Shown one piece after another: positions 1 to 64,000 of a stretch of 64,000 nt of DNA. Origin of the DNA: Nemertoderma westbladi (lineage: Eukaryota > Animalia > Xenacoelomorpha). The position numbers and the translations under genes are program-made. Every line of letters starts with the position of its first letter. The first letter of the stretch is position 1. Where the stretch lies: positions 28,595 to 92,594 of the forward strand of contig JAUCBJ010008877.1 of assembly GCA_032718475.1 (NCBI GenBank). The letters run 5' to 3'. The notes below the pieces were generated by a model. That model was not told the DNA's origin, searched no databases, and worked only from the letters and a program-made list of their open reading frames with translations.

Positions 1-2151
1 TACCAGAAGAGATCAAGAAACAGTGGTGTAAGTGGACAGAAGGTTTGGAGAAGATGGGAACATACAGCAAGCCACGAGTGTATTTCCCGGATGGGGACAT
101 GACGAACCTGGATCTGCACATGTTCTCCGAAGCGTCACTAGAGGCATACGGAGCGGCACTCTATTTAGTACAATGAGAGGGGCCTCATAAGCCCAGACTT
201 GCCTTCAGCAAGGCGAAGTCAACGCCACCAGATTCGGCATCGGTTCCCAAACTAGAGTTGACAGCGGCGAGGCTAGGAGTTAGGGCCACAGCCTACTTAA
301 TGGAGGCTATTCCCAACATAGTGGAGACACACTACTGGACGGATTCCATGGTAGTGCTTGGCTGGCTACATAACGAGAAAACGCGATACCCTATATTCGT
401 CGCAAATAGAGTGGACGAAATAAGGGCAGAATTAGAAAGGTGGCACTACTGCCCTACGGACGAGAACCCAGCGGACTTGTTATCGAGGGGCGTGGCACGC
501 CACACTTTCTTAAAAAAGGAGGTATTGTGGCAACACGGGCCACAGTTTCTGAGCGACAAGGAGGCCTGGCCGCCGATGAGAAAGGTGGACCCGGGCTCAG
601 GAGAAGCAGTATCAGAGGGAGAAGAGGGAGATTCAGAGGGAGAAGAGATATACTCCCAGATGGTGAGGGAGATAAGGGACGTGCAACCTAAACCAGAAGA
701 ACTGTGCGATAACCCGACGGATAAACTCCTCAGCTACAGCTCTAGTTGGTATAAGACCAAGAAATTAGTGGCGTACTGGAGAGCCTTCGGGAATTTCCTC
801 GCGGGAGTTGGCAAAGGCAAGAAGATCAGGACAACAATAGATCTGGAAGGAGCGGCCAAAGCAGTCATCCGCTATGAACAACGGAAGAACTATGGCAAAG
901 AGGTGAAACGCGTCGGTAAACAACAGCATCTTCAACAAGACAGCGAGCTGATCACGCTGTCACCACAACTTAATGATGACGGGATTCTAGTAATGAACTC
1001 TAGGGTGGGATACAACAACAGCATAGTCGTACCACCGAAACCCATCATCATCCCCACAGGATCGCCAATAGTCCACCAGATTATCTGGGACTCCCACAAG
1101 TCGATATTGCACGGGGGCACCAACCGAACCCTCACGGAGATAAGGAGGACCTTTTGGGTCAAACAGTTGAGGAAGAAGGTAAAGGCGGTAGTGGGGCAGT
1201 GCCAGACCTGCCAACGAGCGAAGAAGGAGCGAGCCATACAGGAGATGGCACCACAACCGGCGAGTAGGGTAAGACAGCACGACCCGCCATTTATGCATTG
1301 CGGCGTGGATATGTTCGGGCTGATAAAGATTAAGGTGATGCGGCACACGGAGAAACGCTACGGTATCATCTTCGTATGCAACAACATGCGGGCGGTAGGA
1401 ATAAAACTCGCCCAAGATGCAACCGCATCAGCATTTATTAATGCTTTAGAAAGATTTAGAGACCGCAAAGGTGGGACAATCGCAGTGCTCTATTCTGACA
1501 GCGGGACCAACTTTGTGGGGGCGGAGAACGAGATGGCAGAGGCCTTGGATATCCTGGAAGGGGAGAAAGTCAGGGCGGCCATGAGAAGGCGACAAGTAAA
1601 GTGGGAGAGGAGGACGCCGTATGCTCCGCATACGTTAGGATGCGTCGAGAGATTAGTGGGTAGTTTGAAACGTCTGATGACGAAGCTGATGAACACCCAC
1701 ATGGTTACAGAGGACGTACTAAGGACAGTACTGGCAAAGTGTGAGGGTGTCATTAATAGCAGACCGCTATATCCAGAGAATGATGACCCTAAGTCATTAG
1801 ACGTGCTGACGCCCAGTCACTTTCTAATGGAGAGGCCAGCGACCATCGATATGCGGGCTGTAGACCCAGTTGACATACTCTCCCGCCAGAGTTGGAAAGT
1901 CGCTAAGGCGATAAGCGCAGAGTATTGGAGGAGTTAACAGGGAGTTAAGAAAGGGAGATCTCGTGATCGTTACGGATGATACAATCATCAACAACCAGTG
2001 GCAGTTGGCGAGAGTTGTAGGCACTTACTCCGATGAGGACGGAAGAGTCCGATCGGTAGAAGTGCGGATAGGTGGCAAGATAGGTGCGAAAGACAGGAAG
2101 ACCTACAGAAGGGCAGTAGGGAAGTGCTGTCTACTAGAGGGAGCACCTTAG
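1..2151 (+). pseudogene. 3' part of a BEL/Pao pol (Pao-type RNase H, integrase, C-terminal DUF5641-like region), disrupted
   Basis: Motifs LHMFSEAS..AYG, VPKLELTAA, YWTDS, FVANRV, NPADLLSRG, H..H..C..C zinc domain, GVDMFG, YSDSGTNF, ERLVGSLK, LTPSHF, WQLARVV..DGRVRSV. In-frame TGA near 175; reading frame breaks at 1937 and resumes in another frame at 1963-2151. Confidence 0.93.
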
Positions 2152-2269
2152 AGCAGAGTCAGAGAGGAGTTTAATCGTCCAAGTTTTGGACTGAGGGGGG
2201 TGGGATTGAGGGCGAGACGCCCTTCCCACACATAAAATAAAAATAAAATAAATAAAAATTAGAGTCAGA

Positions 2270-2800
2270 GTTAGTTAGTTAGTTAGGAGGTACGTAGTAC
2301 CTAGAATTAGAGTTAGTTAGTTAGTTAGTTAGAAGTAGTAAGAGGGTACGTAGTACCGATAGTTAGTGGAGTTAGAAGTTAGAAGTAGTAAGAGGGTACG
2401 TAGTACCGATAGTTAGTGGAGTTAGAAGTAGAAGTAGTAAGAGGGTACGTAGTACCGGTTAGTAAGAGTAGAGTTAGAGGAGTTAGTAAGAGGGTACGTA
2501 GTACCGGTTAGTAAGAGTAGAGTTAGAGGAGTTAGTAAGAGGGTACGTAGTACCGGTTAGTAAGAGTAGAGTTGGAAGTTAGTAAGAGGGTACGTAGTAC
2601 CGGTTAGTAAGAGTAGAGTTGGAAGTTAGTAAGAGGGTACATAGTACCGGTTAGTAAGAGTAGAGTTAGAGGAGTTAGTAAGAGGGTACGTAGTACCGGT
2701 TAGTAAGAGTAGAGTTGGAAGTTAGTAAGAGGGTACGTAGTGCCGGCTAGTATGAGTAGTAGTTAGTTGTAGAACTAGTTAGTAAGAGGGTGCGTAGAGT
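2270..2800 (+). repeat. Purine-rich minisatellite (about 42-50 bp unit, about 11 copies) with core AGAGGGTACGTAGTACC, in the BEL/Pao 3' region
   Basis: Unit agagggtacgtagtaccggttagtaagagtagagtt(a/g)ga(g/a)gttagta is visibly repeated and is preceded by (AGTT)n. Confidence 0.9.
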
Positions 2801-3811
2801 AGTGTTAGTAGTAAGAATTAGTGGCAGGGGGATATAAAATATAGTATATAGTAAGAGATAAGAGAGCACAATATATCATAAAAATAGTAACCAGGAAGGT
2901 TGGTAGGGTTAATAGCACAAATTTAAAATATTAGAAACACCTCCGAGCTACAGAAGAGCCTTCAAGATAGCCTTTGAAGGTCTGATAGACCACCTGGGGC
3001 TGAAGGGCGAGTCGGTGTAATACAACAGCCGGCATCTAGTTGACAGGGAGGTGGATACACATATCACATGGGAGAAGTTGGAAGTGGATAGATCTGGGGA
3101 GAAGCGACTGGAAGAAGTCGCCAGGGGAGAAAGGCCGAGAGAGAACGAGGCGCGTTATGTAGACGAGCATATAATATAACATATGATAATAATAACCTTA
3201 TAATAACTATATAAGTAAATCACGTATGTATATTATAAAGTACGTACCATAGTCAAGCACAACCTTTTCCAATTAGCTACTGGGACTGGGAACTAATCGA
3301 CCATGGTACTGTAGGGCGAGACGCTGACGACATCATACTTCTTGAGTGCGACGGCACAAAAAGGGGGGTGAGGCTCGTCAGAAAAGAGAGGATGAGATAG
3401 GGCGAGATATGAGTAACAGAGTGTGAAGTGCGGAGTGTGGAGAGAGTGTGGGCGCAATTCAAGTGTGGGGGGGGGGGGGGGAGGAACAAGAGGGCAAGTG
3501 AGGGACAGGGAAGTCCGGAAGTTAGAGCGGAGGTGAGGAGAAGTAGCGAGAGTCAGGGTGAGAATAGAGTGGAGTTAGCGCGGCGAAAATGTTGGGGAAA
3601 CAAAGGTCGTGTGAGAGGAGCGCATGATCGGCCCAACACGGGATGCCAGGTAGACATGGTAGCGATATCATACCCATAGGGGGCGGTCTGGAAAACCGGC
3701 TCTGAAAAAATAGTTCCACCCCACACTCGATACTAGGTCGAGATCCAGCGGAATTGTAGCGCACTTGATGTCGATGCTATCTTCTTACCGGGAAGATAGC
3801 ATGGGGGGGAG

Positions 3812-5423
3812 TGTTAGCATATTCAATTCCGCTAACCAGACCCATAAAGTGAGCTTTAATCAATATTGGGAACACGAGGTTGATACCCAATATCAACCTC
3901 GTACCACCCCAATAAAGTGGGGACAAGGAGACCCCAGAGGACATACGCACAAAGGGGCCAAGGGTTATTGTTCGCGGTATTTCAACTTTCCATAACGCGA
4001 GTTGAATATTTTTTGTATTAATTTAAAATGATTATTCCGATATTACTACTGGGTACGGGACCATGGGTTTTGGGCACATTCTATAAACTGGGGGCGATTT
4101 ATGGGCGAACTTTGGGGCGACTTACAGGGTACGGGAATAATTTCATAGTTATAAGGGCCAGGGGGGGATGGAAAATTCAAGCAGTATTCAGGTTAGCCTG
4201 AGTACTATTAGGCCCTGGCCAACTTCCTGCTGCCTGTAGGGGTTGATTTGGTAATGCGCCAGGCCTAAAGGACAAGGACTGCCCTTAGCGGTCCCTGGCC
4301 AACAGCAGTTATTACGAGACTGAAAAGAACTCGGAACACTGACTGCTTGTGTCCTGGATTTGCGACGGGAAACGACAGCCCCCTTAGTAGCTAAGCCGTA
4401 CTGGTTCTCGATGACCGATCCCTTCGGGGTTCGCGAGGGGTGGGACGGACATGCGAAAGGGTGGCCGACTAACGACTGCCCCCTGAGCTAAGCCGTACTG
4501 GTTCTCGATGACCGAGCCCTTCGGGGTTCGCGAGGGGTGGGACGGACATGCGAAAGGGCTGGCCACAGGACGGGTTTGACGAGGACTGCCCTTAGCGGTC
4601 TCTGGTCAACAGCAGTTATTACGAGCCTGAAAAGGACATCGGAACGCCGGCTGCTTGTACCAGGGATTTGCGACGGGAACCGATGACAGACCTCTGAGCT
4701 AAGCGTACTGGTTCTCGATGATCGATCCCTTCGGGGTTCGGGAGGGGTGGAACGGACACGCGACAGGGTCGGCCGACACCGACACTACGGCACTAAGACC
4801 AGGACTGGGGAACATTAGGTAGGCTAAAATCTGAGCGAACAGTGGGTAATTAAATAATATACTGTAGGGATTTATATTGTCGTGTATAATTATTGTGAAT
4901 ATTTGGTGTATATTGATTTGGGGAAGCCCAAAATTATTCTCAATCAGGTTCAACAGAGTTCAGTTACATTAAAGAGTATATCCAACTAATGCAGCTTTTT
5001 CTCAACCGCAACCTGCATCTCAGAAATCATTCCTTCTCCACAATCAATATCCGGTGACTGGCCGGGGCTCGGTGGTCTGTAAAGTCACGTCTCCAGCATC
5101 GGCGTTTTTCCCCCCTGGTGTTGGGATAACGGCAACAAAATTGAGAATAATTCATGTGGTCAATTTTGACAGAGTGTCAAAATTGAGAATAATTACGGTC
5201 AATTTTGACGGGGTGTCAAAATTGAGAGTAAAACGCAGCCAACTTCAACTGGTGGAAGTTGAGAATCCTTCAATACTCTTCAAAACTCTCTACGTGCTTG
5301 CCAGCACCCACTACGAGGAAACTCTGGTATTTGAGTTAAGACGAAGTCGTGGTTTTATTAATCAACAAACTCGATCTAACCAACTCGTAGTCGGCAGATC
5401 ACATATTTGGAGAGTTGTTAACA
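3812..5423 (+). mobile_element. Probable 3' LTR of the first BEL/Pao element
   Basis: Polypurine tract GGGGGGGAG (3803-3811) directly followed by TGTTAG; candidate end TTAACA at 5423 forms an imperfect terminal inverted repeat. The 5' LTR is outside the window, so the boundaries are inferred. Confidence 0.5.
4276..4778 (+). repeat. GC-rich A-B-B-A-B repeat array with hairpin potential
   Basis: Unit A (ggactgcccttagcggtc...gatttgcgacgggaa) at about 4276 and 4583. Unit B (gctaagc(c)gtactggttctcgatga...ccttcggggttcg...ggccg) at about 4390, 4487 and 4698. Confidence 0.85.
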
Positions 5424-5613
5424 GGGAATGGAAGTATCGATCACACCCATTGATATAATCCAAGTTTGTTAGACTAATACAAATACTAATATCAACCGCA
5501 GGATGGCGCATGTAAATATATCTACTAATCTCACTTACAGTTTCATTTATATACCACTAGAGAGAAGATAATAAAACAGTTTGTCAGAACCTTTACACCT
5601 TTCCCTCCAACAT

Positions 5614-5625
5614 TGGCGCTGCGAG
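5614..5625 (+). promoter_or_regulatory. tRNA primer-binding site of the Gypsy element (tRNA-Ser-like)
   Basis: TGGCGCTGCGAG lies 1 nt after the LTR end; it resembles the complement of eukaryotic tRNA-Ser 3' ends. Confidence 0.75.
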
Positions 5626-5769
5626 TACAGATTCACATTCACATTTTACATATATTAATTACATAATTTAATTTCAAATTACAATTTGAAATCTTACAAA
5701 TCAAATTAACTTTGATAATTAATTGTGATTGTGTAACTCAAACTCAAATTACGGTACAAACTTACGAGA

Positions 5770-8700
5770 ATGGCAAACGCACCTGCAATGGGAACTAAAT
5801 TTACAAACATTTGCAAGGCATTTAATCCAGATTCAGATAGATGGGACACTTATCTATTAATGTTCAATACAATTCTACGTACAACTACATGGAGAAGAGC
5901 CGATGGAAATTTAATGGAACCGAACGAAATATTACAAGCTGAAACAAACATGTTCATCGCTAATTGTGGTTTACAAACTTTAGATTTACTATCTGATTTG
6001 ATGTTTCCAGCAGACATTTCTAAAGAACCATTCGAAAATTTAGAAAAATCACTTACAAAATATTTCAGAAAAGGTAAATCAAAAGAAGTCGAAAGAAAAC
6101 GATTCATACAAGCGACTCAGACATCGGGAGAAAACATCACGGATTTCGCCAAACGTCTAAGAAATATTTCAAGAAATTGCGAATTTCAAGAAGCATTAGA
6201 TGACCGTTTACGAGAACAACTAATTGCTGGGGTACGAGACGAACATGTTGCAGCAGAACTAATACACGCGAAAGACATTTCATTTTCAGAAGCTTTGATT
6301 ACAGCAAAAAATTATGAAGAGGCATATAAAGTGGCACAATCAGGTAGGAAACCAGAATTTGACACGTTTCGCGTCACTACACAAAGTTCAGGATTTCCGA
6401 AAGATAAATATCGCCATACAAAGGTAAGATCTCCTTCATATAAACCTTACAAATCTACAGAAAATTACAATCAATATTCTATAACATGTTATCGGTGTGG
6501 GAAACAAGGACACAAATCAAACCATTGTCGACTAAATCCTAACATTGTTTGCTCATTTTGAAAAATAAAAGGTCATGTAGAAAAAGCGTGCATTAAAAAA
6601 CAAAAGACTAAAAGTGTTCGCTTTCAGGACAAAAAACCTACATCCCATGCTGTAGACATTGAGAATGTTATGGGAGATAACAATGAAGGAAACAACGATA
6701 ACATATATTTGCAAAGTACGGAAATAAGCGATCCACATACCATAGATAAAGTACAGCTTCCAAAAGTGGATTCGATCGTGTTACAAACACGAATTAATGA
6801 AATATCTCTTACAATGGAATTTGATCCAGGGGCAAAACACAGTGTCATATCATACGAAATATACAAAAACAAATTCAGCAATGAACAATTACATGAATGT
6901 ACATCAAAATTACGAGGATTTTGCAAAGGGATTGCGGAAATACGAGGCGTAATTTATGTTACAGTGAAAATAGAGAATGCGCCAGAATTGATCGCAATGC
7001 CACTTATTGTTGCTGAAAATTGTGAACACATACCACTATTCGGTTTGTATTGGATCAAACGAATGATATTAATGGGTTGCAGCATAGATGACATGATAGA
7101 ACAGGATATTACTAAGGTACACCAAGTGATAAATTCTGAGGGTTACGACAAACGACTACAAAGTTTACTGGAAGAATATCGGGACGTTCTTACAGGCATT
7201 GGCTGTTACAAAGGGCAAGAAACCTGCATTCGTTTAAAAGATGAGAATACGAAACCAAAATTTTTACAGGCCAGAACGGTACCGCAGGCATTCAAGGAAA
7301 AGGTCATTGCTCAGTTAAAGCACGACATAGCAGAGCATAGATTAGTTCCACCTGAGTTAAACGAAAATATAGAATGGGCAACACCCTTGGTGGTAACTCC
7401 AAAGCCAGACGGTTCAGTGAGAATATGTGGGGATTACAAGAGTACAGTTAATCCTTACCTCATAGAAGACCAATTTCCACTCATAACCACTGAAGAGTTA
7501 TCTATGAAATTCCAAGGCAGCAAAATATTTTCAAAATTGGATATGGCAGCCGCATATAATCAGCTTCCCATAGATAAAAACAGTCAAACGTTATTAACAT
7601 TAGCTACACCATTGGGTTTATTGAAACCAACCAGACTACCCTTTGGGATCACCCCTGCTGCTTCGAAATGTTTAAAGGTTGTTAACCGGGTATTACATGA
7701 AACTAAATCAGTAACATATGTTGATGAAATTCTGATAGGATCACCGAATATACAGGAACATTTCGAGACATTACAGTCTGTTTTTGAGGCATGCAAACAA
7801 GCAGGGATAACCTTAGGCCTCAAGAAATGTCAATTCCTGCAAACAGAAATAGAATTCTGTGGCCACATAATAAATGACAAGGGATTTACGGCTGATCCAA
7901 GAAAAGTGACAGCAATACAAGAGTTACAAATACCTTCCACGAAAAAGGAATTACAAAGTGTGATGGGTACAATGAATTATTTACGAAAATACATCCCCAA
8001 ATATGCTGAATTATCCCATCCATTGTATAAATTACTACAAGGCAATACATTTACATGGAATGAGAAAGCTACAAAAAGTTACAACTTACTTAAAACAGCT
8101 ATTGCGCAAGCAACACTTTTACACCATTACAATCCAGATAGGATACCATTAATTATAACAGATGCTTCGGAATATACAGTATCAGCAATACTTGGACAAA
8201 AAGACGAGGAGGGTGAATTTAAACCGATTGCATTCGCATCTGAGAACTTAGATAAAAGACAACAAGCTTATTCTCAGTTAGATAGAGAAGGATTAGCAAT
8301 AATATTTGGTGTACGAAAATTCAAACACTATCTGCTCGGAAGAAAATTCAAATTAATTACAGATAATGCTCCTTTGAAACGGATATTATCACCTTCGAAA
8401 TCATTACCAGTTACAACGATATCACGATTACAACATTGGGCAGTTGAGTTAGCCGCTTACGATTACACAGTTGAGACAGTAAGATCAAACGAGAACATCA
8501 CAGATTCGTTATCACGTCTTACACCACCATCAGTTTCAACATATTACGACGACGATATTGATTTGCAGAGTATAGATTTACAACGTAAACAACTTATTGA
8601 CGACTTTCCTATAAGTAAACAAAATATCAGAGAAGCTACACACACTGATAGTACTTTAGGACATCTAAAGAATGCTATTGAATGTGGAGAAAGTATTCAT

Positions 8701-9912
8701 GGAATCAAAGGAACACCTCAATTACGATTTTACAAATCGATTGAAAATGAATTAGCAGTTAATGAAGGTATAATAACACATGGAACGCGTATTATTATTC
8801 CGGAAATACTACGTACGAAGATTCTAAATGAACTTCATTCAGCTCATATTGGTGAAAAACGCATGATACATCAAGCATCAGAAGTTTGTTGGTGGCCAGG
8901 GATGGCAGAAGATATCAAACTTTACATACAGTCATGCATTGCTTGTCAGCAATTTGCCAATTCGCCATCAAAGACGTACACGCCATTACAAAAGTCAACT
9001 GAACCTTTCCAAAGAGTCCACATAGACTTAGCAGAATTGGAAGGATGTCAGCTATTAGGATTAGTTGATGTTTATTCAGGTTGGAAAGACATACGATTAA
9101 TTAAAACTACAACATCCACTGCAGTAATTTCCCAATTGAAGAATATTCTATCTTTCATTGGAGTACCGGAAATTATATTTACGGATAATGGACCTCAATT
9201 CGTTTCAAATGAGATTGAAACATTCTTTACCAACAATGGAATTACACATTGGACGTCAGCACCATATTCACCATCATCAAATGGAGCAGCTGAACGAATG
9301 GTACAAACGATGAAACAATCGCTCAAGAAACAAGGAAATGATAAACCAATGTACGATCGCATAAGTGACTTTCTATTACAAGATAGAAATTCCATTTACT
9401 CACCTACAGGTTTTACACCAAATGCGACAATATTTAAAGCGCAGATTAAAAACCGATTACAACGATTAATCAACTATCCGGTCAATCCTCACACAGAAAC
9501 AAAAGGAAAATTCGACACGGGCGAAGCTGTGTGGGTAAAGAATTACGCAAAGCAAGGAAGAGGTCAGGTTGTAGAACATTGGTTACCGGGGAAAATTATA
9601 GCTCACCAAGGATCACGAGTGTACAAAGTTCGCATTGGAGATATCGAGTTAAAAAGGAACGTAAATCAGCTACGAAGAAGAAACACCCCGTGGATACATC
9701 AAGAAGAAAGAAGAACACGTCTACAACTTCCTCCATCTACAAATAGACAACCAAGATTAAGTCGATTACAAGAAGGAATGACACATCAACGTCGAGAACG
9801 AGAAAGGGAAGAAATAATACAACCCGTATCGCAGAACACAGATCCTCCACCACGAACTAATACGGTTACAAAAACTTTAAGAAGTGGAAAACAATACACT
9901 ATACATATTTAG
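5770..9912 (+). pseudogene. Gypsy gag-pol: a single frame interrupted by one premature TGA
   Basis: ORFs 5770-6561 and 6670-9912 share a frame. The TGA at 6559-6561 replaces the second Cys of a second knuckle (CSF*KIKGHVEKAC). First knuckle CYRCGKQGHKSNHC; RT WATPLV, RICGDYK, LPFG, YVDE; RNase H TDAS..YSQLDRE; IN H..H..C..C, VHID, TDNGPQF, NGAAER. Confidence 0.92.
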
Positions 9913-10489
9913 ATATATATATTATTAAATAATTACGCGAGATATATTTGCATGAGTGTGTTATACAAACTTAGCGTTACGTTAGTGCAAGTATCATTCA
10001 TTGCGAGGGGGTATTGTTAGACTAATACAAATACTAATATCAACCGCAGGATGGCGCATGTAAATATATCTACTAATCTCACTTACAGTTTCATTTATAT
10101 ACCAATGGAGAGAAGATAATAAAACAGTTTGTCAGAACCTTTACACCTTTCCATCCAACAAAGTTTTTAAGGCAAGTTCTCGAGGGTGGGAACACAGTAG
10201 GAATACCATAGTTGGGGTATCCCAGTAACGTGGTTACCGGGATATTCAGCCATGACCGGGATAATTTTGATAAAATGGTAAGACAGTTTAAGGGATTGCA
10301 AATAACTACACACAATACCAAACAGGATAATTTAAAATCGAAGATTTATTGTAAAATAAATCCCCATCCTATTGTAAAATTGTTTTATACTATAGAACAT
10401 TTATTAGTGAAACTTATTTATCCTATTGTAAAATTTTGGGGTTTTCTCTTTCATCTGATACAGAATTTAATGGATATTTCAAATACTGT

Positions 10490-10700
10490 AATACAGTAAA
10501 ACGGCTTGGCGAGATCTTTTTTAAATCTTGAGTTATCGCTGTCTTTCCGTTTACCAGTTTGTCCGTCAAAATTTAGAAAACAGGCAGACAAACCGTCACA
10601 CAGACATACTGTATTGGATACCACTAAGCACTAAACATTAAAGCCTCCGGAAATGAAATCACCGACCCCAAAAATCCACATATTGATAATTTTAATGAGT
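10490..10700 (-). mobile_element. Interspersed non-autonomous repeat; also at about 11835-12030 and inverted at about 62080-62270
   Basis: ttgagttatcgctgtctttccgt...gaaatgaaatcaccgaccccaaaa is the reverse complement of ttttcggggtcgctgatttcatttc...acagaaaaacagcgataactcgag near 62090-62200. Confidence 0.6.
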
Positions 10701-11099
10701 TGGTATGATGCCATAGTGTCAAACATTACTGACCGATTAACAGACTACAGACTGTCAGGTTTGAGCGCGAAGGTTCAAACTTTAAAACAAATTAGAAAAA
10801 AAATCTCAGAATTACATTTTGCGTTTTTAATTTTTTGAAGATCTTGAAAGATTTTCCAGCACATTTTTGAAAAAATATTTTGCTCAAATATTTTTTACAA
10901 CATAGATATTGACCTACAATGCGAAGTTAGAGCTGTTTAAAAAAAAATCTCATTAGGAGAACCCCCCCCCACCCCACCCCCCCCTCCCCCCACCTAAAAT
11001 CAGCATCCCTGAAAACGTTAATAACCTGAAAATCAATGTATTTATTTGATCAGTTACAAATATATTTCAGTACAAATACAACAATTTTGTTACCGGTAA

Positions 11100-11640
11100 C
11101 TTTACGATTTATGAACAGAATTGTAATGGTTGTTAAGGGAGTCTTGCCGGCTGAATTATGTATGACAGTAACCGCACTTATTTGATATCCTTATGTATAG
11201 AGTCGACATGTTGATTTAGTACGTGTTTGTAACGGAATTCTTTGACAATAAACGCACTTATGTTTGATATCTTTATGTATAGAGTCGACATGTCGGTTTA
11301 GTACGTCTTTTCTAGCAAATGATTTTCCACAATCAAAACAGTTGTACTTGATATCTTTATGAAAGCAGTTCACATGGGTGTTTAGACTTCTTTGCTGACT
11401 GAATTCTTTATTACAATAACCGCACTTATGTTTGATATCTTTATGTATAGAGTCGATATGTAGATTTAGGTAGTGTTTGTAACTGAATTCTTTATTACAA
11501 TAACCGCACTTATATTTGATATCTTTATGTATAGATTCGACATGTCGGTTTAGTACGTCTTTTCTAGCAAATGATTTTCCACAATGAAAACAGTTGTACT
11601 TGATATCTTTATGAAAGTAGTTTACATGGGTGTTTAGACC
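11100..11640 (-). pseudogene. 5'-truncated duplicate of the C2H2 zinc-finger array
   Basis: CxxC..F..L..HxxxxH repeats with KDIK linkers; begins mid-finger at the duplication junction and is frameshifted near its 3' end. Confidence 0.85.
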
Positions 11641-12497
11641 CACAATACCAAACAGGATAATTTAAAATCGAAGATTTATTGTAAAATAAATCCCCATCCT
11701 ATTGTAAAATTGTTTTATACTATAGAACATTTATTAGTGAAACTTATTTATCCTATTGTAAAATTTTCATATTTTGGGGTTTTCTCTTTCATCTGATACA
11801 GAATTTAATGGATATTTCAAATACTGTAATACAGTAAAACGGCTTGGCGAGATCTTTTTTAAATCTTGAGTTATCGCTGTCTTTCCGTTTACCAGTTTGT
11901 CCGTCAAAATTTAGAAAACAGGCAGACAAACCGTCACACAGACATACTGTATTGGATACCACTAAGCACTAAACATTAAAGCCTCCGGAAATGAAATCAC
12001 CGACCCCAAAAATCAACATATTGATAATTTTAATGAGTTGGTATGATGCCATAGTGTCAAACATTACTAACCGATTAACAGACTACAGACTGTCAGGTTT
12101 GAGCGCGAAGGTTCAAACTTTAAAACAAATTAGAAAAAAATCTCAGAATTAAATTTTGCGTTTTTAATTTTTTGAAGATCTTGAAAGATTTTCCAGCACA
12201 TTTTTGAAAAAATATTTTGCTCAAATATTTTTTACAACATAGATATTGACCTACAAAGCGAAGTTTAAAAAAAAATATCATTAGGAGAACCCACCCCACC
12301 CCCCCCCCCCCCCCCAAAATCAGCATCCCTGAAAACGTTAATAACCTGAAAATCAATGTATTTATTTGATCAGTTACAAATATATTTCAGTACAAATACA
12401 ACAATTTTGTTACCGGTAACTTTACGATTTATGAACATAATTGTAATGGTTGTTTAGGCAGTCTTGCCGGCTGAATTATGTATGACAGTAACCGCAC

Positions 12498-13760
12498 TTA
12501 TTTGATATCCTTATGTATAGAGTCGACATGTTGATTTAGTACGTGTTTGTAACGGAATTCTTTATTACAATAACCGCACTTATGTTTGATATCTTTATGT
12601 ATAGAGTCGACATGTCGGTTTAGTACGTGTTTGTAACTGAATTCTTTATTACAATAACCGCACTTATATTTAATATCTTGATGTATAGAGTCGACATGTT
12701 GTTTTAGTTCGGCTTTTGTAGCAAATGATTTTCCACAATCAGAACAGTTGTACTTGATATCTTTATGAAAGTAGTTGACATGGGTGTTTAGATTCCCTTG
12801 CTGACTGAATTCTTTATTACAATAACCGCACTTATGTTTGATATTTTTATGTATAGAGTCGACATGTAGTTTTAGTCCGGCTTTTGAAACAAATGATTTT
12901 CCACAATCGGAGCAGCTATACTTGATGATACCTTTGTGGGCAAAGATAATGTGGGTGTTTAGATCTTCTAGGGGGTTTAATTCTTTATTACAATAATCGC
13001 ATTTATGTTTTATGTCTTTGTGAACGGATTCGATATGTTGATTTAGTTCGGCTGTTCTAGCAAATGATTTTCCACAATGAAAACAGTTGTACTTGATATC
13101 TTTATGTATAGAGTCGACATGTCGTTTTAGTTCGAGATTGTAACTGAATTCTTTATGACAGTAACCGCACTTATGTTTGATATCTTTATGGGTAGCGTCA
13201 ACATGCTTCTTTACATAATTTTTGCGTTTAAACAGTTTCTCACAATAATCGCATTTATACTTATTCTCTACGTCTTTATGAACGGATTCTATATGTCTCT
13301 CTAAAATTCCTTTGTTATTAAATAATTCATTGCAATGCAAACAGGAACTGGTGTCTGAAGAAGATACCAACTTCCCAACAGTTTCATTAGAACTACCGGG
13401 CTCTGTTGTTGCACAACTGATTGTCGCTTCTGTACCTTCAGTTTCAATAGGCCTACCATAAGAACACTCCGCGCTGTCGTTTTCCCGTTTTTCAACAATA
13501 AAAGAATCTTCAGATGGTTCATAAGAAATATCTTCGTCATCTAGTACAGGGACAACATCTACTCTACCGAACAAATTGTTGTGATCTTCGATGGTAGATG
13601 ATCCATATACGCAGTTCTCTTCTTTAACATCAAGAGAATAGGTGATACAGTCTGTTGGTTCTCTCTTTATGATTATAAAGTCTGTTTGTTCTTTCTTTAT
13701 AACTATACCGGCACCAGATAATTTCTCTTTCAATAAATTAGTATGTTTATCCATTATCAA
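12498..13760 (-). CDS. Multi-C2H2 zinc-finger protein (acidic N-terminus, about 9-10 fingers), single ORF
   Basis: 420 aa; 29-aa period CxxC-x12-HxxxxH with HKDIK(H/Y)KC linkers; N-terminal IKKE/IKRE/VKEE motifs. A further, frameshifted finger lies past the stop. Confidence 0.85.
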   Translation of the reverse strand: MIMDKHTNLLKEKLSGAGIVIKKEQTDFIIIKREPTDCITYSLDVKEENCVYGSSTIEDHNNLFGRVDVVPVLDDEDISYEPSEDSFIVEKRENDSAECSYGRPIETEGTEATISCATTEPGSSNETVGKLVSSSDTSSCLHCNELFNNKGILERHIESVHKDVENKYKCDYCEKLFKRKNYVKKHVDATHKDIKHKCGYCHKEFSYNLELKRHVDSIHKDIKYNCFHCGKSFARTAELNQHIESVHKDIKHKCDYCNKELNPLEDLNTHIIFAHKGIIKYSCSDCGKSFVSKAGLKLHVDSIHKNIKHKCGYCNKEFSQQGNLNTHVNYFHKDIKYNCSDCGKSFATKAELKQHVDSIHQDIKYKCGYCNKEFSYKHVLNRHVDSIHKDIKHKCGYCNKEFRYKHVLNQHVDSIHKDIK

Positions 13761-16217
13761 ATCTTCAATAAATATTATTCAATAAATTAAATACAGGTGG
13801 CAGTAGTTTTAGGTATGTCAAGCTCTTCACTAATATAAATTTCATGCGATGTAAATATAATAAATAGATGATATAAGGGCGTTCAAAAGTTGCATGTCGT
13901 GTAACGGAAAAGAGCAGGTTATACAGTACCGCTTTCAAACAACGTCGCATTGGATCCTAGTACAGGATCCAAGTCACTGATTCACTACTGTAGGAAAACT
14001 TTCAATACGTCAATATGCACTATCCGCCTAGAGTAGTAGTTTAAATTAGGGTTGAAACTGACAACCAAACGTAGTATTTGGGAAATTCGCAGGACCGAGC
14101 GATGATGCAAAAACATACAACTTTAGAATGCCAACATCTCGGCAATTTCTTGATAGCATTCAAATGTTTTCACAGAGTTTAGAAATATTACTCACCCACA
14201 TTAAAATAGAAGCAACACCCGGTTTCATTTTTATAAGAATTTTTTTCTACCAGCATGTGACAGGGAAGAGGATACATTGAAACAGAGTCTGGGCTCCAGG
14301 GCCAAATTAGCTAAAGGTAATTAAAAGAGAAACATTATAATTATAAATATGTACCTATCTTAACATTTTTACATCATCCAGCCGATCTCCTTACTCCAGG
14401 TATTGCTTGGTATATTTGCATTTTTCTATACGACAGTTCCTATGTAGCAAACTTCGCCTGCGTTTGAACTTAAGTAATTAACAGTAATTAATTACCGGTA
14501 CCTAATATTTAAACAAAAACTCAAGTTCGCGTAGCTAATTATAAAACTGTAACCTGTAAAGCCCGTCGCTACAGACATTGTCAATACTGCTAACTTTGAA
14601 GGTCGTTTTCACTTGGTTGCTATGGTATTTTCAAAAAACTAAATATGCCATTAAATTCTTCAAATCAAAAATAGTAATCTTCCATAAATTTTAACTCATC
14701 ATATCTACAGATAATCTATAGGAGCTGTTGCTATGGCAGTTTCCCCTGTTGCTATGTTTAAGACTCTCTAAAAAACCAGTTCATCCATTTGGTGAAGTCA
14801 ACCCGATTTGTATATAATGTCCCATATCAGTATTAAACATCAATATGGGCTAGCTGAGTCGTATAAAAACACTTACGGGCCATAGGCTGGAGCCTGTATT
14901 ACATATAGAAACACCTAGATTTATAAACATTGAGGCAGAAAACAATAGTTCGACATATTTTTTCCGACGAAAATACGAAATTAAACATTGTAATATTTCC
15001 GTTGCTATGTTAACCCAAGCGTGATGTTTAAATTTCAAAATAGATAACAATTCAACCAGTGAGTGTGTAGGAGTGTGGAATAATCCAACCGGTGTGGTAT
15101 CGTTAGACCGGAGCCAGATTTTTGCCGGAGCCGGAACCGGACCGGGTAAATTCCAAAAGTACCGGAGCCGGAACCGGATTCGGGTAAGTAATATTAAAGA
15201 AATATATATTGAGGCCTGGTATGACTGTATGACCTACAGGCAGACAGGTACCAGTACCACTGTCATAATAGACTAACATACTAGTTATAATACTGTAATA
15301 GGACCTGGCATGTTGCAGTTAGTCCACTACACAGCTACATTTATTTAGCTTATTTAGTGAGCCAACTTCTGCACTTTCCTGCTTTCTGACTTTGTTTTTA
15401 CTCATAAACCAGTACATTAGTCTGGTAGTTTTATTAGATATTAAACCTAACTGCCTAACAACAGAACAACGATGCAATAGACTGATAGAAGAATGGTTGA
15501 TAGCATCAGCCCAGTCTGCCAGTACTGCAGTAGATCTGTAGATGTAGAGGTATACTAATACCATGAATACTACTGTACTAGGCTAGTGACAGGCAGACAG
15601 GCTACAGGGCTAGACAGAGTTAGTAGGTAGTACAGTATGCAGTACTGTAGGTACTAGTGCAGTAGTGTACTGACTGCCTGTCTTTCAGTCTTTGTACTGT
15701 CTGACTGTTGTAGCCTCAGCCTGGCACCTGGCACCTGGTAGGCCAGTCAGCCAGTACTGAGTACAGCAGTAGGCAGTGTAACTGTACTATGCTGCCCCGG
15801 CCGACCAAATTATTAAGCGCGCCGCAGATTGAAATAATTAAATTTTGAAGAGCGCTGCTCAGCCACGCCAATTGCCAATGCAATTTCAACTTTGAAGGAG
15901 TGTAACCAACCAGTCTGCAAATTTCAGTCAGTCAGTAGTACTGCTGTAGCTGCAGAACTGTCAGACTGTACAGCAGTACTGCAGTAACCATAACCATGCA
16001 ACAGAAAAAAAGAAAGGCGAACGACTGAGCGAAGTGAGCCGAAATTTATAATCAGCTAATACTGTAATAATAATGTAATGTAATTTTTAAGGCAATTCCG
16101 TAATTGTTAAACCACTAAATCGGCGCCGGTTTTATTTTTGGGAGCGCCATGCGCCAAAACCGGCGCGCTTTACGATTTACTGGTATTGGACTGCTACTGC
16201 GGTAGGCTGGCAGGCAT

Positions 16218-17422
16218 TGTAAAAGCTTTTACTGAATTGTCCGGTTATTTTTCCGTATTTTTCCCGTAAAGTACTCTGTAGTTGATTTACCAGGCATAAA
16301 AAGGCCGTGTCCTTGCTGTACTGGTGTTTTAGCGGACATAAGAGCTATTTCTTCTGTATTTGTACTTTAGAGGACATAATCCGTAATTCCGTGACGTAAA
16401 AGCTCTATACTCTTGAAAACAGTGTCGCTACCATGACGACAGCTAGCAGCTGATATTGCCACGTCGACGTTTCTTTGTTTCTCTGTTCTCTCGTTGTTCA
16501 GGTTGACCAATCAGAGCGTTTGTTGTCTTTGTGTTGGAGGTATATACAGAAACTCAGTAGTTCGCAGTGTTATGTTTTTGCCCAGAGCCTAAGAACCGGC
16601 TTTGGCACCTCCGTTTTTCAGTTTTTAGTCTTACACTAGTAGGTTTAATTATAAAGGGCATATATCCTTTAACTCATGGAATCACTGCTAACTGATCATA
16701 CATACTGACTGCTGAAACATTGCAAACTCATAACAATCAGTGTTCAGTTGTTGTTTTATACTGCTATTTACTGTCAGTTCTTCATAATATGGTTGATGAA
16801 TTATTATATTTGGAATAACGATAAATAACCCCGAAACCCAATATTCTTGATATACTGAAGGTAAGAGAGAAAGGTTACCAGTAACGATTGTGACTTATGT
16901 TAAAGTGGTTTGAATTGAATCTAATGTTATTTGATAGACCCTACATGAGTCAGTCTGTGTTCCTTTTATATGTGACTAAAATCAGTGAAGATCGGCAGAT
17001 TAGTGTGCAGTATTGTGCAGCATTGTGTATGAGTGAGTCTGTTAAAGAAGCATTCCTAAAGAATGCGCCATATATGTGAATTATAATTAAGCCATATCGT
17101 TGTGAGTAGTTTAAGCCATAACTCTGTTTATATAGATAAAGCGCCACGTCCTAAAGGAACTGTTAATATTCCCGAAGATAAATAATATTGTCAGAGATTA
17201 TATAATACTGTCAGTCGAATAATACATTAGGCTTACATAGCAACAAAATTAAACCGTCGAACCCAATCTCCCGGGAATATCCAGCGGGTGAATGGTCGCG
17301 CACGGATTGGTTTCGACTAGTGTAGTGAATCAAATACTTGTCATAGGCTAAAAAGCGATTTAATATTTAGAAGACATCTTAATTTGGCGGGTTAAACTGC
17401 CAAAGGTCTAAAAGCGCGAACA
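16218..17422 (+). repeat. 5' LTR of BEL/Pao copy 1 (1205 bp)
   Basis: Direct repeat of 32392-33593. CCAAT near 16508, TATATA near 16541, TCAGT Inr-like motif near 16555. Confidence 0.96.
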
Positions 17423-17434
17423 TTAAAGGATATA
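17423..17434 (+). promoter_or_regulatory. Non-tRNA primer-binding site, complementary to the element's own LTR
   Basis: TTAAAGGATATA abuts the LTR end, has no TGG, and is the exact reverse complement of TATATCCTTTAA at 16661-16672. Confidence 0.7.
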
Positions 17435-17719
17435 GCTTCTTTGTTGCAGTAAGCAATAAAGTTGAAAGTACCGGTCAACCGGTAAACCTGAACCGGTACA
17501 TTCTGTAGGTCAGTAGGCCTAACTGTTCTAACCGGTACTTCCGTATAAGTACACTAGTATTATTCGATTTGATTGTTGTATACCGGTAGGCTGTTTAGGG
17601 GATTAGGGATTGATCACCCCTTATTCCTTTATATGGTTTACTTATTTCTGTCAAGTTTTATTTATTTGTAGGCCAGTATTGAACAGAAGGCGTGTAAGCC
17701 TGATCAGATTGTACAGACG

Positions 17720-18285
17720 ATTTGTAGGCTGAGCTGTTGTCTGATTGCTGTTAAGTCCGAACGGATTGCAGTGTGTGTGTAGATCACCTGTCCGATTAAG
17801 TACGATTAGGCAGTAGGGGCAGTGAACACTGTAAGGTAAACCCCCAACTAAAGAATAAGTCGCACTACTGGGTTAGAGCGCATACTCCCTAATCATTTCG
17901 GAGTCTGTATGTCCTGTAGTTTATTTAGGCTTGAGAGTAGTCTGCCATCGTTTAGTCTGTACTTTGTTTGTGTAAGTCTGTACGGGTAGCGTATAATTTT
18001 ATTTAGATAATTTGTAGGCTGGATAGTTGTCTGGCTGTTATTAGGTCTGAACGGATTGCCGCGTGTGTAGATCATCTGTCCGATTAAGTACGGTTAGGCA
18101 GTAGGGGCAGCGAACGCTGTAAGGTAAACCCCCAACTAAAGAATAAGTCGCACTACTGGGTTAGAGCGCATACTCCCTAATCATTTCGGAGTCTGCATAT
18201 ACCGTAGTTTGTTTAGGCTTGATAGTAGTCTGTCAGTGTTCGGTCTGTATTTTGTTTGAGTAGTTTGTACGCGTAGCGTAATATT
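17720..18285 (+). repeat. Tandem duplication of about 290 bp in the BEL/Pao 5' leader
   Basis: atttgtaggctg...gaacggattgc...gtaaggtaaacccccaactaaagaataagtcgcactactgggttagagcgcatactccc occurs twice (from about 17720 and 18010); single copy in the related element (about 59060-59330). Confidence 0.88.
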
Positions 18286-19616
18286 TATTATTCAGAGTTT
18301 ATGCGATTATTCGCAACATTCATTCCCCAAGTTTGTTCCTACAGTAATTGTGTTTGTTATACATACCGCTATAGTTAAATTAACCCCGGTACTACACGGG
18401 CTGCTCGGCGTAGGTAAAGACTGGTGATTTTGTGCATCGGTCACTCCAGCAGATGCCGTGGTTCTTTTAGCTGTTCAAGTATATTTAACTACTGATTATC
18501 TGTTGTACAAGTACTTGTACCTAATTTAGGGTTTAGTGTACAGTGCTTTCCGAAGTAATTATTGTAGACATTATATTTGTGTTGTAAAGTGGTTGATAGG
18601 CACATTCGATTAGCTCTATTAACTTCTAGGTAGGAACACTCCGTGATACATAACGTAGAACCTATAGCGATACGGCTATAGGTCGTCAGGCGGTGGTATT
18701 TTCCTATCTAGACAACGCAGTGTATTTACTACTACTTATTATTTCAAATACCGTAGTACCCTGTCCGTTGTAATAACCGGTTATCTAACCCTTTGTTAGG
18801 CTGGTTTGTAAACTTCTTGTAAAATTACCCTAAAAATTCGTATTTTGTGTTTTTTTTTTTGTAAATTTTTGTGTTTATTTAGAGATTGTAATCTCAACCC
18901 GAATTGTACGTAATTTGTAGTATTAAGTAACTTAGGTAAATTAGTATTATTTGTTTTAGTGTCCTGTACGTAACACTTCACTGAAAGCGCACCGCTTTGT
19001 GTAGTGATTACTCCCCAGAAATAATAACATTTATTTCAAACATAGACAAAACCCATTAAAACGGGTATAAATACATTATAAATTAAATCTAACGATTTAT
19101 AAATAGTAGGCCTACCATATAACAATTAGGTCTCCATATCAGTTGGACTACTGCTCAAATAACGGTAATAAAGTAAGTAAAGTAACAAAGTAACCCTAAA
19201 GTAACAGAAATTCAATTATTTGAAATAATTGATATACCGGTATTTACGACAGGCCTATTATCTTTATTTCTATAAATCTAGGCTGAAATTATACCGGTAC
19301 TTGTAATTAATTCTATTTCAGAATTATATATCCTACAAACTGTAAGCTGTATACCGGTATTCCAGATAGGCCTATTATATATTTATATATATTTGTGCTA
19401 AAATTATACCGGTATTCTGTGATAAATCTAGTCTGTAATAATACTTATATAGTTATATATACTATAAGTATACCGGTATTCTAATATATTATATATATAT
19501 CACGCTACACTGAGTAGCAGTAACGGTAATTAATTACTAGACTAGCAATTAATACTGAGTTACTAGACTTACTCAGACTGTAATACAGCAGTAGACATTC
19601 AACGGTATACATAGTC

Positions 19617-22600
19617 ATGTCTGATACTAAGCAGAACCTGTCAGACAGTTTATTAGATGTAACCATCTGCGACTCAGATAGAGACGTACAACCATCTGGT
19701 CGTAAATCCAGTTCACCTCCCACTGTGAGGAAGGTCATCCCTCCAGTAGTAATAACAGAACCTAGGCTGGTCCAACATCGTAGGTCTATCATAGGCACTC
19801 GAGCTCAGGTCAAGCGGGACCAAAAGGCAGCGGAACAGCAACAACCCGCTAGTCAAGAATTTATTCCTCAGCGGCCCAGCAGCTCCAGTAGTGAGGATAC
19901 TGTAGAGCTGACACCCGAGAGCGGAGCAGAGAGGACGGATGCGGTTTATACGGATCCCCTTCTCATCCTTCCTGCAGCCGTGCTCGCTGGGTTATTGATC
20001 GCGGTGGAAGACAGTCAACGGTCAACTAGAGATAGCTACGCGGGATACACGAGTGAAGAACTGAAGTCTATTGTCGAGTCGCAATGGAACTTCCCCGGAC
20101 CCGGACTCCCGTTTGATTTATCGGAAGCTGCCTGGGAAGACATACACCGGATGGGAGTAGCCAAGGAAACCATCGATCCAGCTGTGTGGAAGAGGTCCGC
20201 AGCGGGATACGCACAGGGATTCTTCAGCTCTATGGAGCGAATAGAAAAGCAACTTTTTCAACAACCTCAAGGACCTCAAGAGCAGGGATCGCTGCTTTAT
20301 CAAGTAAGAGAATGAGTTCTGCGGATTAGGCTAATCTTATCCGCCTTTGAGGAGGCTTCTAAAAGAAAACAAGACACGTCGTTGCAAGTTGCCGTAAAGA
20401 CTTGGTTTCAACGGGTGAGTCGCCAGGTTCAAGGAGCAGCTCAGTGGAAAGCTCAGTTGGAGGAGCGCTCAACCCATGGAGAATCGACGGAAGCTACTTT
20501 TTCCCAAGTGGAAAGTGAAGCGACGGCAGATAAACCGCATAAGAAGGATGCCATTGATATCTATCTGTCAGACTATCAGCGTTTTTTGGGAGATGAAGAG
20601 TTGAGGAGAAGGTTAGAGGGACTTAGCCCTAATAGCGAAGGAGCCAAACTAGTGTTAGATGCGATTGATGTGGATAGGTTAGCGGCGAACCAAGCTAAAT
20701 TCGATGAACAACTCCGCATCGCTAGAGAACAAGAAGAACAAGTAAAGAAAAAACGTATAGAAGATAGAAAGACAACGGCAGTGGCAGCAGCAGTGGCAGC
20801 GGCAGAAGCCGAAAGAAAAGCGGCACTGGCAATGGCAGAGGCAGCGGCAGAAACCGAAAGAAAAGCGGCACTGGCAATGGCAGAGGCAGCGGCAGAAACC
20901 GAAAGAAAAGCGGCAGAAACCGAAAGAAAAGCGGCACTGGCAATAGCAGAGGCAGCGGCAGAAACCGAAAGAAAAGCGGCACTGGCAATAGCAGAGGCAG
21001 TGGTAGAAGCCGAACGGAGAGCATCTGAAGAGACAACCCAACTAGAGTTGGAAATTCTTCAAGAGAAGCAAGACAACTTCAATAAACAGTTAACAGCGAG
21101 CAATATGCAAATGATGAGTCGATCTACTCCCAAGAGACAGGGGTATACATCATCTGAGGAAGGCGATACCACCGACACTGAAGGCGGAAGAAATCGATCT
21201 CGCCTAAGTAGACGTAAAAGAACATTCCACCGGCAGAAATTGCCTGATTTGCCTCCAGCTGTTAGAAGGCAACTAAATAACACCAAAGTAGGTAGTACAG
21301 AACCCACAGACCAAATAATTACAATAGAGAGACTCCCTACTATAGTAGATGAGCCTGAAATAATTAGGCCTGTTCTTGAAATCACCCCTTCGGTGATAGA
21401 CATACCTGTGCTCCCTGAGACTACCTCTAAATTCCCTTTGCATAGCACTAAGCTACCTGTGCCCCGTAGAACTGCCCCGGATACAGTTCAGGTCCTGGAC
21501 CCCGAGCGAATTATTCATAATTTGTCGCCCGTTGTCCCTCGTCCGCCCGCTACGACGTTGGCGGATCCTGTTTCGGCGGTTGATTGGGTAGACGAGAGAC
21601 GGCGGGGGATGGATATTCTCCTCGGAGAGATGAAGGAGAACCGGAGACTCTCCTCCCAACAGGTCCGAGAGTTGGAAGGGACTGTCCAACATTTAAAGGG
21701 AACAGTGAGGGAAAGCAAGTTAGAGTTGCAAGAAGTGCAGCAAAATATCGCGCTAGAGCGCGATAAATTAGTAAATTTACAAAAGGGTATACCACCACCC
21801 CCTGTAACAATGTGTCAACCCGTTAGGTCTGAAGTATCTCATGCGCAAGGTGTGGAGCCTATACGCATTTATACTGCTAGCGAAGTAGAAACTCCTATAG
21901 TGAACCCTATTAAGGGTAATTATAGACCTGTTTGTAATGATATTCCCTATGGAACTGATCATAATCCGAGGAATTTATATACCGATACCTCGATATTAAA
22001 TAGCACGATGGCCCAAGAAAGTTTTACGCGTCAAATGGCTAGAACCGAAGCCCGGCAAGCGGTAAAGGTTGGAGAGATCGTCAAGTTCAATGGAGATGAG
22101 ATGAAGTGGTTACCTTTTAATGAATATTACAAAGATAACATACAGAACTCTGTACTATCTAATGGAGAAAAACTTAGATACCTCATCGAGTGCTTGGAAG
22201 GATCTCCCAAGTTAATGGCGTTAAAGTTTATTGGACATCCAGACGGATTAAGACAAGTTTGGGATACACTAAACATCAGGTATGGTAATAGGAATAATAT
22301 CGCTGGGTACTTGTATGCCAAGTTAGTAGCGCCCCGAAAGTTTATTAGTAGCGGAATTATCGAGTTTTCCGATGAGATCCAGGAGATCTGCAGACAATTA
22401 GATTGGCTAGGTAAGTCTCATGAGTATCAGAACACTATGGTTATTAGAGCAGTGGCTTCTACTTTACCTAAAGGTGGAGTAGGTACACGCTGGGATAAGA
22501 AAGTGTTATATATGATGGAACAACAACGGCGAGACCCTACCATGGCTGATCTCATGTCATTCCTGGATGGAGAAGTGAAATTACAGCTCCTGAAACTGTC

Positions 22601-25600
22601 TAGGGAGAAAACACCGGAAAACAAGGTAAGTGAAAAACCCGTCTCTAGAAGAAAAATAACCCCAGTATGTTATACCGATGACGGCGAAAGCCAGACTTCA
22701 CAAGGAGAAGATAGCGGGAAGGACACGGATAGATCTTATTACGTGAATAAAATGCCTAAAGATCAGGTAAGTAAATTCAAGTCTCGAACAAATGACAGGA
22801 GAGAACAAGTAAGAAAAACTCCTCCCACGTCTCCCAAGAGAATTCAGGTGAGAAAGCCCGAAGAAAAGGCAAGTGTACACAATGTGACTCAGAATAAGGT
22901 AAGTAACATCAAACCAAAATGTGCGCTGTGTGACGGGACCCACTATTTGAATAGGTGTGATGAATTTCTAAAGAAATCATTAACGGAGAGACGCGAAGTC
23001 ATGTGGGATAAGCGGTTATGTTATAATTGCCTCAGACAAGGACACCAACGGCGAACCTGTTTCTCTGACATAAGGTGTGCTAAGTGTGGTGCGAAACATC
23101 ATATCTTGTTGCACGCTGAATTCGATCGAAATAGTCCGAATCAGGTAAGTGATTCCGAGCTACATGTCCAATTCAGTGATGTGAACGACACTGATCAATC
23201 TGAGATGGAAGGATTCTATACAGACGAGTTCTCTGACGAAAACGAATCCTGTTACATGATAAATACCGTAGTGTATCGAGCACTCACATATGAGAAAGAT
23301 ACAGAGAACGACTTTACTCTAACTACTTCTGAACGACAACCACCTTGGAAAGAGACATCCTCCAATGTAGGGATCCGAGAGTTTCCTGTGGTGCAGGTAA
23401 GGGTTCACGGACCTAAGAGGAGTTATGTAGTGAACGCCCTCCTGGACTCCGGCAGCACAGGAACATTCATCGATAAAGAGTTAGCCGAAGATATATTTGC
23501 TGGACAACCCAAGTTCCAAACTAAGCTCAACATGTCAGGCATTATGCAAGTTTGGAAATCCACAATAACAGCTGATTATTATGTCGGAGCGTTGTCCACC
23601 CCCCAGGACGAACTAGGAGAACACAGCATAAGGTCAGTGAAAATGGTGGCTATAAAGAACTTCGCTACTACTCAAGCAGACCTTTATAATTGGGACGAGG
23701 ATGAGAGCATCCAACATCTTAACATACCTCGATTTCAGACTGATTATCCTGGAGTGCAAATACTCATCGGCCAAAACGCGCATGAGGCGCTGGAGACGTT
23801 AGAGAAACGGCCTGCTCAACCGCAGCCCCTGCAGACCTATGCGGTAAGAACTAGAGTAGGTTGGTACTTTACTGGCCCTTCCCGTAGAACACTCAGAGAA
23901 AGACTACCGCCAGAGAGAGTCTACAAGGTGAGTGAATGGGAAGATGATGCTAGTGAGGGAGACGATTCAACTGAGGGAATTCCATACTCCTCAGATAACG
24001 ACGATGTTCACCAGCTTTTTGATGAGGAGAATACCATCGATCTCCTTAAGGAAAACGAGGCTTGGCAAAATCAAGTTAACTTATGTCAACTTCTCTATCC
24101 ATCTGAACGAGAAGCTTATAACGACGAGTTAAATGACGTCATTGAGCGTCATAATGCCAAGATTAGGGATGAACATGCTGTACGATTCTTTACGCAAGAG
24201 GCGGTAGAGCCCAATTCCTACGATAAAGCCTTGTCGGTGGAAGAGGAAAGGGCCAAGCAGATCCAAGAGACAACTACATGTTTCCTCAAAGATCAAGGTA
24301 GGTATGAAGTCGGTTTACCTTTCCGCAAGAAAGAACCGAAGTTCATCAATAACAGACCTTTGGCGGAAAAAAGAATCGCGCAACTCCATCGACGCCTTAC
24401 GGCTAATTCTTCAGCGAAAGCCATGTATCAAACACAGCTAGAAAAATTTATTAATAAGGGATACGCGGAGAGAGTACCGGAAGAAACACCTGTGACTGAA
24501 AGAACGTATTATTTAACTCACCATTACGTTCCTAAACCCGGTAAACCCAATGAAGTGAGAGTAGTGTTTGATGGCTCCGCTCTTTACATGGGTCAATCCC
24601 TTAACTCTGAATTGTTACCCGGACCCAACTTACTTCAATCTTTGTTGGGAATTCTTTTAAGATTGAGACAATATTCGATTGCTTTCGCCTCCGATATAGA
24701 AGGTATGTTCTTGCAAGTCAAAGTGTTGGATAGGGATCGAGATAGCTTACGATTTCTATGGTGGCCCGAAGGAGACCTCAACCAGAAACCGGTGGAGTAC
24801 TGGATGACCATCCAGGCCTTTGGGATAATCTCAAGCCCTTCCAACGCCTGTTCGGTAGTGCGTACTACTGCAGAGGACAACCGAGAGGCATTCTCTAAGG
24901 AAGTGATCGACAACATCAAGAAAGATATATACATGGACGACAATCTGAAGTCCCTCCCATCAGTTGAGGAAGCCATTGAGGTCGCTAAGGGAACGGTAGA
25001 GTGCTTAAAAAGAGGTGGATTTCGATTAACCAAATTCACCAGCAACTCCCGTGAGTTTCTGGAGTCGATCCCTGCGGAAGATCGCGGAGCGAAAGATCTT
25101 GATTTGATCAAAGATGATCTGCCAGAAACCAAGACACTCGGCTTGAAATGGGACACAGAGAGAGATATCCTGTTTTTCCAACTAAAACAGCGAGATAATC
25201 CTGTTCGAACCAAACGGATTTGCTTAAGTATACTGAGCACTTATTTCGATCCATTGGGATTTATTAGCCCAGTTATATTGATTGCTCGAAGTTTGGTACA
25301 ACAAATGTGGCTTGAAAACCACTCATGGGACGATCCACTTAAGGGGGAATTACTGAAGCAGTGGATGAAATGGGAAGATTCTCTACCGGCTATCGAGGAG
25401 TTTATAATTTCCCGTTCATATTTTGGTCATGTTCTCCCTACGTATTCCTATCAACTCCATGTGTTTGGAGACGCCAGCGATATGGGAATCGGTATAGTAG
25501 CCTACCTAAGAGTGGAAACTCCGGATGGAATCAAAGTCGCCTTGGTTACTTCTAAGGCATTAATCAACAACAAGTTGAAAGTTCCTCGAGCGGAGTTAAA

Positions 25601-27815
25601 GGCGGCTCTATACGCTACAGGCATCGGCTGGAATGTAACCGAACAGATTGACTATCCATTAGAGAAAACTGTCTATTGGACCGACGCTTTACTCGTGTTA
25701 GAGTATATAACCAATGAAGTCTGTCAGTTCAGCGTCTTCGTTACCAACAGAGTAGCCATCATACTTAGTCGCACGACGATGGACCAATGGAGACATTGCC
25801 CCGGAACGATTAATCCAGCAGACATCGCGTCCCGAGGAGCGACTCCAAAGGAATTGGTAAATACTCCTGAATGGTTAGGTGGACCCGACTTTCTCTACCG
25901 AGAAGAAGAAGAATGGCCACCCCATCTCACAACAGCAGAGATCAGACAAGCCAAGGGAGCGGAGAAAGTTAAACCCAAAACTCGAGCGAGTAAATCGAAG
26001 TTGTTTAAACCTGCGGTTGATCTATCTGTATTATTTACTTCCGGAGATGATGCTTTGGATCAGAAACCCACCGCCACGACCCCAGAAGTCTTGGAAATCC
26101 GTGACAAGGATTGGAAATCTGGAATACCAGATATCTCGCAAGGACTCTCACCTCTCTTGCAGAGAGCGATACGTCACTACAGTTCCTGGAATCGGCTCTG
26201 TAAAGCTGTTACCTATTTGAAACGATGTTTTCATCATCGTTACTCCGGAACAAAGACCAATAGTGATGATGCTCCATCAACATCTGCACGAGTCCATGTT
26301 ATTAAAGATCTTCCTCAATACAAGATACCCGACAGGTTTCTAAAAGAAAAGATCAGTTACCAGGAGCATGATGAAACCAACAAACAAATGCTGAGACTCC
26401 TACAATGCTATGAGGATTCCGATAAGTATTTCCTGTTGTTAAGAAATCCGCAGATGCGCTTAAGGGATCGCTTCTCTAGTACCATGATAGATGGGTTAAT
26501 ACGTGTTGGAGGTAGATTAACAAACGCCCCATTATCCTTTGACACTAAGTTTCCCATACTTATTAGAAATCTTGACATACAAATCAAGATAATTGTAGAT
26601 GTTCATAGCAAACTGTACCATGCGGGTAGAGAACGAGTTCTGAGCGAAATTCGAACTCGCTACTATTTTTATAAACCCCGTAGGGCTCTGAACCAAGTTC
26701 TTAGGAACTGCATACCCTGTAGGAAAGCATTCAGTAGGCCTTTGACACAGCGAGAGGCAGAATTACCTAGGGAAAGAGTAAGCTTCTATGAACCACCCTT
26801 TACTAATACCGGTGTGGATTTATTTGGCCCTATTGAAGTATATCGTGCCCGGACTATAGTCAAGAGATGGTGTGTCATCTTCATTTGTATGACTTGTAGA
26901 GCTATCCATCTCGATATGGTAAACGATCTATCCACCAACAGCTTCGTGTTGAGTTTACGACGACAGATCGCTCGCTTCGGAACCAGTAACACGATGAGAT
27001 CGGATAAGGGAACGAACTTCATTGGCGCCAACAACGAAATTCAAGCTTACGTAAAGGACTGGAATAAAAGACAGGTGGACGATCAGCTAAGGATAACAGC
27101 GTCTAGCTGGACCTTCAACGCCGCCGACGCCCCTTGGTGGGGAGGAAGTTGGGAGAGATTGATTAGGAGCGTGAAGACTGCGTTCCACTTTATTGTGCCT
27201 TGTCGCGCTTATCTCACCGACGAACTATTGCGGACGTTAATGGAGGAAATCGCCGCCTATCTCAACGAAAGACCGCTTATGCCAGTCTCTTCAAATCCTG
27301 ATTCCCTGGAAGCGCTAACACCCGCGCACTTTCTACTGAAGAAACCCGTAGCCATGCTCCCGCAATCGGAGATCACAGACGGAGACGAGTACTGCCGTCG
27401 AACCTGGCAACTTATGCAGTTGCTATCCCGTCGTTTCGCTGACCATTTTGAGAAACATTACCTGCCCACTCTACAACTTCGAACTAAGTGGTTTGCGCAG
27501 CAAGAAAACGTCAGCGCTGGAGACATGGTGCTTATTGTGGACCCCGATCTCCCACGTAAGCGATGGCAAACAGGACGTATCATCGAGACTTATATCTCGA
27601 GCGATGGTTTGGTGCGATCAGTAGAGCTCGTCGTCATGCGGCGGAACTTTAAGAAACCAGGGATAGTCTTTGAGACTCAACAGCTCAATCGCCCAGTGGG
27701 TCGTTTATGTTTACTGGAAAGAGACAGAGAGCTCTCCGGAAACTATGGAAGGCAAGAAACTCTTCCCACGACCACTTCCCTAATACAACCGACATCTAGG
27801 GACTCCCCAACTTAA
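19617..27815 (+). CDS. BEL/Pao gag-pol polyprotein (about 2730 codons) with one in-frame TGA at 20313-20315
   Basis: ORFs 19617-20315 and 20382-27815 are in frame, and copy 2 has CGA at the stop. DUF1759-like KFNGDEMKW; triple knuckle CALC..H..C / CYNC..GH..C / CAKC..HH..LH; protease ALLDSGS; RT IYMDD; RNase H LHVFGDAS, PRAELKAA; IN GVDLFGP, SDKGTNF, GGSWER. Confidence 0.95.
20790..21020 (+). repeat. Coding minisatellite (45-bp unit) encoding AAAETERKAALA(M/I)AE repeats in gag
   Basis: gcagcggcagaaaccgaaagaaaagcggcactggcaat repeated about 4-5 times. Confidence 0.9.
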
Positions 27816-29306
27816 TATCGTTCGGAGTGGGCGTGTGACTCTATTATTTTATATTATTTTATTATTTTTACATTTATGTATGTATTACTATGTAATTTTA
27901 TTATAATCGTTTTATTTAATTTAGTAGAATATTATTTAGCGATTATTTTGTAGAATAGTGCAATATATTCGTGTTTATTACGTACGTAATTACTTATATT
28001 ATATTTAATGAGACGGCGAAGAAATAATTATTTTCTCTTTCCTTACTGTCCGTGTTATATTATAAATACGTAACTACAGTAAGATGAAATGTCCGTACTT
28101 ATTAAAGTACAATAAAGCCACTACTATATTTTAGTATTATTGGTAGGCAGAGTATTAGGAATGCAAAGTTCAGATCCTCGTGTCTCGGCTAAACCAAGCT
28201 CTGGGTAGACCTTGGAAACGACTTGCCTCTTCACACTGACATTGCTTCGTGCGATATTGCTCTCATACCGTTAACGTCCCCAGACAAGTTCTGGAATAAA
28301 TCGGTGCCCATCTCAAATATTAATTAGTTAATATTTACAAATCAAATAAGTCAAAATCTGTAAAATTCAGATCCTTCAACAATTCTAGTCAATTAAGATA
28401 TCGTAGCATTTACCGATATTCTTAAAGAGACAATTTTCTTAGAATTAAGGATCTTGTGTCCCTAGACATGTTCTAGAATCCAAATATGCCCATTTAATTA
28501 TCAAATAATAAAATTTCAGGGAATAAATTTAAATTCATGTCTTTTAATGAATTTAATAAATTGCTATTTTACGCGATTTATAACATTCCCAAAAATTCCA
28601 TTAATTAATAGATCAAGGGAGTGGAGATTTATATTATTATGCGTATGCGTGTACGAAAGTCTCCCAAATATAGTTAATAGCCGATAAAATTCGTAAAGTC
28701 ATGTATAAACAGGACATTGACTATTAAAGAATCCCTATTAAATAACATCCCAGATCTGTATGCATTGGAATTACTCTAATTCTACCGCTAGCTTTGCATA
28801 ATGTCACCATAGCAACAACCACGCTAGAATTAGAATTGAGTTAAACAAACAATAGAAAGCTTGTCCCATTGAATAACATAGGGAATAAATAGCGCACTAC
28901 TAGTATCCAAGGATACATAATAATACAGTGACATTCTGGAAAGCATTGACTAACGGACAAATGGCCCGAATGTGTGTAGTTGTGACCAGTTGTGTGGTAT
29001 TTGTGAGTTTATAGGTGAATGTTACTGCTAAAGTGTGTTTACAGTAGCTAGTCGCAATCGTAAAATAACCTAACTCTCCAAGGAATACCTGAAGTACATC
29101 TAAGCCTTTGGGACGGACAGTGGAGTGACTTGTGTCGGTTATCGTTGTAGTTGTACGGCTACGTCGTTGGCGAAAGTACAGCTACAGCGGTACATTGGCG
29201 CTGAGAATCTCTTACTGTCCGGGGGCAAGGGAGAAATAGGCAGCGACGCCCGCTCGCCTAACGATATATAAACTCATTATAATATTGGTGAACTTGTATA
29301 GCAGAT

Positions 29307-29705
29307 ATGACTGAATTAATAGAAGATGATCTTGGTATCAGGGAGAGATATACTCTACCTTTACAAGCGTTTGTCGATAGCTTGATACGCGGCGACGCTG
29401 ATCCAACTATTACGGAGGACGATGGTCGTTATATCGAACCGCCAATGTCCCAGGAGCAACTTACGCGTGAATTGGATTATAGGAAGTTCACTGCTCGCTA
29501 CACGCATCGTAATGGTACGTATATGGACTTCTTGACCACTGGTCATCCTATTGATTTACACGACACCGACGACGTAGACACCGAAAGGGAAATGGTTTTG
29601 TTTAAATATCATGCCCAGCGGAGTCGAAACGATAAATCGAGAATGGAACACGAGAACTCTATTCGAAATCAGCTCGAAAGAAAGAACGTGGAAGAAGGCT
29701 TGTAA
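29307..29705 (+). CDS. Small accessory ORF (132 aa) of the BEL/Pao 3' region, function unknown
   Basis: Homologues start at the same ATG on the minus strand at 41432 and 37492, with synonymous differences (ACT/ACG, GAA/GAG, TTA/TTG). Confidence 0.65.
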   Translation: MTELIEDDLGIRERYTLPLQAFVDSLIRGDADPTITEDDGRYIEPPMSQEQLTRELDYRKFTARYTHRNGTYMDFLTTGHPIDLHDTDDVDTEREMVLFKYHAQRSRNDKSRMEHENSIRNQLERKNVEEGL

Positions 29706-30537
29706 AAACAAATATAGGCGAACCACTGGAGAAGAGACATATGTTAATGTCCAGGGTCCATAATGTGAATAGTTTTCCCCGGGGCACGGGTGCTCGCGGG
29801 CGGTCTCCTTCGGGAGGCTGTAAATTTCTCTTCCTTCATCGTTTTCCTGTAATTGTTGTGATCAGTGTCACAATTAAAAGACAAGAATGAATGATGACGT
29901 GATGGAAAACTTGTCCATTGTGGTGTCTTATGGATACTACCCTATATCTTCCTCCTCTTTACTCCCTTCATCGATCGACCAATCATAGTGGTATCGTGGT
30001 ATGGATCATACCTCATCCTAATAAATCTCCTCACCTTCTCTTCCCAACGCGCTCGGAGCTTCGGGAAACGAATACTAAACCTCCCAGCCCTTACTGTTCA
30101 TCTGGATGCTAATATTGGTGTCCGCACCTCCTGTCCATGTCATATTCTGTTGATATTTATGATATCAACTTCCACCCTCTCGTTCTTGATTAGGTAATCA
30201 AACACTTCCTAATTTCCTCAAGTCCACAACCGTGAAACAAGGACTGAAAGGACAAGCGGATAGTTTGTGAACAACTGGTACCATTATGTGTCATAAATCT
30301 GGTTGTTCACCTCCCTTAATGATTGGGGATATAAATCTTATGTAGAACAACTGAGGCAAACATATCTTTGAGCTGATGTTTACCTCATCACACTGGGGAT
30401 AAATTCGGTTGGGGATAGTACTCGAATGTTACAATCCTCCTACTGAGATCTTATTTCTGAATATTTCAGAATGCGAAATAGTTTTTCCTCTGCTCTACCA
30501 TCGCTGTCGGAGAACATATTAGGCATACAATGGGAAC

Positions 30538-32313
30538 ATGGAGAACATTCCATACCCTTTCGTTGATACTCAGCTGATTGCTCCTTGGGCCGAAGGCCGA
30601 GGTTTCTTTCGCACTATGTATGCCAATACACCCAGCGGTATTACTAAAGTACAACGGACATCCATCGGACATCTTGCTTTTCAAGAATATGGTTGTAATT
30701 TCAAAGTTGGAAATCCTATAAATTACCAGCAAGTATATGGAGATCATTACTCTCGTTTATATTTTGATGGACCATTAACTGCGCCTGGTGCCGTATATAG
30801 CTTTATGAGTGTTCCCCTTCGCCCTTCCTTAGCTATATACACGATCTTTGAAAACGCAGCACTTGCCGGTTGGCTAGCCGATGTGTGCAGTCGTACCATA
30901 CGCGCTCACCCGTTAATACTTGGAACTAAACTCGCCAAGTTAGACGAACACAATAAGTTCATACGTTTCGAATGTTTCCGGCGCTTTCTGACTCCGTTCC
31001 GTAACGTCGATAGTCAGTTCAAAGATCGCGCGCTGACCAAGCTCAGTCTTAGAGACTCAGCTGCGGAGAAACTGAGTAGCGCTGGATTTGCCGTGTTTCA
31101 AGACGTTTGTATACAGAACTCACATTCATCTGTTATACAAAGACCCCGAATACCTACAGGTTATTCTGTCGTGGAAATACAGACAGTGGGTCCACTTACG
31201 GAAACCGACGCACCCACTTCGTCTATGCAGCTGGAGGATGAACCAGTATGCTTGGAATCTGAAGCGATTCAACCTACGGCTTCTCGGAGCAGTGACAATG
31301 ATTATGTCATAGAGTGGTATCAAGGTCCACAGCGTCTCACAGCGTACGATTATCGACACGCCAACTACGTTTCCCGAAAACGTTGTCGATTATGCGCATC
31401 GAGAGACCACTTCACTCCTCTCGACTCGAGCGTACCTTGTTCCTATTTCCTCGAACAACCGATGATGGAAATATATTGTGCTTATTGCCGGCTTAATAAC
31501 TCTCATATATTTGCCGTCTGCCCACAATTTATGACTCAATGTCACTACTGCCAACTTAAAGGACACGAAAGTTACAACTGTCCCTTTAATCGCGATTTAG
31601 AGAGCGTAGACGAGATGATCACCCTGCGATACATCCGAGCTTGGGAAGCGAACGCCGATTTACATTGCGAATCCCGACATCGCTATTACCCTGGACGAGC
31701 TTACGAGGGAGTTTACGCGTTCCATCCTTATCTATTCGCGTCGATTGAACAGAAAACACGCGTACCAAGTTATGAGTTAATGAAGCGTGTTGGTGAGTGT
31801 ATTTCCACCAAGTTTGTCAGGAAATACATGAGAAACGTTAATCCTAATGATATCACCACATATCATCTGATCAATTATATCCGTCAGGACCCTGAGTATG
31901 GCGACATTTTCGTGAACTCGCATCCTGAACTCCAGGAAGTATCTCGACGCCCATATGAATATCGAACCAGAGAACGCGAGCTGGAGAGAACCATTAAACC
32001 GAGAAAGTTCCTCACCACTCACGGCCCACCCACCGCTAGTGTCCAGACGACCCGTCAAGGACCCGTAGGAGCTGCTGTCCTGAGACGCGCTCTAAAGGCC
32101 GTTAGACCTCACTCCACTGAGGTTGATATTAATCAACCAGGTACCTCGACCGGCGGGTATACCGATCGTAACCCTGCACCTTCTGATGCAATTATATTGC
32201 ACCCTTCGCCTAGGAGCTACAGCCCACCTCGTAAAGTGGCTCGCCCCAAAGAGAAAAGGACTCTTGCTAGCCTCAAGAAACTGCGTAAACGCCGTCCGCG
32301 CAAGAAAGACTAA
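30538..32313 (+). CDS. Accessory 591-aa ORF in the env position: three CxxC..H..C knuckle-like motifs and a basic C-terminus
   Basis: Uninterrupted 1.8-kb ORF ending 78 bp before the 3' LTR; CRLCASRDH..C, CAYCRLNNSHIFAVC, CHYCQLKGHESYNC; tail KKLRKRRPRKKD; no evident signal peptide or transmembrane anchor. Confidence 0.8.
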   Translation: MENIPYPFVDTQLIAPWAEGRGFFRTMYANTPSGITKVQRTSIGHLAFQEYGCNFKVGNPINYQQVYGDHYSRLYFDGPLTAPGAVYSFMSVPLRPSLAIYTIFENAALAGWLADVCSRTIRAHPLILGTKLAKLDEHNKFIRFECFRRFLTPFRNVDSQFKDRALTKLSLRDSAAEKLSSAGFAVFQDVCIQNSHSSVIQRPRIPTGYSVVEIQTVGPLTETDAPTSSMQLEDEPVCLESEAIQPTASRSSDNDYVIEWYQGPQRLTAYDYRHANYVSRKRCRLCASRDHFTPLDSSVPCSYFLEQPMMEIYCAYCRLNNSHIFAVCPQFMTQCHYCQLKGHESYNCPFNRDLESVDEMITLRYIRAWEANADLHCESRHRYYPGRAYEGVYAFHPYLFASIEQKTRVPSYELMKRVGECISTKFVRKYMRNVNPNDITTYHLINYIRQDPEYGDIFVNSHPELQEVSRRPYEYRTRERELERTIKPRKFLTTHGPPTASVQTTRQGPVGAAVLRRALKAVRPHSTEVDINQPGTSTGGYTDRNPAPSDAIILHPSPRSYSPPRKVARPKEKRTLASLKKLRKRRPRKKD

Positions 32314-32391
32314 CTGTTTAGAGTATCTTTATGTTTTAGAAACTGTGATTTTTATATTTTATAGACTGAAAATCCCATTTTCTGGGAGCGG

Positions 32392-33593
32392 TGTAAAAGC
32401 TTTTACTGAATTGTCCGGTTATTTTTCCGTATTTTTCCCGTAAAGTACTCTGTAGTTGATTTACCAGGCATAAAAAGGCCGTGTCCTTGCTGTACTGGTG
32501 TTTTAGCGGACATAAGAGCTATTTCTTCTGTATTTGTACTTTAGAGGACATAATCCGTAATTCCGTGACGTAAAAGCTCTATACTCTTGAAAACAGTGTC
32601 GCTACCATGACGACAGCTAGCAGCTGATATTGCCACGTCGACGTTTCTTTGTTTCTCTGTTCTCTCGTTGTTCAGGTTGACCAATCAGAGCGTTTGTTGT
32701 CTTTGTGTTGGAGGTATATACAGAAACTCAGTAGTTCAGTGTTATGTTTTTGCCCAGAGCCTAAGAACCGGCTTTGCACCTCCGTTTTTCAGTTTTTAGT
32801 CTTACACTAGTAGGTTTAATTATAAAGGGCATATATCCTTTAACTCATGGAATCACTGCTAACTGATCATACATACTGACTGCTGAAACATTGCAAACTC
32901 ATAACAATCAGTGTTCAGTTGTTGTTTTATACTGCTATTTACTGTCAGTTCTTCATAATATGGTTGATGAATTATTATATTTGGAATAACGATAAATAAC
33001 CCCGAAACCCAATATTCTTGATATACTGAAGGTAAGAGAGAAAGGTTACCAGTAACGATTGTGACTTATGTTAAAGTGGTTTGAATTGAATCTAATGTTA
33101 TTTGATAGACCCTACATGAGTCAGTCTGTGTTCCTTTTATATGTGACTAAAATCAGTGAAGATCGGCAGATTAGTGTGCAGTATTGTGCAGCATTGTGTA
33201 TGAGTGAGTCTGTTAAAGAAGCATTCCTAAAGAATGCGCCATATATGTGAATTATAATTAAGCCATATCGTTGTGAGTAGTTTAAGCCATAACTCTGTTT
33301 ATATAGATAAAGCGCCACGTCCTAAAGGAACTGTTAATATTCCCGAAGATAAATAATATTGTCAGAGATTATATAATACTGTCAGTCGAATAATACATTA
33401 GGCTTACATAGCAACAAAATTAAACCGTCGAACCCAATCTCCCGGGAATATCCAGCGGGTGAATGGTCGCGCACGGATTGGTTTCGACTAGTGTAGTGAA
33501 TCAAATACTTGTCATAGGCTAAAAAGCGATTTAATATTTAGAAGACATCTTAATTTGGCGGGTTAAACTGCCAAAGGTCTAAAAGCGCGAACA
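32392..33593 (+). repeat. 3' LTR of BEL/Pao copy 1 (1202 bp)
   Basis: Direct repeat of 16218-17422. Confidence 0.96.
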
Positions 33594-33609
33594 GGCATAC
33601 CGCGGTAAA

Positions 33610-33925
33610 ACGAACTTAGATCCTGCAAGGCCTGACTTTGATGAACTTAGATCTTTCCGAACTTAGGTCCTATGTATGCGAACGTAGATCCTATCTGGGT
33701 GAACTTAGATCCTACCTAGGTGAACTTAGATCCCACCTAGGTGAACTTAGATCCTAACTAGATGAACTTAGATCCCAGTTTATGCTATTAAAAGCTTTTG
33801 GTAATCATCAAGCTAATCGCGAAGCGAAATTAGATCCCACGTTAAAGCAAAGCGAACTTAGTTAGATCTTAGGTGAACTTAGATCCCAATTTATACAAAT
33901 AGAGAAGAAGCGAACTTAGATCCCA
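33610..33925. repeat. Minisatellite with core GAACTTAGATCC (about 22 bp unit)
   Basis: About 12 copies of gaacttagatc(c). Confidence 0.85.
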
Positions 33926-34119
33926 TGTGTACTGTACGCTTAAAGTACAGTAGTTGCGTTCCCGACTGACTCACCAACCAACTACAATTTGCCAATTTAA
34001 AGCTAAATTCGTTGCAATGTATTATTGTGGCTAAGTTCGCTTCCCTTGAAGCGCGTGATAATATTTACAGTAAGGTCTGCGGCTAGCCTATGGGAATGAC
34101 ATTTCACTTCTAAGCTGAT

Positions 34120-34702
34120 TTGTTAACTAGTCTGGGACTTCAAGTAGCACGTGAACAACTATGCTGACTGGTTAACTGGTCTAGGTCTTCAAGCAGCACG
34201 TGAACAAATAAACTGGCTGGTTACCTAGTCTGGGACTTCGAGCAGCAGGTGAACAACTAAACCAGCACTTTAACTAGTCTGGGGCTTCGAGCAGCACGTG
34301 AACAACTAAACTGACTGGTTAACTAGTCTGGGACTTCCAGTAGCACGTGAACAACTAAGCTGACTGGTTAACAAGTCTGGGACTTCGAGCAGCACTTGAA
34401 CAACTAAGCTGACTGGTTAACAAGTCTGGGACTTCGAGAAAAATTGCAAATTGAGGAGGGGGGCGATGTACCAGACTAGTTAACCAGACATGTACACTAG
34501 TTAACCAGTCAGCTTAGTTGTTCACGTGCTACTCGAAGTCCCAGACTAGTTGACCACTCAGCTTAGTTGTTCACGTGCTGTTCGAATTCCCAGACTTGTT
34601 AACCAGTCAGCTTAATTGTTCACGTGCTACTCGAAGTCCCAGACTAGTTGACCACTCCGCTTAGTTTTTTACGTGCCGCTCGAAGCCCCAGACTAGTTAA
34701 CC
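34120..34702. repeat. 44-bp tandem array that switches orientation (foldback)
   Basis: aactagtctgggacttcgagcagcacgtgaacaactaagctgactggtt about 7 times forward (34120-34438), then about 5 times in reverse complement (34471-34702). Confidence 0.9.
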
Positions 34703-34984
34703 TTCTATCTCCCAGTGTTCCCAATTGGGAGCATTTTTATAAATTCAAGTGGAGGAAATTTAATATAGGCTTATATTACTTTTTTTAATGTTAATATGTT
34801 TAGGAAAAGTGGAATATTGTTTTTTATTTTCAACTTGAAGTGTTTTCAAACTTCAAGTTGGTCTTTTGGCAGGTCAATTTTGCCATTCTCATTTTTTTCG
34901 ATTTTTGGGACATGCAAACAATAGTGGTCAAAAACGTTACAAATTTGATATTCCAAACCAGTGGCGACATTAAAATTAGACTTT

Positions 34985-35742
34985 TAAATAATACAGTCCC
35001 AATCCCAATAAGCATTAACTTGGTCATTTTGGCGGCCAAAATGACCGAAATGGCCAAATATAAATTGCGGCATTCATGAAAGGAACTTCTGAGGCAAGTT
35101 GGCTTGTCAATCACAGCCAGTGAATAGAGGCTGAGTGTAAGTAAAGCCCAGTATGTTGGCAGATAGAAAAAGGCTTCACCGGACATTCCCTCTCCAACCC
35201 CCCACCCGGACAGTTCCGTTCCGTTCGAGTAGGACACGTTTATTTTTCATCTTGTAAGGTAAACGGACCGCTTGTATCCAGACAAGTTTTACAGTATCCA
35301 ATATCCCTTTATATTTTGCATCCCGATTTTACATTTTGTATCCAATTTTTATTTATGAATTTCATCAATTCAATTACACTGTATTGTTCGTTAATCTTTA
35401 AACAATTATGTAATTACTGTAGATATACTGTTTTGTTTACTAGAGTTATAATAATTAATAGTTTTAATTATGAGCATTATTATATAATTGTTTTCTTCAA
35501 ATTGATGCAGATGGAGTTGACTATTATTGATGCAATCAAAATTTATACCTCTCCAGGGGAAAATCGACATGCGTCGACCTGTATTCTGTGTTCAGCATTA
35601 ATGCATGTTAAATCGCTTCGCCAAAACGACCAAGTAGCCCACAGGAATACACTACATTTTTTTGGCGATTTTAGTCATTTTTGCCGCCAAAACGACCAAG
35701 TTAATGCTTATTGGGATTGGGAATGTATGACATTATTATTTG
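34985..35742. mobile_element. MITE-like element with inverted arms of about 70 bp
   Basis: tcccaatcccaataagcattaacttggtcattttggcggc (about 34997) is mirrored by gccgccaaaacgaccaagttaatgcttattgggattggga (about 35683-35722). Exact termini unresolved. Confidence 0.55.
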
Positions 35743-36314
35743 AAAAAAAAAATTCAGAAAAACGACCATCTTGTGCCAAATTACTCCCTTTAAGGGGGGG
35801 GGGGGGGGGGGGGTACACCATTTTCGAACAACTCTTCGATTTATCACTCTTAGCGTTTCAAAATTGTTTGGTTTCGGCTAAAATTTTGAATACTGTATAG
35901 GTGCCTAAGATGCTATTCTACATGCCAGGTCAGAAAATTTTTTTTTTTCGCTATTTAATATTAGTTAATACTAGTTAACAATAAAAAAAACTTGGTTGCG
36001 CTTAAAACCCTAAGGCTTTTACAGTTTTGAATCTAATCACATGAAAGTTTTTTTATATGATATATCAAAGATGGGGCAACATAACTATCAGGCGAAATTT
36101 TGGGAAAATAATTCTGCACCGCAGAATTATTTACGTTACGGTAATACGCAAATTATTTTTTTCGGAATTCAGAAACGTAACGTAATTTGGAAATTATTCC
36201 GAAATGTAATAGCGTAACGTAAAAAATTCAGTTTTTCAAACGTAACGTAACGTAACGTACAGTATAACATCCTTGATCAGTTGTTTAAAACAAGTGTGAC
36301 GGTACTGTATGAAG

Positions 36315-36700
36315 GTTAAAAGAACAGGTTACAGAGGCATGCTTTTCTAACCACAACAATAAAAGATCACTTTACCAATTGAGGGAAAGGAGCAGGTTAC
36401 ATAGACGGCAATTTCTAACCAAACCAATAAATGATAACATTACTAAGTGAGTGAAAGGAACAGATTACAGAGGCAGGCTTTTCTAACCAAAACAATTAAC
36501 AGAAGTAGGCTTTTCTAAAACAATAAACGTTCGCTTTACCAAAAGAGGGAAAGGAACAGGTTGCAGAGGCGGGATTTTCTAACCCATCCAAAACAATATA
36601 CGATCACTTTAACAATTAAGAGAAAAGATAAGGTTACAGGCGGGCTTTTCAAACCAAAACAATAAACGATTATTTAACAATTTAGGAAATGGATTATTTT
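36315..36700. repeat. Degenerate tandem repeat of about 65 bp
   Basis: aaaggaacaggttacagaggcaggcttttctaaccaaaacaataaacgatcactttac variants, about 6 copies. Confidence 0.75.
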
Positions 36701-37016
36701 ACGGCGGCATGATTTTATGTATATTTGTAAATATCCTTTATTGGGACAACATCTTTCATCCTGTCTTTTTGGCTAAATACGGCCCGATGGGACTATCCAA
36801 GTTGGAATGAGTAGTTTTTTCTACCACATACTGTAGGAGTTTGTGGACTGATCTGTTCTGTTGGAACTAGCGGTGCGGCTATCCGTAATACTGTAGTACA
36901 CAGACAGTAGATACATTATAAACTGATAAATGTGAAAGGTACAGTAAACCCTGTTTGGCCTATTAATTATTTGAAATATATTTCGATAACTATTTAAAAT
37001 GGTTAAACATTTGTTT

Positions 37017-37316
37017 TGTTTGCGCTTTTAGACCTTTAGCAGTTTAACCTGCCAATTTTAGTTGTCCTCTTGTTTATAAATCGACTTTAGCCTATATCAA
37101 TTACTTAGTGTACTGAAGTTACATCAGCCGAAGCCAGTCTGTGCGCGATCATTCACCCACAGTTAAGGGAGACTGGATTCGGGTGCTTTGATAGTGATTG
37201 CGGTGTAGACCTACTGTATTATTCGATTGATCTTTACGATATAATCTCTGACAATATATTTACTTTCGGGGAAATATTAAAAGTTCCTTTAGGACGTGGC
37301 GCTTTAAGTATAAAAA
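37017..37316 (-). repeat. Truncated 3' LTR of copy 2 (distal 300 bp only)
   Basis: Matches 59594-59894 with scattered substitutions; joined at ..tataaaaac.. directly to the small accessory ORF. Confidence 0.88.
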
Positions 37317-38099
37317 CTTTCAGTCCAATTCACGCGTGAGCTGTTCCTTTGACATTGGCGGTTCGATATAACGCCATCGTCCTCCGTGGTATGTTGACTA
37401 GCGTCGCCGCTTATTAAACTATCAACAAACGCTTGCAATGGTAGGGTATATCGCTCCCTGATACCAAGATCATCTTCTATTAACTCAGTCATAGCTGCTA
37501 TATGAGTTTATCAATATTATAATTAATGATATTTACGCCAGCGGTCGTCGCTGCCTCCCCCTCAATGCCCCCGGACAGCGCAAGATCCTCAGCGCTGATT
37601 TACTGGAGGTTCTTGCTACAGAGGCAGGGTAACTTTCACAACTGCGACTCGCTACTGTAAACACACTTTAGTAGTAACATTCACCTATAAATACACAAAT
37701 TCCACATTCCTGTCACAAATTGTACACATTCGGGCCATTTGTCCGTTAGTCAAGTGCCTTCCAGAATGCCACGTTATTATTATGTATCCCTGGATACTAG
37801 CAGGGTGCTATTTATTCCGTATGCTATTCAATGGGGCAAGCTTTCTGGGTTTGTCTTTTTGCCGTATGTCTACGTATTTGAAAGAGTTCCCGTAGCCTAC
37901 CGTAGGATACCGTATGTGAGAGGTATTTGCCCGTATTCAGGAAGCAGTAGTCAGTGCACTACTTACCGCTTACGGTACTGTACCTGGCAACCTGGCCTGT
38001 TTTAAGTGTTTTTATACTACGTGTTCTATGCTCCCGGTACCGGGGGTTTGGAAATTCTCTGCGAGTTTTATTTTCTTTTTTCAAGGATATTTTTTATTA

Positions 38100-38545
38100 T
38101 TTATCATTATTATGAAATAATGATAATAATTATTATGAAATATAATGATAATAATTATTATGAAATGATGATAATAATTATTATGAAATATAATGATAAT
38201 GATAATAATTATTATGAAATACTGATAATAATTATTATGAAATAATGATAATAATTATTATGAAATAATGATAATAATTATTATGAAATTCTGATAATAA
38301 TTATTATGAAATATAATGATAATAATTATTATGAAATGTTGATAATAATTATTGTGAAATATAATGATAATAATTATTATGAAATATAATGATAATAATT
38401 ATTATGAAATACTGATAATAATTATTATGAAATAATGATAATAATTATTATGAAATAATGATAATAATTATTATGAAATGATGATAATAATTATTATGAA
38501 ATATAATGATAATAATTATTTTGAAATAATCATAATAATTATTAT
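38100..38545. repeat. AT-rich minisatellite (ATGATAATAATTATTATGAAAT units)
   Basis: About 20 copies of a 21-25 bp unit. Confidence 0.95.
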
Positions 38546-38869
38546 ACTGTTCGGTGATGGCTGAAAGTTGATTCGCCCAGTCTAGTATAACACGAAGTGG
38601 GGCCTTCGCGCAGCACGTGACTTAAACTTATGTTAAGTTTTTACTCGAAAGAAAGATTTGCAAAATGTAAACTTGTCTCCTAGTCACAATAACACATAGA
38701 GGCTGACTGAGTAATTGCAATCGATTTAAGACTTCACAAAAACTCAGTCTGAGGTCTAGAATATATATAAATGTAATAAGAGGTCTAGAATATATGTAAA
38801 TGTAAAAGTAAAAAAGCAGGCCTACATTTTCTTCGACTATTAGGCCAGGGATTACGCACAAAGTCTGGC

Positions 38870-39085
38870 AACTTCTTTCCAGTGCGGTCCCCCAAAACTT
38901 TACTCCCCAGAGGAAACTCCAGTACTCATTTAGCTACCACTTAAGGATGCAAGGCAGAATGCGCCCTGGCTGGTCCCTTTAAAGCATTCGTACCGAAACG
39001 AAAACTGCCCTGGCCCATGCGTGGATTGTACCCACGACCTACTAGAGATTTGAATTCCATGCAACCACTACTGCACTACACCAAG
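38870..39085 (-). mobile_element. Possible degenerate SINE-like fragment
   Basis: ctttactccccagaggaaactccagtactcattt...ggattgtacccacgacc...accactactgcactac resembles a reverse-oriented tRNA-derived SINE; recognised by pattern only. Confidence 0.3.
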
Positions 39086-41049
39086 GTGTGACCTATGTGC
39101 CAGGTATCAGGAAAAGGATTATAAACAATAATACGAAAGGGCTGACGTTTTAATTTCACACATATCTAAAATGTTTAATTTCAGCCCACTAGCGGTAGAC
39201 TGGAGAACTGCCGAGAGAATACCATCCCAACAAAGATGCTACCTATGTATGGTCTACGGTCCAGCATGTCTGCCAAGTATCAGCTTGAATGGATAAAAAA
39301 TAACCAAATGAGAGAACGTTTTTACTTTCAGACATTTCAACCTCTTGCGGCAAACTGGAGAACTGCGAACCGATCAAATTCTTCACACAGTCGAACCATG
39401 TGGTCTGGTACATATTTGCCAAGATTCGGCTTTAAGCAGATTAAGATCAAAGGAACTGGACGGTTAATACTTTCATACATTTCGCCCTCTAGCGACATAC
39501 TGGAATACTGCAGACTGACCGATTACAGAGACCACAAAGATACAGGATGTGTTCTAGCACATATTACAACTTTCAGCTTGTATGGATCATAAATAACGGA
39601 ATGGGTCAATAATTTCATTTTCAGGTATTTCGCTCTCTAGCGGAAGACAAGAGAACTATAGACTGGTTAGCCCCCTTTGAATGCCACAGCTAATGGTCTA
39701 TATAGTACATATCTGCCAAGTTTCAGCTTGTACGGATTAAAAGCAAAGAAATTGGAGGACATTTAATGTTTAGACATGTTGGTAACTGAACTGATGAACT
39801 GGGTTTCTTAAAGTTTTTAAAAAATCTCACCTTTTGGTCCTGTAATAATGCCAACAAATTTTCAACACGACACGGCTTTAAATCCGACAAAGTTATTAGC
39901 ATGTCAAATCGTAATGAAAACTACGTCGCGGCGTCTACAACTATTTGTCATTATTGTCCCACCCCTAACATTGTCAGTTCACTAAGGCTCCGGCAACGTC
40001 GTATTTCACCCCACAAAGCGCGAGCTGTATAATCTTAGCACAGTACATCCGGCTCGCTGTATTACAGTATTTACCTGTACTGTACGTACAGGTCTATAAA
40101 CATGGATAAATAGGCCAGGTACAGTACCGTGAGATTTAGCCATAGTGCTGCAGTGCACTGACTACTGCTTCCTGAATACGGGCAAATACGTCCCAAATAC
40201 GGTAGCCTACGGTAGGCTACGCGAACTATTTCAAATACGTACATATACATGTACGGCAAAAAGACAAACCCGAGCTTTCTATTGTTCTTTTAACTCGCTT
40301 CTAATTCTAGCGTGGTTGTTGCTCCGCGTGTCCTCCGCTCATCGTTGGATACGTTCGTCCAAAACTCTCGCCGAGAATAGGGTCGTCCAAGTTCAATATC
40401 GTCTTAGAGATTCGGGATTTCCCAATCGAACTGGGATAAAGCCAATCCGTTTACCGCTTGGACTTGCTGTTATAACTTACGTTTATCTGAACAAACGTAG
40501 GTTTCTTTTCTGATCTTTGTAGAATAGCGTCTAACTCGTTTCGTACAACGCTCTCATCCACCTTGATGACGGGTTGTATCGTGTTAAACGGGGGCGATTA
40601 CGATTATACGGTTGAATGGCGATATCAGGTGCCCGTGCCCCAATCCGGCCAGGTAAGATGGGCGGATATTTAGGGAGCCCACAACCGGAGTGCCACCGAC
40701 TAACGGTTCGGATAACACTGGATCTCTGAACGCTGAGTACAGCTCGGGAGGATCCGTCATACTAATAGGATCAAGAGCCTGAGGTCTCACTAGGGAATGA
40801 GGAGGTCTGATCGAGTATTCCGGAACTCTGATCATAGGTTTATTTAAGGATCGTTTGAGCCGAGCGAGCGTAGGTGATACATCGAACAAGTTTCGGTTTC
40901 CGTGGATGTTTATGTCTTTCCGTTTATTAGTTGGGTCTAGGACATTTATCGTAATAATACCAAAGACGCACGTCTGGTAGGGGAAACGCGGGTGATATTT
41001 ATTTGTTGTTACAATGCTTCTATCAAGAATTCCAAATATACGTTGGAGT

Positions 41050-41432
41050 TACCGCGTCCATTTGTTTCTTTAGTGTCTTTTCTTTCGAGTCGATTTCGAA
41101 TATAATTTTCGCATTTGAATTTCAGTTTATGGTTCCGACTCCGCTGGGCAGGATATATGGTCGACATAGTCCGTATCGTGTAAATCGATAGAATGGCCAG
41201 TGGTTAAGAAGTCCATATACGTACCATTACGATGCGTATAGCGAGTAGTGAATTTTCCATAGTCCAATTCACGCGTAAGTTGCTTCTAGGAAATCGTCGG
41301 TTCGATATAACGACCATCGTCCTCCGTAGTAGTTGGACTAGCGTCGCCGCGTATCAAGCTATCAACAAACGCTTGTAAAGGTAGAGTATATCGCTCCCCG
41401 ATACCAAGACCATCTTCTATCAACTCCGTCAT
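41050..41432 (-). pseudogene. Disrupted homologue of the 132-aa accessory ORF
   Basis: MTELIEDGLGIGERYTLPLQAFVDSLIRGD... with an in-frame TAG and a downstream deletion. Confidence 0.8.
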
Positions 41433-42246
41433 ATCTGCTATATATGAGTTTATTAATATTATAATGAGCTTATAATTAGGCTAGCGAGCGTCGCTGCCTA
41501 CCCCAATCAGCCCCCGGACAGTGTAAGATCCTCAGCGCAAATGTATCGTCGTCACTGTGTTTTCGCCAACGTTGTAGCTACACAATGACAACGACACTAG
41601 CACAAGTCACTCCACTGTCCGTCCCAAAGGCTTAGATACACTTCAGGTTCTTACTGGAGAGTTAGGGTTACTTTCACAATTGCGACTCGCTACTGTAAAC
41701 ACACCTTAGTAGTAACATTCGCCTATAAACTCACAAATTCCACACACACAACTGTAACAAATTACACACACTCGGGTCATTTGTCCGTTAGTCAGTGCCT
41801 TCCAGAATGTCACGTTATTATCATGTATCCTTGGATACTAGCAGTGCGCTATTTATTCCGTATGCTATTCAATGAGCAGGCCTTTTATTGTTCTGTTAAC
41901 TCGCTTCTAATTCTAGCGTGGTTGTTGCTATGGTGACATTATGGAAAGCTAGCGGTAGAATTAGGGTAATTCCCATGCATACAGATCTGGGATGCTATTT
42001 AATAGTAATTCTTTAATTGTCAATATTCCCCTTATACAGGATTTTATGAATTTTTATCGGCTATTGACTGTACACTGGAGATTCTCTCACACTAATATAC
42101 TTAATAGGGTGAATCTCCGCTCCCATGATCTATTAATTAATATAATTTTGGGAATGTTATAAATTGTATAAAATGACAATTTATCAAATTCATGAGAGGA
42201 TATTAATTTAAAATTTATTCCCGTAAATTTTATTATTTGATATTAA

Positions 42247-43670
42247 CCCTATTAGCACTGGGGGGGGGGGGGGGGGGCCGAATCGGCCCCTTCCTAGTTT
42301 TTAGTTGCTGTAACTATGCAACCACATTACGTACCGGCCCAATTTTTTGTGAGAATTAGCCAAATTTAATGCCGCATCTTTTGCAAAAAACGCCGTTGCA
42401 ATTGGATTTCTACTTTTCGATGTGGGTGCCACCTCAAAATTTGGTCTCCAGCACCAAATTTTTTGAAATTTTCGAATTTTACAAAGTCATTCGTGATTTA
42501 GTAATTATTTATGTTTGGGCTATTTTTATTTATTTTTATTGGTTTGGATCACTCTAATGTTCTATACAAGTATGTAAGTGTAGTGGTTCGCCATTTTTGG
42601 TGCACCAAAATTAGGGCGTGGCACTTCAAATTTTGAAAAATACGAGATTCGGAAAATACACTAAAGTTTTGATTTGCAAAGCATTTTTATAGGTTTTCTG
42701 GAGCGCTGAATCGATTGAAAGTAATATAGAAGCCTGAAGACTTAGTGGTTCGCCATTTTTGGTGCACCAAAATTAGGGCGTGGCACTTCAAATTTTGAAA
42801 AATACGAGATTCGGAAAATTCACTAAAGTTTTGATTTCAAATTAATTTTATAGGTTTTCTGGAGCGCTGAATCGATTGAAAGTAATATAGAAGCCTCAAA
42901 TCCTTTGTGTACGTAATTTTCGGTGCACCAAAATTAGGGCGTGGCACTTCAAATTTTCAAAATTACTTTATTCGGAAAAAACACTAAAGTTTTGATTTCA
43001 AAAAATGGCTAACTTCTAAGTCTTCAGGCTTCTATATTACTTTCAATCGATTCAGCGGTCTGGAAAACCTATATAAATTCGTTAAAATTTCAATTTTGGT
43101 TTATTTTCCGAATCTCGTATTTTTCAAAATTTGAAGTGCCACGCCCTAATTTTGGTGCACCAAAAATGGCGAACCACTCAGTCTTCAGGCTTCTATATTA
43201 CTTTCAATCGATTCAGCGGCCCAGAAAACCCATAAAGATGCGTTGAAATAAAAAAATTAGGGGCATTTTCTGAATATCTAATTTTTCAAAATTTGAAGTG
43301 CCACGCCCACTTCTTAGGTGCACGAAAAATAGCATCCACTTCAATTTTTGGAAGTGGAATATAATCACATTCGATTCAGCGTCTTGAAAAACCTACTAAA
43401 TCTAGCCAACACTGCCACACTATTAGTTTTTAGAAAACGAAAAATTTTGTAATTTTGTCCTGGGACTACTTTTATTTTTCATCAAAATTATGAGACCCTG
43501 CTTATGAAATTTTAATTTTTTAAGGTTTGGTAGTGTCCATCTATAGTTGTTTCACCAACAGCCCAAATTTTGTAGGATTTCATTGGACGACTACAAAAAT
43601 ATAGTGGGTGGGCCGAATCGGCCCCCCCCCCAGTGGTGCTAATGGTCAAAACACCCCAGTGGTAATAGGG
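42247..43670. mobile_element. Non-autonomous piggyBac-like element (TTAA TSD) with internal repeats of about 165 bp
   Basis: TTAA|CCCTATTAGCACTGGGG ... CCCCAGTGGTAATAGGG|TTAA; subterminal GGCCGAATCGGCC at both ends; internal ggtgcaccaaaattagggcgtggcacttc units in both orientations. Confidence 0.85.
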
Positions 43671-43674
43671 TTAA

Positions 43675-44006
43675 GGGGGGGGGGGGGGGGGGGGGGGTAG
43701 CGCATTTTCTGACCAAAAAGACGAATTTTTGAAACATATCCTATCTGATGCAGAATTTCATGTTGAATCCAAATATGGAAACCGTTTTCCCATATCTTGC
43801 TTAGTTTTCGAGATATCTGGCATAGAAGATACTGGCTCCGATATATCGCGATATATTGGAGCCAGTCTCTTCTATCCCAGATATCTCGAATAGTAAGCAA
43901 GATATAGGAAAACGGTTTCCATATTTGGATTCAGCATGAAATTCTGCATCAGATAGGATATGTTTCAAAAATTCGACTTTTTGGTCAGAAAATGCGCTAC
44001 CCCCCC
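43675..44006. mobile_element. Palindromic MITE with GG...CC termini and TTAA flanks (Kolobok-like)
   Basis: TTAA|GGGGGG..TAGCGCATTTTCTGACCAAAAAG ... CTTTTTGGTCAGAAAATGCGCTACCCCCC|TTAA; nearly the whole element folds back on itself. Confidence 0.8.
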
Positions 44007-47000
44007 TTAAAATAGACACAATTTTATTCCAAAACATGTTTGGGGACTAGGATCCTTAATTCTAGGAATTTTGTCTTTTTAAGAGTATCGGTAAGTGCTA
44101 CGATATCTTAATCGACTAGAATTTTAAAGGATCTAAATTTTAACAGATTATTGATTTATAGATTTTCTAGAGTCAATTTGTTAGCATTTACTCTAATGTA
44201 ACATTTGTTTTAACAGATTTTATAAATATTTATTAAATATTTAATATTTAAGATGGGCACCGATTTATTCCAGAACATGTCTGGGGACGTTAACCACTGA
44301 TTCTAGAATTTTGTCTTTTAAGGATATCGGTGGGTGCCGCAATATCTTAATCGACTAGAATTTCAGATGGTCAAAGGGTTTAACAGATTTATTTTGCGTT
44401 TTAACGCTACTGTTAAATGGAAATCATTCTACTATATGAATTATTTAATATACGGTATGAGAGCAATATTGCAAGAAGCAATGTCAGTGAGAAGAGGCAA
44501 GTCGTTTCCAAGGTCTACCCAGAGCTTGGTTTAGCCGAGACGGTATTGTACTTTTAATAAGTACGGACATTTCATCTTACTGTAGTCATGTATTTATAAT
44601 ATGATACGGACAGTAAGGAAAGAGAAAATAAATTATTTCTCGCCGTTAAACGAAATATATTATGCTAAGTAATTAAGTAATAAACACGAATATATATTGC
44701 ACTAATCTACTGAATAATCGTTAAAATAATATTCTACTAAATAAAATTAAAGAAAACGATTATAATAATAAAATTACGTAATAATACATACATAAATATA
44801 AAAATAATAAAACAAATATAAAATAATGTAGTCACACACCCACTCCATACGCTGTTACATTGAGGAGTCCCTAGATGTTTGTTGGATTAGGGAGGTGGTC
44901 GTGGGAAGAGTATCTTGCCTTCCATAGTTTCCGGATAATTCTCGGTCTCTTTCCAGTAAACATATACGACCAACTGGGCGATTAAGTTGTTGTGTTTCGA
45001 ATACAATTCCAGGTTTCTTAAAGTTACGTCGTATGACAACGAGTTCTACCGATCGCACTAAACCATCATCGGAGATATGAGTCTCGATGATACGACCTGT
45101 CTGCCACCTCTTACCTGGAAGATCTGATTCCACAATAAGGACCATGTCTCCGGCGCTGACGTTTTCTTGCTGCGCAAACCACTTTGTTCGAAGTTGTGGC
45201 GTAGGAAGATAATGTTTTTTGAAATGGTCAGCGAAACGACGGGATAATAACTGCATAAGTTGCCAAGTTTGTCGGCAGTATTTGTCTCCGTCCGTGATTT
45301 CCGATTGCGGGAGCATGGCTACAGGTTTCTTTAGTAGGAAATGCGCGGGTGTTAGCTCTTCTAGGGAGTCGGGACTCGATGAGACTGGCATAAGCGGTCT
45401 CTCGTTAAGATAGGCGGCGATTTCTTCCATTAACGTCCGCAAAAGTTCGTCGGTGAGATACGCGCGGCACTATAAAGTGAAATGCGGTCTTTACGCTCCG
45501 TATTAATCTCTTCCAACTTCCTCCCCACCAAGGGGGGTCGGCGGCGTTGAAGTTCCAGCTAGTTGCTGTTACCCTTAGCTGATCGTCCACCTGTCTTAGG
45601 TTCCAATCTTTCACGTGCTTTGATCTCATTATTGGCGCCAATGAAGTTTGCTCCTTTGTCGGATCTCATGGTGTTGCTAGTTCCAAAACGAGCGATCTGT
45701 TGGCGTAAACTCAGTATGAAGCTGTTGGAAGATAGATCGTTCACCATATCTAGATGGATCGCTCTACAAGTCATACAGACAAAGATGACACACCATCGCT
45801 TGACTATAGTCCTAGCACGATATACTTGAATAGGGCCAAATAAATCCACACCAGTATTAGTAAAGGGTGGTTCATAGAAGCTTACTCGTTCCCTAGGTAA
45901 TTCTGCCTCTCTCTGTGTTAAAGGCCTACTGAATGCTTTCCTACAGGGTATACAGTTCCTAAGAATTTTGTTCAGAGCTGATGATGGAAGCATCTTTTAA
46001 GATACACAACGGCCTTGCAAAGCCGATTCCAGGAGCTATAATGATTTATTGCTCTCTGCAGGAGAGGGGAGAGTCCTTGCGTGACATCTGGTGTTCCAGA
46101 TTTCATGTCTCTTTCCCTGATTTCTATAACAGATTTGTTCGTGGCGGGGGAATTTAGATCCACAGCGTCGTCCCCGGAGATGTGTAGTACAGACAGATCT
46201 ATCACGGGTTTAAATAACTTTGATTTACTTGTCCAGGTTTTAGGTTTGACTTTCTCCGCTCCCTTGGCTTGTCTAATCTCAGCCGTGGTGAGATGAGGGG
46301 GCCATTCATCCTCTTCTTTACTCAGGAAGTCGGGTTCACCTAACCAGTCTGGAGTATCTATCAGTTCTTGAGGAGTTGCTCCTCTGGAAGCGATGTCGGC
46401 TGGATTAATCGTCCCAGGGCAATATCTCCATTGATCTACATTAGAGCGACTGAGTATAATGGCTACTCTGTTGGTAACGAAGACGCTAAATTGATAGACT
46501 TCATTTGTTATATACTCCAGAACGAGTAAAGCATCAGTCCAATAGACAGTTTTCTCCAGTGGATAGTCGATCTGTTCTGTTACATTCTGGCCGATGGCTG
46601 TAGCATATAGAGCCGCCTTTAACTCTGCTCTAGGAACTCGTAGTTTGTTGTTTATTAGGGCCTTAGAGGCGACCAAGGCAACTTTAATTCCATCCGGAGT
46701 TTCAACCCTCAGGTAGGCTACTATACCTATTCCCATATCGCTGGCGTCTCCAAACACATGGAGTTGATAGGAATATGTGGGGAGAACGTGACCAAAATAT
46801 GAACGGGAAATCTTAAAGTTCTCGATGGATGGTAGAGAATCTTCCCATTTCATCCACTTCTTTAGTAGTTCTCCCTTAAGTGGATCATCCCACGGGTGGT
46901 TTTCGAGCCACATTTGTTGCACTAAGCTCCGAGCAACTAATATAACTGGGCTAATGAATCCCAATGGGTCGAAGTAAGTGCTCAGGATACTTAGACAAAT

Positions 47001-47876
47001 CCATTTAGTTCTAACTGGATTATCTCGCTGTTTTAACTGAAAAAACAAGATATCTCTCTCCGTGTCCCATTTTAAGCCAAGTGTTTTTGTTTCCGGAAGA
47101 TCGTCCTTAATGAGGTCCAGATCTTTAACGCCTCGGTCTTCTACTGGGATCGATTCCAGAAACTCACGGGAGTTACTAGTGAATTTGGTTAGCCGAAATC
47201 CACCGCGTTGCAAGCACTCTACCGTTACCTTGGCAACATCAATGGCTTCTTCCACCGATGGGAGGGACTTTAAATTGTTGTCCATGTATATATCCCGTTT
47301 GATGTTGTCGATAAACACTTTAGAGAAGGTGTCACGGTTGTCATCGGCAGTTGTACGCACTACCGAACAAGCGGAAAAAGCGGGGCTCGAGATGATCCCG
47401 AAAGCTTGGATGGTCATCCAATACTCCACCGGTTTTCGGTTGAGGTCTCCTTCAGGCCACCACAGTAATCGTAGGCTGTCTCGATCCCTATCCAGTGCCT
47501 TGACTTGTAAGAACATGCCTTCTATGTCCGAAGCGAATGCGATAGAATATTGCTGCAGTCTCAATAGTATTCCCAACAAGGATTGGAGTAAGTTGGGTCC
47601 TGGCAACAGTTCTGAGTTCAGGAATTGATCCATGTAAAGGGCGGAGCCGTCCCGGACTTCGTTGGGACTTCGTTGGGTTTACCGGGCTTGGGAACGTAAT
47701 GATGTGTTAGATAATACGTTCTCTCCATTATGGGTGTTTCTTCCGGAACTCGCTTTGCGTATCCTTTATCGATAAATTTATTCAGCTGGGTTTTATACAT
47801 TTCTTTGGCTTGAACGTTGGCTGTAAGACGCCGATGTAGTTGCGCGATTCTCTTTTTCGCTAAAGGTCGGTTGTTT

Positions 47877-50623
47877 GATGATGATGATCGGCTTGCACTA
47901 GGGTGCAGTGCCGGCGGCCCCAGAAACATAGCGCCCCCAGATCTTGCGGTCAGCCATACAATTTCCTAATTCATTCCTGTTCTAAGGTCCTGTGTCCTTG
48001 AGCAGGCGTTTGAGGAAAGTCATTGGCTGTCCACCACGTCTATTCTCGCCAGCAGGCTGCCACAGCACAAGGTTGTGTACAGGTTGATCCTGCCGGCGGA
48101 AACAGTGCCCAGCAAGCATTAGACGGCGTTTCTGCAGGGTGATGCTAGGTCTTGGCAATGAGATGTTACCATATTTATATAACACCTCATTGCTTATGTG
48201 TGCATCATATGCTATGTTGTGCACCCGGCGAAGCATCCTGGTGTATGTGCCATCCAAGGACCTGGTGTCTTCAGCAGTTAGAGCCCAGCATGGGCTGCCA
48301 TAGAGCAGCACAGGCTCCACTGCTGCACAGAAAAGGCGTACCTTTAAAGAGCATGAGATGTCAGAGCTCTTCCAGATCCTGGATAGCTTGTGGATGGCGG
48401 ACCAGGCTTTCCCTTTGCGAATTCGGAGATCTTCAGCGGACCTCCGAACTCATGATCCAAGGTAGCAGAAGTCGTTCACATGACTTACCAGTCCATCCAG
48501 CGATTGAATGTTATTCTGATCAATTTTCTGCTGATCTGAATCCATGTTTACTGTCAACATTTTGGTCTTTGTGCTATTCACAAAGAGGCCAACACTAGAT
48601 GCAGCCTCCTCTAAGCTAGATAGCAGCTTCTGTGCTCCTTCTAATGTCTCTTACAGTAAACCAAGGTCATCTGCAAAGTCAAGGTCGGTTAGATGTTCTG
48701 CTGGGAAACCACATCTACGGCTACCTGATGGTGGAGATATTTCCACCCCATCAGCTTCATGAAGATCGAGTGATGTCCGCAGCACATAGTCCACCACAAT
48801 AATGAAGAGGAACGGGGCTAATGTGTCTCCTTGAAGGACACCCCAGAGAACCTCAAATGGGTCTGTGTCTCCATCAGTAGTGGATACAAAGGTCGTGGAA
48901 CCGTCATATACTGATCTGATTGCATTAATGATCTCATTGGGGATCCCATATGCCTGAAGAATTTGGAACATGCGTGGGCGTGACACGGAATCGAAGGCCT
49001 TGAAGAAATCCACAAATATGACAGCCAAATGTCTGTCTTTCTTTGTAGAAACCTCTTCAATAATCCTTCTAAGTGCCAGAATGGGTTCAAAGGTACCTCT
49101 ACCTTTTCGAAACCCATTTTGATTCCCACGCAAGAGTCTTTCTACAGGATCCCTAATGCGATTCAGCATTATTCTGTTGAATAATTTAGCTGCAATTGAG
49201 ATTAGACTAATTCTACGATATGAACCAAAATGGGAGAGGTTGCCCTTCTTTTGAACGGGTGTTAGCCGATTAGTCTTCAGTTCTTGTGGTGCAATCTTAG
49301 TGCGGTACATTTCTGCTAGGATAGGGTGGGCTAGTTGAAGACATTCTCTGATCTTAAAGACCTCGGGAGGCACATCATCAACACCAGATGCCCTATTGGT
49401 TTTAATGTCATTCGAAGCAGTTAAGACCTCTTCGAATGTTATGTCACCAATTGGGATGTCTGAGAGTATTGTGTGTGATACAGGCTTTACAGTGAAATCG
49501 TCAGTCAGTTCTCGATCATTATTTAGCAATTTCTCGAAATGAGACTTCCAGCCTGCCAAGCGGTCGGCTGGAGAATCAGCCTTCACCTTGGCAGTTGGTC
49601 GGCTTTTTCTTCCAGAGAGCAGGTTGATTGCTTGCCAGGCTTCAGCAGATTTCCTGCTTTTGTCAGCAGCATTGATAGTATCAACCTGCTTGCTGATAAG
49701 CTTTGCGTTATTAATCGAGTATTGCTTGTTTAGAGATTTCACTGAAGCTTTCACTGCATTTTTTGCAGAAGTTGTACGTCGGCTACGATACTCTCTTTGG
49801 GCTTTGTTCAATGCCTCTCGCAGGTCTAGAATGCGCTGGTCTGCCCAGGGGATCTTCTTCAACTTCCGTGGCTTTAGAGGAACAGTTTTCTTTGCAGCTG
49901 ACTTAACTGCTGCAGCAAACTGGGTATATTTCTCACAGTGGTTCATTTCTTCATTTATGAGACTGGAATATCTATTGTAACCTCAATTGTAAAGTTATCC
50001 TTTATAATGGGGTTTTTATCCAAGGTAGACCAGTCATGATGTAGGGTGGACTTTTTAAGACCCTTGTTTGCACGAAGGCTTAATTTGGTCTTTCCCATAA
50101 CCAATCGATGGTCAGTCTGAAATGTCCGCACTGTGAGAGAAGAGCAGTCAATTATTGATCCTCTGTATTTCTTACGGAAGATGAGGTGGTCTATCTGGGA
50201 CTTATAACCACTGGGTCCCACATGGGTGTACAGCTTTCCAGGTCGTTTTTGGAAATTTGTATTGGCCGAAAACAGCTCATTTGCCAGAAGAAAATCTTGC
50301 AAATGACCTGAATTTCGGTTTACAGTGTCACTATAAACCCATGGGTTAGAAGAGGATCTTGGTAAGCTGGCATTGAAGTCGCCAAGGATAGTGAGAAAGG
50401 CATGCTTGTCTATACAGTCAGTAGCTGCTTGCAGCTGGTTATAGAATGTGTCTACATCAGCTATATCAGCAGTACTAGTTGGAGAATAGCATACCATAAT
50501 CACAACCTTGGGGAACTTTTTTGCCATCTTACCAGCGCAAGTGAAGTGGTAGCAAATTATACGGGGGGAAATGGATTCTACCTTGTCTGGTGCTGCCTTG
50601 TCTAGTCTACCTTGTCTCGTCTA
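47877..50623 (-). mobile_element. 5'-truncated RTE-like non-LTR retrotransposon (APE endonuclease + RT) inserted in copy-2 pol
   Basis: APE motifs VCYSPT, LGDFNA, SQIDH, TDH; RT motifs QNGFRKGR, FVDFFKAFDSV, VLQGDTLAPFLF, DFADD, VLLYG; (ATC)n tail at 47877-47888; GTTT duplicated at 47873-47876 and 50624-50627, and removing the element restores FVNNRP in pol. Confidence 0.92.
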
Positions 50624-53063
50624 GTTTACAAAGCTGGGTTCTCGCCGTCGGAACGGAAGACCAATCTCATAGCGATTGTTGTCCTTCAGATAACGTGGAG
50701 TCGTTTCCTGAATCTGCTTGGCTCTCTCTTCCTCGACAGACAAGGCTTTGTCGTAGGAATTAGGCTCTACAGCTTCTTGAGTAAAGAATCATATGGCGTG
50801 TTCATCACAGATTTTGTTATTATATCGATCTATCACTTCATTTAATTCGTCATTATAGGTAAATTGTCCGCCATGTTGATTGATAAGATGGCACAGGTTG
50901 GCTTGGTTTAACCGAGTTTGGTTCTCGGTGAGGAGATCGATTGCATTTTCCTCATCATATAATTGATTGATATCGTCATTGTCTGACGAGTAAGGGGTTC
51001 CCTCAGTTGTGGTTTCTCCCTCACTGATTTCTTCTTCCCATTCACTCACCTGATGTATTCTCTCATTAGGGAGTCTTTCCATTAGGGTTCTACGGGAAGG
51101 TCCAGTAAAGTACCAACCTACTCTCGTTCTTCCCGCGTACGTTTGCAATGGTTGCGGTCGAGCAGGCCGTTTTTCTAATGTCTCAAGCGTTTCATGCGCA
51201 TTTTGGCCGATTAATATCTGCACCCCTGGGTAATCGGTGTTGAATCTAGGTAAATCATGTTGCTGGGTAAAATGGTCTTCATCCCAGTTGTAAGGTTCCA
51301 CTTGGCTAGTAGCAAAGTTCTTTATAGCCACCATTTTGACCAACCTTACACTATGTTCTCCTAGTTCATCCTGGGGAATGGACAACGCACCCACATAGTA
51401 ATCTGTGGCTACGGTGGATTTCCAAACCTGCATAATTCCTGAAAGGTTCAACTTAGTTTGGAACTTGGGTTGTCCAGCAAAGATGTCTTTGGCTAGTTTT
51501 TTTGTCAATGAAGGTGCCTGTGCTGCCGGAGTCAAGGAGGGCGTTTACTATGAGGCTCTTTCCTAGCCCATGGACTCTCAGTTGCACCACAGGGAATTCC
51601 CGGATTCCTACAGAGGAAGTTGGCGCTTTCCAAGATGGCTGTCGATCCGGAATAGTCAGTCGAGGATTTTCCGCTTCCGATTCAGTCTCGTACGTAAGTG
51701 CTCGATACACAGCGGTGTTTATCATATAACAGGATTCATTTTCGTCGGAGAATTCGTCCGTGTAGCATCCTTCCATCTCAGAACTGTGGTCAGTGTCGTT
51801 CACATCACTGAATTGGACATGTCGCTCCGGCTCACTTACCTGACTTGTGCGGGTTCTGTCAAATTCGGTGTGTAGAAAGATGTGTTGTTTCGCGCCGCAC
51901 TTAGCACACTTCGCATCTGAGTAGCAGGTTCGTCGTTGATGTCCTCGTCTGAGGCAATTATAACACACCCGCTTATCCCACATGACATCACATCTATCCT
52001 TCAGGGATTTCTTCAAGAATTCATCACACCCACTTAAGCGATGTGGCCCGTCGCACAATGCACATTTGGGCTTGATGTTAGTTACTTTAACCTGTGTTGT
52101 GTTGTGCACACTGATTCTTTCCTCGGGCTTTCTTCCATGAATTCTCTTAGGAGACGTAGGAGGAGTGGTTACCTGTTCTCTCCTGTCACTGGTTCGAGAC
52201 TTAGATTTACTTACTTCTTTCCTTATTTTATTGACATAATAAGATCTTTCGGTGTCCTTTCCGCTGTTCTCCTCGTATGAGGTTTGGCTTTTGCCATCGT
52301 CCGTATAACACACTGGTGTTACCTTTCTCCTAGAAACGGGTTTTTCACTCACCTTACTTTCCGGTGTCTTCTCTCTGGACTGCTATAGGAGCTGTAATCT
52401 TACCTCTCCATTTAAGAATGACATGAGATCAGCCATGATAGGGTCTCTTTGTTGCTGGTCCATCATATAGAGAACCTTTTTGTCCCAACGCATACCTACT
52501 CCACCCTTTGGTAAAGTAGATGCTACGGCTCCAACAACCATAGAACTCTGGTATTCTTGAGACTTACCTAACCCATCTAGCTGTCTACAGATCTCCTGAA
52601 TCTCATCGGAAAACTCTATAATCCCGCTGCTAAGACACTTTCGGTGCGCTACTAATTTCGCATATAAATACCTAGCTATGTTAGTCCTATTACCATACCT
52701 GATGTTTAGTGTATCCCAAATTTGTCTTAATCCGTCTGGATGTCCAATAAACTTTAACGCCCTTAACTTGGGAGGTCCTTCCAAGCTCTCGATGAGGAAT
52801 CTAAGTTTCTCTCCGTTGGATAGTACAGAGTTCTGTATGGTATCTTTATAATATTCATTAAATGGTAACCATTTCATCTCATCTCCATTGAACTTGACGA
52901 CCTCTCCCACCTTTACCGCTTGACGGGCTTCGGTTCTAGCCATTTGACGTGTAACACTTTCTTGAGCCATCGTATTATTTAATATTATCGGTATATAAAT
53001 TTCTCGGATTATGATCAGATCTGTATGGGATATCATTATCAACAGGTTTATAATTACCCTTAA

Positions 53064-55670
53064 CCCTATTCCACCTGGGGTTTTAGGCAGAATCTGCCCA
53101 ACACTTTTTATTTTTAGAAATTCATCATGATGATTTTTATGTATTATTATGAAATTCATTGACTTTTCCTAGAATTTAATTGGCTTTCTGATGGTAACAA
53201 AATATTTTTTTCATCATTTATACTTTTTGTGCTATGGTTTGTTTTTCATATCATAGTCACATTTTTTTATTATAATATCTTTATTAGCCTAACTGGTAGA
53301 AAAGATAATTCCTGGTTGGATAGTTCCCCTGGTCAACAAGCTAGAATACAACCAATTACGGTCCAGGACATTCACTTGGCTGGGTTGTAAAGTTAAATTC
53401 AAACACGAGATTGTCTACTGCTTGGATTAGTACACATCAATCACATTATTTTTTAATAACAAAATACTAAACTGACAGATAAGCAATAAGTCTACTAGGA
53501 TAAAACAACAACCACCATTGAAACCAGTATATTCCTAATGTAATACAGCAGACATAACAGAGGTGAATAAATCTATTCAATAACAGCACCCCTGCAAGCA
53601 AAATTTTCACTTGGGATGTCTGGCAGAGTTAGGCAGACAGTGGTGTATGGAGGAGTATGTGGGGCGAGCCACGAAGTGAGTGAGCCTTAGCGTAGTGGTA
53701 CCATTAATCAACCTGTCGTTCTGTCGTGTTCAATTTTAAACGTTAATAACTCGGCCAATCTTCGATGAAATCTATCCAAACTTGGTACACATGTTGTTTG
53801 GCAAAAGTTTAGAAATTTTCCAAGTAGAATTTCCGTGTGGCCTTCGAGAAGCTAAGATAATACCGGTAGCAGTTAATTAGTTAATTAAGTTGATTACGGT
53901 ATTTTTTTGCGGTGTTCAATTTTGAACGTTAATAACTCGATCAATCCTCGATGAAATGTAACCAAACTTGGTACACAAATAGTCTGTCAAAAGTTTAGAA
54001 ATTTTCCAAGTTGAATTTGCTTGGGGCCTTCGTGCAGCACCAGTGTAACTGTCTTACAGTTATAATAAATTTATTTATCCAAAATTATAATGCTTGACTT
54101 CAGCAGGTTGCTAGGAGACTAAATCAGCTGGGTTTCTAGCAAATTACGAAATTACAGTACTGCAGTAATACCATTGTGGCCTGTCTGCCTGTACCGGTAC
54201 AATACTCAATGTCAATCCCTGAATTAGGAATCCTGCAATCAGACAATACAGCAATACTGCAATACCATACTGCATTCGGTGTTTTATGGTACTGGCTGAC
54301 TGGTACCACGGTACCGGTGCAGTGATTATAGATCACGTATACCTGTATACTGGTAGCCTACAGGACAGGCCTAATTCTGTAGACCCTAATTAGCCATGCT
54401 GCCATGCTATGCACTGCAGTGCGGAATCCGGAGTGCTGGACTGCGGTCCTGAATTAGGTTAGAGGGTCCGTTGGTGCCGTACCGCCCTACTACTGTCAGT
54501 GTCAGACTGTAGAACCGGACTGGTAGCAACTGCCAACTACAGAACTACCGGTACGGTACCGGCAACCGGTACTGAACTACGGCAGAAAATGAATTTCTTC
54601 ATTTGCGGTTTCTATTCTTGTTAACGGTTAAATATATTAATTAAAGACTATGTATTGGTAATTGGTACGACCGACGGCACCGGCAACTGGTATAATCAGA
54701 TGTAGATGTACATACCAATCTGCCAATACAACAATAGCAATAGGCCTACCCCTACCAACCATCTATCGACTCGGCAACTGCAACAATGGAAGTTATGCGG
54801 ACTAACCAGCTGACCGGCATTCTAAGATCAGGTACCCACTACCAGAGTCTACCCAGCTGCCCAGAAAAGTGTTGGAATTGAAATCAAACAACTCACCACC
54901 AAGGCCGCCTCTGTGTGTTGACCTCGACTTTCGGTATCGCTGCCTCTACGGGCAAACTGGACTAACCGAAACCAAGGATGAAATAATCCGGTTTTTTAAT
55001 CTCACTCTGCCATCACCCAGTGCCCGGCGGTGTTGAAATTGACACGCATTGTACAAGCAGTAGGCCTATTGCTCCGAGTTTCCGGCTGGTCGGGTGCAAC
55101 TACTGCATCTACATTGCCACACTATAACTTGGGCTCATGAGGAATGAGTGCTGCGTAGACTATATTCCTATAAACCAAAACCATACCTGGCTTCGCCTAT
55201 TGAACGCATTAGAAAGATCGTCAGTCTTCGTTTAGGAAAGATATTTAAATACAAAACAGGACGAGCACAACGAGACTTATAATGAAGACGAGTATTGCGT
55301 TGACTATTATTATTATATAAACCACATGGCTTCACATATTGAACGCATCCCTTGTTATTATTATTATTATAAATATTGTTAGCCTGCATTTAAGAAATAT
55401 ATTTAAATACAAAACAGGACGAACTCAACGAGGCTTATAATGAAGACAAGTACTGCGTTTATTATATTCCTATAAACCACATGGCTTCGCATATTGAATG
55501 TGCGATTGGAAATAAGTTTGTGCTACCCTTCCGCCCCGTCAGCCCATGGGTGGTAGATGTCGCGGTTATGTATTGGTTGGTGGGAAGGGGGGGGGCAGAT
55601 TAAAAGGGCTGAACACGTACTGTCCCCCTTTCTTTGATTGATCGGACAAAAGAGCCCAGGTGGAATAGGG
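53064..55670. mobile_element. Non-autonomous piggyBac-like element (2.6 kb, TTAA TSD) inserted in copy-2 gag
   Basis: TTAA|CCCTATTCCACCTGGG ... CCCAGGTGGAATAGGG|TTAA; gag (VNPI/KGNY) is contiguous once it is removed; no transposase ORF. Confidence 0.88.
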
Positions 55671-58600
55671 TTAATAGGGTTTACTATAGGAGTTTCTACT
55701 TCACTAGCAGTATAGATGCGTGTAGGCTCCACACCTTGCGCATGAAATACTTCAGACCTAACGGGTTGACACATTGTTACAGGGGGTGGTGGTATACCCA
55801 TTTGTATATTTACTAATTTATCGCGCTCTAAAGCGATACTTTGTTGTACTTCTTGCAACTCTAACCTACTCTCTCTCACTGTTCCCTTTAACTGCTGAAC
55901 AGTCCCTTCCAATTCTCGGACCTGCTGTGAAGACCTTTGTTTATGGTCTTCCAGCTGCCCGAGCAGGCGATTCATCCCCCACCGTCCCTCGTCCACCCAT
56001 TCAACCGCTGAAACGGGAGCCGCCAACATAGTAGTGGGGTGACGCGTAGGGACGATGGGAGACAAGTCATTTATGTCTTGCTCAGCATCCAGGACCGGAA
56101 GTGGTTCCGGGGCTTGTCTACTGGGCACAGGTAGTTTAGTACTGTGCAAAGGGAATTTAGAGTTAGGTTCTGGAAGTACAGAGGTCTCTATCCCAGGAGT
56201 GGCTTCAATGACAGGCCTAATTATTTCGGGCTCGTCTACTATAGTAGGGAGTCTTTCCACTCTAATAATTTGGTCTGTGGGCTCTTGATTACTTAAATCT
56301 ACATTAGTTAGTTGCCTTCTCACCGCAGGAGGTAAAATAGGTAACTTCTGACGGTGTGGCGTTCTCCTACGTCCGCTTGAACGAGATTTATTACCTCTTC
56401 CTTCAGGACCTGTTGTATCACCCTCATCGGAGGAGGTAAATCCCTGTCTTCTGGGAGTAGATCGACTCAGCAGTTGCATCTGAGTAGCTGTTTTCTGTTT
56501 ATTTAAGTAATCTTGTTTCGCCTGAAGATTCTCCAACTCTAGTTGGGTTGTCGCCTCAGATTCCTTCCGTTATGCTTCTGCCACTGCAGCTTTTCTTTCA
56601 GCCTATGTTGCTGCCGCCGCCGCTGCCGCCTTTCTTTCTAATTCTGCCGCTGCTGCCAACTTTCGGTCTTCTATTTGTCATTTCTTTATTTGTTCTTCTT
56701 GGTCCATAGCGATGAGGATGCTTTTATCAAGTTTAACCTGCTCCACGGCTAATATTTCCGCATCTAACGAGTCCAACACAAATTTGGCTCCCTCACTATT
56801 AGGGTGAAGTCCAGCTAGCCGTCTCCTTAGCTCTTTGTCACCTATAAATCGTTGATAGTCCAACAGATAGATGTCAATAGCATCCTTCTTCTGAGGTTTC
56901 TCGGATGTAACTTCGCCCTCCACCTGAGAAAAGTTAGCGTCTGTTGATTCTCCATGGGTCATGCGCTCAGTTAGCTGAACTTTCCATTGTGTCGTTCCCT
57001 GGACTTTAAGACTCACCCGTTGGAACCAAGTCTTTACGGCCACTTGCAACGACGCGTCTTGGCTTCTCTTTGAGGCTTCCTCAAAGGCTAAAAGGATTAG
57101 TCTGATCCGTAAAATTCGTTCTCGCACTTGATAAAGCAGCTCTCCCTGCTCTTGAGGTCCTTGACTTTGTCGAAATAGGTGTTCTTCTAATCGCTCCAAA
57201 GAGCTGAAGAATCCCTGGACATATCCTGCTGCCGACCTCTTCCATACAGCTGGATCTCGGGTGTCCCTTACTATTCCCATCCTGTATAAGTCCTCACAGA
57301 CAGCTTCCGATAAGTTAAACGAGAGTCCGGGTCTGGGGAAGTTCCATTGCGTCTCGACAATAGACCTCAGTTCCTCCATCGTGTATCCCGCATAACTGTC
57401 CCTGGTCGATCGCTTATTTCTTGTCCAATCGGCTTGATGTTCCTCCACAGTGATCAATACTCTAGCGAGTACGGCCCCAGGAAGAATTAGAAGTGGATCT
57501 GGATAAACCGCTTCTGCCATCCTTGCTTTGATCTCGGGCGTCAACTCTTCAGTGTCTGAACTACTAGAGTTATCGTGCCGTTGAGAAATAAGTTCTCGGC
57601 TTGGGTGCTGCTGCTGCTTAACAGCTGCCTCTTGGTCTCGCTTAACTTGAGCCCTATTGCCTATAATAGACCTATGGTGCTTTACTAGCCTAGGGTCTGA
57701 GACTACTACTGTAGGGATGACCTTTCTTACAGTAGGTGGGGACTTGGACTTTGGTCTGACATGTTCAATACTCTTATCTGAGTCACAGATTGTTCTTTCT
57801 AGGAGACTATCTGACAGTGTTTGCTTTGTGTCAGCCATGATTGATTTTACAGTTGAATGCCTACTACTATAATGACAGTTAAAGTAAGTTTAGTTTAGGA
57901 ATTCAGTATCAACTGTAAGCCTAGTAGTTAGTTACCGATACCGTTACTCAGTGTAACGTGATATATATAATTAATATTAAAATACCGGTATACACTTATA
58001 GTATATATATATAAGTATTATTACAGACTAGGTTCAGTCACAGAATACCGGTATATAATTTCAGCCTAAATTTATATAAATAAATATAATAAGCCTACCG
58101 TAAATACCGGCAATGTCAATTATTTAATAAAAACTGAATTTCTGAATTTTAGGGTTACTTCCCTTTACTTTATTACTGATATTAAGCAGTAGTTCAACTG
58201 ATATTAAGACCTAATTGATGTATGACAGGCCTACTATTTTATAAATCTGTTTGAGTTGATTTATAAATATATATATATATACCCGTACAATTTGACAATA
58301 TTTGAAATAAATGTTATTATTTCTGGATAAGGAGTCACTACACAGAAACTGAACGCTCTCAGTGGAGTGCTACTTGTTAGACACTAATACAGATAATTCT
58401 ACTTTACTAAGTTACTTATCACTACAAATTACTTACAATTACAACAGGTTGAGATTAAAATCTCTAAATAAACAATAAACGAGTTACACATACAATTTTT
58501 TAGGGTAATTTTACAAGAAATCTACAAACCAGCCTAACAAGGAGTTAGAATTTCTGGTTCTTACTAACTGACAGGAAACTACGGTATTTGAAAACAATAA

Positions 58601-59908
58601 AGTAGTAGTAAGTAAGTTGCGTTGCCCAGATAAGGAAATACCACCGTCTGACGACTTATAGTCTTAGCTCTACTACGTTATGTACCCGGAGTGTCCTTAC
58701 CTAGAGGTTAATTACCGAAGCCAACCAGAGCTAACGTGCCTATTAACCACGTTACAACACAAATATACTGCCTATACACAAAATTACTTTCGGAAAGCAC
58801 TGTACTCTAAACCCTAAATTAGGTACAAGTACATATACAACAAATAACCAGCAGTTAAATATACTTGAACAGCCAAAAGAACCACGGTATCTGCTGGAGT
58901 GACCGGAGCACAAAATCACCAGTCTTTACCTACGCCAAGCAGCCCTGATGTAGTACCGGGGTTAATTTAACTATAACGGTATGTATAACAAGCACAATTA
59001 CTGTAGGAATAAACTTGGGGAGTTGGAGGTTGCGAATACTCGCATAGACTCTGAATAATAAATATTACGCTACCCGTGCAGACTATTCAAACAAAACGCA
59101 GACCAAATGCTGGCAGACTACTGTCAAGCCTAAATAAACTACAGTATATGCAGACTCCGAAATGGTTAGTTAGTAGGCGTTCTAACCAAGTAGTACGACT
59201 TATTCTTTCTTTACCCTACAACACTGGATGACCCCACCTTCCTAACTAGCACTTTATCGGACAGACACTCTACACACACTGCAATCGCCTCAGACCTAAC
59301 AACAGTTAGACAACAATACGGCCTACAAATTATTTATACAATCTTAGCAGGCTTACACTCCTTCTGCTCAATATTACACTTACAGATAAATAAAACTGAC
59401 AGAAATAAGTAAAATCCCAATAAAAAACCAGGGCTGCAGTCCCCGATTAAATATCAAGACCTACCGGTATATAATTATCACAATCGAAATAATACTGGGT
59501 ACCTGTAAGTACCGGTTCGGGTGTTTGGGCAGTTAGGCCTACAGCTTACCGTCCGACTGGTAAATTTGACTTTCGAAACAACAAATCTATTATTGTTCGC
59601 GTTTTTAGACCTTTACCAGTTTAACCTGCCAATTTTAGTTGTCCTCTTGTTTATAAATCGACTTTAGCCTATATCAATTACTTAGAGTACTGAAGTTACA
59701 TCAGCCGAAGCCAGTCTGTGCGCGACCTTTCACCCACGGTTTTGGGAGACTGGATTCGGATTCCTTGAGAGTTATTGCAGTGTAGACCTACTGTATTATT
59801 CGATTGATCTTTACGATATAATCTCTGACAATATATTTACTTTCGGGGAAATATTAACAGTTCCTTTAGGACGTGGCGCTTTATGTATAAAAACAGAGTT
59901 ATGACTTA

Positions 59909-60331
59909 AATTCCAGAGGTAGTTCCTTGCCCAGACCACCGGTGTAAACATACTTAAAGGATTAAAGGCGGGTAGCGGATCTGCGGGTGGCCAAAATTGA
60001 GTTTATTGCCAATATTTCGGCCCAAACATGAAATTCTGTTTGTGCTGATAGAAGCGTGCCAGTTTTTCCGTAGTCAAACAGGTACCGAGAAGGGCATTTC
60101 GCTGATCGTGCGGTAAACGTAAATTCCAGAGGTAGTTCCTTGCCCAGACCACCGGTGTAAACATACTTAAAGGATTAAAGGCGGGTAGCGGATCTGCGGG
60201 TGGCCAAAATTGAGTTTATTGCCAATATTTCGGCCCAAACATGAAATCGTAATTTCATGTTTGGGCCGAAATATTGGCAATAAACTCAATTTTGGCCACC
60301 CGCAGATCCGCTACCCGCCTTTAATCCTTTA
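59909..60331. mobile_element. Insertion made of a direct repeat plus a perfect inverted repeat (Penelope-like architecture)
   Basis: Unit of about 127 bp at 59908-60034 and 60121-60247, then its last 81 bp inverted (60252-60332); flanked by duplicated AGAGTTATGACTTA (59895-59908, 60332-60345). Confidence 0.65.
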
Positions 60332-60767
60332 AGAGTTATGACTTATACTAATCACAACTAGATGGCCAGAGTTTCGTAAATAGCGCATTCTTTAGGAGAT
60401 GCTTTATTAACCTTCACACTACTTCACACGACTTCACACTACTTCACACTAATCTGCCGACCGTCACTGAATTTGATCATATATAAGGAGGATCGCAAAT
60501 GACACATGTAGGGATTATGAAATAGCATTTAATTCATACAAAAACCACTATTATTTAAGTCGCAGTTGCTACCGGTAAACCTGTTCCTCTTACCTTCAGC
60601 AATCAAGAAGATTGGGGGTTTTATGATTATTTATCGGTATTCTCCAAATATAACAGCAATATCCATTAATATAACAACAATTAATAACAGACCGTAAAAT
60701 AATGCGGTGAACAGTCAGTATGTGTTACGTGATGCATTGGGGTTCAGTAATGAGACAGGAAGGATAA

Positions 60768-61307
60768 GGGGCCGTCCAAGTATGACGTCTGCACTTTTCC
60801 CCAAAATGTTGACCCCCTCCCTCCCCTAAATCAGATGTCATCAGATAGGCGTTGACCCCCCCCCCCCCCCCCAAATCAGATTATAAAAAAAATTTGTAAT
60901 AAACTATTATCAGCAGGATAAAGGTATTATACTGCATTGGAGGGGGGGGGGGGGGGGGGGGGGGGGGTGCACGGGGGCTGGCTGTAGTTACATAGCTTAT
61001 CTATATAGGAAGGTATAGAGTTTTAGTAGGATAGCCTATCGTTTACATACTTGTACCTGATGCGACAGCAGTTTATGAATGATAATAAACGAACATAAGC
61101 TAATAATAGGCCTATATGAACCGGGCTTCGAACAATTAAAATAGGCAAGCTATTTACTCTTCTGCTATATCTCTTCTAGCACCTATAAATGAACATGCTG
61201 ACGTCAGATTTTGGCTGACCCCCTCCCCTCCCCTCATCAGCACGTCATCAGATTTTCCCAACCCCCCTCCCCCCCTTAAAGTGCTGACGTCATACTTGGA
61301 CGGTCCC
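60768..61307. mobile_element. PIF/Harbinger (Tourist-like) MITE
   Basis: TIRs GGG(G/A)CCGTCCAAGTATGACGTC; TAA TSD at 60765-60767 and 61308-61310. Confidence 0.9.
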
Positions 61308-62843
61308 TAATAGATTTACGTTCTTATAATCAAGGCCATCTGATGTTTCCTAGGCCAAAGTCTGAAACTTCTACACAGAAGCACAGAAGATTCCGAGCCG
61401 GTTCTGATGCTCAGAAAAATAGTAAACAAAGACCGTAATGCATTGCGCGAGTTTCCATAGGCCTCTGTCAAACATAAAGGGAAAATCGCACTGATTGGCT
61501 GAATGAGGCAGAACAAAGAAAAATTCCACGTCCACAAAGAATCAGCTGATAGATTTCGTCACACCAGCTCCAATCCCTTCCCATCGCGTAGTTGGATAAA
61601 TTTAGGGCTATTTTAGAGTATTCTGCGCATTGCGGAAAAATGAATGGTTATGTCCGCAAAAGCTTTTACATGTTTTTTCGAAAAATTTTCAAATTTCAAG
61701 TCGCCCTCTAGCGGCCATTGAATGAAACAATATTTGCGGTTAAAATGCTACTAGTCATTCAATTTTAGGTGAAATTAAAACTTTGATTTAGCCATTTCTT
61801 AAAATTAATTAATATTTGGCAAAATTTAAACAAATTTTTGGCTTTAATCTGAAAAATTGGCTGTAAAAACAGAAATATGAACTAATAACTTTTAAAGAAC
61901 AGCCGAATCCCTTTCGAATGAGCCAATAATAAATAAAATTGGTTAAAAAATGGCGGAGGGGTAGTAATTTTAAAAATGAAAAAATGTCATTCCAAGATTA
62001 ATTATGACTTCAAAGTTTTGGTCTGGTTGGTTAATCATTTCTGGCATGATAGAAGCGCATCACCGGTGTAAAACTGTCATTATGAGGGTTTTCGGGGTCG
62101 CTGATTTCATTTCAGTGGAATCTACTCTGCCTGTCTGTTTTGCCGGTCTGTTTTACAATTTGACAGACAGACCATCATACAGAAAAACAGCGATAACTCG
62201 AGAAATAAAAGAGGTTTAGCTAAGCGGTTTTCAGATTTGAAAACCTCATTAAATTCTGCTATAGATTAAATCAAAAAACACGATTTAAAATTATGACATG
62301 GGGGGGGGGGGGGTGGTACTCCCCCCTTAAGGAATAGTAGGCTTTGGGTACATACTGTACAATACAGCAATACTGCAAAGTACTGCTGTATACTGATACA
62401 GGTACAATACTGGTTGCCTATGAGAACAGCAGTATAGCTGTATAGATACAGGTGGCATGAAACCTAATCGTAAATTTCCGGAGGACATAAAACAGTAAAA
62501 AGTCAAAATCAGAGGACACAATGAGTGATTTCAACGAACAAGAAAAATTATTGTGTATTTTTAGTAACGATTTATAAAATACACAGCGCGGGAAATTCAA
62601 AGTTACAGTAGTTTAAGCTGGTGTCAGCTGTCAGCATCTTCCAATAGGCGGATTATAGTTATAGAAGCAATACATAACTTCAGTACCGGTACTTCCATCT
62701 GTGTAGCATGGCGGCAGCTCATTAAATGAATTCCAGAATACCTAGATCAGAGGGGGTGTCTTATGTATTAAGTTTTATATTAAATAATTAAATGAATTCC
62801 AGAATACCTAGATACTGATGGAGGCGGAGGGTCTGACTCTTCC

Positions 62844-63890
62844 ATGGCGACGAAAGCAGGTCGCGACCCCCTTATCCCTCACATCCAATGCCAATCCAGC
62901 CAATCATGTACTCCATCTATATCAATGTTAACGAAACACTTCCTTTCTATGAGGCCGTTGTCGGTAATATTTAAAGACGTCATCAATATCCATAGCAACG
63001 GCGACGCATCGGCCCAGGACACTATACTGAAACTAACGGTGGACCACCCAATAGCGAAGGAATTCCCACCCTCGAGAACTTATCTTATAAACTTCCTCAA
63101 GTTTCTCATTAATAATGTTACCGAAGTTAGCGACATGGTGTATGAAAGATTCTCTCCGCTTATGGCTCAACCCGATTCGCAGACCAACTGCTTCCGGACT
63201 TACGTTTTACCCTGCGACTGCTGCGTGACTATTCGCGAGAACGTTGTCACCCTATCTGGGGGAACTACCGGTTTGGTTAGCTGGCCAGCGGGTTTCTCGC
63301 TGACGGAATGGTTGAGTGCACGACTCCATCTTACGGACGGTAAACGAATCCTAGAGTTGGGATGCGGCGCGGGTTTGTCCGGTATAATTACGTGTATGAC
63401 GTCACTTCCTGCGGGGTACACGTTTACGGACGCGAGCGTAAACGTTCTGGACAATTTACGCGAGAATATTCGCATTAACTGCCTCAACTCAAAGTCTTCT
63501 CATTGCAAACAGAATCATCAGCTTCAAAAGGATTACATTAGAGTGCAGCCCCTTGATTGGAGTTTGTCTAATTGCGATCAAGCGGTTGACAGAGATGTAT
63601 ACGATATTATTGTCGCCGCTGATGTGACCTTTGACCCCGAGAGTCTACCAGGTCTAGTTAACCTACTCCATTATCTGTTATCAACCAGCAACTCAGCCAA
63701 TCCATCTCGCTGCGCTTATATTTCTTGCACTATTAGAAATCCAACTACTCATACATTGTTTACTCAGTTGCTGGACAACGCCGGTCTTATTACTGTTTAC
63801 GAAAACATTGACAGACCCGAGTTGTTCTATTACGACAGGAATCAACAATTTGCTGTCCTTAACATAAAAATGAGCTTCCCTTTCAAATAA
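62844..63890 (+). CDS. EEF2KMT: Protein-lysine N-methyltransferase EEF2KMT/FAM86A-like (eEF2 methyltransferase), intronless
   Basis: FAM86-type N-terminus HPIAKEFPPSRTYLINFLKFLI; GTTGLVSWPA; motif I ILELGCGAGLSG; YTFTD; LDW; DIIVAADVTFD; TIRNPTT. Confidence 0.88.
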   Translation: MATKAGRDPLIPHIQCQSSQSCTPSISMLTKHFLSMRPLSVIFKDVINIHSNGDASAQDTILKLTVDHPIAKEFPPSRTYLINFLKFLINNVTEVSDMVYERFSPLMAQPDSQTNCFRTYVLPCDCCVTIRENVVTLSGGTTGLVSWPAGFSLTEWLSARLHLTDGKRILELGCGAGLSGIITCMTSLPAGYTFTDASVNVLDNLRENIRINCLNSKSSHCKQNHQLQKDYIRVQPLDWSLSNCDQAVDRDVYDIIVAADVTFDPESLPGLVNLLHYLLSTSNSANPSRCAYISCTIRNPTTHTLFTQLLDNAGLITVYENIDRPELFYYDRNQQFAVLNIKMSFPFK

Positions 63891-64000
63891 TATTTCTGCA
63901 AATTTTGTTATTCTGTATATATAGGCCTAATGTTAATTGTTAAATGTGCCAGCTGGAATTACTGTGACGTCATACACATTAAACAGCCAAACACTACATT

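Follow-up and report, generated by a model that had tools for sequence, protein, structure and literature searches.

A covarying self-complementary primer-binding site in a giant BEL/Pao retrotransposon, a candidate case of priming without tRNA

The primer-binding site (PBS) position of a giant BEL/Pao element from Nemertoderma westbladi is complementary to a segment of the element's own long terminal repeat (LTR), and between two diverged copies in the same 64,000-nucleotide stretch of DNA (hereafter, the window) both partners of this pairing have changed together; the covarying self-complementary PBS is thereby confirmed. In copy 1, the 12 nt at 17423–17434 of the plus strand (TTAAAGGATATA) adjoin the terminal CA of the 5′ LTR directly (offset 0) and are the exact reverse complement of the plus-strand LTR segment at 16661–16672, as the original prediction had it, with no gap. 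The 3′ end of the segment pairs with the first base behind the LTR, which fits the geometry proposed for priming. TGG, as needed for pairing with tRNA CCA, is absent from the first 40 nt after the 5′ LTR in both copies, in agreement with the earlier claim that the site is not of the tRNA type. Within the window the segment 12-mer occurs only at 16661–16672 and in the copy 1 3′ LTR. The duplex is AT-rich (−11.6 kcal/mol), and approximately 750 nt separate segment and PBS. A match of at least 12 nt at any offset from 0 to 5 was obtained in 11 of 20,000 simulated LTRs (dinucleotide Markov); the corresponding rate in an empirical null drawn from 17,900 window positions was 0.9%, a value inflated because the window is rich in long inverted repeats.

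Copy 1 occupies 17,376 bp (∼17.4 kb; 16218–33593, plus strand) and is bounded by 1.2-kb LTRs detected by self-BLAST. The 5′ LTR (16218–17422; 1205 bp, TGT...ACA), delimited by self-BLAST and the target duplication, differs from the 3′ LTR (32392–33593; 1202 bp, with a second copy of the segment at 32832–32843) by 3 gap bases and zero substitutions, and the 5-bp target duplication GGCAT is present at 16213–16217 and 33594–33598. Features of the 5′ LTR, all on the plus strand, include a CCAAT-type motif of putative function (16507–16514) found in the LTRs of both copies; a TATA-like motif (ATTATAAA, 16648–16655) with a putative promoter role; the candidate self-primer segment; and, downstream of the segment, a predicted splice-donor-like GTAAGA (AAG/GTAAG; 16861–16866) kept in both copies. 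The gag-pol frame extends from 19584 to 27815 (plus strand; first ATG at 19617) and contains one in-frame stop at 20313–20315, where the copy 2 frame is open. Ahead of the 3′ LTR lies an extra plus-strand ORF of 596 aa (30523–32313), whose product has a basic tail and two CCHC-like knuckles; the ORF gave no Atlas match and only a sub-threshold zinc-knuckle match, no family or env likeness was found for it, and no counterpart was found in copy 2. This ORF might make use of the conserved splice donor at 16861. A short purine-rich tract immediately before the 3′ LTR (32384–32391, plus strand) is the likely polypurine tract. The ∼2.7 kb between pol and the extra ORF (27816–30522) hold short ORFs only, and the first 1.9 kb of this interval are 72–87% alike between the copies over much of their length.

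Assignment of copy 1 to BEL/Pao follows from its protein domains, Cys-His box, and motif set. The gag-pol frame encodes DUF1759, a triple Cys-His box in Gag (boxes at residues 869, 902, and 921 of the long frame), an LLDSG protease, a YMDD reverse transcriptase (RT), Peptidase_A17, an integrase, and DUF5641; Pfam matches in this frame are DUF1759, Peptidase_A17, Integrase_H2C2, and DUF5641, and the LLDSG, YMDD, and DAS motifs occur in order, giving the PR-RT-RH-IN arrangement of a Pao-type polyprotein. The TG...CA LTR ends and short target duplication are likewise those of BEL/Pao elements. A triple Cys-His box in Gag is described as a BEL/Pao feature in the accessible text of PMC554778, although the third box of copy 1 lacks the Suzu spacing given there. 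The ICTV profile of the Belpaoviridae (PMC8742986) lists an 18-nt PBS for tRNA-Arg or tRNA-Gly and a genome of 4.2–10 kb. Copy 1 resembles this profile in its domain set and order, triple Cys-His box, TG...CA LTRs, and 5-bp duplication, but departs from it in having no 18-nt tRNA PBS, a length of 17,376 bp rather than 4.2–10 kb, and an extra ORF. No chromodomain match was found in copy 1 and its polyprotein is not that of a Ty3/gypsy chromovirus; judged from its predicted domains, which are of the Pao type instead, copy 1 is not a member of the Tf1/sushi group. Among the best 120 database proteins listed (7974 candidates scored), the nearest show 31–44% identity over the RT region, and those with names are mostly from marine invertebrates.

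Copy 2 lies on the minus strand (61670–37017), is broken by insertions, carries a 5-bp duplication on both sides, and shares 71–91% identity with copy 1 over protein pieces. Its 5′ LTR (59594–61670, minus strand) measures 2077 bp including two insertions, while the 3′ LTR is a remnant (37017–37317, minus strand) comprising the last ∼300 nt, 94% identical to its own 5′ LTR and without the segment region. One insertion, a 540-bp miniature element (MITE; 60768–61307) bounded by 30-bp terminal inverted repeats and flanked by TTA at each end, which we take to be PIF/Harbinger-like, interrupts the segment. The second (60332–59910) consists of nested inverted and direct repeats, one end of which happens to have 9 nt in common with the copy 1 PBS. 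With the MITE in place and no editing, the 10 nt of the candidate self-primer visible to its left (61317–61308, minus strand) are the exact complement of positions 2–11 behind the LTR, within a PBS position (ATAATAGATTT, 59583–59593, minus strand) that again lacks TGG. Position 1 is paired as well if one TTA represents the duplication made by the insertion; the original prediction of an exact 11-nt complement is thus borne out for 10 nt as they stand and reaches the 11th pair only by way of this putative duplication. An 11-mer at a fixed position is expected by chance with a probability of about 1.6e-6. The PBSs of copies 1 and 2 differ at positions 1, 5, 6, and 10 of 11 and the LTR is matched each time, the match at position 1 depending on the presumed TTA duplication, so that the predicted joint change of both partners holds for 4 of 11 positions as read from these two PBS-LTR pairs of the family. 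The ATTATAA motif of copy 2 is at 61324–61330 (minus strand), and the equal 6-nt spacing claimed for the two copies is correct when the segments are measured from their 5′ ends; in the 3′-end register relevant to priming, the copies differ by 1 nt. The copy 1 pair was also considered as the TTAA-flanked ends of a DNA transposon and rejected, as the pair is enclosed by LTRs and target duplication and the letters of copy 2 differ.

A Ty3/gypsy element in the same window (5466–10160, plus strand; 147-bp repeats 98% alike) has an ordinary TGG-type PBS and serves as an internal control. No tRNA gene was found in the window and no Rfam match in the element. At 1–4841 (plus strand) the window contains a third BEL/Pao element, distantly related (27% protein identity) and represented by its 3′ part, with a probable LTR at 3969–4841 bearing 7-bp inverted ends; the 5′ end of this element lies outside the window. 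The remaining annotated features are a tandemly duplicated C2H2 zinc-finger array (10308–13778, minus strand) and one 364-aa frame of FAM86/Methyltransf_16 (EEF2KMT-like) coding sequence (62796–63890, plus strand).

Further versions of the PBS were detected in public sequencing runs. Of nine runs listed, six contain part of the stretch, all as assembled contigs; four were compared over 17372–17470, and run X1 may be the source of the window itself. The copy 1 PBS is the main form in these contigs. A>C at 17427 is present in 26 contigs of X1 and 15 of X3 (about 7–9% of summed depth), and A>T at 17434 in 14 and 10 contigs of the same runs (about 4–5%). Among the 17 of 40 loose contig ends listed, at least two further PBS versions each deviate from copy 1 at 5 of 12 positions, one in a single X5 contig and the other in single contigs of X1 and X3; each keeps the LTR end or the leader, and neither begins with TGG. 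Together with the two copies, the runs thus give at least four PBS versions in one family, a drift which argues against a fixed host tRNA primer. No variant fell in the segment or PBS among the 40 of 145 variants listed, which we do not take as conservation. In an X5 contig aligned over 16622–16785, 20 of 21 substitutions lie at 16679–16740 (with 10 gap letters unplaced), a hint that suggests conservation of the TATA-plus-segment stretch in a sister subfamily. A degenerate LTR-end pattern gave 0 matches in metagenome, viral, and prokaryote-genome contigs.

The signature extends to other BEL/Pao elements. A search with an alignment of the RT region and 20 homologues yielded 79 loci in metagenome contigs (the best 80 of 474 confirmed) and 7 in genome contigs; a first search of viral contigs produced a single weak locus and a second produced none. 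From these 86 loci, 16 in which both LTR copies end at the same CA were picked by eye, and removal of L048, a duplicate of L050, left 15 readable relatives, the remaining loci having no flanking repeat, an LTR start only, or an unclear end. In 13 of the 15, at about 40% RT identity, the PBS is complementary to the element's own LTR over 10–15 nt, each self-match being reached by at most 1 of 200 shuffles. For 12 of the 15, the PBS, starting 0–4 nt behind the LTR, is complementary to the joint of a predicted GT...AG LTR intron of 71–451 nt; one (L029, 7879–7888) has a contiguous 10-nt match. The other two (L056 and L077) have TGG sites and no self-match (140/200 and 200/200 shuffles). L003/L006 and L082/L083 are close kin, and the matches therefore represent fewer than 13 independent lineages. 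A weaker set of 16 further loci with a scan-chosen LTR end, including 3 repeats of families already counted, reached at least 11 nt in 11 cases, as compared to 2 of 48 simulations. A contiguous, intron-less match is carried by two unrelated relatives, L029 (10 nt) and L060 (12 nt, in the 5′ LTR), so that the one-piece form recurs among the sampled elements. Seven BEL/Pao contigs (L081–L087), of which L082 and L083 carry a junction-type PBS match, come from bacterial metagenome-assembled genomes and are probably host contamination. In a quick tree of 84 rows (L087 skipped as too short; L001, L042, and L048 left out), the PBS types are widely spread, and the window RT sits on a long, unsure branch (1.71), weakly supported beside the two TGG-type elements; none of the named reference elements (Sinbad, Suzu, BEL, Pao, Tas, Dan, and Flow) is among the rows. 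The original prediction of a trait evolved by this family alone is probably too narrow, in that 13 of 15 relatives share the signature, mostly across a predicted intron junction, and a shared origin of the self-complementary PBS is plausible from these comparisons. A splice-built primer was rejected for the copy 1/copy 2 family itself, in which the best junction match is 9 nt as compared to 12 contiguous nt.

The self-priming of Tf1 offers a mechanistic model for this arrangement. Given the presumed start, the genomic transcript would begin at or close to the LTR segment of 11–12 nt, which would pair in the RNA with its complement immediately after the 5′ LTR. A cut on the 3′ side of the segment, as made by RNase H in Tf1, would leave a 3′ OH that could then prime minus-strand DNA synthesis in place of a tRNA. 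In most relatives the primer would be joined by splicing of the predicted LTR intron, and in the copy 1/copy 2 family it would be available in one piece. When LTR elements replicate, the new PBS is made by plus-strand copying of the primer; such copying would account for rapid, matched change of PBS and LTR. Overall, we consider Tf1-like self-priming without tRNA likely, and place moderate confidence in the more specific proposal that the self-primer derives from the 11–12-nt LTR segment at the RNA 5′ end. Readings without any self-priming are, taken together, unlikely.

Where transcription begins bears directly on the source of the primer. No TATA-like motif other than ATTATAA occurs within 100 nt, and in both copies the first T of its TATA precedes the segment by 11 nt. 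The usual spacing from TATA box to start is approximately 30 nt, which from ATTATAA would put the start near 16680, behind the segment; a working TATA box at this motif would therefore leave the segment upstream of the main start. In both copies the TATA is followed at 34 nt by TCA(C/T)T, presumably initiator-like. Among 20 relatives, no TATA precedes the primer by 11 nt; one does so by 31 nt, as a 5′-end primer predicts, and one by 89 nt. A likeness to the 11-nt arrangement noted by eye in L072 failed the scan, was not kept in the sister L047, and was rejected. Predicted helix probability was 0.84–0.97 for RNA starts between 16644 and 16665 and 0 for starts at 16560–16640, the latter folded with a different 3′ end; this fragile fold result leans towards an RNA start close to the segment. 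Side helices of the Tf1 type were not above chance in copy 1 (16/200 and 18/200 by energy), where a candidate 8-bp helix joins 17044–17051 with 17435–17442, and were not seen in copy 2 or 13 relatives.

One of several alternative explanations retains self-priming but draws the primer from elsewhere than the 5′ end of the main transcript, namely from the U3 copy at the RNA 3′ end or from a transcript starting further upstream, with ATTATAA as a working promoter element. The TATA-like motif at an equal short distance in both copies, the CCAAT motif upstream, and TCA(C/T)T downstream are all consistent with this reading, and Tf2 uses alternative start sites, RNA from one of which cannot be reverse transcribed, according to the accessible text of PMC5341516. 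Cleavage of the template within U3 would, however, take away the 3′ R on which strand transfer depends, unless another RNA were involved, and the TATA positions in relatives (0 of 20 at 11 nt, one at 31 nt) also speak against it; we regard this source of the primer as unlikely. Also unlikely is the broader proposal that a large part of BEL/Pao self-primes, mostly via a splice-built primer, and that in the giant family the primer originates in the interval separating TATA box and start site, with the U3 terminus of the RNA, or else a separate upstream transcript, as its source, as no described self-priming element is known to do.

The pairing might instead be structural or regulatory, acting in packaging, dimerisation, or a translation switch, with a host RNA such as a tRNA fragment as the true primer. 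Half-tRNA primers are indeed known in Copia lineages (PMC6317226, accessible text), yet the at least four PBS versions in one family would need several different host RNAs, in both copies the LTR boundary is precisely where the helix ends, and in relatives it starts 0–4 nt behind the LTR and bridges a predicted splice junction; this explanation appears distinctly improbable. Inverted copies can arise by reverse transcription, and recurrent template switching or conversion could in this way deposit an LTR segment at the PBS position as a by-product with no role in priming. Such a by-product would leave the element with no primer site, yet the copy 1 LTRs differ by 3 gap bases only and the family is abundant in public runs; the junction-only matches of relatives would also go unexplained, making this origin very improbable. 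Coincidence between two AT-rich sequences, in a window where inverted repeats are common enough to give the empirical null described above, is largely refuted by the recurrence of the match at the same position with different letters in copy 2 (about 1e-6 for the second) and by the self-matches of 13 of 15 relatives.

The nearest known parallels are Ty3/gypsy chromoviruses, namely Tf1 and Tf2 of Schizosaccharomyces pombe, Tj1, Tosmo1–3, and the Tf1/sushi group including Tcn1. In these elements, as in copy 1, an LTR segment is complementary over 11–12 nt to a PBS that is not of the tRNA type and adjoins the 5′ LTR (PMC7175516, PMC4600332, and bioRxiv 2022.12.06.519325, in their accessible portions), and the complementarity of approximately 11 nt that typifies Tf1 was found here. 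The Tf1 primer consists of the 11 nt with which the RNA begins, its cleavage by RNase H has been proven, and two side helices are also required; copy 1 differs in belonging to BEL/Pao, its RNA start near the segment is presumed, and its candidate side helices do not exceed chance. The accessible text of PMC6317226 records self-priming for Tf1/Sushi and Tcn1 and predicts it for TAR Copia, the latter (a Ty1/copia lineage including Houba and Osr-1) from an LTR match of at least 10 nt located 0–5 nt behind the LTR. The copy 1 match is of this kind, and the TAR lineage comprises plant Copia elements for which self-priming is likewise a prediction only. In the accessible open literature we found no account of self-priming in BEL/Pao, although one may exist in subscription journals, Repbase, or GyDB; such priming is not described in the accessible parts of PMC3601003, PMC4600332, PMC6934838, PMC8220671, PMC5341516, PMC3286476, and PMC3587641, and the terms PBS and tRNA do not occur in the main text of PMC3118150 and PMC554778. 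A search for a possible precedent in Cer7 of C. elegans listed nothing relevant. The reference description of the Belpaoviridae gives their replication as host-tRNA-primed and poorly understood (PMC8742986).

If the signature means the same in BEL/Pao as in Tf1, self-priming would occur in a third LTR superfamily and would seemingly be common among the relatives sampled. Self-primed elements would be independent of tRNA supply and would escape silencing by tRNA fragments directed at the PBS, and annotation tools that depend on the PBS would miss them. The series of PBS versions in the copy 1/copy 2 family provides natural material for a sharp test of covariation.
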